Assembly (NCBI GenBank): GCA_030264375.1
Contig: JASCQW010000109.1
Coordinates: 69,513,404-69,577,403 of the forward strand
Length of the DNA: 64,000 nt
From: Carcharhinus longimanus
Taxonomy: Eukaryota
Direction of reading: 5' to 3'
The translations under genes and the position numbers were made by a program. The notes beneath the pieces are model-generated. The model ran no database searches, had not been told where the DNA came from, and was given only the letters and a program-made list of their open reading frames with translations. Shown here piece by piece: positions 1-64,000 of the stretch (within the stretch, counting starts at the first letter, position 1; each line of letters starts with the position of its first letter).

Positions 1-77
1 ATTGAATGGCGGGGCAGGCTCGAAGGGCTAGTTGGCCTACTCCTGCTCCTATTTCTTATGTTCCTATGTTCTTATGT
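1..77 (+). mobile_element. CR1-type LINE 3' end with (TTCTTATG)n-like tail
   Basis: ATTGAATGGCGGGGCAGGCTCGAAGGGC...CCTACTCCTGCTCCTATTTCTTATGTTCCTATGTTCTTATG; near-identical reverse copies at 12628-12702 and 60227-60301. Confidence 0.85.
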
Positions 78-1209
78 GAGGGGCGCGGGTGAGCAAACAT
101 GCCAAAGAATTTCCTTGAATGGGATTGCAAAGCAGAACTCAGTTTGAAAGGTCCCAGGGAACGAAGCCCATTGATGTTTCAAGTTGCATCCATTTGCGTT
201 CAGTGATAATGAAGTTAACTTGCCATGCTACATCAACATGGCTGTCTTGATTTACCAGACCATACATCTCTATTTATTTTTCCACTAAAATGTAACAGTT
301 AAAATTGTTATCAGCCGCATTATTATATTGTCAAACTTATTGAGAATGCTTCAGCCAAGGACGTTTAATTAACTGGGAAGGCATTCAATTCTCCGACGAT
401 GAGTTGACTTGAATCTTCCTGTGAGTGAGCAGTTACCGTCCTCGCCTCCTTTCATAGATGCCAATCAAAAGACTGCAAGATCTGGCCGGGGAAAACGACA
501 TGATACATGTAAAGAAATGCCATGAATGACTCAGATTCAGAATTGTGATTTCACATTTCAGCATTTGTCAGTATCAGCTCAGTATATTCTGAAAAAATGT
601 AAGCAGTTTGTTTCTCGGCTGTTGCTTTCACATTAGGAATGTGCAGAATCTATCAATTGCCAGGAAATGCTGCACTGGATTGCTACAACTTGTAACACAT
701 ATGCGTAATGAACTCCTGTCAAGCAAACTGGCCATTAAGTGCTGGGTATCTAGTAGCAAGTAATCCACTGCACAGATGTTTTCCCCATTAATGTTCGTCC
801 TTCGAATTTGAGAGTAGCTCGCAAGGCAATATTAGTTGCCAGGTAAGGCTGTGATCGCTTTCAAACTCTGCAGTCCTCGCAACATTTGCAAGTAAGGACT
901 CATCAGCGAATTCCATTCCTTCTCCTTCTCTATTTCTCAATGGCGGACTTGGTAAAGGAGTCAAGAAAGGAGGACGAACCGCTCCTGCGATTATCGCAAA
1001 ATATCAAGCAAGCGTGAAAATATTTGCATACCAAATTGAATAGTCGGCCTCGTTCAGCAGATCGTTTCATGAGGATTTGGTCAGAAAATCAGCATATTGA
1101 ACATAAAGTACATCAATTGGACATACGCAAAGTAATAGTAATTATACTGAAAGCTAATTAAAAGCACAACGAAGCAAATAATATCAGGAATATCGACCAA
1201 AAAACGAAT

Positions 1210-1400
1210 TAAAGTTGCACAACGATAAATGCACAACGCAGTTCCTCCGGTGCTCAGTAGAGGCACTGTTGCTTTAAGATACTAAGCTTTGATTATTGGC
1301 CGAGTCTCTTTGTGTCCCTGTCTACCAATGAAATGCAGAGATGTGGCCGGTGATCCAACACCACTCCCCATACACCACATACTGCGCCCCATTGTATCAA
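1210..1400 (+). promoter_or_regulatory. cPcdh variable-exon promoter P1 (CSE variant TGTCCCTGTCTACCAAT)
   Basis: GTTGCACAAC 1214-1223, CTCF-like CGCAGTTCC-N5-TGCTCAGTAGAGGCACT 1237-1267, ATTGG 1295, CCAAT 1325; homologous block precedes five other Pcdh units. Confidence 0.85.
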
Positions 1401-1631
1401 TGAACATTCATCTGTCCGTTCTCTATACTCGCATCGGAGAAAGGGAATATAATTCTCAGGGCATTTGTAAATGATCTTGGAAATCGTGACGAAAGAAATC
1501 TAAGTCGTAGAGTTGAATTTTCCATTTCTTTTGGATAAACAAGGTAATGAACAAATACGTTCTCAGTCAACATCAAGGCACGGATAAGTCAAAAGTGATT
1601 CTATCGGTTATATTGCAATACTTTGAGCAGA

Positions 1632-3345
1632 ATGGCATACTGGTTAAACAGTCAATTGTCTCAATGGCCTGTTCTTTATTTGATAATAATATGCATTTCG
1701 GATTCAGCCTGTTTAAAAATTCGCTACTCTATACCGGAAGAATTGGAGATTGGTGCTTTTNNNNNNNNNNNNNNNNNNNNNNNNNNNNNNNNNNNNNNNN
1801 NNNNNNNNNNNNNNNNNNNNNNNNNNNNNNNNNNNNNNNNNNNNNNNNNNNNNNNNNNNNTGGGAATATTGCTACGGACGTGGGATTAGATGTTAAGCAG
1901 CTATCGGAACGCAGATTTCGAATTGAAACTGGAGGCAAAAAACAATATTTAGACGTCAACTTCGACACTGGAGCTCTCATTATTAAAGAAAAAATGGACA
2001 AAGAGCAGCTTTGCGAGCACGGCCTCACATGTGTGCTGACATTACAGGCTGTGATTGAGAAACCTTTAAAGCTATATCGTGTAGAAATTGAGATTCTCGA
2101 TATAAATGACAACTCTCCGGTGTTCAAGACAAGCGAGTTAAATATTGAAATTCCCGAATTGCTGCCAGCAGGAACGAGCTTCCCGCTGCAGAGCGCGATT
2201 GATCCGGACACCGGAACCAACAGTGTCCGCTCCTACCAGTTGAGTTCAAGCGAATATTTCACTTTGAAAGCACAGTCAGAGAGTCAACAAAATTACATCC
2301 CTGAGCTCGTATTGGAACGACCGCTCGATCGAGAGCAGCATCCATCTCATCGGTTAACCCTGACGGCATTTGACGGAGGAACTCCTGAGAAATCTGGAAC
2401 CACCCAGATTAAAATTACTGTGGTTGACGTGAACGACAACGCTCCATCTTGCGAACAAAATATCTATCAAATTACCATTGCCGAAAACATACCCCTAAAT
2501 ACTTTGCTTGTGAAAGTCACTGCGACTGATCAGGACGAAGGTCTAAACGGTGAGATAATGTATGTCTTTAGCGCTCAGACTCCTAAAAACGTGCGTGAAG
2601 CGTTTAGCTTGGATTCAATAACAGGAGAAATCAGAGTAACCGGTGTTGTGGACTTTGAAGAAGCAGAAAATTATCAAATTTCTGTCCAAGCTAAGGACAG
2701 AGGTACACAATCACTGTCAGTATACTGCAAAGTGTTAATAAGTGTTACTGATGTTAATGATAACTATCCAGAAGTAACGATAACTACTGCAGCAAATTCC
2801 ATTCCAGAGGGTGCTGCCAAAGATACAGCAGTAGCCCTTTTTCAAGTTACGGATGTTGATTCTGAGAATAAGGGAAGTAATTATTGTCGAATCACCAGAG
2901 ACATCCCATTTAGTATCCATAGGACTTTTAATAATCACTACACGTTAGTTACTGACGGCGAGTTAGATCGTGAAAAAGAGCCAGAGTACAACATTACAAT
3001 TGTATGTACGGACACGGGTTCCCCTCCACTCTCGGCCAATAAAACGATCCAAGTTCAAGTCTCCGACATAAATGACAATGCGCCAGGATTTACGCAGCCT
3101 TCTTTCACCATGTATGTTACAGAAAATAATGCTATTGGTTATTCAGTTGGTGCTGTGTCAGCATATGATCCCGATTTTAATCAAAATGCTGAATTGTTGT
3201 ATTCTATTTTGGATGTGCTGATACACAGTTTGCCCGCGACAACTCTCGTCTCCATAAACTCAGCCAGCGGTGAGATATTTGCACAACGCTCGTTTGATTT
3301 TGAGCAATTAAAACAATTTCAATTCCATGTACAAGTGAAGGATTG
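1632..3345 (+). CDS. pcdh: Clustered protocadherin variable exon V1 (signal peptide, EC1 to most of EC5; interrupted and truncated by N gaps)
   Basis: MAYWLNSQLSQWPVLYLIIICISDSACLKIRYSIPEELEIGAF, then after the gap GNIATDVGLD...DINDNSP...LDRE...DVNDNAP; close paralog of 16451-18919. Both parts are stop-free; 3' end lost at gap 3346-3445. Confidence 0.9.
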
Positions 3346-3445
3346 NNNNNNNNNNNNNNNNNNNNNNNNNNNNNNNNNNNNNNNNNNNNNNNNNNNNNNN
3401 NNNNNNNNNNNNNNNNNNNNNNNNNNNNNNNNNNNNNNNNNNNNN

Positions 3446-3519
3446 GTCGGCGCAACATCGTGGGCCGAAGGGCCTGTTCTGCGCTGTAATGTTCTATGTT
3501 CTATGTTCTATGTTCTATT
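3446..3519 (+). mobile_element. CR1-type LINE 3' end with (GTTCTAT)n tail
   Basis: CATCGTGGGCCGAAGGGCCTGTTCTGCGCTGTAATGTTCTATGTTCTATGTTCTATG directly after an N gap. Confidence 0.85.
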
Positions 3520-6500
3520 TGACATCGACGTGATGAAGTTTTAAATACCATTCCACAACAACTGACGTTAAAACTGCTCCAGTTTTGGACGAGCAAATTG
3601 CACTCGGATGACTGCGATAAGACACTATTTTTTTCAGGCTTTGCAAGTGGTAAAATTTAGAGGCACAGCTGCACTCGCTAAACTTAACGATTTGAATTCT
3701 CAGGGTTTTTTGTTGCGGTCCATTTCTGAGAAGTGCGTGGTCTGTGATGGGGCTGGATTCACATTGCAATCTTATGCAGGCACTGGCGAAGCTTCTGGTG
3801 AATGTTAGTTTCAATTCTGTAAGTGAAGGTGGATAATCTGCCGCATTTAGAATTTACATCCATTTGCATTAACTACCTTTCATTTCCTGAGGTTCTTTGT
3901 ATTGACGCCATTAGAGTATTGTTCTGGCAGGCTGCCAAATTTTATTGCAAACGAACAGTCAGTTTCTGACGTAGGATCGTTTGATGGCATTGGCTGATGC
4001 GAAACATAATCTGTCACAAAACGCAACGTAACTTCTCACAATGACTTCATTGAGAGAGAACAAAAACACCCAATGGAAGTATTTCGTTATCGCTGGTCAA
4101 TCAGTAAGACATTTTGCAGATTTGACTGAAAAGCATGACATTCACTGGTATTTTCAAAAGATTGTTGAATTGAGAACAAGAGGGATGACCTTTGAAAATG
4201 GGGGAATATGATTGGGAAACGCGGTGAAGCTCGCTCGTTCTGTCAAAACATGACATGTGTATCAAATTTGCTTCCCCCACAAAAATAAAATCAATAAAAG
4301 CAGAAGATTTGAATATATTTCAGCTAAACTAAGATAATAACTTGAAAATCGTGGAGCCCAAAATTTATCGGCAGCGCGTAGTAAATTTGAAATAAAAAAA
4401 AAGTCTTCTAAGCATCGTATCAGCTGCGAATTTAGGATGTCATTCTCCAGACGATTATCACATATGTCAAGAGCACGTTTCTTAAAGTTGAAATCCGGTG
4501 AATATTAATTTAAAGCTTCCTGCAATCTGGTACGTTACCATTTCACTGTATTTCTCACAATCAGCAAACTTACCAGAATAACATGAACACAAACGCCCTC
4601 CAGTACAAATGAAGGATGTTCAGCCACATAGTCTCAGCGCTCCATATATCAAAGCACATTTAAACGGCGTCGCTTTCTTGCATTCTCTATTAGCATGTTC
4701 TGCGTTACATTTCGCAGGCAGGATTTATCTCTCCTTATAATTCAAGGTGATTCGATTACCGACAACATTTGCTGACCAGCATTTTATCAATTGTCCTCAA
4801 CAGATCAATGTACTACTATTGGCAACATGATTTATTTCACCAACTAAAAGCAAAATCCTGTTCTTTACTGACACTTTAAAAATCCACAGTGATTTTATCA
4901 AATTAACTGATCACTAACGAAGCGACTATTAATTGCATCATGTTTTGTTGTTTTCTGAAAGCTTACATCTTCTACAGTTGAACTGACAGTTAGTGAGTTA
5001 ATCAACGAATCTTTGCAACTTAAAAAAAAAGGATGTGGACAGTTCGTAGTTCAACACATCACTGGTGCCTGTCCAGAGTAAAATGACTATTGCAAGAAAA
5101 GGTGGCACTGACTTCGTTATTTTCATTGACTTCCTTCAGTTAACTAGCAGGCGTTTAATTCACTCTCGGTACGATATTAACATTATATGCAGAGATATCT
5201 TACCCTCTGTTACATATTTCTGAAATCTACTTTTTCACCATGTGCTTCTAAACATTCTTGTCCTTGGTGAAATCAGGTGTATTGAATTCATTTTCTTCAA
5301 AACCTGAAAAAAAAATCCCGGACCATCCGATGTGGTTTGGCCAGATATTTGCTCTGTGTATCACGTAGTTCTGTTTCTCCTGTCTGAACTACATCAGTTC
5401 AGCCAGATTTTCAATTATCATTTACATTATGGATTGCAATCTGATTATGCAAGGATGCACAAGGTCGTGTTGCATCATTCGAGTCGTATGGCGTTCGGTC
5501 AACAACGTTCCCTTTTTTGTGTGTTGTAATCGGACGAACTCTTCGCTGAAAACATCCCGTCAATAATTTAGGATTTGCCTGCTAATATTCGTTTTTTCTT
5601 CTTGAGATACATTATTGCACAACTGAAGTTGCAGTAGTTCCCAGGGAATTGATTTTTTTTTCTCTCGAATTTTCGAGGTCTGTTTTCAGTGAGATCGTGA
5701 AGGTATTAAGGGCAACAGGCATTGTGGATGCAGCTGTCTCTGGCGTCACTCCACTGCTGACGGAATGACTCTTGGACATAGATGCAGATATATCAAGATG
5801 AATAAAGGAACATTTCTGCACAGAACACGATGCGATATTTTTTGGGTTCACTTGCAAAGATAGCGGCAGTTCCTGGTCAATTGTATCCTTAAATCCGAAC
5901 ATGATAAGTTCTTGTTTCTATAATGCAAACGATTACCAATTATCTCTCAAAAGACGAAAGCGTATTTAGTCACTTTCCTCAGAAACAGTTACGTTTTTGT
6001 TTATTATTTTCAGAAATATACAGCCAATACCTTAGTTATTCCATTATTTTGGCAAAAAATGACATATTGGTTCAAATGAGATTGATTGAAAATACCGAAA
6101 ATTGTGAGTCCAATGAACAATGTTCCATGAACTTCTCTGCAAACTTTTCTTCCTTATTGATTGAACCTCACGACAGAGAAACAGAAAAAAGGTAAGATTG
6201 ACTTCTATGAGTGAGCATATGGTGTGCCGTTCCAACTATTTCTTGAGCAAAAATACAAAGTCTTACCATCAGAAGATTTGCTCCACTTATTAACTATTGC
6301 TTTTAAAGCTAGTTGTGTTAAATGCTGGCCAGGCAATCTGTATTTCATGTCTTACTTACCTCAAAATGTTGTTTAATGTTTTTTTTCTCCCCTTTTGTAT
6401 ATCTATTGGCATGTCCCTAATGATCGCAGACAATGTAATAACTTCATCTCCTTCCACTTGAATGATTCTATTCGGAGGACATAAGTGCGGTTTCATAAAG

Positions 6501-6579
6501 TAGTCGAATGGCAATGCTAGACTCATTTACAATGACAGAATTGCGTTAGAAAAAATGTGGAAAAAAAGAGGACTTCAAT

Positions 6580-7230
6580 GCGTTTGTCCAAGATGTCTTA
6601 TGGTTGAAGGACATATTGGTCAGATGGTGTAAAGGGCTTATGGGAGACTTGGATTTATCAATCGAGGCATAGATTACAAAAGCTTCAATGTCATGTTGGA
6701 GTTGTACAGTAGCGTGTTAAGGACCACACTAGCGTGTTGTGTATATTTCTGATCACATTATATGAAAATGTGAATTTAATGTAGATTAGCAAGTACAGTG
6801 CTACAATAGAACATTTAATCTTTGAAGAGGTCGCATAGGCCTGCGTCAGAACATTTAAGACGAAGGTGCATTCTGATTGTAGTATACAAATAACGAGACA
6901 CATGGACACATTGGATAAGGAACTGTTATACCCTGCAGTTGAAGACCAGACACAAGCGACAACAGGTTCAAGCTGAGTGGCAGTAGGTTTAGGGGGATGG
7001 AAGCCAATGTTTTATTTTATAAAGACGATGCTGATGGCCCCGAATGCACGGCGTTAAAGTGGTGAAGGGGCGAGTTACCACATATTGTGCAAAGGTAACT
7101 TATTGAACTCTTGAGACGTTATGACACTGGGCCAAATGTTGTTATATGGGATTAATTGGAATGTTATTTGTTTCTCGCGTGCCAACATTACTTGATGGAC
7201 CAAATTGACGCTTCCACACTGCATGACTGG
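6580..7230 (+). mobile_element. Degraded CR1 LINE 3' portion
   Basis: GGATTTATCAATCGAGGCATAGATTACAAAAGC...GTTAAGGACCACACTAG... ending TTGATGGACCAAATTGACGCTTCCACACTG, matching the CR1 RT C-terminus/3'UTR seen elsewhere in the window. Confidence 0.65.
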
Positions 7231-8671
7231 AGATTCAATTCGTTCTCTGCCTCATCTGTAGATGTTTTCAAACTAACATGTTTAGTTATTCGAACCATAA
7301 TAAAACACAAATCTACTGTGGACAATTTAAACACCCATAGTCATTATCGTTAAACTTGTTAGAATTATCCACTCATTTGTTTGGAGGTATATGTTTCATA
7401 TGTGTCAGCATGACGTTTTCAGTCATTCAGGACGAAATGTTGAATTCTCCAAACTCACAAAGCTGTCATTCTGGATGAGGTGCGTTTGAATCATCAGAAG
7501 TGTCGAATTGTTTTGAGAAGTGTTTAGCGGAAGCCAGTAGCTGAAGCTTACCCGAATTTCACCTGAACTTGTTTATCAATAGAAAATCGATGTCGTGTTG
7601 AGTGTTGATTATTCTTCCATTGTGTCGTTCAGTGAATAACGAGAGGCTTTGTCCAATACTGTCCATAAATATTTCATCTGCTGCGTTATTAATCACTTAT
7701 ATTTAAACGCATATTTTTGAATGCAAATTCGTTCAGAAATCTTTCATAAATCTTCAGTTTATGAGATTATTCAGACGTAGTGGTTGATGTTTATTTAACA
7801 TGATGACGAATAGTCATCATGGAAAAAAATAAAAACTTTATCTATAAATTCACATTACATCTTTAGTCTTCTCTTATTTGTGTAAGATCTCGAAGCAAGA
7901 GCGAAAATCGATGGTGAGGAAATATATTTTGTCCACTTCGAGCCTCCCGTCAATGGAATGAAACCCTTGTAACTTGACGTTTAAATATGTAATTCTGTCA
8001 TTGTTACCCTGTGAGTATTTGGATCAGAATAAATCCCACACCATCAGTAATGAACCATATTAAAGGCTAAGGTATGACTTATTACGCAATACAACAAAGT
8101 GAAATGCGTCATGCCGGCCGTCTCAAATAGCATAAATCACATCGGATTGTCAGGATGTTTGCCTGTTAAGATTCGTTAATATTTCCACGAAAGAAGTAGG
8201 ATATTGAATGGTTCGAACAAATCAATGCTATTTAATTTGTGCCACAAATATTTAGGCTGTCGCAGATCCTGCTCGGTTGATTCACTGCAGAAATCCAGAA
8301 AGGTTATTCTGCCTTTCATCATTTACTTAGTCGGAACAAAATGGATCATTTCCATTTTCCTGGAAAATAATTTGATGCGGCCCAACGTTGCTTGCGTTTT
8401 CATGTGGATATTTATCTGACGAAAATTATCACATATTATCAGTTCATATTTAGCAATGTAAACTAAGTTTAAATAAAAACTAAGTTCATTAATTCTCCCC
8501 GCCTATAACCCCTTTATCACTGCAATATTATTTGAAATTCCAGATGAAGAGACCCGCGAGAAAGATTCAGGTAATGCAATTTATGGAGTCAAATCCCAAT
8601 TTTGATTGAGAGATTTCCCACCTTTAGATGTATCACTTCATTTTCAGCAGTTCTCCAGAAATGAACAAATC

Positions 8672-8803
8672 GAGAGAGAGAGAGGAAGAGAGAGAGAGAG
8701 ATTGTGTGTGTGTGTGTGTGTGTGCGTGCGTGTGTGTGTGTGCGTGTGTGCATCGGAGAGAGAGAAAGTTTGTTTGCTTGTGTGTATGTGTGTGCATATA
8801 TGA
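8672..8803. repeat. Compound (GA)n/(GT)n microsatellite
   Basis: Directly visible GAGAGA... followed by TGTGTG... tracts. Confidence 0.95.
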
Positions 8804-11289
8804 GAGTCGAAAAAGAGAGATTTATATGAAGACAGAAGTTGTTTCCTAACCTTAGATAACATCCACAGGCATATTTTGAATGATGGTCAATGTATTACTT
8901 TCGGAAAGTTGTCACATCAAGGGACAACATAGGCTCCCATACACATCAGAGAGGAATATTTCTCTGTCAGATTACCTTAGCGATGTCTTTTGACAATGGG
9001 TGACGTGACGTTCACCTAAAATGAATCACTTCTTACATTGGTTCATCGACCCAATCGAAGTGTTCATCTATGTTTGTGTCGCAGAGCGGAAGTGAAAGCT
9101 TATGTGTCACCCTCTACATTGACCCCACATTGATGATATTGGATTTGCAATTCAAATGTTTCCAGGCAGAAGGTTACTAAAGTGCACGTCAGAGAACTGC
9201 CTAAATTTCATGCTGTTTCTGTGCTGGGATTCCACGGCAAGATAAGAGGCGTCAGTGAGAAGATTTTGCAACCTTTTGATTTAGTCATCATCCACCGAAA
9301 TTCTCATGAGGATCAGGGACATTAGTTTAGAAAGTCACCTTCGACACTATTGAGGGCTGAAAATGCATATAATCACTTAGTTTTGCCACGTCGCCACCGT
9401 TGGTATCCATTTATCTGCGGGTGTGCATGTGCCATTGAATAATTACTCGAGAAGTTCCTTCCGTAATTCAGCTCTGACTAAAATGGACCTGCGTTAGTAT
9501 GTCAATTTCATAAAACGAGGGCACTTTGAGATTACCCTGAGCGTTGTTGGAGCCTGATGGCTGACACCACCGTCTTGCATTGCACTCCCCTCCGAAATTG
9601 TCGGTGTCTCGAACTCTGCTAATACATGTACACAACGCTTTCCCTCGTGCCAGAAGTCCACCGTACATCCAGAATGAACCTGTTTCTACGATAATCTCAG
9701 TTTCCAATGCAGCTAGTATTAACCCTCAACTAGCTAAGGTCTATTGGTGATTCGGTTGAGAACCTCACAGAAGAAGAATTAGATTGCAATAACTATATTG
9801 TGCTTGGGGATGGATTTCACTGCACGTTTGACGCGACACTATCAGTCAGAAACAGAGGCACCACAAGGGAATATAAATGATGAATATCCCTCCTTTGATA
9901 TTGGGGAGCTGGGTGAACCCCATTAAATCAGGCAATCAGTCTCTGTTGACTAATCTGCAGATTCGCAATAGTGTTTCTATTGAGACACAAAGGCAATTCC
10001 CGTTCAGAAGTCAACATTTTCTTTTCCCTTCCCTCATAGAAATAGTTGCTTTGAATAAAGATTTAAAAATTACAGGTGAGAATAAAATAAAACCTCTGCA
10101 ACATGAACAGCTGTTCTAAACTTTACTCCAATTTCGAGAGCTTCAATAATCATTTAGTAAGAGAACGGTGGAATTGTAATTAATCATCTGTTTTTCTACG
10201 CCCTTGTGGAATCAAATTAACTGTTGATTTCTATGTTGACTTCATTTGCCATAAAGCTACTTCTGGAAGAAGACGATTGATTTTAAAACAATAATCAATT
10301 CCAATATTTGTTTCGAGTAAAATTCCGAAAAGTCATAGTTATGTTTCTTAGCAAGGTACATGCTGATGAATTATTCAATTAATTATTATCCCTGTTTGGA
10401 TCAAATTTTGAGCTGCAATTATAATGTTCAACTTCATATGAAGAATTCCATCGGAATAATAATAGCTTCATCAGGACGTGTTGATGGCATGAAAAAAAAA
10501 TGAAGGCTGAATGCGCATAATCTCTGTTTCTGTTGGTTACCTTTATTTTCAGATTATTTTTCTTCGGCTGCATTACGTTTTCAGAAAAAAAAAACAGGAT
10601 AATGCACGGGAAAATAAAAAGGTGGCAATACAACAAGAACAAAAAACACATGCCCCGTGAGGTGCTGTGCAGGGGAAAAACAGAATGAACCGAGATTGTG
10701 AAACTCAGTGTTAAGTCCAGAAGTGTGCGCACTGACCAGTGGAGGGATGAGAGGTTACCTCTTGTTCTTACGCTGAGCCTCACTTGTAGAACGCAAAGAG
10801 GCCACGGAAAATAAGGTCAGAAGGGGAGTTGAGCGCAGCATTAAAATCACCGGTGCCAAGTCTCCCTGTATCTCAGTTCGCCCGCTGTGAAGTGGCGTTT
10901 TGCAAAGTAATTTGCGAAAAGCCACCGGTCTCCCCAAATTTCAGGATACCAAACTGCAATCACGGTTTTGCCCCTGTGACACACTCTCTGTGTACGTCCT
11001 AAATCCAATAACCTTTCTGACAAGTATTGGATCACATAATCCTTCTCGGAGAGCTGCATGGACTGTCTTTCTCCATAAAAGCAGTGTGTGTCTTTGGCTG
11101 ATACAGTAGAATAGCTTTTGAAGCCAAATGGCGTTTGTTGAGTAAAAATATTCGTTTTAATTGGTTTGATGCATTAGTATGTTCAACCAATGGCATTATA
11201 AATAAATATTCATCTATTACACCGTCATAACACTAGGTAACCCACTCCTGTAGCGAGAAATTCAATGTTTTCTTCAAATCACGTCTTGC

Positions 11290-11521
11290 ATTTTATTTTT
11301 TTTTCTCTCGCTTCACAAACATTGATTGCAGGCAACCAGCCATCATCTTGCACCTAAATCTTATTGTTTATTGAGCTGACCATTCTCTATACCCTAGGTA
11401 TGACTGCGAAACTACATTCTTCACTCTCTCGTTTCTTTCTCTATGAATTGTATGCCTTGTCTGTATAGCGCACAAAAAACTATACTTTTCGCTGTCTGCT
11501 AATACATGTGACAATAATAAA
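11290..11521 (+). mobile_element. Rex1/Babar-type LINE 3' end
   Basis: Reverse complement of the 3' ends at 25965 and 34347 (...TTGTCTGTATAGCGCAC...TACATGTGACAATAATAAA). Confidence 0.65.
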
Positions 11522-12627
11522 AAGGTAAGTACTGGCATACAGGATCAACCCATACAATCCATACCTCCAAAGGAGAAGAGCACATTGCGCGTTTGCACTT
11601 AATATTTTACTCCCTTTTCCCGGTTTAATTCCTTGACATTCTTGGACCATTAACAGTGAAATTTAACTTTGGTGAAATGCATGAGAATTCCACCACCACC
11701 GTAGAAAAGAAAGTCGGCGAGTTTTGAAGTGAATGTGGAAATAAAAATTTCTGTATTTCACAGGGAAGCAATTGGATAAATAGGCGACATTAATAATCGA
11801 ATGCACGATTCCACTAAAGGCAAGGTGCATTTATCTTCAGAAATTTCGTATTTATATCTTTGGAGTGATATAAACACCATGTTGAAATGATTTGACATGC
11901 AAGAGGGTGCACGAGAATAAGTATATGGCAGACATAGATAAGTTACCATCCTGGCGAATTCTAACATGGAGCAAAATATGATAGTGAAAGTTTGAATTTT
12001 CTCTATGATTTTTGTAATAAATTGGCTTGATTGTTGATGAGATTTGATTTGATTTATTATCGTCACGTGTATTAGCAAGAATGTGAATATATTGTGCAAG
12101 CAACAATTTATACTTCATGGGAAAGCATTGATTTTTTTTGGCAACGACTCCTAGACACACAGAATTCTCTGCTGATAAGAGATATGTTATTGCTGTTCCT
12201 TTATTGTGGCATTTTTGGAAAGTGTCCACCGTGGTACAAGGAGAAAAACGTCGACTTGTCTCCTTTTCAGAAACATATAATATTGGCAATATCATCTAAA
12301 TTCAAAATTAAAACGAACTCAGAAATGGGACAAGGCGAAAAATTCTTTCAGCCCCTGTCAATTAATCATAACATTAGACTCTCTCCCCTACGCTATCGCC
12401 ACAGCCCTCCTTGAGTCGCTATCATCTGCATGTCTGATTGCCATTTGAAAGTCATGAGGAATCTGACTCCTTTCTGATATGATCAAAGCATAAAACTTTC
12501 TGAAAGTTCCACTATTATCCCAACTCTCTGTCTTCTATTAATTAGCCAATCCTCTACCAAATGCCAATATACTACCCTAATCTCCATGGGCTCATATGTC
12601 ATTCAGTAGTCTGTTGTGCGATATCTT

Positions 12628-12960
12628 ATAAGAACATAAGAACATAAGAAATAGGAGCAGGAGTAGGCCATCCAGCCCTTCGAGCCTGCCCCGCCATTCA
12701 ATNNNNNNNNNNNNNNNNNNNNNNNNNNNNNNNNNNNNNNNNNNNNNNNNNNNNNNNNNNNNNNNNNNNNNNNNNNNNNNNNNNNNNNNNNNNNNNNNNN
12801 NNAGCCTAGTTTATTCAGCCTCTCCTCATAGCGCAACCCCCTCAACTCTGGTCTCAGCCTAGTAAACCCCCTCTGCACTCCCTCCAAGGCCAAAATATCC
12901 TTGCGTAAGTACGGCGACACTTTGCGCATTACAGGCCAGTATGCATAACAGAGTTTTCGT
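12628..12960 (-). mobile_element. Young CR1 LINE 3' end spanning N gap 12703-12802
   Basis: (ATAAGAAC)n tail; ORF peptide SPYLRKDILALEGVQRGFTRLRPELRGLRYEERLNKLG is the CR1 ORF2 C-terminus. Confidence 0.9.
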
Positions 12961-13451
12961 GAGCATTGCGCTATTAGGAGGAAGGAATCTAAGTTATGAA
13001 ATTATAGAAGTAGCAATGGGAGGGGTGTGGGGAATGCGGCAATGGAGAAACATTGAACAGAGTTGAGAAGGAGAACTCAGTTGGGAAATGGATCTATTGG
13101 TGTTTCAATGCAACCTATTAACTTGCCATCATGCCTTAATGTGGTTTCCTAATTTACCGGGACAGACATTCACATACGTTTATTTTGACAAATTGCTGTT
13201 AAAGTTATCACTATACACAAGGTAAAATCTTCACACTTGTTAACTATGTTTTAAGTGCAAATGGGGTGATATTATATTCCATGACTAAGGGCTGGATTTC
13301 TGTGTTTTGCAAGTTAGCAAAGCGTTTCCTTTTCCTAGGAGATTTATACAATATGCAGTGGTTTGGCAGGGGTTGCGGTATATTCACTTCTAAATAGCCC
13401 ACAAGGAGGAATAAACTGAAAGGTAATGATTCTGCAGTCGACCTTTGTTAT

Positions 13452-13747
13452 GGGCAACATAGTGGCACTATGGTTTGTATAAGTGCCTCAGCGCCAGGAC
13501 CGGGTTCGCTTCCCGGCTTGGGTCATTGTCTGTGTGGAGACAGCACATTTTCCCCTTGTCTGTAGGGTTTCCTCGGGTGCTCTGATTTCCTCCCACAGCC
13601 CAACATGCTGGTTTGGTGCATTGCCATGCTAAGTTGGCCTTCAGTGCACGTGAACAGACACCGGAGTGCGGCGACTCGGGGATTTCGCAGTAACTTCATT
13701 GCAGTGTTAAACTAAGCCTACTTGTGGCACAAATAAACAAACTTTAG
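13452..13747 (+). mobile_element. tRNA-derived V-SINE (shark HE1-like body)
   Basis: A/B-box-like head (GTGGCAC...GGTT; GGGTTCGCTTCCC), core GGGTTTCCTCGGGTGCTCTGATTTCCTCCCACAG, tail ...AAGCCTACTTGTGGCACAAATAAAC. Confidence 0.8.
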
Positions 13748-13769
13748 TAAATCTGTGTAATATTTTATG

Positions 13770-15290
13770 TATCATATATTGTATTGGAATGATGCTATAG
13801 ATTCTAGAAGTATTCCAATGGTAGTAGGGTAGTGAATGTCACCACATTTAAAAAAAAATGTAGGGAGAGAGAAAACGGGGAGTTATAGACCAGTTAGCCT
13901 GATATGGGTGGTGGGGAAAATGCTGGAGTCAACTATTGAGGATGTAATCACTGAGTATTTGGAATGCAGTGTCAGGATCAGTTCAAGTCAGCATGGATTC
14001 AGTAAAGTGAAATCGTGCTCGACAAATCTTCTGGATTTTTTTCATAATGTGACCAATAGAATGGACAAGAGCGAACGAGTGGATGTTGTATTTCTGGACG
14101 TTCAAAACACTGTTGACCAGATCCCACAACAGAGATTAATGAGCAAAGTTAAATCTTAGGGTATTGAGGGTAATTAATGTATTGACGTGAATAAAAAACT
14201 GGTTGGCAAACGAATAATAAAGAGCGTGAATAAACGGCTTCTTTTCAGAATGGCAGGCAGTGACTAGTGGGGTACCGCACGGTTCAATGCGGGGACCCCA
14301 GCTGTTCGCAATATGTGTTAATGATTTGGAGATAGGAAGTGATTGCATTATCTCCAAATTTGCAGAAGACACTAAGCTGAGTTGCAGTGTGTGCTGTGTG
14401 GAGGATGCTAAGAGGCTGCAACGTGACTTGGACAGGTAGACTGAGTGGACAAATACCTGACAAATGCAACATAATGTGGATGAATGTGAGGTTATCTACT
14501 GTGGTGGCAAAATAGGAAGGATGATTATTATTTGAATGGTGGCAGATGAGGAAAAGGGGGGAGTGAACAGTGACGTGGGTGTCATGGTGGAACAGTTGGT
14601 AGAGGTTGGCATGCAGGTTCAGCAGACGGTGAGGAAATCTAATGGCATGATGGCCTTTATAGCAAGAGAATTTCAGAATAGGAGTATGGATGTCTTGTTG
14701 CGTTTATACAGGGCTTTAGTGAGGCCACTCCTTGAGTACTGTGTGCAGTTTTGACCTCCTTGTCTGACGAATAACATTCTTGCTATTTAAGGAGTCCAGC
14801 AAAGGTTCACCAGACTGTTCCAGGAATAGCAGGACTGACGTATGAAGAAAGACTAGAATAACTGGCTTGTTCTGGAATTTCGAAGAATAAGAGGGGATCT
14901 CACGAGAAACATATAAAATCCTGCTGGGACTGGGCAGTCTGGATGCAGGAAGAATGTTCCCGATGTTGAGTAAGTCCCAGAAGTAGGGCTTACATTCTTA
15001 GAATAAGGGGTAAGTCACTCAGAAAAGAGATGAGGGAGAACTTTTTCACTCAGAGATTTGTGAGCCTGTGGATTTCTCTACCACAGGAAGCTGTGAGGGC
15101 CAATTCGTTAGCAATGTTCAAGACGGAGCTGGACATGGTCCCTGTAGCTAAAGGGATCAAGGGGGGTAGAGAGAAAGTGGGAGTGGGATACTGAAAGTAC
15201 ATGATCAGCCATAATTATATCGAATTGTGGTGCCGGCTCGAAGAGCCGAATGACCTAATCCTGCGCCTATTTCCCATGTTTCTATGTTTA
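13770..15290 (+). mobile_element. 5'-truncated CR1 LINE (decayed ORF2 reverse transcriptase plus 3'UTR)
   Basis: YRPVSL, QHGF..KSCSTNLLDFF, GVPHGSMRGP, FAEDTK, LYRALVRPLLEYCVQF motifs with stops and frameshifts. Confidence 0.92.
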
Positions 15291-15309
15291 ACCGACCAGT
15301 TCCCAGTAT

Positions 15310-15800
15310 CTGTTTTGCGTGTTCTGAACGAGATGGACTGCTTGCTGGTTTTGGTCATTGCACTCAAGGTGATGCACAATGCATCAATTGTCAAAGAATA
15401 AATGCTGGAGAGTGAAACCAAGTCACACACAGATAATTAAAACTAATAACCAAGATGAGGCAATCTAACCACCGCCGCTTGACATTAATTGGTGATATAA
15501 TTAATGAACTCCCCATGGTCAAAATCCTTATAATACCATTGACCAGTAACACAACAGGACTCACCACATAAATGCAATGGCAGCAAGAGCAAGTCAGGGG
15601 CTGGGAATACCGACTTCCGGACTTTCCAAAATCTGTCCATATCAACAGGGCACACGTTAAGAGTGTGATGGGATATTCCCCAATTGCTTGGAGGGGTGCA
15701 GCTCCAACAACACTCAAGAAGCTTGACATCATCCAGGACAAAGTAACTCTCTTGATTCACACCACATCCACAAATATCTATTCCGTCTACCGGGTTGTCA
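15310..15800 (+). mobile_element. CR1/L2-group LINE ORF2 C-terminal fragment
   Basis: Peptide RAHVKSVMGYSPIAWRGAAPTTLKKLDIIQDK; related fragments at ~35300-35560 (+) and ~52300-52620 (-). Confidence 0.65.
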
Positions 15801-16029
15801 CAACTTGTAACACACACGCGTAACGAACTCCTGTCACAAGACTGGCCATTTAACTGTCAGTTGTTTAGCAGCAATCTCTTGCACAAAAGCTTTCCCCACT
15901 AATATTGGATTATTGGAATTTGTGTGTTGCAAGCAAGGCAATGTTAGTTGCCCGGTAAAATGAATAGATTGATTGTTAATCACAAAAATGAAGTAAATAA
16001 TATCAGAAATATCGAGGAAAATACGAATT

Positions 16030-16220
16030 AATGTTGCACAACGGAAAATGCACAACGCAATTCCTCCGGAGCTCAGTAGAGGCACTGTTGCTTTAAGATA
16101 CTGTGATTTGATTATTGGCCGAGTCCCTTTGTATCCCTGTCTACCAATGAAATGCAGAGATGTGGCCGGAGATCCAACACCACTCCCCATACACCACGTA
16201 CTGCGCCCCGCAGTATTACG
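16030..16220 (+). promoter_or_regulatory. cPcdh promoter P2 (CSE variant TATCCCTGTCTACCAAT)
   Basis: GTTGCACAAC 16033, CGCAATTCC-N5-AGCTCAGTAGAGGCACT from 16056, ATTGG 16114, CCAAT 16144. Confidence 0.85.
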
Positions 16221-16450
16221 AACATTCATCTTTCACGCTCCATACTCGCATCGGAGAACGGGAATATAATTCTCAGGGCATTTATAAATGATTTTGGAAA
16301 TCGTGACGAAAAGAATCTCAGCGGCAGACATTGAATTTTGCATTTCTTCTGGATAAGCAAGGTAATGAACAAATACGTTCTCAGCCAATATCAAGGCGCG
16401 GATAATTCATGAGAGATTCTATCAGTTATATTCGCAAAAGTATGTGCAGA

Positions 16451-18919
16451 ATGTCATACTGGATAAAGAGTAAATTGAAACAATGGTCTATTCTTTATCT
16501 GATAATAATATACATTGCGGTTTCAGTCTGTTCAAAAATTCGCTACTCTATACCGGAAGAATTGGGGGTTGGTGCCTTTGTTGGGAATATTGCTACGGAC
16601 TTGGGATTAGATGTTAAGCAGCTATCAGGGCGTAGACTTCGAATCGAAACTGGAGGCAAAAAACAATATCTAGAGGTCAACTTCGACACTGGAGCTCTCA
16701 TTATTAAAGAGAACATTGACAAAGAGCAGCTGTGCGAGCACGGCCTCCCATGTGCGCTGACATTACAGGCTGTGATTGAGAAACCGTTAAAGCTATATCG
16801 TGTAGAAATTGAGATTCTCGATATAAATGACAACGCTCCCAAGTTCAAGACAAGCGAGTTAAATATTGAAATCCCAGAGTTGCAGCCAGCAGGAACGAGC
16901 TTTCCGCTGCAGAGCGCGATTGACCCGGACGCCGGAACCAACAGTGTTCGCTCCTACCAACTGAGTTCAAGCGAATATTTCACTTTGAAAACGCAGTCAG
17001 ACAGTGAACAAAATTACGTCCCTGAGCTGGTATTGGAACGACCGCTCGATCGAGAGCAGCGTGCAATTCACCAGTTAACCCTGACGGCATTTGACGGTGG
17101 AACCCCGAGTAAATCTGGAACCACCCAAATTAAAATTACTGTGCTTGACGTGAACGACAATGCACCATCTTGCGAACAGAATATCTATCAAATCACCACG
17201 GCCGAAAATGTACCTCTAAATACTTTGCTTGTGAAAGTTACTGCGATTGATCAGGACGAAGGTCTAAACGGTGAGATAATGTATGTTTTTAGCGATCAGA
17301 CATCTGATAATGTGCGTGAGGTGTTTAGCTTGGATTCAATAACAGGAGAAATCAGAACAGCCGGCGTTTTGGACTTCGAAAAAGCAGACAGTTATCAGAT
17401 TTCCGTACAAGCTAAGGATAAAGGTACACGTTCACTATCAGTATACTGCAAAGTGTTGATAAAGGTGACTGATGTTAATGATAACCCCCCAGAAATAATG
17501 ATAACTACTACATCAAACTCTATTCCAGAGGATGCTGCCAAGGATACAGCAGTAGTCCTTTTCCAAGTTACGGATCCAGATTCTGGTAATAAGGGAAGTA
17601 GTTATTGTCGAATCACCAGAGACATCCCATTTAGTATCCATAGGCCTTTTAATAATCACTACACGTTAGTTACAGACGGCGAGTTAGACCGTGAAGAAGA
17701 GCCAGAGTACAACATTACCATTGTATGCATGGACACGGGCTCCCCTCCACTCTCGGCCAATAAAACGATCCAAGTTCAAGTCTCTGACATAAATGACAAT
17801 GCGCCACGTTTTACGCAGCCTTCTTTCACCATGTATGTAACAGAAAATAATGTTATTGGTTCTTCAATTGGTGCTGTGTCAGCCTATGATCCCGATTTTA
17901 ATCAAAATGCTGAATTGTTGTATTCTGTTTTGGATATCCTGATACACGGTTTACCTGCAACCACATTCATCTCAATAAACCCAACCAGTGGTGAGATATT
18001 TGCACAACGCTGTTTTGATTTTGAGCAATTAAAACAATTTCAGTTCCATGTACAAGTGAAGGATTGTGGATCCCCTCCTCTGAGCAATAACGTAACAGTG
18101 AATGTAATCATCATGGACCAGAATGACAATGCCCCTGTGATCGTGTCACCTCTGTCAAACAAAGGGTCTGCAGCAGAGGACACAATACCAAGATCTGCAG
18201 AGCCAGGTTACTTGGTTACAAAAGTGACAGCCACTGATGCCGATTCCGGATTAAACGGTCAAATTGTTTACCAACTCCGTCAGCCGACGGATGTAAGCTT
18301 ATTTACTGTGGCTTCAGAAACAGGAGAAATTTGGACGATTCGTCACTTGGGTTATAAAGACTCATTCAGGCAAAAAATCGTAATTTTGGTGGAGGATAAT
18401 GGAACGCCGTCCCTTTCTTCAACAGTCACCATTAATGTGTCAGTACAGGATGACGACACCGAAAATGCTTCTAATATCGGCACTTTGAGGAATGCTGGAC
18501 CATGGAAATACGATTTGAAATTTTATCTGATGATGATTTTTGGCTCAACCTCTTTCTTGCTGCTCGTGGCGATTATTATTCTCGCTATTAAGGTGCACAG
18601 AGGTAGAAATGAAATTAAATCTTGCTACTGCTGTTGGCAGTCGTCTTATTTTTCGAGAAACGATTCATCCCATGGAATCCAAAAGGCTAGTGCGAGTATT
18701 CAAATTCCACCCAATTACACAGAGGTGTATGAAAGCGGGGCCCTCCAGCAAACACTTGACTATGGCGCATGCCAAAATTCTGCCTTGAATGATTTTACCT
18801 TTCTACAATTACAAAATATGGCCATGACAAGGACTGACATCGTGAAAGGTACATTTCACCTCGGAGAAATTGGAATTGCATCAAACCCTTCACACAATGA
18901 TACAACTAAATTTCGGGAG
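16451..18919 (+). CDS. pcdh: Clustered protocadherin variable exon V2, intact (signal peptide, 6 cadherin repeats, TM helix, variable cytoplasmic domain)
   Basis: Open frame 16409-18934; DxNDN/DRE/DxD motifs; TM FYLMMIFGSTSFLLLVAIIILAI; phase-0 donor GAG|GTAAGT at 18919/18920. ATG 16451 chosen by homology to the other units; in-frame ATGs also at 16409 and 16442. Confidence 0.95.
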
Positions 18920-18994
18920 GTAAGTGTTATATAAGTGAAATGCCAAACGGCTAATGTGATATGTTATTGTCAATAGCGGGTTTTAATAATTCTG

Positions 18995-19100
18995 AAATAA
19001 AAAATACAACATGCTGAAATCGCTCAGCAAGTTTAGCATCCGTGTGGAGAGACAAGCAGAATTTATGTTTCAGTTCAATGACCTTCGTCAGAACTGGATT
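18995..19100 (-). mobile_element. Penelope-like element terminal-repeat fragment with minimal hammerhead motif
   Basis: Minus strand reads AGTT-CTGACGA-AGGTCATTGAACT-GAAA-CATA-AATT; a related decayed fragment lies at ~56560-56680. Confidence 0.6.
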
Positions 19101-20498
19101 ACCTGGAGTGTAGGAATTTTTTAATGTTTACTGGGAGTCGGTGTGAAAGAATCAACTACAAGGTCTGTGATCAGGTAGAACTTACGGGCTATTCAGTGGT
19201 TAATGTTAGGATAGCGCAAGGCAAATTAAAGAGATGATAATAGAGCAATAACAAAACATGCGTCCAAAGAGATTGTACATGGCAGAACATAATACAAATC
19301 ATCAAATTGAGTTTTTTGGCCGTCATGGACCAGTTCGGACCGAAGGGTCTGTCTCCGTGCCGTGGAATATATTATTCTATGATCTATAATGGTTGCCGTC
19401 CAGAAAAAATGTGAAAAGATATAGAGCTCACTGTTGAATCCGAAGTGTTACAATTGCCCATTGGCGCGATTAGATTTTATTCCTGGAGCTATTAATTGTG
19501 CTCCATTAGAACAATGCAAGGGGACAGAGTCGATAAGTCAGATTGGGAATGGAGGAGAGAATTAAAATGGTCGGTGATGAGCAGCTCTGGGTCATTTTTG
19601 TAGACTGTAAAGTTTTTTTTTGCAAAATAATTAGCCAAGCTGCGACAGGGATCCCCAAAGGGGAATTAAGTGGAGTCAATGGAACAGTTAGGGACAAATT
19701 ATTTCCACAGAGCACCAAACCAAATAGAATGAATTGCCTTTTGGGAGTGAAATTAAGAAGAATATCCGCCAAAAAAAAGGTTGTACAATTTTCAGAAATA
19801 GAAAGTGATGTTAGGTCAATTGTTGCTGTTACATGGAGGATATATACATATTTTAAAAATACTAAGCATGGAGAAATGTAGTTGATTTGGATCAGATATT
19901 AGCTATGATCTCATTGCATGATGGAAGAGGCTCATTCCTCTCATCTCTGTCCCTCCCAATGATGAGACCAAAGTGTAAGCAACAAATGCGTTTTACTGAA
20001 TTGAAAGTAGTGCAAGCACATCGTTAATGCATCAGGAACGTGTAGGTGCGTCCTTCGAGCGGGACTGCGGTATTTTTCGCCCCAAGAGCTATATTTCAAC
20101 CCATCTTGAAAACATAACGGTATTTTGGCCTCAACTGATTTCTGTGGTACCAAATCCCACAGACAAGCCACTCTCTGGGTGAATAGATTTCTTCCCATCA
20201 CAGTCCTATAAGGTTTATATCGTATCCTTAGATTACGAATTGTGTTGATAAGTCAAGGAAACAGAAAATGATTGCGAGGCTCGAATAAGAATCGTGAATG
20301 GATGTGACTTGTAAACCTATAAGGTAATTTCATTCGAAGTACCAACGAAATACATTTTAAGGAAAAAGTTGATGAACAATTAGATAATAAGCATGGGAAC
20401 CGTTGCACTGATGCTTAAGGCATCATATGGATATAAGGAAATAAGTGACATATGATGCTGTTAAACTGTCCCACCATAAAATGAGACAATGGCTGATT

Positions 20499-20760
20499 AT
20501 AGAATCATAGAATCCCTAGAGTACAGAAAGAGGCCGTAGAGTATGCACCGTCCACAATCCCGCCCAGGTCCTATTCCCGCAATCCTCATTTACCCTGCAA
20601 ACCCCCCTGATGTTAGCATGGCCAACCAACCTGAATGGCACATCTCTGGACTGTGGGAGGGAAACAGTGCAGACACAGGGAGAAAGTGTAAACTTCACAC
20701 ACACAGTGACCCGAGACTGGAATTGAACCTGGTTCCCTGACATCTGGCATAAACCACCAA
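20499..20760 (-). mobile_element. V-SINE / HE1-like SINE (partial)
   Basis: AGACACAGGGAGAAAGTGTAAACTTCACAC...CAGTGACCCGAG is the reverse complement of the SINE core; CR1-like tail TAGAATCATAGAATC. Confidence 0.8.
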
Positions 20761-20849
20761 ATTTGTCCCATATCGTGCCATAGTTATTTGGGTGACAAGA
20801 TCTATCAATCCTAGATGAAAATTTAACAACTGAGCTAACATCAGTTCCC

Positions 20850-21900
20850 ATTTTTCGAAAAGTGTTATATATTCTACTTCCCTATCCATGTCGAAATCCT
20901 TCTTCATTTCACTCAAAGAAAGCTGGACACGCTTTTAAAAGGTGGTCCCAGTTCTAGATTCAATTCCCATTGGGAATATTTTATTTCTAACCATCATAAC
21001 AGCTCCCCGATAGATCAAGTCACTTGTACCTTCTAAATTTCAGGAAGCATAGTTTGCAAAATGTCCTGTGATAATTCTATACAAATTCTGACAAATTTAC
21101 ATTCTATTCTCTCCATAGAAATTAGAACCATCCAAAAGTCAGGTGCTCAGTATTACTAGTATTTTGCTGTGTGGCCTAACCACGGCTTTGTACTGCTCTA
21201 GGACAACTTCTACCACTTGTGTTTAGTACTGTATATATAAGGCCGGTAAGTATTCAATTAGCCTTATTTTATGTGCTTGTCCATGTGATATTTGCAAATG
21301 GACCATGGATGACTTTCTGTTTCCTCACGTCCATTTTCATCTTTCTACAAATCACGTTAACTCGATACTCTTGGGTAATTGACCTCGCAGCAAGGGGAAA
21401 CATGTCTCTCCTTTCTATCCTAGCGAAGCCATTCAGAAGATCGTATATTTAAATTGGTCACACATAGCCTCTTGGTCACACACATTATCTCTTCTAAGAA
21501 AAACAACTCTAGCTTATCCAATCTCTCTTCATGCTGTAGTTTTCAAGCTGTGGCAAAATTCATGTAAATTTTCTCTGCAGTCTCAACAGAGCAATTATGT
21601 CCTTCCTGTAAATGGTGGCGAAAACTGATCACACATGTCCAGCTGTAGTTTAACCAGTGTTTTATACAGTTCAATAATAACATTCCTGCTGTTGCATTCA
21701 ATAATTTGCCAAATAAAGGAAAATGTTGCATATGCTGTCTTGACCACCTTGCTCACCATTTTGCCACTTTCAAGGATCGGTTGTCATATACTTCAAGGCC
21801 TCTCACTTCCTCAACTCAACCTACTATCTTCCTGTCCATTGAGTTACATCATTTGCCGGTTCACTTTAACTAGATGTGTTTTCATGACCTCATAATTGTC
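20850..21900 (-). mobile_element. Old degraded CR1 fragments
   Basis: Patchy similarity to the CR1 RT C-terminus (e.g. HFPLFGKLLNATAGMLLLNCIKHWL region). Confidence 0.55.
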
Positions 21901-21994
21901 TCTATTTTTGTCTAATATATTAGTCTTCAACCCACAGTTCTCTCCCTGAAACTGAATGTCAATCACAGAAGCATAGAAGATAGGAGGAGGAGGC

Positions 21995-22549
21995 TCTAGT
22001 CAGACCACATTTGGAGTACTATGAACAGTTTTGGGCCCCCTGTCTAAGGAAGGATGAGCTGGCCTTGGGAAGGTCCAGAGGAGATTCACAAGAATGATCC
22101 CTGGAATGAAAAGGTTGTAATTTGAGGAACAGTTAAGGACTTTAGTTCTGTACTCGGAGTTTAGAAGGTTGAGGAGGGATCTTATTGAAACGTACAGGCT
22201 ATTGCGAGGTCTGGGTAGAGTGGATGTGAAGAAGAAAAATTAGAACCAGAGGACACAACCTAAGGTGAAGGGGGCAATCCTTTAAAACAGAGATGAGGAG
22301 GAGTTTCTTCTGCCAGAAAGTGCTGAACCTGTGGACTCTTTGCTGCAGAAAGCTATGGAGTCCAGGTCATGAAGTGCCTTTAAGACAGACATAGACAGAT
22401 TCTTGATTAATAGGGGGATCAGGGATTATGGAGAAAAGACAGGATAATGGGGATGAGAAAGAAAACCAACCATGATTGGATGGCGGAGCAGACTCAATAG
22501 GCCGAGTGATCAAATTCTGCTCCTGTGTCTTATGGTCTTATGGACTTAT
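21995..22549 (+). mobile_element. CR1 3' fragment nested inside an oppositely oriented CR1
   Basis: CTAGTCAGACCACATTTGGAGTAC...tail TCTTATGGTCTTATGGACTTAT; AGGAGG on both flanks. Confidence 0.85.
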
Positions 22550-24420
22550 AGGAGGTCTTTGGGCCCTTCACGCCTGCTTCATCGTTCATCAAGGTCATGG
22601 TTGATCGTCCAACTCAGTCGCCTAATTCTGCTTTCTCCCCATAAAATTTGATCCCATTTGCCCCAAGTGCTGTATACGTGTTGGTATCTACTACCTCCCA
22701 TGGTAAGGAATTCCACAGACTCACCACTTCTTTCTTGAAGAAATGTCTCCCCATCTCATCCTAAATGGTCTAACCTGTATCTTGAGATTGTGATGCCTTG
22801 TCCTGGGAACGCCTGCTATCGGGAACATCCTTCCTGCCTCCAGCTTTGTAGTCCTTTTCGAATTTTTAAAGTCTCCATGAGATTCTCTCTCCCCTCAAAC
22901 GTCTGAAGTCCAGCAAAAACATTCCTAACCTAGTCAATCTCTCCTCGTACATCACTCCCGCCATTCCCAGAATCAGCCTGTTGAACCTTCGCTGCACCAA
23001 CGCGAGAGCAAAAACATCTTCCTCAGAAAAGGAGACCAGAATCCAGGTGTGCCTTCACCAAGGCCTGGTACAATTGCAACAACGCATCCTTGCTCCTAAA
23101 TTTCATGCCATGATGGCTATTGCCCAGGGGTGCCTTCACTATGGGAAATTCAATTAATCACTTCTCGTTCCACAGTACCAGGTCTAGTACAGCCTGCTCT
23201 CTGGTTGGTTCCTGAATGTACTGTTCTAAGAAGTAAAACATTCTCTGATCTAATCACATGTGCTACTTTTTTTTCCACTTGCTGTTTTCAGCCTATCTGT
23301 AAATTAAAATCTCCAATGATTGTAACTCTACCTTCCTGAAAAGCTCTGATTATCTCTTTTTTCACTCTGTAACGTAGGTACAATGAGGATGTTTGTATAA
23401 CACTCCCACAAGTGAATTTTAATCTTTAGTATTTTTCATCTCAGCAAAAACAGCTTAAACATTTTGGTTTCCTGAATTTAGGTCATCCATCTCTAATACA
23501 TCCATAACAGTTCTAATTTACAGAGCCACCTTTCACTAACTTCCTCACATTCCTAAATGCCACTTACCTGTCAAAATTCAAATCCCACTATCTACCATTC
23601 TGCTGCCATGTCTCTGTAATTGTTGTAGGGTCATATTTATTTCTTTTTGTACTATCAGTTCATATATTTTGTTTCCAATGTAATTAATGTGGAAACAATA
23701 CATTTAACTTTGTCCTAAATGTTTGTAACCGCTGCCCTTATCTTCTGACTTAAGCCGAGACATTTACTCGCTATCCATTTGGTCTGTTTATTATTTTCCA
23801 TGTTAATACTTGTCCCTATTGCCTTGTTGGTTTACACATCTTCCAAAATTTGAGCTCTCGATCCCACTATTTATTTGAGATCATTTTCCATTCCCGAGTT
23901 ATTCGACTAAATAGAATATCAGTCCCAGCATTGTCCAGGTGTAGACTGTCTCAACATTACAGATCCCAAATTCGCCGGCACAGGTGCCAGCGCCCCAGAA
24001 AGCAGAACTCACTTTGCCCACACCAGACCTTGAGCTATGCATTCATTTTTCTAATCTTAGCTGCCTTATGAAATTTGCATGTAGTTCATGTACTTATCCA
24101 GAATCTGTTACCTTTGAGGTTCTGCTGCTATGTTCCACTTTTTTCATACTGCTTATGCATTATCTCCTTTCTCGTTATCCTTTGTTGTTGGTACCTAGGT
24201 AGACCACGTCAACTGGATCCTTCCTCTCCCATTGTCAGTTTTTCTCCAATTCTGAGTAAATGTCACCAAACTGTCACCAAACCATCTAGCAGGCAAAACA
24301 GCCGGTTGGGCTTTGTGTTGCTTCATAAGTGTCAATCCCGTTCACTGTGTTATTCCTACTATGACTGCATTCCGTTGGTTCCCCTCACATAGATGACTTG
24401 CATTTAATTCTCGTTTGTAA
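22550..24420 (-). mobile_element. CR1 LINE fragments (3' part to ~23100, then older decayed ORF2/ORF1-like sequence)
   Basis: Continues the 3' end that starts at ~21965; reverse-complement CR1 3'UTR and RT motifs. Confidence 0.65.
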
Positions 24421-25214
24421 TTAGTAAGATTAATAAGGCTCCCTCAAATGAAGAGGTCAAGGTAGTAATCTTGAATATGTAATTAAAATTTATAGTGCTC
24501 AGACGTCGGAAGTCAAGGAGCTGGTTCAGTTGGAGATCTGAATCACTTATGAAATAGATTCATTCATTGAACCGACTAAGAACATCTCAAAGAAGAAATG
24601 AAAATAACAAGTTCTAAAATGCAATATGGTGCATTGACAGCAGTCCAGATAACATGGTTGTTGCCATCGGCGAAACATGAAGGAATATTTTGAAGTTATT
24701 CGTCAGGTCGAGCTTGAGACAGAAGACAAGTGCGAGGGAATTCTAGCAGAGCGCTGATGGCTTGGTTTAACAAGCTGGGTGTCGGTACCTTCCTTAAATT
24801 GTCAACACTGAGTCCATCTAGCAGATGAGAGTAGGGTTTTCTAAGCCTTGGAGTGTGGCAGGTGAACAATTGATCTGGATCTGCNNNNNNNNNNCCCCGT
24901 GACGTATACAGAGAGCAGGAAAACATTGATAGGGTAACCATCACAAGTAAAGTCAGCCAGAATGGGACGGAACTGTCAAATTGTGGAGTGAAACATTCCG
25001 CAGACTAGTGGGCAATGTACCCGATGAAGCAAAGCAAATTTAGGATCAACAGCAATCCAGCAGGTGATAGACTCTGGAATGTTACTTCGAAAATGAAGGT
25101 TGCTCTAGAAGTCAATATTTCTTCTCAGCCCAAAAGAGTGCAACTTTCTCCCCAAGTCAACAGTTCACAGGAATAAATTTACGCCTGCATGTGTTTTTTG
25201 AAGAGATGACAACG

Positions 25215-25600
25215 TAAGAGCATAAGACGCAGGAGCAGAAGTAGGCCATTCGGCCCATCTGCTCTACCTTTCAATGAGATCACGACTGATCTGAAATAAT
25301 AACCCTCAACTCGACTTTCCCGCCTTATTCCCATAACCCTTGATTCACTTACTAATAAATAATCTGTCTATCTCAGCCTTGAGTACACGTAACGACCCAA
25401 CATCTACAACCCCCTGCGGTGAAGAATTCCACAGTTTCACTACCTTCTGAGAAAAGAAGTCGCTCCTCTCCTCTGTCTTAAACGGGCGATCCCTACTCTG
25501 AGATTCTGCCCTTTGTCGATAGACTCTCCGACAAGTGTAAGAAACCTCTCAGCAACTATCCTGTCAAGCTTCCTGAGCACCCTACATATTTCAAATAGTA
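25215..25600 (-). mobile_element. CR1 LINE 3' end
   Basis: CATAAGACGCAGGAGCAGAAGTAGGCCATTCGGCCC...CCCATAACCCTTGATTC. Confidence 0.85.
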
Positions 25601-25964
25601 CGTGAATTAACGGCAACCGAAAGTAATAGAACAGAGCAATGAGGGATTCAAAAAAAATCAAATGCGAGCAGGGTATTGTTGTCAAAAAGTGCCAGTGAAA
25701 ACAGACGATAAATGGATTGAGCAACCTGCTGTTAGAGCAAGGAATCTAACTAGTCTGGACAGGAGAGGAAAGCGGAAAGCAATGGATGACCATGCACTGA
25801 TTTGCGAAATAAAATATGTTTGTAAGTTGCATGGGAACGGTATCGAGTGGTCTTCATATTATACAAACACTTGTTTCACGAATTTGTCATGGTTATGCAA
25901 AGGGTCTTGTTCAATCACATTAGAAATTCGAATGTTGTTATTTTATCAGATTTTGGCTTGCTTT

Positions 25965-26520
25965 GATTTGATTTGATTTGATTTATTATTGTCACGCGTA
26001 TTGGGATGGAGTGAAAATATTGTTTTTGCACATCATATAGACAAAACATACAGTTCACAGAGTACATAGGGAAGAACGAAAGTAGTAAGTGCAGAATATA
26101 GTGTTACAGTTAAAGCTAGGGTGCACAGAAATATCAGCTTAATATATGGCAGGTCCATTCAAAAGTCTGGTGGCACCAGGCAAGATGCTGTTCTTGACTT
26201 GGTTGGTGCATGACCACAGACTTTTGTATCTTTTTTTCCCGTTGGAAGAAGGTGGAACAGAGGATGTCCAGGTTTCATGGTTATGCTGGCTTGATTCTGC
26301 TGGCTGCTTTTCCGAAGGAGCAGGAAGCGTAGTCGGGGTGAGTGGATAAGAGGTTGGGTTGCGTAATTGACTGGGCTAGTTCACAACCCTTTGCACTTTT
26401 TTGCTGTCTTGGTCAGAGCTGGAGCTATACGGAGCTGTGACACAACCAAGAAGAATGTTTTCTATGGTGCATCTATAAAAATTGATGCGAGTCATAATGG
26501 GCATGCTGAATTTCTTTAAT
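25965..26520 (-). mobile_element. Rex1/Babar-type LINE 3' fragment
   Basis: (GATTT)n tail and body homologous to 34347-34930. Confidence 0.75.
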
Positions 26521-26557
26521 TTAACTTCTTCCTTTGATTAATTGTATTTAAACTCAG

Positions 26558-26744
26558 TAAGAAGTCTGCAACACCAGGTTAAAGTCCAACAGATTTATTT
26601 GGAGTCACGAGGTTTCAGAGTGTTGCTGTTTCACCTGATGAAGGAGGAGCACTCGGAATGCTCGTGATTCCAACTAAACCTGTTGGACTTTAACCAGGTG
26701 TTGTGAGACGTCTTTTCATGCCGACGCAAGTCCAAATCTACATC
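26558..26744. mobile_element. Palindromic Penelope-derived non-autonomous element with 14-bp flanking direct repeat
   Basis: Arms ACACCAGGTTAAAGTCCAACAG...CACGAG / CTCGTG...CTGTTGGACTTTAACCAGGTGT; GTATTTAAACTCAG at 26544-26557 and 26745-26758. Confidence 0.8.
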
Positions 26745-27689
26745 GTATTTAAACTCAGCAGCCCCGAGTTCTGGAGCTAATGAAACTTATTTTGGATAAG
26801 CATTTGCATGTAGAAGATGATTAATTCCCCAAATGTATATAGAATAGAATAATCTTGATGCAAACAGTTATCAGACTCCATTTCGTTTGGTTTTGTTGAC
26901 TGGCAAATTGTTTCCTCCGATTTGATTGATGAAAGTGACATATCCAGACACACATGAATCAAATAGATGCATGTTATACATAAATGAATGTTAAAGAAAA
27001 TACTTGCGTGTAGATAAATATGCATTGTCAGGGATGACTCTAAGTTCAGATTGATAATTTTATTTTTGACCGTTATGTCGTATGTACTTTGCATATTCTG
27101 CACAGTGTAGAAGTCCTTGTCTCTAGGTTGGGAGCGTTGAGTGAACAGGGATGCAGATTTAATGAACAAATAGTATAACTGAGGAGCACTTGCCACAAAA
27201 TTCTTCACTTCCATATTGTTTTCCTATGAAGTTATTTTTCACTTGTAATATACTCTTGGAATTTGATGATGCTACATCAACTCCGCCTCGATTGTCCATC
27301 CCGACGTACCCTTGCAACGTTATGTTCAACCCTTTGCAGCTTACGTTAATTTCACGTAAGAACAGTTGAGAGAAAATGATATGCTTCACTTAAAGAACAT
27401 TATATTAATGGCTGAACATCATTTAGTATAATTTTATTTAAATATAGCCAAGAAAGTGGCCTATCGGTCCCGATGAACTATTTATTATACAGTTTTGATG
27501 TATCAAACATATTAATCGATCTACCAAAGTAACTTGAATACGTAGATTAATTCAACTGGTTGCAATACTCCCACATTTGAAGAGTAAATTAGTAAAGTTG
27601 TCGAAAGAGCGGGTTTTCCGATACATCAAATGTATTATAATAAAATAGCACCTCAATGAGGAAACACAATAAATCTTCTCAGGAATGTA

Positions 27690-27860
27690 GACCAGCAAAC
27701 ATTAATAACAGAACGCAGTTCTTCCGGTGTTCGGTTTAGACACTACTGCTTTAAGATTATGTGGTGCTATTATTGGCCGAGTGTCTTTGTGTCGCTGTCT
27801 ACCAATGAGGTGAAGTAATGCCACTGGAGATCCAGCCCCACTTCCCCTATACGAAACAGA
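27690..27860 (+). promoter_or_regulatory. cPcdh promoter P3 with canonical CSE (TGTCGCTGTCTACCAAT)
   Basis: CGCAGTTCTTCCGGTG 27714, ATTGG 27772, CGCT 27793, CCAAT 27802. Confidence 0.85.
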
Positions 27861-28118
27861 GGGTAGTGTCGAAGAAAGGAACAGCACTGATCTTCCCAAG
27901 CTCTCCATTTGTAACTCGGCAAAGGCCGAGGAAATACAGGGCTTTTTGCACAAATATTCTCAGCCATCTGGACAAAAGACAATTCGGTGTTCGAAAGAAG
28001 ACACAGTGGCTTATGTCGTTAACCAAGGTAATGAACAATTCCGTGGTGGACGCTATCTCAACGGGGTTACAATTAATCGGAGAATCTGGCAGTTATATTT
28101 GCAGTAGTTTGATTCAGT

Positions 28119-30556
28119 ATGACGTCCTTGCTTTCTAGCGGGGGCTCGAAAAGGCCCGTTCTTTATGTACTAGACATATGCGTTGCATATTCATTTTGTG
28201 AGAACATTTACTACACAATTCCTGAAGAACTGGAACTTGGTGATTTTGTTGGTAACATCGGTTTGGATCTGGAGTTAGACATTAAACAGTTAATGGCGCG
28301 GGGATTTTGAAAACAAAATACAATATTTAGACGTCAATTTAAAAACTGGAATTCTATTTATAAAAGAAAAAGAAAAAATAGACAGAGACGAGCTTTGTGA
28401 ACAAAGCTTCGCATGTGTATTGATGCTGGAGGCTGTGATTGAAAATCCGCTTCAGCTATATCGTATAGAAATTGAGATTCTCGATCGAAATGACAATGCG
28501 CCCGTGTTCCAGAGAAAAGAGTTTCATTTAGAAATCTCGGAACTGATGCCGGCTGGAACGACTTTTCCACTCAGGGCGCCACGGACGCGGATGCTGGGGC
28601 CAACATGGTTCGCTGCTACTAGCTGAGCCCAAACGAGTATTTCACTTTGAAATCACAGGCAGATACCGAACTAACTGGCACTCCAGAACTGGTGCTGGAG
28701 CGGCCCCTAGACCGAGAGCAACAATCCACACATCGATTAACACTGACGGCGTTTGATGGAGGAATTCCACAAAAATCCGGAACCACCCAGATTAACATCA
28801 ATGTGATTGATGCAAACGACAATTCCCCAGTTTGCGAACACGACGTCTATCAAATCACCACTGCGGAAATCGTGCGTAAAAATACATTGATCGTTAAAGT
28901 AACTGCGGTGAATTTGGACGAAGGTGTTAATGGTGGGGTAACTTATTCTTTCAGCGAGAACACTGCGGATTGAGTTCGGGAAGTATTCAGTTTAAATTCG
29001 ATAAACGGAGAAATTAGAGTAAACGGTACGCTGGACTTTGAAGAAACAGAAAATTATCAGGTTTTGATACAAGCTAAGGACAGAGGTACACACCCAGAAC
29101 CTGTATACTGCAAAGTTCTGATAAAGGTCACTGATGTCAATGATAATTATTCTGAAATAATAACAACATCGACATTAAACAGTATCCAGGAAAACGCGTC
29201 TCCGAACACTGCAGTTGCTCTTTTCCGGGTTACGGACCGAGATTCTACAAACAGACAGAAGGTTTATTGTCGAATCGCCAGAGATATACCTTTTAAATTA
29301 AATAGTTCTTCTAGTGGCCACTATACATTGGTCACTCATGATGATACAGACCGTGAAAAAGTCCCAGAGTACAATATTAGCATTACATGTGCAGATAATG
29401 GATCCCCTTCCTTGTCGACTACGAAAACCATCCGAATTCAAGTCTTAGACATAAATGGCAACGCGCCACGTTTTACGCAACATTCACTCACCATGTATGT
29501 CACAGAAAATAATGTAATTGGTTCCTCTATTGGTTCGGTATCACCCTTTGATCCAGATTCCAATGAAAATGCCACATTGTCGTATTCTATTGTCGACAAT
29601 CTGATAAATGGTTTACCAGCATCTTCATTTGTCTCAATAAACACAGCCAGTGGCGTGAGCTTTGCACAGCGCTCATTTGATTTTGAACATATAAAATCTT
29701 TTGAGTTCCATGTCAGTGTAAGAGACGCTGGTTTCCCATTGCCCAGGAGTAATGCACTTGTGAATGTGATTATTGTAGATCAGAATGACAATGCTCCTGT
29801 GATTGTGTTGCCGTTGCCAAATAAAGAATCAGTGGTAGAGGAAACAATACCAAGATCCGTCGAATCGGGTTACTTGGTTGCAAAAGTGACTGATGCCGAT
29901 TCTGGTTTGAACGCCCAGCTTTCCTATCACCTGCATCAGCCGACTGATAACGCCATGTTTATGGCGGCTCCGGAAACAGGAGAAATCTGGACTATTCGCC
30001 GCTTTGCGCGTAAAGATTCACTCAGGCAAACCATCGTAATTTTGGTGAGAGACAATGGAACCCCGTCCCTTTCAGTAAGAGCCATCATCCATGTGTCAGC
30101 GCAGGACGATACTACAGAAGGCGCATCTAATATAGGATTGTTGGGGATCTCTGAGCCTTGGCAATCTGATTTTAAAAACTATTTGATGATTTGTTTTAGT
30201 ATAACATCATCCCTTTTCCTTGTGGCTGTTGTAATCCTTAGTTTTAAGGTTCACAAAGATAGGAATGCAACTAACAGTTACTGTTGCTGCTGGAAAATGG
30301 CGCATTTTCTCCGGAAGGAAACGCTCCAAGGCACTCAAAGGGCGAGTATAAAACTTCAGATACCACTCAATTTATACAGAGGCGCGTGGCAACGAAACTT
30401 TCCCACAAACATTTCGGTATGACATGTGTCAAGATTAAACCATGAATGCATGGTATAAAGGAACCCATGATTGATATCATGATTGACTCATGCGTCAGTT
30501 CCGAGCACGAAAAGTCCTTAAACTCTACCAGTAGGGAAAACACTGAATACCATGAG
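28119..30556 (+). pseudogene. pcdh: Clustered protocadherin variable-exon pseudogene V3 (full length)
   Basis: Pcdh peptides spread over several frames; TGA 28308 with deletion, frameshift ~28580, TAG 28620, TGA 28971, frameshift ~30370; donor GAG|GTAAGC intact at 30556/30557. Confidence 0.92.
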
Positions 30557-31269
30557 GTAAGCACTAAATTCTTGCAATTTGAACCTTACTGAGTATTTCA
30601 GAAGATGTTGTCAAGTCTTAGTTAGGGTACTGAACTAGTAATACAGACCTTGTCTCATTCGGATCGTGCAATGACAGTTTCAGAAGTTGGTTGATTTCAA
30701 ATCAAAAACATTAAAAAAATCAAATGAAACATGTTTCCATGTCATCATCAAGCTGATGGAATATTGTGGTGAATTGAGCTGATCACAAATGTCACTAACA
30801 CCAATGAAGGAAGGACACTTGTTGCTCTTATACATTGCCGTCGCTATGCGCCTCCAGTACTGCAATACATCAGTTCAATCCAAATATTGACACCATCATG
30901 AGCTAGCTAACTATTTAGTCGCTGCAAATGACAGAGTAGCCCATTCAGGCCCTCCAGCCTGTTCCTGAATTGTTATATAACATGGCTGATCTACATTTCA
31001 GGCCCATTTACTCCCCGTTGGCCAGAATTAATTCATCGAAATAGCCATCAACAACATATCACTAATTTTGACAGCTCCAAGAGATTAAACCTATGCATCA
31101 GTTATTGGCCTTGCATATCTCACTGACAAGCTCAAATGGGCTCGATAACTTGTACCATATTTTGCCATAATAAAGATCGTAACTGATTATAATTATGCTA
31201 AAATTGCGCACTTGATACTTTTGTATTAAGAAAAACATGCATTACCAATGAGAAAGTGAAAGAATTGTA

Positions 31270-32075
31270 AAAAAGGAGTTACATTCTAAGTTTAGATAGG
31301 GTCAAATTTAGTGCATATCAGAAACAGGCAAGAAACCCAAAAGAAAAAGCGACTCAAGAATAAGGGAGGGAACCTATGCATGGAGCCAGAGAAAATGGGC
31401 GTGGTATTAAATGAATACTTTGCGTCAGTATTCACAAAAGAGAAATACTTGGTAGATGATGAGTCTGGGAAATGATGTGTAGATAATTTGAGTCATGTTG
31501 AGATCAAAAAGGAGGAGGTATTGGAGTTCTTGAGAAACATTAAGATATACAAGTCCCCAGGGCCTGATGAGATATATCCCAGAATATTGTGATTGGTAAG
31601 GAAGGAAATTGCTGGGTCCTTGAGAGAAATCTTTGTATCCTCACTGGTTACAGGGGAAGTCCCAGAGGGTTGAAGAATGGCCACAGTTGTTCCTTTGTTT
31701 AAGAAGAGTAGCAAGAATAATCCGGGTAATTACAGGTCGTTGAGCCTTACATCAGTGGTAGGGAAATTATTAGAGAGGATTCTTTGAGACAGGATTTATT
31801 CCAACTTGGAAATAATTGAACTTAGTGAGAGGCAACATGGTTTGCGAAGGGGAGGTTGTGTCTCATGAACGTGATTGAGTTTTTTGAGGAAGTGACAAAT
31901 ATGATTGATGAAGATAGGGCAGTGGATATTGTCTACATGGACTTCAGTAAGGCCTTTGACAAGGTCCGGCATGGCAGACTGGTGCAGAAGGTGAAGTCGC
32001 ATGGGATCAGAGGTGAGCTGGCAAGGTGGATACAAAACTGGCTTGGTCAAAGAAGACAGAGGGTAGCAGTGGAAG
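31270..32075 (+). mobile_element. CR1 LINE ORF2 (RT) fragment running into an N gap
   Basis: KSPGPDEIYPRIL, NYRSLSLTSVVGK, DIVYMDFSKAFDKVRHGRL, WIQNWL..RRQRV. Confidence 0.92.
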
Positions 32076-32444
32076 NNNNNNNNNNNNNNNNNNNNNNNNN
32101 NNNNNNNNNNNNNNNNNNNNNNNNNNNNNNNNNNNNNNNNNNNNNNNNNNNNNNNNNNNNNNNNNNNNNNNNNNNATCATGCTATCCACGTAGATGGCAG
32201 CCCCCAGGATATGCCACAGTGACTGTATATCTCCCTGGAACTCTGAACCCCTGAGCTCAAGTTTCTTCTCTGCACATACGATCGTCTCGGACATGCATTG
32301 GAATCGATTGACCTGCGCTGCCAGCTTGCTATGACGATACATCGAGATTAAGGGATTAATAAACATAATTTCAGATGCGTCAATCAATTCATCACTGTTA
32401 CTATAGTGCCAAATGTTGTGCTCATGTTGCAATGATCTAGATAT

Positions 32445-33030
32445 TCACAACATTGGGAGTAGGAGTAGGCCATTCAGCCCATTGAGTAGGTTCTGCCACT
32501 TAACTCGATGATGGCTAATGATTTATCACAAAATCTTTCCCTCACATCATCGCCATGTCCTTTTATGTCATTGGCATTTAGTAATCTGTCAATTCTGCTT
32601 TAAAGGTACTCACTAACAGAGATTTCACAGCCCTCTGGGGTACAAATTTCCTAAGATTCATCACCCTATGAGTAAAAAAGTAAATCTCAACATCTTGGTC
32701 CTACGTGGCTTGTCCCTTATTTTGAAATTGCGTTCTCCATTTCTAGACTCCTCAACCTGTAGAGACATCTTACCTGAATCTTCCCCGTTTATCACTTTAA
32801 GGATGTTGTAGGTTTCAATAAGATTTCCTCTCAATCTTCCAAACCCCGGAGAATAAAGGTCCATTTTCCCCACTCTTACTTTATAGATTAGTTTCGCCAT
32901 GCCAGAAACAAGTCTCATCAACTTTCGTTATACTTCCTTCATAACCATAATATCGCTCTGAACGGGGACCAAAACTGCGCGCAGTCCTCTAGGTGAGATC
33001 TTACCAAAGTTCTACAGAATTAGAAAAAAA
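32445..33030 (-). mobile_element. CR1 LINE 3' fragment
   Basis: GGAGTAGGAGTAGGCCATTCAGCCC end; peptide LYSPGFGRLRGNLIETYNILK. Confidence 0.85.
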
Positions 33031-34346
33031 AACTTATTGGTTATTGATGAAAGTAATGGTCAGTGTTTAATTGCATGAGCAGCTTTACGATTATAATTGA
33101 ACAGTTATGCTGTAATATATAGACTTGCAAGAAGAGAAGCATTCAGAGACGCAAAAAAAAATGGGCACAAAGAGAAGTATGAAAAACGGGGGAACCAAAG
33201 TTTTGGTGCCAGTGCAAAATTTTTAGGAACCCTTAAAGGGAATTTCGAGGTTTTCAAGGAACCATGGACAACGCGTGACAGGTGATGCATCATATTGTTC
33301 GGGGCTGTTCTGAGATCATGGAAGAGCAAAAATCCTATGAGACGAATTTCAACAGAGAGTGCAAGATGTGCGATTTATAGATTTGGAAACGCAATTTTGC
33401 AGATCACGAGAAGATTACGCATGGGGTGTTCCTTTCCGGAAATGGTACATCCACAACGGATTTTTTAAAGGCCTTGTGCGTTATAGTTGATTTCAAAAGG
33501 TAGGTATGAGGAACTGATGAACTAATTTTAATAAGAGCTTGCGTGAGAACCAGGAGATTCAGAGGTCATGGATTTAGTATTGGAGCAATCAAATAGGATC
33601 GTGGAAGCTGGTGAACTGCCTCGTAACAAATTAGGTTCTGAAGCCTTAGATGGGAAAGGAAGAACATAGAGAGAGCTGGTGAAAAGGCCGGCTTAGGTGA
33701 GGGGCGGTGATGGTTCTTGGTGTTGGGGGAGCACTGCATTTATTTTGTTTTTTGCAGAATGTGGGTGTCGTTGACTAGGCGACCATTTGATGTCCACCTT
33801 TAAATAATACTTTCATAGTAGAACTTTGAAGCTATTTTGAGAAATTGCTAACGCTCAGACTTAATTCGGAATGATGTACAGATGGTAGAATTAAATTAAG
33901 CAACACAGCGTATCAAAGTGCAGTTTCAAATAGTCGTGGCCCGTGATATAGACGGCATTTCTTGTTGATCCTTAGCTGTTCAGTAAAAGTGGTGCTGTGT
34001 CTTTTTGAAAATCTGTAGTCCTCATATCGCAATGACGGTTGCAACATGTATGACATTGGCAAAAATACCGTTTTTTGTTGATGGCATTCGCTTTAAGTCT
34101 GCGGAATTTGTTCAAAACTAACAATGCAGCCAGTTCTACTGAGAATCATATGACATTAACGACCTTATGGGTTTAGACTGTGGTTACAATCGAAGTAGGC
34201 GATAACTAACAAGTCTGATTCAACCAAGTCTGTGAACAATCCGACAGAGCAGTGAGAACAGATGGGTTCGTTCATTAGATTAATTTTTTTTGACACGACA
34301 GATTACCAAATAATGGTAAAACGCGTGATATTGCCGGTAGTGTGCT

Positions 34347-34930
34347 TTTGATTTGATTTATTATTGTCAATTGTATTAGTGTGCAGGGAAAATCATTGTT
34401 TCTTGCGCGCTATACAGACAAAGCATACCGTTCAGAAAGAAGAAAACGAGAGAGTGCAGAATGTAGTTTAACAGTCATAGCTAGGGTGTAGAGAAAGATC
34501 AACTTCATGTATGATAGGTCAATTCAAAAGTCTGATGGCAGCAGACAGGAAGCTGTTCTTGAGTCCGTTGGTACGTGACCTCAGACTTTTGTGTCTTGTT
34601 CCCGACGGAAGTAGATGGAAGGGGCTATGCCCGGGGTGCGTGGGGTCATTAATTGTGCTTGCTGCTTTGCTGAGGCAGCGGGAAGTGTAGACAGAGTCAA
34701 TGGATGGGAGGCAGGTTTGCGTGATGGATTGGGCTACATTCACGACTATTTGTAGTTTACTGCGATCTTGGACAGGGCAGGAGCCATATCAAACTATGGT
34801 ACAACCGGAAAGAATGCCTTCTATGGCGCATCTGTAAAAGTTGGCCAGAATCTTAGCTGACATGACAAATTTTCTTGGTCTTCTGAGAAAATAAAGGGAA
34901 TGGTGAGCTTTCTTAACTTTAGTGTCGGCA
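34347..34930 (-). mobile_element. Rex1/Babar-type LINE 3' fragment
   Basis: ORF C-terminus DPTHPGHSPFHLLPSGTRHKSLRSRTNGLKNSFLSAAIRLLN; (GATTT)n tail. Confidence 0.8.
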
Positions 34931-34932
34931 TG

Positions 34933-35143
34933 TTAGAATCACAGAATCCCTGCAGTACAGAAGGAGGCTATTTGGCACATCGAGCCTGCATCGACAACAA
35001 TCTTGCCCATGCAATATCCCCCAGATATTTGCACTGCTAGTCCCCCTGACACTAAGGGACAATTTAGCGTAGCGAATCAGCCGAAGCCACATATCTTTAG
35101 AATGTGGGAGGAAATGCGCAGGAAACCCACGAAGACACGGGAA
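34933..35143 (-). mobile_element. V-SINE / HE1-like SINE 3' half (into N gap)
   Basis: Homologous to 20499-20760 and 53085-53384. Confidence 0.8.
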
Positions 35144-35699
35144 NNNNNNNNNNNNNNNNNNNNNNNNNNNNNNNNNNNNNNNNNNNNNNNNNNNNNNNNN
35201 NNNNNNNNNNNNNNNNNNNNNNNNNNNNNNNNNNNNNNNNNNNCTGAAATCCCCACCCCCACCCGTCCCCGCCTCACAACAACACCCGTTCAACATCCGT
35301 GATTTACCATAGATCTAACATCGAACTGGAATAGCCATTTTTTTCAGGTCATGAATGCAGCTCCAACTCCAGCTTCAAGAGGGTCCACATAATCAAGGAC
35401 AAAGCTTTGCCCTTTGGCATTGCATTCAGCAAATTAAACATTTATTTCCTCCAGCATGGACTTAATGATGTGAAGTACATACTAGATGCAAGATGCACTG
35501 CAGCAACTCAACAAACCTCCATCAATTTACATTCCAAATCCGCGAACTATAACACCTGGAAGGAGAAGAGAAACGGACGCATAGTAACAGCATCGTACTC
35601 ATATTACAATCATTAAAGTTTCAAAATACAGACAGTGGAAGCTTTGTGAACATTCACTCATATGTCTTTGCAGGTTGGAGGCAGTGATTCACGATCACC

Positions 35700-37043
35700 T
35701 ACATGGGCCCCGTGTTGCAGCTGAGATTCTCGACATAACCTGAGTTCAACGTGAAATTTCAGATAAAGAATCTGGCGGAATACGCTTTCTGTCACAAAGT
35801 GCGACTGGTCGAGTTTCTGGAACTAAGAGTCTACAAAATGAGCCAAAGTGAGAAGTTCGAATGGAAAATGCCAACAGAGAACAAACTGATATCCCAAATT
35901 GAACGACCCCTGGATTGTGCGCTCACTAGTTTACATTGGCAGCGTTTGTTGGAAACAAGTAGAAAATATTCGGGGCCACCCAGATTATAATTGTCGCACT
36001 TTATGTGAACGACAATGTCTCGGTTTGTGAAGAGAACACTTATCAAATCACCACCACCGAAAAATCTCAGCGTCGTAGAGTTCTGCAGCACAGAAAGAAG
36101 CCCTTCCTCCCCACCGTATCTGGGCCCGCCAAGAAACATCTATTTTTTTCCAATCCCATGTTATTAGCACTTGGTCCGTATCTTTCTGTGCTATGAAGTT
36201 TCAAACGCTCAGCTAAATGGTTCAATAGATTCAAGTGCGGCCGAAGAAAAAACAAAGATACTGTGATCGCGAGAGTAAATTCGGTGGATATAGATAAACA
36301 GTCAGGTAATACATTCTTTTGCGATCAGACTACCGGAAACGGACATAAATGTTTAGCTTGGACACGACAAAGGGAGAAATNNNNNNNNNNNNNNNNNNNN
36401 NNNNNNNNNNNNNNNNNNNNNNNNNNNNNNNNNNNNNNNNNNNNNNNNNNNNNNNNNNNNNNNNNNNNNNNNNNNNNNNNNNNNNNNNNNNNNNNNNNNN
36501 NNNNNNNNNNNNNNNNNNNNNNNNNNNNNNNNNNNNNNNNNNNNNNNNNNNNNNNNNNNNNNNNNNNNNNNNNNNNNNNNNNNNNNNNNNCACAAACTTG
36601 AGGGGCGACCTGATAGATATAAACTCCTATGAGGTCGCCCCTCAATCTCCGTCTTTCCAGAGAGAACAATCCCTGTTGATGCAATCTCTCCTCATCGATA
36701 ATACCTTCCATAACAGGCAACATCCTGGTAAACCTTTTCTGTACTCTCTCCAAAGCTCCACGCCTTCTGGTAGTGTGATGACCAGAAGTATTCCAAATTT
36801 GGTCGAACCAACGTTTTATATAACTGTAACATAATTTGCTAACTTTTATACTTGATGCCCCGTCCGATGAAGACAAGCATGTCACATGCTTTCTGCACCA
36901 CCTTTTCCAGCTGTGCCGCCAGTTTTAAGGATTTGTGGACCTGCGCGTCCAGGTCTCTTAATATCACGTCTAACCCATGTACCGTGAAGGAGAATGCGAC
37001 TGCTTCACCCAGTACAAAGAAGGAAATAATTGGCTCTCATGAG
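35700..37043 (+). pseudogene. Decayed protocadherin variable-exon relic V4 (EC1 end to EC3 start, plus exon 3' end), broken by CR1 pieces and a gap
   Basis: GAGATTCTCGACATAA, ERPLD, VNDNVSVCEENTYQITTTE, KDTVIARVNSVDID; donor CATGAG|GTGAGA at 37043/37044. No promoter block found. Confidence 0.8.
36591..36960 (-). mobile_element. CR1 LINE fragment inside relic V4
   Basis: ALERVQKRFTRMLPVMEGIIDEERLHQQGLFSLERRRLRGDLI. Confidence 0.9.
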
Positions 37044-38704
37044 GTGAGACATATGTTTATTTTTTCAAGTTTTATTACTTCCAACGCAATTTCAAACTTG
37101 ATTTGTAGTAGCCGCTGTCATTGATCGAACAGCATAATATGTAAGCACAGTATTTGAAGTCAGCAAAAAAAATTAAGTGTCCATTATCTAATCTGAATCG
37201 GGGGCTAACTGTTAAGCAAAATTGCACGCGTTATATCAGCATTGCACTGATTTTGCAGCCACCCGCATCGGAAATGTTGCTATCAAGAAGAACGCAGCAG
37301 GACAATCCTGGAAAATTGGAGAAAAAAACAAACAACTTAACATGTATTGAAAGTCAGTGAGCCAATGGCAAAGAATTATAGGTTTCATTTACAAACACAT
37401 TCTCCCAACAATTCCGATGAAGTATTGTTTAGCAAATTGAACTCTATATTTTCTTCAGTTGTTGATCAAAAGTCAGTCAATTTCTGAAACATATGCAATA
37501 GCACGTTTCATTTTTGCTCTCAGAGATCCGGCGCACTGTACATAAAAGAATTAACTGCCGGATTCCCCTTGCAATAAATGATAAATTTCTGTCGGTTTTG
37601 TAACCAGTTGCAACATCTGCTTTCTCCAGATGTTTCATGTGCTTCGTGATCCCAGACTCCTAGATCCCACTCCACAGCAGATTGTGTTGGCCTCCTGTTT
37701 GTCTATTTTGCCTGTCAAAGTGAAGATTTTCACATCTTCTTACATGATATTTTACCCTTCTAAATTGCAATTATTTCTAACCCGCAGAATAGAAGTAAAG
37801 GTGCAGTTACACTCCTGTGATATTATTCTGATTTAACATAGCAACTGTTCATTAGGTTTTCCGCTGGAATTGCAAATAAAGCTGTACCTTATTAAAAGTG
37901 ATGCATTTTGGAACAGAATGAATACATACAGGTGAGGTTAGGCATCGAAAAAGTTACTGTTCCTTGTCTCTGCAATATCCTTTTACAACTCCAAGCCGCA
38001 ATTAGATGCTGCCCCTTTTAAAGTACTTGGGGACATATAAACTTGTTTTGATGGCATGGTTGAGGAAGTCATATTCCTGAATATGATGTAAACAGATGTC
38101 TTCAGAGGTTGAACGAATTTGAAAGCACATTTGGTTGTAACAACAGTCTGACAAATGGCCAAAAACTCAGAAGTAATTCTGAATGACGCATAGATAGGAT
38201 GGAATAACAGGATGACTACAATCATCATGTGACATACAATATAAGGGGAATTTCTTAGCCATCCCTATTTGCCCTCTGAGAGTGAAGGTGCGTCTTCCTG
38301 AAATTCGGAGGTACTCGTGGTCCATGAGTTTTTAATGCAGTTTCTACCTGGCGAAAAAAGAGTTTGCTTTTCTGGGCTATCATTGTAAGTCTACTACACC
38401 TTACTTAAAACTGACAAAACAGCCCGTCAAGGCAGAGAAAAAAATATTACATTTAAAACATCACATGATTTGGCGAATGTTAATGTTATTACCGTTAATA
38501 GATAATAAAAAAGAAAATTCAGGTAAGTATGTCAACAATTCGCCTGAGCGATGCAAATTGTTCATTAGGTTATATTTTGTTGAAATAACTATGCAATGAT
38601 GAACAATATTAGGAAGTAAATGGTGTATGGATCCAAAGATTATCTTATATATTATTGAGGACATCATATGAATCATACGTTAAGTATGGCACAAAAATGT
38701 CCAA

Positions 38705-38890
38705 TTCAAGTTGTACAACATTAAATGTAAAAGGCAATTCTTCTCGTGTTCTGTAGAGACAGTATCGCTTTAAGATTCTGTGGTGTTATAATTGGTCCAG
38801 TCTCTTTGTGTCGCTGTCTGCCAATGAGATGAGGAATTGTGGCTGAGGATCCAGCACCACTCCCCCTGCAACAAACGCTGCGCAGTGTTG
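38705..38890 (+). promoter_or_regulatory. cPcdh promoter P5 with canonical CSE (TGTCGCTGTCTGCCAAT)
   Basis: GTTGTACAAC 38710, ATTGG 38791, CGCT 38812, CCAAT 38821. Confidence 0.85.
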
Positions 38891-39137
38891 AAGAGAGGAG
38901 GAACATCAATCTCTCCAGGCGTTTGCTTCACAACTAGGAAAGAGTCCGAGAGGATGGACTGGAATTTGTACAAATAACCCTTGCGATTGTCACAAAGAAC
39001 GCTCGGAGGGAGCCGAAAACCAATGTTTTAAAAATCCGAAAACTAAGGTAATGAGCAGTCGGGTTCTTGCGATTACAATAAGAAGCGTAAAATTCATCAG
39101 AGAATCAGGCAGTTATTTCCCGGTACATTGTTCCAGA

Positions 39138-41588
39138 ATGACCTTCTTGCGAAATAGCCGAATGTCGCTATGGCCTGTTCTTCACGTGATTCTCGTGTAT
39201 ATTTCCGATTCGGTAAATGGGAACATTCGCTACTCAATTCCTGAAGAATTAGAGCTTGGTGCCTTTGTTGGAAATATTGCTAAAGACCTCGGCTTAGATG
39301 TTAAACAGCTATTTGAACGCAAGTTTCGGATCGCATCTGAAAACAGAAAGCAATATTTAACCGTGAATTTAAAAACTGGGCTTTTGCTAATAAAAGAAAG
39401 AATCGACAGAGAGCAGCTATGTGAACAAGGCATCACTTGCGCATTAATGTTAGAAGCCGTGATTGAGAATCCACTTCAGATCTATCGTATTGAAGTTGAC
39501 ATTCTCGACATAAACGATAATGTTCCCCTGTTCCAAAGAAGCGAGGTTAACCTGGAAATATCAGAATTGACGCCACCTGGGGCGTCTTTTCCACTGCAGA
39601 GAGCTTTTGATCCGGACGCTGGAACCAACAGTGTTCAATCATATCAACTGAGTTCAAACCAGTATTTCAGATTGAAATCGCAGACAGAGGGCGCGGAAGC
39701 TGGCGTCCCAGAACTCGTGCTGGAGCGACCCTTAGACAGAGAGCAAGAACCGGCTCATCGACTGACACTGACGGCGTTTGACGGAGGGGAGCCGATGAGT
39801 TTCGGGACCACGGTGATTAAAATCACTGTGGTTGATGCGAACGACAATGCTCCAGTTTGCGAACAAAACATCTATCAAATTACTACTGAAGAAAATGCAC
39901 CCAGAGGTAATTTGATTGTGAAAGTGACTGCAGTGGATGTGGACGAAGGTCTGAACGGTGAGGTAATCTATTCTTTCAGTGATCACACTCCGGAGAAAGT
40001 GCGTAAGCTGTTTAGCTTGGATGCAACAACCGGAGAAATCAGAGTATCTGGTATCCTGGACTTTGAGGAAACCCATAGTTATCAAATTTCAGTACAAGCT
40101 AAGGATAGAGGTTCGCATCCAGTGGCAGTATACTGTAAGGTTTTGCTAACGGTTACTGATATCAATGATAATTCACCTGAAATAATAACAACCACTACGT
40201 CAAGCACGATTCCAGAAAACGCTTCATCAGGCACAACAGTAGCTGTTCTAAGAATTACAGACCGAGATTCAAGAAACACAGCAGATGTTCATTGTAGGAT
40301 ACCCAGAGGTATCCCGTTTCAGCTTACCACTTCTTTTAATAACTATTATACTTTAGCCACTCAGGGTGATATAGATCAAGAAAAGATGCCAGAGTACAAC
40401 ATTACTATCATATGCACTGATGCAGGCACTCCACCTCTGTCGACCACAAAAGTAATCCAAGTCCTGGTCGCAGATATAAATGACAATGCACCACGTTTTA
40501 CGCAACCTTCCTTCACCCTGCATGTTACAGAGAATAATGTTGTTGGCGCTTCAATTGGTTCGGTGTCAGCCTTTGATCCAGATTCTGGTCAAAATGCTGA
40601 ACTTTCGTATTCTATTTTGGATAGCCTAATACACGGTTTGCCTGCATCCAGTTTTGTCTCAATAAACACAATCAGTGGTGTGATATCTGCTCATCAGTCT
40701 TTTGATTTTGAACAACTAACAAGTTTTGAAGTGCATGTGATTGTAAAGGATTCTGGATCGCCTCCACTCAGCAGTAATGTGACAGTCACTGTGATCATCG
40801 TGGACCAGAATGACAATGCCCCTGTGATCGTGTCACCTTTGGCGATCAAAGGTTCCGTAGCAGCGGATATAATACCAAGATCTGCCGAACCAGGTTATTT
40901 GGTTCTAAAAGTCACAGCTACTGACGCCGATTCGGGTCTCAATGCCCAACTTGTTTATCAACTCCATCAGCCCACTGATGAAAGTCTCTTTACTGTGGCT
41001 CCAGAAACTGGAGAAATTTGGACGATTCGCCACTTTACCCGCAAGGATTCAGTCAGGACAAAGATCGTAATTTTGGTGAGGGACAAGGGAACCCCACCCC
41101 TTTCATCCATGATCACTATCAATGTATCCGTAAAAGATGATGCAACAGAAAATGCCTCTAATATTGGAATGCTGGGGACACCTGGACCCTGGAAATGGGA
41201 ATTGAAATTTTACCTCATGATTTTATTTGGCGCCACTTCATTTGTTTTACTTGTAGCTATTGTATATCTCAGTACAAAAGTGTACAAAGGGAGAAATTAT
41301 ATCAATAATGGCTTGTGCTGTTGGAATACTTCATACTTTTCCCGGGCGAATTCGCGCCATGGAATTCAAAAGGCGAGTGTAAACCTTCAGATCCCACCCA
41401 ACTATACGCAGGCGTATGAAACCGCGACAATTCCACAACAATTTCGCTACGATCCAGGTGTGAACGATTTAATGTTTCGAAAGTTACATGGTTCGGCTGC
41501 ATCCACGGTTGATCTCAAGTCTGGCGCATGTGTTTCTGCTAAACATCGAAAGGAATCAATCTCTACCGACAAACACACCACTGAGGAG
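39138..41588 (+). CDS. pcdh: Clustered protocadherin variable exon V5, intact
   Basis: Open frame 39051-41633; signal peptide, NIRYSIPEE, six cadherin repeats, TM FYLMILFGATSFVLLVAIVYL; phase-0 donor GAG|GTGAGA at 41588/41589. Start chosen by homology. Confidence 0.95.
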
Positions 41589-43339
41589 GTGAGAGACACT
41601 TTAATATATATATATATCACGCATGATAACTAGACAATATTGAGGAGACCTAAAATCTTTAAACAGCAGAATGAACCTTGCTAACTTAAATGACATTTCA
41701 GACATTTCATTTAAAAGGAGAAAAAAAAACTGATGTTGATACTTGAAGAGTTTCTCTATGAAACCCTGAATCTGTCATTAGGGCAACGTCAACAAAGACA
41801 CAGAATAATTGAAATGGGGACAATTACGGGAAGGTACGACATTACATTCATAAAAATAACTTTTAAATGGTTTCAAATAAGCGAACAGTAACTTTTTGGG
41901 TACTTCATTAATTTGTTAAGCTTGGACGATTCAATTAAATAAATGCTTAACGCATTTGCGAATCCATTGTTTGAAGTTGGAACGATTCAATGATTTTAGT
42001 AGGTAGTTGAAAGTCAAAGCTTTACTGGAAAAGCCATTTATATTAGGATTAAATTAAAAACACCACGAGGAATCGACATTTTTATAAGACAGGGGATCTT
42101 TGTACAGATAAGCTTGCGGGGTTGGGCCGAAATTGGGAGAGCTATCATACAAGACTAGACTGACATTGCAATACTCAAAAAGAAATGGGTCATGAAATGT
42201 TTATGACANNNNNNNNNNNNNNNNNNNNNNNNNNNNNNNNNNNNNNNNNNNNNNNNNNNNNNNNNNNNNNNNNNNNNNNNNNNNNNNNNNNNNNNNNNNN
42301 NNNNNNNNTATGACACTGCCATCACGATTCTTAGCTACATGCTGTCTCATCGACAAGACAGACACATTAAAGATGACAGAATAACAGTGTACACGAGGGA
42401 TATAACTGCCCTTGCAGTCCTGAACAGCGATTCTAGGCCTCATGAATTCTAATGGCATAAAGTCAAACATGGTCAGGCAAATGGGTTTCGGTATTACCAC
42501 GACCACCTCAACACTACTTTTGCTGATGCCCGCTCCCCGCCTCCCCCACCACCGCCACCCCCCTCCCCGCCATCTTCCATGTTGAAGAATAATTGGAAGG
42601 AAATGGAGAATGGCAATAGTGTACATTTTTTTTCTGGGTGGGTGACTTCCGTCCCCAGCAACAAATGTGCTTCTATAGCAAATGACAAATGATTCCTGAA
42701 CATTCGAATCTACTTAAAATGAATCTAACCGACTCCCCGCGATATTCATTAGTGACATCCTGGTTGCCTTGTGATCAATGCGCCCAATGCACGACAGCAT
42801 CATGGCAAGGCATCTTAGAGTGCGTCTTTGGCATCAACAACTTCAAACCAACTATAGTTGGTTATAGGTGATAGGTTCTGTCGCAAGTCACACACTATTC
42901 AAATTATATATTACTGTAAGCTTATGTCGCTTAGCCAAAATCTTGAAGCACCCTTTTCAACTGTACTTCGTTGTATGTTGCCTCCATCACCTGAAGCAAT
43001 TCAGGGGTATAGTGAAAACCAGACAGAAATGGAGTGGATTATAATTTAATCGTGAGAAAGAGGCAGATTCTTCTCGAAGCTACGGGTATAACTGGATATT
43101 TAACTCTAATAAATATCGGGGCAAGAATGTGAAACGAGCAGTTGAACACCTGACTGAAACATTAACAAACTGATGTTTCATTCCGGAAGTTGGGTTTCAT
43201 TGATTTACCAGGATTCTACGCAAAAAAAATGCTTCGTGTCTTACCCCAAAGGGATAATATTCAGATAATAGTAAGATAATGCTAATTAATTTGCGCTCCA
43301 CATGGAAAATATAAGAGCTATAAAATAGGAATTCTCCAA

Positions 43340-43520
43340 AATCTAAGCACAGCGTGAAACATGCAATCAGTTCTTATCGTGTTCAGTAGAGATACTATTG
43401 CTTTAAGAGTGTTTGTTGTTATGTAAGTCGGGTCTCTATATATCTGTCTACCAATGAGGTGAAGGAATGTGGCCGGAGAACCAACACCACCTACCCCGAA
43501 ACAAAAACGACGCAGTCCCA
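43340..43520 (+). promoter_or_regulatory. Degenerate cPcdh promoter P6
   Basis: TTCAGTAGAGATACTATTGCTTTAAGA and CTGTCTACCAATGAGGTGAAGG retained; ATTGG and CGCT lost. Confidence 0.7.
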
Positions 43521-43739
43521 AAGTTACGCGCATGCTCATGAATCCAGTTCCTGTGTTCACATCTGAGAAGATAATTAAGGGATTATAAGGCTTTTTTTTG
43601 TAATAATTGTAGAGATCTGGTACCTCATCTCCGCATTGTATGTAAACTGCAGCCCCACATCTGCTGCCAAGTTATTGTTGCAGTTGCAAGGCTGGTATAT
43701 GACTTTGGAGAAACATTGATATAGGCAGCACCGTCGCAC

Positions 43740-45453
43740 GTGCCTAGTTGTTAAATTGGCACGTGAGGCAGTGGCGTTATTGATTTTTCGTGTTTTTAGT
43801 TGTCGATTCAGTTGGGAATATGCCAATTACTCCACTGCTGAATAAATAGATCCTGGTGCATTTTGTTGGAAAGAGTGAAATCGACCTAACTTTAGACATG
43901 GCACCTTTTGGCGCGTAGGTTACGGCTACTTTTGGGAAGAACAAAATAATATTTAGGTGTGAATTTAGTCATCTGAATATTATTCGAAAAATTAAATTAG
44001 GCCGGGAAAAGTTTTGTGAACGACTGATGTTTTGTTTTAATATGTTGGAGGGTTGAATCAAGATCTCTAAAGGTGACTGAGATTGGAGTTGAGATTCTCG
44101 AATAAATGAGAATATAAAACAAATGAATTTCAAACCAGATCTCAGGAAAAAGGCGTCAACATGGGCGCGCTTTCCGCAGCGGGGCGCGAATGATCGTGAT
44201 GCTGGAGCTAAAAGTGTGCGAGTCGACAAACTGAGGCAAAGCGAGAACTTCGCATGAGAAATGCAAGTATGTAGAGAACGTACAGCTATGACAAAACGAC
44301 CCTGTGCGCAACAACCCATTTATCACTTTACACTGATGGTATTTGACAAAGGGAACCAAAGAAAGTCGGAACCACACAGATTATAATAGTTGTGTGTGAT
44401 CTAAAGGACAATTTCCTGGTTTGCGCAGAGAACGTTTAACGAATCATCACCACCGAAAACGTACCCAATGATACCATGATTGCATTAAATACGATGGATA
44501 TGTATGAAGGACACGGAAGTATCTCGTCTTGGCTTCCCTCTATCCATTTCCTTCTCAATTGATTCAGACAATGGTCTGATCTTTGCCCAGCGCTCTTTCC
44601 ATTATGCATAGCTCAGCAGCTTTCAAGTTTCACTGCAAGCAAATGATGCATGTTCTTCTCCACAAAACAGCAACGTTAGTGTGTGTGATCATCGACGGTC
44701 AAAATGAAAATGTGCCTGCAACCCTATCGCTTATGACAAATGAAAATTCATTTGTAGATGAAATCTGCCGATTTAGGTTATTTGGTTAGTAAGTGACAGC
44801 CGTGGACGCCGGTAGTGGACAAAACACCCTTTTTCTTATAAATCCTTTAAGCCCACTGATGGACGTTCCTTTCCCGTGGCTTCTGAGACTGGAGAAATTT
44901 GACAATCTGTGTATTGTGGTCAATTACTCACTGACAAATAAACTCGTGATTATGGCGAGGAAAGAAGGAAAAGCATCGCTTTCATCTACAATCATTATTA
45001 GCTTATCAGTAATGAATCATGTTGAGAAAAGTACATGTAATGTCAACACGATGGGAATTGGATATCTGATGTAAGGTGTTATTGAATAATATATTTTAGA
45101 ACAGTCTCGCCTGTCTTTTTCATAGCTATTTTAGTCCTTACTATTATTTTCCATAAAAGCGGAGCTGAAATTCGGGTCCCTGTCGCCCTGACAATATATT
45201 ATATAGAACGGAAAAGACCAGCGTGATATTGAAATATCATCTAATGACATGAATATGTAGGAAAGTGAAACCTATCTGAAAAACTTCGCTATGAAATGTA
45301 TCCAAGTTCATATTCAGCCTTGAATAATTTCATCTTTTTAAACTTAAAAAGCCCTGCTCCATCTAAGCTTAATATCATAACTGAACTAAGTGCCGTGAAG
45401 GAGACTGGGACTGCTTCACCCGGTACGATAAGGAAATCATTGACTTTCATCAG
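43740..45453 (+). pseudogene. Decayed protocadherin variable-exon relic V6 with internal deletion
   Basis: Recognisable EC1 (GGTGCATTTTGTTGGAAA, GAGATTCTCGAATAAATGA), EC2-3, EC5-6 (GLIFAQRSF, IDGQNENVP, VTAVDAGSGQN) and TM remnants; donor CAG|GTGAGA at 45453/45454. Confidence 0.85.
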
Positions 45454-45929
45454 GTGAGATATTTGTTTGTTTTTTCAAGCTGTATTATTGATAACACGTT
45501 GTTAAATCTGTTTGTAATAGAAGCTCTAGTCGATTGAACAGTACAATATGTAATATTCAACTAAAGTGATTGGGAATTCAAAGAGTCGCTTGCATAATCT
45601 GAATCAGGCGCTAATAGATAAGCAAAATTACACTTTAAATCAACAGTGTAGTTTGTGTACCATCTGTAATGGATATTTTGATATCAATTCAAAACCACCA
45701 GGATAATGCTGAACATGTGGAGTGGAAAGAGAAATTATTTAAAATGTGCTAGCTGTTAATAAGTCAATGAAAATGGATTATGGTTTGAAGGTCTAAATTA
45801 CTGCATTGTCCCATCAATTCTGAAGTGGTATTGTATACGAAATTTACGCCTACTTTTGAACTAAAATGAACTGGCAATTTCAGTTGCGCAACAGGTCAAT
45901 ACAGATTCAATTCCTGACATTGAATATAT

Positions 45930-47590
45930 CAGAATATACAAAACAGCCACATCCGTGGTCAACTAAAAAAGTTAAAGATAGTACCAATCTTAAAGAAAAA
46001 GGTTTCACAAGGATGGGCAGCAGATCAGGAGATTGAACAAAATATATATTAAAAAAACTAAAAAAAGTTCATGAGGGAAAATAGAGCAAGAGAGAAATCA
46101 AGTAGAAACATGAAGACTTGTCAGTAAGAGTTTCCATAGATAAGTTAAACAGAAACGATTTAACAAGTTCATCGTTGGTCCTGTAGATGCTGAGTCTGGG
46201 GAGTTAATTGTTGAAAATAAGGAGATGGAAAATGAATGGAACAGGTATGTGGCATAGGCCTTCACTATGGATGATACAAGTGACATCTAAAAAAGCACAA
46301 AATCAGGACATGGACAGGAGAATCTCAGAAAAAATGGCAGGAAAATGGATGTGAAGAATGTCAGATCATCCATGATCCTATTGAATGGAAGAGCAGGCTT
46401 GAGGGACCAAAACAGCATTCTCCTGGTCCTATTTCTTATGGCCTTATGTTAGACAATTTATTAGAGTTCTTTGAAAATGTAACATGTTCTATGTATCAAT
46501 GTACAGGTGATTTTACTGCACTTAGATTTCCGGAAGGTCTCTAAGTTGCCACATTAAAGGTTCAAAGGATATCGTGGAATATAAAATCCCTGATCCAGGT
46601 GGTAACTATTTGCAAGGACAAGTTGGTCAGCTAACAGGAAACATGAATCATAATAAATGGTCAGTGTTTAGTTAGCAAGATGTAAAAAGTAGATCCATGG
46701 GGATCAAAGCCAAGGTTGATCATTACAATTTACATCAATGACTTGGGCTGAAGGTATGGTTGCCAAGTTTGCTGATGATGCGAAATAGATAAACAGTAAG
46801 CAGTAAAGAGGGCATAAGGAGGATACAAAGTCGATAGTTTAAGTGACTGGGCAAAGATCTGACAAATACAATATAATGTGGAATATGTAAAATTATCCAA
46901 TTGTCAGGGACAATAAAAGTATAGAATAGTATCTAAATGGTGAGAGATTGCGAAGCTCTGGGATGCAGAATGAATTAGGTATCCCAGTGCAGGAATTGCA
47001 AAACGTTTGTATGCACGTACATTACGCAACTGGGAAAGCAATTGGAAGTTTTAGTTTGTTGTGAGGAGTAGAGAATAAAATGTTGAGTATTTATGTTTCA
47101 GTTGGTGAGACCACCACTGGAGTACTATGTAGAGTAATGGTTTCTTTATTTATGAAAGGATGTAAAATGTGTTGGAAACAGTTCAGATAAGGCTTTCGGC
47201 ATTAATAGCTCCAACCAGAGGATTATTTTTATGAGGAAAGCTCGGAAGGGTTATGCATGTATCTGCTCGTGTTTAGATTAAGAGTTGAAGCCTTTAACAT
47301 TCTCAGGGTTTTGTAAGTGTAGATGTAGAAAGGATGTTCCCTCTTGTGGGAGATTCTAGAACTAGGGATCACTGGTTAAAAATGAGGAGTCTCAGTAGGG
47401 AATCGTTGGAATTATCTTCCTTAAATGATTGTGGAAGCAAAGGATAAACATTTCTAAGGCAGAGCTAATAGATCCTTGATAAGGAAGGAAGTGAACGGTT
47501 ATTGGGAGCTCAGTGGGAATGTGGAGTTAAGTTTACAATTGGATCAGGTTGAATGGTGAAGCAGGCACAAGGGGCCTTGCTCCTAATTTG
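45930..47590 (+). mobile_element. Degraded CR1 LINE fragments
   Basis: AAGTTTGCTGATGATGCG (FADD), GTGAGACCACCACTGGAGTAC, and 3' ends at ~46450 and ~47590. Confidence 0.75.
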
Positions 47591-47689
47591 GAGACTAACC
47601 TGATGCTTCGGTTGTTGTTCAAGTTTCAGACTATCTCATACACATTCTGAATATGCATTATCTTACATTTTCCTTTTGGAGATTCGGTA

Positions 47690-49800
47690 GCCACAGAAAA
47701 ATTAAGAGTAGGAGTAGGTCATTCTGCACCTGGAGCCAGTTTGAACATTTGATGAGATTATAGCTGATTTAACTGTGGATCTGATCAGCAACAAGTTCCT
47801 AACTGTCCGATTGTACCCCATAATCATTCGCTCCCTGGCTGCTCAAAACTCTAACTCAACTTCGATAAATTCAATGACGCAGCCTCCACTACTAGAGTAG
47901 CATAATCTACAGATCAATGAAATTCTGAGAAAAAAGTACCTTTCCTTAGCCATGAATGGCAGACTCATCTGTTTTAAATGGTGTGTCCTCTTTCTAGATT
48001 CCTCCACAAGTGAAACTTCCTCTCAGTATCAGCAGTGCTAATTCCCCTCCTGATCTGAGGCGTTTAAATAAAATTACCTTTCATAATTCTAAATTCCAAA
48101 GGCTGCAGGCTACAATTGTACAACCTTTTCTGGTAAAATGACCCCTTCGTCCAAGGAATCTGTCCGGTTGACATTCTCTGAACTGCTTCTAATGCAATTA
48201 TATCATTTCTTAAATATGACGACCTGGGCTACACACAATATTCCAGATATGGTATCAGCAATATCCTGTATAGCTGTAGCCTAAGTTCCCTACTTTTATA
48301 CTCGATTATTTGGCTATGAGCAAAAACATTCCATTTGCTTTTGGAGTCACTTGATCCACCTCTACACCAACATTTTGGTATTTGTGAGCCAGCACATCCA
48401 GATCCATCTGTGCTTCAGAGATTTATAGTTAGTCTCCATTCAAATGATACAATCTTTTTCTATTCCACCAACCAAAGTGGACAAATTTACACTTCCCACA
48501 TTAAACTCCATCTCGTAAATGTTTTCCCACTCATTTAAACTAATTAAATCCCTTTGCAGAATATTCAGGTTCTCTTGATAAATTGTTTTGCCACGGATGT
48601 TTGCATCATCAGTGCATTTACCTACCATACCATCATACCTTCATTCAAGTCATTTACATAGTTTGCAAATAGTTGAGGCCACAGCACTTATCCTTGTGGC
48701 ATTCCACTAGTGACAAATGCCAAACGCAGAAATGATCCAGCTATCTCTACTTTCTGCTTTCTATTAGCTAACCAATCCTCTATCCATGCTAATACACAAA
48801 CCTCAACATCACCCATTTTATTCTATGAAGTATCCTTTGTGCAGCACTTCAATTCCTTTTGGAAATCCAAGTATACTCTACAGATCCTTCTCTATCCACT
48901 GTACTTATTATTTATTCAAAGCATTCTAATAAATTAGCCTAATGCAATTTCCCTAACACTACAGCATGTTGACACTCACTGATTTAAATGTCCTGATATG
49001 ATCTCCTTAATAATGGATCCGACNNNNNNNNNNNNNNNNNNNNNNNNNNNNNNNNNNNNNNNNNNNNNNNNNNNNNNNNNNNNNNNNNNNNNNNNNNNNN
49101 NNNNNNNNNNNNNNNNNNNNNNNGATCCGACCATTTTCCCTATGACAGAAGTTAGCTAATTTAATTTATGATTTCCTACTTTTTGCCTTCCTCCTTCCAG
49201 AACAGAAGTGTTATTTTGCAACTTTCTAATCCATTGGGATCTTTCCAGAATATAGCAGATTCGGAATAACACAACCAGGTCATCTACCATCTCGCAAGCC
49301 ACATTTTTAAAATCCAGTAATGAAAGTCGTGAGGACTAATTGGGGGCTTGGCTATCATTAGATCTACTGTTGTCCTAGTAACCTTTTCTGGATTGATCGT
49401 GCATTGCAGTGTGCCTCCTTCCAATGACCTTACTGAGTTGTGAATATTCTTGGTATGTTTTTGTGTCATTCACATTAACTGCAGAGTCAAAATACCTTCA
49501 TAAGTTTCCATCATTTCAAATTTTCCCAATACCCATCTCCAATTCCATGCTCTACAAAAAAATCACTTTAGTCACTCTTTTTCTTGTTAAATACTTATAG
49601 AAATTCATCTGCTTATGTAAATCTCACTACCTTTCTCGAATTTCTTATTCTCACTGTCTTATCTCGAATTTCTCCTTCCTTATCTTTGAGCATTCTTTGT
49701 TCATTTCTGAACTTTGCCCAACTTTTTTACCTACCATTGATCTTCGCATTATTGTACGATTTTTCTTTGTCCTCATACCCATGTAATTGCCTTTATTTAA
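47690..49800 (-). mobile_element. Degraded CR1 LINE (~2 kb, ORF2 plus 3'UTR)
   Basis: 3' end GAGTAGGAGTAGGTCATTC; peptide VGKCTDDANIRG...LQRDL...MEFNVG. Confidence 0.8.
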
Positions 49801-49919
49801 GTTTAAGACTAGTCGTAGACCTACAATTCTTACCATTCCTCCCGTCAAACTGAGTGCAAAATTCAGTAATGTTATAATGACTGCTACCTCGAGACGCATG
49901 TACTATGACGTGTTAATGA

Positions 49920-52270
49920 GGGTGGCACGTTCTATATTAATGACTTAGATGAATGGGCTGAAGGCACCTAAGTGGATTGATCATATAAATATAGGTAAGC
50001 ATATAATTTGTCAAGAGGACATGAATATTCTGTAAAGGGATTTAAACAGGTTAAGCGAGTGGACAAAATATTTACAAGATGGAGTTTAATGCGGGAAAAT
50101 GTAAAGTTGCCTACTTTGGCAGTCGAAAAAGAAAATCATTGTATTATTTGAATTGAGATGGACTGACTCATCATGCATTATAAGGTCCCAAAGTCGGTTG
50201 TCTGGTTTGCTTTGGAAGGTGTTATTCGAAAAAACATAAGCTGATGATTGTCTTTGAAGAAATGACTAAGACACAAAATCAAAATGTTTCTTCTGATTTC
50301 CCAGCGGAGGACACGAATGTTATCCCAATTGTAACAGAAAAGGCAAAGTTTCTAGAAAGGGAGGAACTAAGAACAATCATCGTCAGAAGGGAAACATTAC
50401 TGAGGAAACAATTGGCACTGAAGGCAGGCAATCTCCTAGGGTCTGGTGGCCTACATACTAGCGTCTTAAAGGGAATTCCGTTTGAGATAGTGGATCCATT
50501 GGTTACCATATTCCAAAATTCCCTGGGTGCCGGAATGTATTTGATGAATTTAAAAAAATGCTAATATAATACCCTTATTAAAAAACTGAGTGAGGTAAAA
50601 ATACAGGAAAATATAGGCCAATTAAGTTAACATCTGTTGTCAGGAAATAATTAGAATCAATTTTGAAGTAAATAATAACAGGGTATTTGCAAACTCAAGA
50701 TGCAATCTGTCAGAATCAACATGGCTTTATGAAGATTGAGTCACACTTGACTAATTTGCTTGAGATCTTCAAAGATTCAACAAGCAAGGAGGATAATGGT
50801 GATTCTGTAGATGTAGTATATCTGGAATTTCAGAAGGCATTTGATAAGGAGTCACAGAAAAGACTAATACACAATGTTAGCTCACATGGGATTAGGAGTA
50901 ATTTATTTGTTTGCTTAGAGGGCTGGCTAACCGAGAGAAAACAGAGTCACGCGAAATTAGTCTTTCTTAGGTTGCCAAGATGTATCTAGTGGGTTTGGTC
51001 CTTGGACCTAATTAGTTATAATCTATATTAATGACTTGGATGCAAGGACAGTAGTTAACAAAGCCAGATTTGCAGATGATTCGAAAATAAAGGGGATAGT
51101 AAGTTGCAATAATGAAGCAAGAAAATTAAAATATGGATAGGTTAAGTTAATGGACACAATTAGGCAGATGGAATTCAACTTGGACATGAGTAAAGTTATT
51201 CGTTTGGTAGGAAAAGTACAAAGGCAAATTAATATCTAAATAGGGAGAAACTTCAGAATGTGTCAGTGCAGAGGGATCTGGGTGTCCTTCTGCATGGATC
51301 ACAGAAAACTAGTATGCAGGTACAGCAAATAATAAGAAAGGCAAGTGGAATATTGCCGTTTATTGCTAAAAGAATAGAACAGAAAAGGAACGGGGTGTTG
51401 CTGCTACTGTACAAAGCATTAGTCAGACCGCGTTTCGAATATTGCTCTGTTTCTTGTCGCTCAGCCAATTTTGATTCTATGTTGCCGCTGACCCTTTTAA
51501 TCCACGAGCTATAACTTTGCTCACAGGTCTATTTTGCGGCACGTTACTGATTTGTATTTACGTAGTCGAGGGACCTACATGATATATTTGTTGTATGTAT
51601 ACAGAACATTTCTTAAATGGGGAAAGGCTGGGGCAAGTTCATGTTCAAAACGACTTGGGCTTCCGCTTCATAAGTGACTGAAAGCTAGCATGCATATTCA
51701 GTAAGCAAGTCAGAGGACGAATTGTATGCTCGCTTTTAATTTCAAGAGGATTTGAACACAGGGGTAAGAAAGCTGCTCTGAATTTGTGCAGATGCTGGTG
51801 AGACTAAAATTTGTGTATTGTGCAGCTTTGGTCTCCTTACATAGAGAAGAACAATCTGGCCGTAACGGATGTGCAAAAATGTTTCAGCCTCGCGCCCTTC
51901 CCGGACTGCTGACCGGTAACATCGCGAGAAACCGGGTGTGAACCTTGTTTTTCGCCTCTCTCGTGATCTCACCAGCTCTCCACGCCTAGCGACGAGCGTG
52001 ATGAGCCGGGAAGAACATGCAGCCTATATTCTACAGAGTGTAGAAGAACGGGAAACGAACCCATTGAAGGGCAAAACATTTTCACAGGGCTGAGCAGGAT
52101 AGATGAATGAAAGATGCTTTCCCACGGTAAAGGGGTCCGGAGCAATGGACCAGAGTTTCAGAGTAAGAGGCCATTTAAGATCTCAAGAAAGAGTAATTTC
52201 TTCTGGTGATGAATATTTGGCATTCCCTACCTCCCAGAACAGTGAAGGCTCAGTCATTGATTAATGTTCA
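49920..52270 (+). mobile_element. Cluster of CR1 LINE ORF2 fragments
   Basis: QHGFMK..SHLTNLLE, DVVYLEFQKAFDK, FADDSK, QRDLGV, LYKALVRPRFEYC. Confidence 0.85.
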
Positions 52271-53084
52271 TAGCAGTGGTCGATCCATTTCCAAATGCAA
52301 ATCACATGAAGGACACTTCCACGACATTGTGTGACGCAAAGTCCCTCCCAATTTTTGGTTGCACCATTTTTAATTTTGCAACAACCCCATGCAAATAAGA
52401 GTTTTATTCGGGAAGCTCCAGCATAATCAAATTGGTGAATCAGTTTCGACCCAATGAAATAGTGGTGCGTGGGGTGCCAGTGAAACAAGATGTTTTGCCT
52501 GCTTGATGTCGAGCTTCATGAACGTTGTTGAAGCTGCACTCATCCAGGCAGTTGGAAATTATTCCATCTTACTTCTGACTTGAGCCGTGTAGATGATGGA
52601 CGGGTTTTGGTGTGACAACAGACAATTCAGAATAAAGCTATTTACCTAAAAATGTGTGAGAATGTGGAACTCATTACCATAGGGAGTGGTTCAAGAGAAT
52701 AGCATGGGTGTCGTTAAGGGAAAGACAGACAAGCAATTAAGAGAATCCTCTATAAGTAAGCACATTAAGGCTACATCATGAAATGTAACATTATTTTTAT
52801 TCACTTAAAAGGCATGCAAAACTGCATGCCATTAGTGAGGAGTTATTTTCCTCATTATTGTCAACAAATGAGAGAAAGTACTTACCGGAAATTAAACAGC
52901 CAACTGGCTCGAAAAAGTAATTTGCACTGCTGATGTCAGAGGTACATACTGGTCGTGTAATAATGAAAAATGTGTCTGTCATAAAAAGATTAGCTCAAAT
53001 CATCAGTGGAAGTAAAATAGCGCTTTGTGCAAATTATTATTTTTTTTTGCGTAGATGCACCAACACTAGAGGGTGAATATGCAC

Positions 53085-53384
53085 CATAGAACCGTATAGT
53101 GCAGACGGAGGTCATTCAGCCTATCGAGTCTGCACTGACCACAATCCCATCCAGCCCAACCCACATTTACCCTAGCTAGACCCCCTAAAACTAAGGGGCA
53201 ATTTAACATAGCCAATCCATCTAACTCGCACATCTTTGGACGGTGGGAGAAAACCCAAGAGTCCAGAGAAAGCCCCGCAGACACGAGGAGAATGTGCAAA
53301 CTCCACACAAACAGTGACCCAAGTCGGATGTCGAACCCTGGTCGCTGATGCTGTGAGGCAGCAGTGCTAACCACTGAGCCATCC
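53085..53384 (-). mobile_element. Full-length V-SINE / HE1-like SINE
   Basis: Minus-strand head GGCTCAGTGGTTAGCACTGCTGCCTCACAGC...CAGGGTTCGACATCCG (A/B boxes), V core, CR1-like tail. Confidence 0.88.
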
Positions 53385-53497
53385 ATCATGTTTTTTTTAC
53401 ACCATGGGCCGAAGGTTCTAGTCAAATTCGCAGTAAGTTACAGCTGGAAACAACAGAGCTAAGTTCATAAATTAGAAAACATTATGGCATGTACAAT

Positions 53498-53670
53498 TAA
53501 AGTTGCACAACGGTAAATCACAAAACCAGCTTTTCCGGTGTTCGGTAGAGGCACTATTGCTTTAGGATTGTTTTCTGTTATTATTGGCTGAGTCTTTTTG
53601 TGTCGCTGTCTACCAATGAGATGCAGAAATGTAGCTGGAGATACTGCACCACCTCTCCTACACCATCGAA
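53498..53670 (+). promoter_or_regulatory. cPcdh promoter P7 with canonical CSE
   Basis: GTTGCACAAC 53502, TCCGGTGTTCGGTAGAGGCACT, ATTGG 53583, CGCT 53604, CCAAT 53613. Confidence 0.85.
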
Positions 53671-53919
53671 GTATCGAAGACACGAACAGGAGTCCTCAAT
53701 CTATCGTCTCAATTTATCACTGAGGGATGCGCCGCGAAATTTAAGTTATTTGTACAAATATTCTGGGTGATTTTGCTTAAGGAAGTCCGCTGGACGGCAC
53801 ACGCTGAACGTCATCATCCATTTAGAAAACCAGAGAAATTAACATAATGGAACATAGCAAAGGCCGAACAATGCCTCGGAGAACCCGGCAGATGGATTTG
53901 CGGAACATTTATTTAAAAG

Positions 53920-56346
53920 ATGGACTACACGCTAATCTGCTGTCTGTCACACTGGTGCGTCATTTGTTTAATACTGGTATGCATAATACATTCAGTTTGT
54001 GGAACAATTCGCTATTCAATTCGTGAAGAATTAGAGCTCCGCTCCGTTGTTGGAAACATTGCAAAGGACTTGGGGTTAGATGTGAACCAGCTTTCATTGC
54101 ATCGGTATGGGAGTACAAGCGGCAATATCTAGACGTCAATTTAAACCCTAGAATGTTGTTCATAAAAGAAACAGTGGACAGGGAACTGATTTGCGAACAA
54201 AGCCTCGGTTGTGCGCTGGTGTTGGAGGCTGTGGTGTAAAATCTATTAAACATATATTGAGTGGAAATTGAGATTCTCGACATAAATGACAATGAACCTT
54301 TCTTCCAGAAAAATGAGTTTCACTTTCAGATCTTCGAGTATGCCTCTGCGGGATCGCGCTTCCAACTGCAGAGCGCGCAGGATCCAGATGCTGTAACCAA
54401 TGGAGCCCGGACCTATCAACTGAGAGAAAATCAGCACTTTAGTTTAGAACTAAAATCTAGTAAGAAACACGCTGTCACCCCAGAATTAGTACTTCAAAAG
54501 CCTCTTGACCACGAGCAGCAGCCAACTCATCAGCTGACACTGACTGCAACTGATGGTGGGTCCCCTGAAAAATCCAGAACCGCCCATATTATTATCAAAG
54601 TATCTGGTGTGAACGATTTCGAACAGACCGTGTATGAGATCACCACGACGGAAAATGTACCCAAAGATTCACTGATAGCGAAAGTAAGTGCCAATGATGC
54701 TGATGACGGTTTGAATGGTGACATCAACTATTCTGTCAGTGATCGAACCCCCGAAAAGTTGAGGCATCTGTTCCGTGTGAATTCGCAAACCGGAGAAATC
54801 AGTGTGAACGGTATTGTGGACTTTGAAGCGATAAAGGATTACGAGATTTCAGTGCAAGCTATGAATAGAAGTCCACATGCTGTGCCAGCATACTGCATCG
54901 CCCTGGTAAAGATCTTGGATGTTAATGATAACATTCCTGAAATTATCTGACTTCAAATTCATGCCCGATTCCAGAGGATGCACCTTTCAAAATGTCAGTC
55001 GCATTTTTAAAGATAACAGATCAGGATTCTGAAGAAAGGGGGAATGCTTACTGTTGTAACTCACAAAATATTCCCTTCAGCCTTGAGAAATCTTTGAATA
55101 ATTACTACGCTTGCTGGGCATCTAGATCCTGAAAAAGTGCCTCAGTACAAGATTACAATCACCTGTCCTGAGGGGGTGCATCTCCGCTAACCAATCACAA
55201 AACCATCTCTCTTGATGTTTCAGATGTAAATGACAACCCGTCCCGCTTTGCGAAGACTTCGTTTGTCATGGATGTAACCGAGAATAACCGAATCGGTGCT
55301 TCTATCGGTTCCGTGTCCGCCGTTGATGCAGATTTGAATGAGAATGCCAGTCTGTCTTATTCCTTTCTCGATGGCCTGATAAATGGCTTGCTTGCGCCTA
55401 ATTTCGCCTCAATCTGTTCTGCCACGGGTGTGATATTTGCTCGCCGCTTATTTGATTACGCACAACTGAAACGTTTTCAGCTTTCTGTGCAAGTAACGGA
55501 TGGTGGATCTCTTTGCTCAGCAACAACGCAACAGTGAGTGTGATCGTCGTAGATCAGAATAATAATGCCCCTGTGATCATATCGCCTTTGGCAAATAGAG
55601 GTTCTCAAGCAGAGTAGACAATACATAGATCCGCTGATCCTGATTACTCAGTTGCTAAAATCACTGCCACTGATGCCGATTCTGGGCAGAACGCACATCT
55701 TTTCTATTAGTTACTGCAACCAACAGATGGAAGCCTGTTTACCGTATCCTCGGAGATTGGGGAAATCTGGACTACCCGGCATTTTGGATTCAAAGATTTA
55801 CCTAAAGAGAAACCCTTAATCTTGGTCAGGGACAGCGGAAAAAACAAACTTTTTTCAACAGTTATCATCAACTTATCCATGTCAAAGAGTAATACGGAGC
55901 ATACACCAAATGTCGGACTTTTGGGGAATTCAGAATCGTGGGCGTCGGACGTAAGACACTATCTGATTATATTTTTGGCTGATTTCGTTGATTTTCCTAA
56001 TCACTATTATAACTCTTGCCATTAAGATTCACAAAGGCAGAGATGGAATGCATGACCGCAGTTATCCCTGGCCCATTTTGCCACAGAAGGATGGACGGCA
56101 TAGAATTCAGAAGCCTGGTGTGAACATTCAGTCAACACCACATTTTACAGGGGTTTACGAAAGTGGCATGCTCCCGCAAAGGGTTCAGTACGAATTGTGT
56201 CCAGATCCAAGCATAAGTGATTTTATGCTTCTAAAATTGCATGGCCTGTTGCATCAATGATTAATATCAAAACCGGGTCGTGTATGTCGCAAGGAAATGA
56301 ACAAATACTGAATTATGCAATTAACAGCAGTGTGGCATCTGCTGAG
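53920..56346 (+). pseudogene. pcdh: Clustered protocadherin variable-exon pseudogene V7 (full length, more divergent paralog)
   Basis: GTIRYSIREELELRSVVGNIAKDLGLD, EIEILDINDNEP, LTATDGG, etc.; frameshift ~54110, TAA 54237, TGA 54258, further frameshifts ~54950, ~55510, ~55980; donor position reads GAG|TTAAGT. Confidence 0.92.
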
Positions 56347-57059
56347 TTAAGTCGCCCTTCATATGTTTCGGAATACATGATCGTGTGTAAACTCGTAACT
56401 CACACTGCCAGTACTGATATCGCATTGGAATAAACTAGCTGGTATTGTTACGCCAAGACAGCAAAGTAAAGCCAGAATCTGCAGAATTAAATCCGTTTCT
56501 AACATTCTATCAGGGAATGCAAGCTAAATGTTAAGAACCCACGGTGTAATTGTATTTTTCTCCTGTCCCTCTGGTTGTTTTGCCTCTCTTTCACTTTCCA
56601 AACGTGCTGCCAGACTGGCGGGTATTTTCACAAAATGTTGCCTTTGTTTTAGAATCCAACGCCCATTGTATTCTGCCTTTCTAAATAACCAAGCAGTGGT
56701 AGCAAATGGCGTGGGTAAATGTTTCTACTTGAGAAACGTGATTCAATTATCTTCTTTAAGCATCTGTCTGTTTCTAGCAACTGTGAAACTGAAAGCGTTC
56801 AACTCCATAGCTTGTTAAAAGATACTGATGGCTGTATTTTGACATTTTTTCTCGAGAGCAATTAGGGATAGACAATAAATGTTGACCTAGCCAGCGACTT
56901 CCGATTCCAGAAACTGATGATTTTAAATGTTGGGAAAGTAACGTTTAGGTAGGTTACATAACTGATTTAACAAAACATGCAGAGAGTCCGAGGTCAGTTA
57001 ATCCAGCTTGAGAAGTGGTAGATTTACATTACTGTAAGTAAAGATCAGCCACTGTCGAT

Positions 57060-57750
57060 AAAAACAACACATATTAACATCACGTCCACAGATCCCTGAA
57101 GGTGGCATGGCAGGTAGACAATGTGGTTCGGCAGTATATGGGATACTTGCCCTTATTAGCCTAGGCGTAGAATACAAAAGCAGGAGACCATGCTGAAAAT
57201 GTATAAAAGGCTTTTAGGCCATAGTGGGGTACTGTTTATGTTCTGGTCACCACAAAAGAGAATGATGTGATGTACTGGAAAGGATGCATGGCTGTTTTAC
57301 CAGGATGCTCCTGGGCTGGAAGGTCTAATCTATGAGGAGTAGTTGCGTAGGCTGGGGCTATTTTCCTTGAATTAGCAAACATTGAGGCGGTCGTGATAGA
57401 TATGTAGGTTTGTGAGGCGCATAATTAGATGGGTAAGAAAGCAGATTTTTCCATTAATACAGAGACGATAGCTAGCCAAGTGGTTATAAGGTAAATGTAG
57501 AAGGCTAAAAGTTCAGTTGAGGAGATAAGTTTTCACCCAGAAAGTGGTGGCAGTCTGAAATTCACTGCCAGAAATAATGATTGAGCCTGTAACTCTCATA
57601 ACATTTTAGAAGTATTTAGATAATCGCTTGCATTTTCATAACTTCCTGAGGTATGAGCTAAACGCTGCAAAATGGAATATAGTCAGATTTTCGCAGACCA
57701 CCGTGACCACGATGGGCTGAATGGCCTCCTTCTGTGCTTTAAACGTCTAT
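57060..57750 (+). mobile_element. Degraded CR1 LINE 3' portion
   Basis: GTCCACAGATCCCTGAAGGTGGCA...TTTTCACCCAGAAAGTGGTGG...GATGGGCTGAATGGCCTCCTTCTGTGCT. Confidence 0.8.
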
Positions 57751-58269
57751 CTTTGAATAACAACGGGTCCGACATTAAACAAGAGCCTACGTTTGTCACC
57801 GTGTTCCATTGGGAAAGCCTGTTCCTTGATTTTCCGATATTTGAAACAAAATGAACAAGTTGAGTCAGAACGTTACACTCAAAAACTAATTAGAACATAA
57901 TTAAAATATTCCTGTAATTAACTCTCGGGATACAAATATTGCCAGCAACCCCAGCATTTGTTGTCAATTGCTACTTGGGAAGGTAATGCGGAACCGTCTA
58001 CTTGAAAGGCTGCAATTGCTTTGGTGGAGGTGTGCCTGCGGTTCTGCTAGATACGAGTTCCAAAAATTATTATTGCAATGAAACTACAGTCAGAGCTAAG
58101 TTTTATGCCAAGCTGACTGAACCAACGTGCTTACCCACTAAAATACTGAACATAAACCCTAGGTCTGGATGTTGGTGATTGTACATCTGCCGGACACCTG
58201 GGTGGCTGGAAGTTTTACATCTGTGACGTTTGATGATGAGCTTACTACTTTGCTTGCCGTTGTTAATTG

Positions 58270-59860
58270 ACTCACAGGATGATGAAGGACAGAATAAGAC
58301 CATTCAGCCCCTCATATCAAGGTTAGCTGTCTGGAAGAGCTAATCGCTTGGTGCCAAACCTTACATTTTCCTGTAGTCCTGCAATTCCTTTCGCTTTTTT
58401 TCGAATTACCTCTCGGACAACACAACCACATTGCATTCCAAACGTATATTGATATCGCCTTTGTTTTTCTTGCGAATAACCATAACGCGATGTCTTCTGC
58501 TCTCGATAATTTTGCCAGGGGAAAGAATTTCTCCTCAGATATTTTGTCGCGGGCGTTCGTGATTTTGAAAAGTGATCTCATACCTCTTAATATTCTCCAC
58601 TCCGTTGAGAACGTCTCCAGCTTCTCCTATCAGCCTGGGCAGTTGAAGTTTCTTATCCTGGAATACTTCGCATGATTCTTTTCTTCTAATGCTTTCGCAT
58701 CCTTCCTAAAGTGTGGTCCGCAGAAGTGGACATAATTGCCAGTTGAAGGCAAACCTGACTTTTGCACAAGTTTTCAGAACTTCCTTGCAGTTATGCTCTA
58801 TGCCAATATTTATAAAGCCCGTGGTCCTGTGAGCTTCATTAACTGACTTTATCACAGTCAGTCATTGGGCATGCATAGTTCTGGGTTTCTCCGCTACCAT
58901 TTAGAAATGCATACTTTATCCTATATTTCCTTTCCTTGTTTTTCTATCAAAATTAACCGTTTCACATTTTCCTGCATTAAGTTGCGCCTGACATTAGTCC
59001 ATAAATTCGACAAGCCTGTTCAAGCCCTCTTGAAATATATCACGATCACTTTAACAGTTCGTAATACGAGGTTTTGTGCTACTGAAATATTTTCAAATAT
59101 TCCTTGAACACAGAATTCAAGGCCAGGAGTATAGATTTTTTTAACAAGTTGTCCCTACACCGTCACCAGAGAACCCCACTTTAGGCATTTCTCAATTGAA
59201 AAAATAACTAACATCGCTAATTTGTTACCTGCTATTCAGCAATCTATAACGCATGCTGGTACTGTGAGGGCTTTAACTTTGCTGCCAATATAGTTATGGG
59301 ACACTTTATCAACTGCCTTTTGTAAAACTCTACATCAACTGCATAACCCCATTCAGTCTTTCTGTTACCTTATCAAACAAAACCTTAAGAAAGTTCATTG
59401 CATGCGATTCCATATCATCAACAAATCCATGCAGGCTTATTAATCCACAACTGACCAAATAACTGATAATTTTGCTCCAAATTATCGTTTCTAAAATCAT
59501 TCCCACTACCCAGTTAAAACTAAATCGCCAGCAGTTTCTAGGTTTATCCCTCACACACCTTTTGAAAAGAAGGTGATTTTTTTGTTAATTCTACAGCCTT
59601 CTGACGCCATTCATTTACCTTGGATTCTGGTCATTGCTCCATAACGTCCAGGCTTACATGCTTCAGTATTATTGGATGCATCTCACCCGACTCTAGTGGC
59701 TTTATGAACTTTTAACATATCTAACCAATCTAATATTTCCTCCTCAAAAAAATTGATGAATCCTATATCTCAACCTGAACCTTTTATTTTGCTGTGACTT
59801 GAGAGCGTTTTCCTTCCTTGGTTCAGTCATGTCTTTATTAGTATTCCATCCATACCCTTT
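58270..59860 (-). mobile_element. Degraded CR1 LINE
   Basis: Reverse-complement RT motifs (KPRNCWRFS..VVGMILETII, HGFVD); 3' end near 58280. Confidence 0.7.
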
Positions 59861-60226
59861 GCCTCACATTATGAACTGTTAGAGTGATCGTGATATATTT
59901 CAAGAGGGTTTGAACAGGCTTGTTGAATTAATGGACAAATGCCAGGTGCAATTTAATGCAGGAAAATGTGAAACGGTTAATTTTGATAGAAAAACAAGGA
60001 AAGGAAACATAGGATAAAGTATGCATTTCTCAATGGTAGCAGAGAAACCCAGAACTATGCATGCCCAATGAATGACTGTGATAAAGGCAGATAATGAAAC
60101 ACTAATTTTTATTCCCTATCTGACCCCATTCCCCGTTTACCACCTGGTTATTATTTATATTCCAAAGAAGATCTTTGGACTCCCTTTTATAACAGTTGCT
60201 AAAATCTTCTCAAATTTGTCTTTGCT

Positions 60227-60490
60227 TATAAGAACATAAGAACATAAGAAATAGGAGCAGGAGTAGGCCATCTGGCCCTTCGAGCCTGCCCCGCCATTCA
60301 ANNNNNNNNNNNNNNNNNNNNNNNNNNNNNNNNNNNNNNNNNNNNNNNNNNNNNNNNNNNNNNNNNNNNNNNNNNNNNNNNNNNNNNNNNNNNNNNNNNN
60401 NCAGCAAGACCTCCCTACTTTTATATTCAATCCCCTTCGCTATGAAGGCCAGCATCCCATTCGCCTTCCTGACCACCTACTGCACCTTTG
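60227..60490 (-). mobile_element. Young CR1 LINE 3' end spanning N gap 60302-60401
   Basis: Tail nearly identical to 12628-12702; peptide VRKANGMLAFIAKGIEYKSREVLL. Confidence 0.9.
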
Positions 60491-61082
60491 CTTATCATAT
60501 TTCACTCCTCAAATTCTCTGCGAAGGTTTTATATTTAGCGTGGCTCTCAGTTGTATTATCCTGCTGGCATCAGTCATTTGCTCGCTTTATTTGTGTTATT
60601 TCATTTCCTATCTCTGTCGTTTCCCAAAGAAAAACACTAAATTTGCTTGCCCTACTTTTCAGACTCTTTGTACTGAAGCCACACCTGAGCTGTCCCTTCT
60701 TCGATCCTACCATTACAGAGTTGTAGTCCAATCTCCTATTCTAATTTACTTGGGCTGGATCAAAACCAATGAAGTTTTCTTTTGATTTGATTTATTTATT
60801 CTTGTCACATATATTGGTATCGTTTCTTGTGCACAATACAGACACAGCATAACATTCATAGAGCACATAGGAGAGAATGACAGGAGAGTGTGCAGAATGT
60901 AGTGTTACAGACATAAAAGATAGAATTAGAGGGTACGCTGGGGACAGCTCATAAGAAGCCACCATTCTCCCTGCCATCTTGAAACTGGCCTTTTGCCAAT
61001 TACTCCTTCCAATTCTCAGTCGTTCCTTGTCATTTTATGTAGCTAACACAAATTATATGATACTAGAGAACTTCATTCAGTT

Positions 61083-61255
61083 GGTAAGAAGTTTCACAAT
61101 ACCAGGTTAGAGATTTATTTGGTAGCACGAGCTTTCAGCTGATGAAGGAGCAGCACTCTGAAAGCTCATGCTACAAAATAACTTTTGCACTTTAATCTGA
61201 TGTTGTGAGACTTCTTTCTGCACCCATCCCACTCCATCACCAGCATCTCCACATC
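61083..61255. mobile_element. Second copy of the palindromic Penelope-derived element
   Basis: GGTAAGAAGTTTCACAATACCAGGTT...CTGATGAAGGAGCAGCACTCTGAAAGCTC...GTTGTGAGACTTCTT...GCATCTCCACATC, homologous to 26558-26744. Confidence 0.75.
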
Positions 61256-62932
61256 TTGATTTGCTTGGCCCAGGACATTTCCCAGAATCTGGCCCTTCCT
61301 TCTTTACTGGGCCTGTAACATTCACTTGAATACAAATCACAGAATGTCCCTCTCTCTGCCCTTTACAGATTCCTATCCATGTCAATATTATGATTATTAA
61401 AGTTCGCCATTATGGTTGCACTCTACTTCTTGCACCTCTCTGTAATTGTCTTGAAAATTATTTCTGCTATGTCTTTACCACTAGATGTTGGCCTTTAGAA
61501 TTCACCCAGGAGTGTAATGACACCTTTTTTTCTGGGCTCTATCCAAATAGATTTCGTCCTTGAATTTACGAGGATATCTTCCCTCTCCAGCTCCGTAATG
61601 TTCTCCTTAATCAGGACAGCTATGTAACCTAATTTCTTTTGTTGCTACTTTGCTGAATGCTTAGTATCCAGGAACATTTAGTGCACAGTTCTGCCCTTCT
61701 TGAATCAAGCCTCCATTATCACCAGACCTCACAGACCCACGCAATTATCTGTGCCTGAAGGCCATCTTTATTTACCACAACCCAAACATTCAGGTTTATA
61801 TACAGTGAACCTAATGTCTAATTCATTTAATTCATTTTTACTGTGACTGAACATAAGATGCATTTATCATTCCAGTCCTACCTGCCTCTACCAATTTGCT
61901 GCGCACCTTGCGTTTCCTTGGTGCCATTTTGTGATTTCCACATATATGCCAATATAGTTTAAACATACACGATAGCACAGGCAATATCTCTTCTGAAGGG
62001 ATATTGCTTCTGGTTCAGTTGAGGTCTAGCACGAATCCCTCTGCAGGTCATTTATCCCCCAAGTACCTTTCCCAAGCTACCAAACATCGAAACTTGCCCT
62101 TATGCATTCCCCACACATTCATATGTTCCGCATTCCTATTTCTGCACAATCTAGGACATGCCATCACAGGCAATCTCGTATTTACTACCTTGAACACTCT
62201 GCTTGCTACTTTCTTTCCCAGTGTTATACCCTGCCTGCAAGACTACATTCATTGTTCAACCTTTGCCTGCTGCCTGACAACTCCAAGGATAATTTTCTTT
62301 TGAAGTGAGAGACTGGTATCCAGAGAATAAAATTTGCGGCAAGCTAGTAATTTCCTGCTTCCCTTAAAATAGATTTTCTTTATTCATCTGCAAATTGAAC
62401 AATAATTTTCTGAAAATCTTACATTTCAAATGATATTAGAAGTTACATGGGCAGGCAAAGAGATGGTTGGTCAATATATACCATCCAAGCATTGAATTTG
62501 TATGGTTTATAATTTGCCAGATTGGGGCAGTAACATAGAACATTTTTCATAGCGATTTATCAGAAAACTAAATTAATGAAGCAATTCGTGTCAGTAATAC
62601 AGGATTTTCTTAATTTAATAAATTTTGTAATTCATTGGTTTCCTAGTATGAGAAGCACTAGAACGAAAGACTGTCCTTATCCCAACAGTAAGAACCAGTA
62701 AACAAAGTTCGTTTTTAGGAAAAGAAAAACACCTTATTTTAATGGACAAATATGCCGCACTGATTAATAAAAAACATTCTCAGTCAATGAGCCTAAGTGC
62801 ATGGCTTGCACAATGACGTAAATTGGAATTTAAACAGTGAAGAGTTTGTGACATTTGGGAATGATAAGAAATTGAGAATAGCTGAAGAATTGTTAATTTA
62901 TGATAATGTTACCACATTGGGGACAGATGTCC

Positions 62933-64000
62933 TAAGAACAAAAAACAAAGAACAAAGAAAATTACAGGACAGGAACAGGCTCTTTGGTCTTGCAAGCCTG
63001 CAACAACCATGCTGCTTGACTTAACTAAAACCCCCTACCCTTTCGGGGACCATATCCCTCTATTCCCATCTCATTAACGTACTTGTCAAGGCACACCTTA
63101 AAAGTCACTACCGTATCCGCTTCCACTACCTCCCCGGCAATGAGTTCCAGGCATCGACCACCCTTTGTGTAAAAAAATCTGATTCGTACATCTCTCTTAA
63201 AACTTTCCTTTGCACCTTAAACCTACGCCCCCTAGTAATTGACTGTTCCATCCTGGGAAAAACCTTCTGACTATCCGTTCTGTCTATACCTGTCATAATC
63301 TTGCAGACTTCTATCAGGTGTCCCCCAACCTCCATTGCTCCAGTGAGAACAAACCAAGTTTCTCCAATCTCTCCTCATAGCTAATGCCCTCCATACCAGG
63401 CAACATCCTGTTTTTTTTTCTGTACCCTCTCCAAAGCCGCCATATCCTTCTGGTAGTGTGGCAACCAGAATTGAACATTATATTCCAAGTGTGGCCTCAC
63501 TAAGGCTCTATAAAGCGTCAACATGATTTGCCAATTTTGAAACTCAATACCCAGGCTGATGAAGACAAGCATGCTGTGTGCCTTCTTGACTATCTTCTCC
63601 ATTTGCATTGCCACTTTCAGTGACCTGTGTACCTCTACACCCAAAACCCTTTCCTATCAATACTCCTAATGGCTCTGCCATTTACTGTATATTTCCTATC
63701 TGTATTCAAAAATTCCAAAATTCATTACCTCATATTTGTCCGGGTTAAAATCCATATGCTATCTCTCCGCCGAAGGCTCCAAGTGATCTATATCCTGCTG
63801 TATCCTCTGATGGTCCTCATTGCTATCTGCAAATCTGCCAACCTTTGTGTAGTCTGCAAATATCCTCATCAATCCAGTTACATTTCCTCCAAATCATTGA
63901 TACATATTTTGCAAAAAGCAAAGATCCCAGCACTGATCCCTGAGGAGCACAACTTGGCAATGCCTTCCATTCAGAAATGCACCCTTCCACTGCTACCCTT
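62933..64000 (-). mobile_element. CR1 LINE 3' ~1.1 kb with (AACAAAG)n tail
   Basis: LYRALVRPHLEYNVQFWLPHYQKDMAALERVQK; FFTQRVVDAWNSLP; GVLLRDQCWD/FADYTK-like region at the window end. Confidence 0.92.

Follow-up and report, generated by a model that had tools for sequence, protein, structure and literature searches.

The interval from 3520 to 11990 of the window (the whole 64,000-nucleotide stretch of Carcharhinus longimanus DNA that was analysed) is a single-copy stretch of ~8.5 kb with no working gene, placed by the scaffold between two Pcdh exons. It is carried by a 9.3-kb contig with a 100-N gap on each side (3346-3445 and 12703-12802). Over 3.5-12 kb the stretch is contiguous in reality, and contamination was ruled out by single-copy depth together with 96-98% identity in all four runs. 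A preliminary description had placed here, on the minus strand, a dead multi-exon gene of polycystin-1-like composition; the contig status with its bordering gaps and the gap-cut left Pcdh exon had escaped it. The features of the region are as follows.

1517..3345, plus strand, Pcdh variable exon 1, interrupted by a gap (1761-1860) and truncated at 3345 within its fifth cadherin repeat
3346..3445, 100-N placeholder gap bounding the contig on the left
3446..3526, plus strand, 3′ tail of a high-copy retroposon at the contig end (depth >200000 in the bin; similar copy at 62926-62987)
3520..4125, minus strand, candidate exon with WSC-like cysteine spacing (4111-3970), then a possible PKD-like part
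4574..4843, minus strand, candidate 270-nt exon, phase 1-1, WSC-like, donor strong and acceptor weak
5204..5303, minus strand, candidate 100-nt exon, phase 0-1, the sole candidate with both splice sites above threshold
5640..5917, minus strand, candidate C-type-lectin-like segment with WSDARDSC (5753-5730)
6360..6480, minus strand, candidate lectin start judged by eye alone, closed by the strongest donor of the minus strand (score 7.8)
6567..6731, plus strand, LINE reverse-transcriptase fragment, presumably of CR1 type (tblastx to 36794-36958; high depth)
7552..7677, minus strand, candidate exon of 126 nt, its PKD likeness seen by eye only, donor strong and acceptor poor
8977..9800, minus strand, GC-richer candidate segment with PKD-repeat-like spaced motifs from 9750 to ~9290
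10500..12500, segment with same-genome paralogs of ~83-85% identity
12625..12918, minus strand, LINE 3′ end, also presumed CR1-type, in two co-oriented halves flanking the right gap (12703-12802)
16406..18934, plus strand, Pcdh variable exon 2, intact, open over 842 codons and preceded by the shared CGCT-region promoter

The stretch is indeed repeat-poor, as had been stated: self-repeats cover 2.7% of it, whereas of the seven other spacers six have a cover of 15-42% and one of 0%. Its CpG o/e of 0.77 compares with 0.45-0.72 in the other spacers and 0.83-0.97 in exons. Within or near it lie a microsatellite (8666-8795) and repeats at 11369-11521 and 12022-12095, and Rfam gave no match in 3300-16400. 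It is without coding capacity and non-functional. The earlier view that any gene here is dead holds, because stops occur in all frames and none is open, and because relatives, in which the orthologous stretch diverges by 2.2-3.5%, show neutral-looking change. One relative carries frameshifts at 3627, 3705 and 5762, inside proposed exons, and the pieces lying over proposed exons show no lower divergence (4.8% and 4.2% versus 2.2-3.9%). Of the hallmarks of a pseudogene, stops, frameshifts and a lack of visible purifying selection were observed, a parent gene and an exon-intron structure were not. A decayed Pcdh exon was rejected as an explanation, the stretch's scores of 18.4 and 18.6 falling among those of shuffles (16.6-20.2) and true decayed Pcdh exons reaching 83 and 149; neither cadherin-repeat similarity nor a Pcdh promoter was found in the stretch, where the Pcdh profile had no signal.

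The individual signals on which the proposed gene had been built are real. All four claimed AG..GT pairs are present, enclosing 270, 126, 100 and 293 nt, as are the single donors after 10759 and 6360 and the acceptors before 5917 and 4125; the peptide WSDARDSC is read at 5753-5730 and the other peptides were likewise found in minus frames. What did not rise above chance is the set of co-oriented minus-strand splice signals, which are not enriched and lie within the range of control spacers. By a crude splice-site matrix, five strong donors lie on the minus strand versus five on the plus strand, and two acceptors versus three. Four of the five strong minus-strand donors had been listed before, and a single one of the five claimed acceptors that were scored (5303) passes the threshold. 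Stop depletion is significant in none of the five candidate exons: in the best of them, 4125-3520, stops make up 5 of 201 codons where controls average 11.0, a depletion equalled by 5.9% of control segments, and for the other four it is equalled by 30-80%. A codon model favours a different frame for the 4125, 4843, 5303 and 5915 segments. Joining 5303-5204, 4843-4574 and 4125 is phase-compatible and yields a single frame of 325 codons, 9 of them stops. Five spaced motifs, all on the minus strand and each unique in the window, match a set of domain motifs and spacings that we take to be those of the PKD1 family; they recur in 0-4 of 150 shuffles, having been fitted after looking. The post hoc motif of 3520-4125, a segment with no profile score, occurs in none of 150 shuffles and that of 8977-9800 in one of 150; the LWT motif of 7552-7677 is present in 98 of 150. 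The 5640-5917 segment resembles the closing part of a lectin domain no less than the opening part, and at 6480-6360 more than one frame yields lectin-like words. Folded alone in AlphaFold2, the 4125 exon reached a pLDDT of 36.8.

A frameshift-tolerant domain search had been suggested as a check, and with PKD, WSC and C-type-lectin profiles it gave scores at background. Pfam searches of six stop-read-through frames and of 16 pieces returned no PKD, WSC or Lectin_C domain, only weak unrelated DUF-type matches; nor did the six frames of 3500-12700 contain a REJ, GPS, PLAT or polycystin channel region, parts that could sit in or past the left gap. None of 16 single-frame queries matched the PKD1 ectodomain model TIGR00864, in a search whose filter discards matches above ~E 0.1 and in which intact bacterial PKD and lectin domains were recovered as controls at E 5e-9 and 4e-10. 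NCBIfam gave only one unrelated 14-bit match with 16 queries. Eight PDB searches yielded nothing below E 0.1; 8977-9800 had no match, and the top match of 5640-5917 was a type II antifreeze C-type lectin (E=1.2). Our own profile tests, built from fungal or bacterial seeds, lose power at ~40% decay. With the lectin profile the best minus-strand chunk of the stretch, belonging to the 5640-5917 segment, ranked 12 of 4049 in the window (E=12; P=0.0015 if taken singly), and a spliced lectin aligner scored 17.8 against a shuffle maximum of 19.9. With a WSC profile of 110 sequences the 270-nt exon aligned in register at positions 16-70 with 1.0 bit (P ~0.02 singly), lying outside the top 20 of the window, and the frameshift-aware WSC score equalled background; a search of 802 prokaryote genomes for WSC seeds gave one match, below the cut-off. 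The PKD repeat profile from bacterial seeds had its best chunk inside the stretch at 0.4 bit (rank 125), cadherin repeats scoring 4-8 bits, and a frameshift-aware aligner again gave a background-level score for PKD repeats. With every WSC, lectin and PKD profile, other parts of the window beat the stretch. A phmmer search of the lectin and WSC frame against 1.84 billion representatives gave one match (P0001), which was rejected as an artefact: an eightfold tandem repeat aligning to an intron-frame stretch. Word-index searches found no homolog of the 4843 exon (targets of 157-2000 aa) or of the 4125 exon (targets of 1686-5368 aa), no giant animal lectin protein was retrieved with a bacterial lectin domain, and neither phmmer over the representatives nor TIGR00864 revealed a parent gene. 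Of the proposed polycystin-1-like multi-exon gene there remain the five spaced motifs on one strand, the phase-compatible joins and the in-register 1-bit WSC alignment, all of them selected after looking; a significant colinear domain or protein match was obtained neither with Pfam, TIGR00864 and PDB nor with our own profiles. Within the reach of these searches, this is the result that the preliminary description had named as refuting its proposal.

The reading that we tentatively put forward, at a likelihood a little short of even and judged from sequence, is that this single-copy shark DNA holds on its minus strand a decayed PKD1-like relic. It would descend from a long-dead ectodomain gene of the PKD1 family, with WSC, C-type lectin and PKD repeat domains, whose heavily eroded exons may have lain at ~9800-8977, 7677-7552, 5917-5640, 5303-5204, 4843-4574 and 4125-3520. 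Function would have been lost before these sharks diverged, decay since then proceeding by substitutions and indels, and at present the DNA would serve as a spacer only. So old a decay with so few repeat insertions would be awkward. It is also quite possible, if somewhat below an even chance, that the stretch is ordinary non-coding, repeat-poor and probably low-methylation spacer DNA, in which motifs and splice sites were chance picks made by eye from six frames. Every formal search being negative speaks for this, as do splice density, stop depletion and codon bias at control level, the higher profile scores of other window parts and the lectin-like words at 6480-6360 that appear in several frames. 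On the other hand, the motifs of one family share one strand with compatible phases, and repeat and CpG content set the stretch apart from the spacers around it. An old relic stays among the explanations because the tests, with their fungal or bacterial seeds, lose power at ~40% decay. A decayed multi-exon gene of another family, such as a non-polycystin mosaic of lectin and WSC domains, or some other decayed foreign element seems improbable: the proposed order (PKD-like, lectin, WSC, WSC) does differ from that of PKD1, the REJ, GPS, PLAT and channel parts are absent and the PKD1 model has no match, but no other family emerged from Pfam, NCBIfam, Rfam or PDB.

The part between 10.5 and 12.5 kb is to be kept apart from the putative relic. 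It contains the previously proposed exon 11857-11565 and the 10759 donor, and its paralogs, none of which lies inside the window, favour a duplicated Pcdh-upstream segment over the first exons of the gene. A CGCT-like site at 12391 was considered as a Pcdh promoter and rejected, not being the promoter shared by Pcdh exons.

The location of the stretch within the Pcdh cluster, between two variable exons, is plausible and somewhat more likely than not. Independently of its identity, the 9.3-kb contig may have been mis-scaffolded from outside the cluster, which we regard as a real but minority possibility. Both its sides are 100-N gaps, with repeats at both contig ends, and neither gap is bridged by any contig among the matches listed. 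Pcdh exon 1, which aligns to residues 12-553 of the 842-aa frame of exon 2 and shares 90.4% DNA identity with 16582-18066, is cut at the gap and its 3′ part was not found within the window. Moreover, although the two exons are neighbours with 90% identity, 3.5-10.5 kb lacks a paralog beside exon 2, and likewise a paralogous copy elsewhere at 80% identity or more. Against a misjoin, the right gap falls within a single colinear CR1-type 3′ end, with a reverse-transcriptase-like frame at 12960-12803 and a tail 96-97% like other copies; the left break is a natural collapse point, exons 1 and 2 being nearly identical there; and the divergence of the 10.5-12.5 kb paralogs is close to that of the Pcdh promoter duplicates in the window, as a tandem unit would give. 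A relative's contig extends 4353 letters to the left of 3516.

WSC, C-type lectin and PKD repeats occur together in PKD1, and the observed motifs fall into this set; in PKD1, WSC stands before the lectin and most PKD repeats after it (table in PMC5318412). The stretch differs by its two WSC-like parts, the lack of a significant PKD1-model match and the absence of a visible LRR, REJ, GPS, PLAT or channel region; PKD1 moreover adjoins TSC2 and NTHL1, and 'pcdh' does not appear in PMC5318412. The same paper reports pkd1b from both elephant shark and gar; several lineages have lost it or keep it only in part. Extra PKD1-like paralogs occur in chondrichthyans, since the catshark pkd1-related genes include pkd1L4.1 and pkd1L4.2 (PMC11979771); these are, however, intact and near the PKD1L2/L3 clades, and the accessible part of that paper describes no protocadherin link for them. 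That a PKD1-family paralog unrecognised so far, with an order of its own (PKD repeats, C-type lectin, two WSC), lies antisense within a shark Pcdh variable-exon array as a fossil common to several shark species we consider rather unlikely.

Should both identity and placement be true, the shark Pcdh array would have accommodated or acquired a spliced receptor gene of opposite orientation, and the relic would provide a dated landmark for the duplication history of the array and a pointer to a lost polycystin paralog; if either claim is false, what is left is ordinary spacer DNA or an artefact of scaffolding. The benefit is historical, as on all present evidence the stretch has no current function. 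The literature searched offered no example of a spliced foreign gene in a non-mammalian Pcdh array. In mammals Slc25a2 and Taf7 sit inside the Pcdh cluster according to PMC2764143, a likeness that lies in their being non-protocadherin genes, whereas the candidate here is dead and between variable exons. The same paper counts 14 degenerate Pcdh variable exons in anole. Two such exons lie in the window, at 35594-36085 and 43862-45056; unlike the stretch with its silent Pcdh profile they are of Pcdh origin, and like it they are dead, CpG-rich and situated between live exons.

The window is a clustered protocadherin (Pcdh) array, and between its first two variable exons the assembly places the interval 3520-11990, for which the preliminary description had proposed an antisense, decayed polycystin-1-like gene with PKD, C-type lectin and WSC domains. 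This interval is a real, dead stretch with an odd composition; both its gene identity and its placement are unproven.

Features of the Pcdh array
1250-1360, promoter module copy
1517-3345, + strand, Pcdh variable exon 1, ending at the left gap inside the fifth cadherin repeat
16050-16200, promoter module copy
16406-18934, + strand, Pcdh variable exon 2
27720-27850, promoter module copy
about 28100-30400, + strand, Pcdh variable exon
35594-36085, decayed Pcdh variable exon
38730-38870, promoter module copy
38892-41633, + strand, Pcdh variable exon
43380-43490, promoter module copy
43862-45056, decayed Pcdh variable exon
53520-53665, promoter module copy
about 53900-56250, + strand, Pcdh variable exon

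The promoter module, with paired ATTGG/CCAAT boxes, is common to all variable exons and lies upstream of each; a Pcdh-type copy was placed at 43383-43490. The two decayed exons are heavily eroded, with 28-45% identity, and those at 27926-30400 and 53917-56250 are frameshifted (split tblastn frames) and probably young pseudogenes. The final 290 codons (3′ part) of exon 1 were not found in the window, and the exon is also split by an internal 100-N gap, which on comparison with exon 2 represents just a few bases.

The interval sits on a single contig (3446-12702) with 100-N gaps on either side. Part of it is present in 15 sequencing runs from nine studies, RNA being recorded for none, and the four runs aligned gave single-copy depth across 3588-6339 and 7028-10467. 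In the run with the closest match, overlapping contigs cover 3495-12070 apart from three short breaks, and in another organism one contig covers 3519-8662, so the interval itself is real. Substitutions in the other three runs amount to 2.2, 3.5 and 3.4% among the orthologous pieces listed. One relative carries frameshifting indels at 3627, 3705 and 5762, within the proposed exons, and in a second the divergence is 4.8% and 4.2% for pieces covering the WSC-like and lectin-like parts, compared with 2.2-3.9% for the other pieces listed. The proposed exons were thus rightly called dead, and the interval is without coding selection, whatever its origin. Its 10.5-12.5 kb segment has ~83-85% identical paralogs in the same runs and none found elsewhere in the window. 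Near the edge of this duplicated segment, at the T-run 10586-10603, contigs of the relatives and of the closest run hold ~480-560 extra letters absent from the window.

The interval is indeed repeat-poor (self-repeat cover 2.7% versus 15-42% in six of seven other spacers) and CpG-rich, with an observed/expected ratio of 0.77 against 0.45-0.72 in other spacers and 0.83-0.97 in exons. All four proposed AG..GT pairs exist at the claimed lengths, as does the lectin-like peptide WSDARDSC (5753-5730). The minus-strand splice signals stand where described but show no excess over chance by a crude splice-site matrix: strong donors number five on each strand, acceptors two on the minus versus three on the plus strand, and one of five claimed acceptors scored exceeds threshold. 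No significant stop-codon depletion was found, the best segment (5 stops in 201 codons) being equalled by 5.9% of controls. With the Pcdh exons as its training set, a codon model detects 3/3 decayed Pcdh controls, themselves related to that set, and puts four of ten test segments within the top 7% of controls; in the 4125, 4843, 5303 and 5915 segments, however, it favours a different frame from that proposed.

Polycystin-type domains, the core of the proposal, gave no significant match in Pfam, NCBIfam, PDB, representative or profile searches. Pfam offered no PKD, WSC or Lectin_C support over six frames of the interval plus 16 pieces; NCBIfam was negative for 16 queries, though it includes the 2700-position PKD1 model TIGR00864, which detects intact bacterial PKD and lectin domains. 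Eight PDB searches were negative (nearest, a type II antifreeze C-type lectin, E=1.2), as were two word-index homolog searches, and the sole phmmer match of 5915-4575 among 1.84 billion representatives was rejected as an artefact. Profiles were built from natural sequences (lectin domains from bacteria in sets of 36 and 15, with 15 of 19 retained for cysteines; 30 bacterial PKD domains; 110 metagenomic WSC sequences, with 9/12 sampled loci matching Pfam WSC) and run over 4049 six-frame chunks of the window. The lectin segment ranked 12 (E=12) and the best PKD chunk of the interval 125; the 270-nt exon (4843-4574) was in register with WSC positions 16-70 at 1 bit, below the top 20, while three chunks near 5409-5229 in a different frame took ranks 5, 6 and 12. 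Frameshift- and intron-aware alignment stayed below shuffle maxima (lectin 17.8 versus 19.9, PKD 14.6 versus 19.7), and its codon-decay version left lectin, PKD and WSC at background. Held-out lectins were all (4/4) still detectable at 20% decay, with mean scores of 22-48 at 30% and the signal lost at 40%. The tests thus exclude a canonical domain with modest decay; the exclusion stops short of a divergent, heavily decayed one. Decayed Pcdh was rejected as the interval's identity in the same test.

A PKD1-family relic is the reading we favour, tentatively and by a narrow margin. Five spaced WSC-, PKD-repeat- and lectin-type motifs (4694, 4655, 4111, 9750 and 5786, minus strand) have a single match apiece in the window, every one of them within the interval, and the joins 5303-5204, 4843-4574 and 4125 maintain a single frame. 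The spacings at 4111-3970 and 9750-9290 also resemble those of human PKD1. The motifs recur in 0-4 of 150 shuffles, a rarity that is overstated because all patterns were fitted after looking. The looser motifs on which the preliminary description leaned are common (W-x-[DE]-A-x3-C in 26/150 shuffles, LWT in 98/150). Chance matches in non-coding DNA come next and are nearly as probable as the relic. That another gene, outside the PKD1 family, decayed here seems unlikely.

The interval probably does reside in the Pcdh cluster. On either side of the right gap stand co-oriented halves of a single 3′ end of a repeat we take to be CR1-type, which fits a true short gap and fits a repeat-mediated misjoin too. 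The left gap coincides with a stretch of near-identity between exons 1 and 2; a relative's 7521-letter contig extends 4353 letters left of 3516 with no match on 2900-3345 among the matches listed, so this placeholder conceals kilobases or a misjoin. The two exons are 90% identical, yet no copy of 3.5-10.5 kb was found next to exon 2, and this sequence would thus have been deleted from one duplicate, have arrived late when already dead, or be misplaced.

No report of a PKD1-like gene within a Pcdh cluster was found in the literature covered, two key shark Pcdh papers lying outside it. In the portions available, PMC5318412 gives the PKD1 order as WSC, lectin, PKD repeats, REJ, PLAT and channel and counts eight elephant shark pkd genes, pcdh being unmentioned; PMC11979771 records chondrichthyan pkd1L4 duplicates, PMC2764143 describes how Slc25a2 and Taf7 are inserted in the Pcdh cluster specifically in mammals, and the part seen of bioRxiv 10.1101/2025.06.08.657570 remarks on Pcdh expansion alone. 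At best, the interval would add one more fossil to a known family, in an unusual location.

Among the bacterial sequences, a 2372-aa planctomycete-phylum protein (L190:4804-11919, G221) carries both a PKD domain and a C-type lectin domain that is animal-like and bears cysteines, and it matches the PKD1 model at E 4e-10; in the G005 phylum, Lectin_C domains occur in 129 of 151 genomes searched, with at most 22 matches each.
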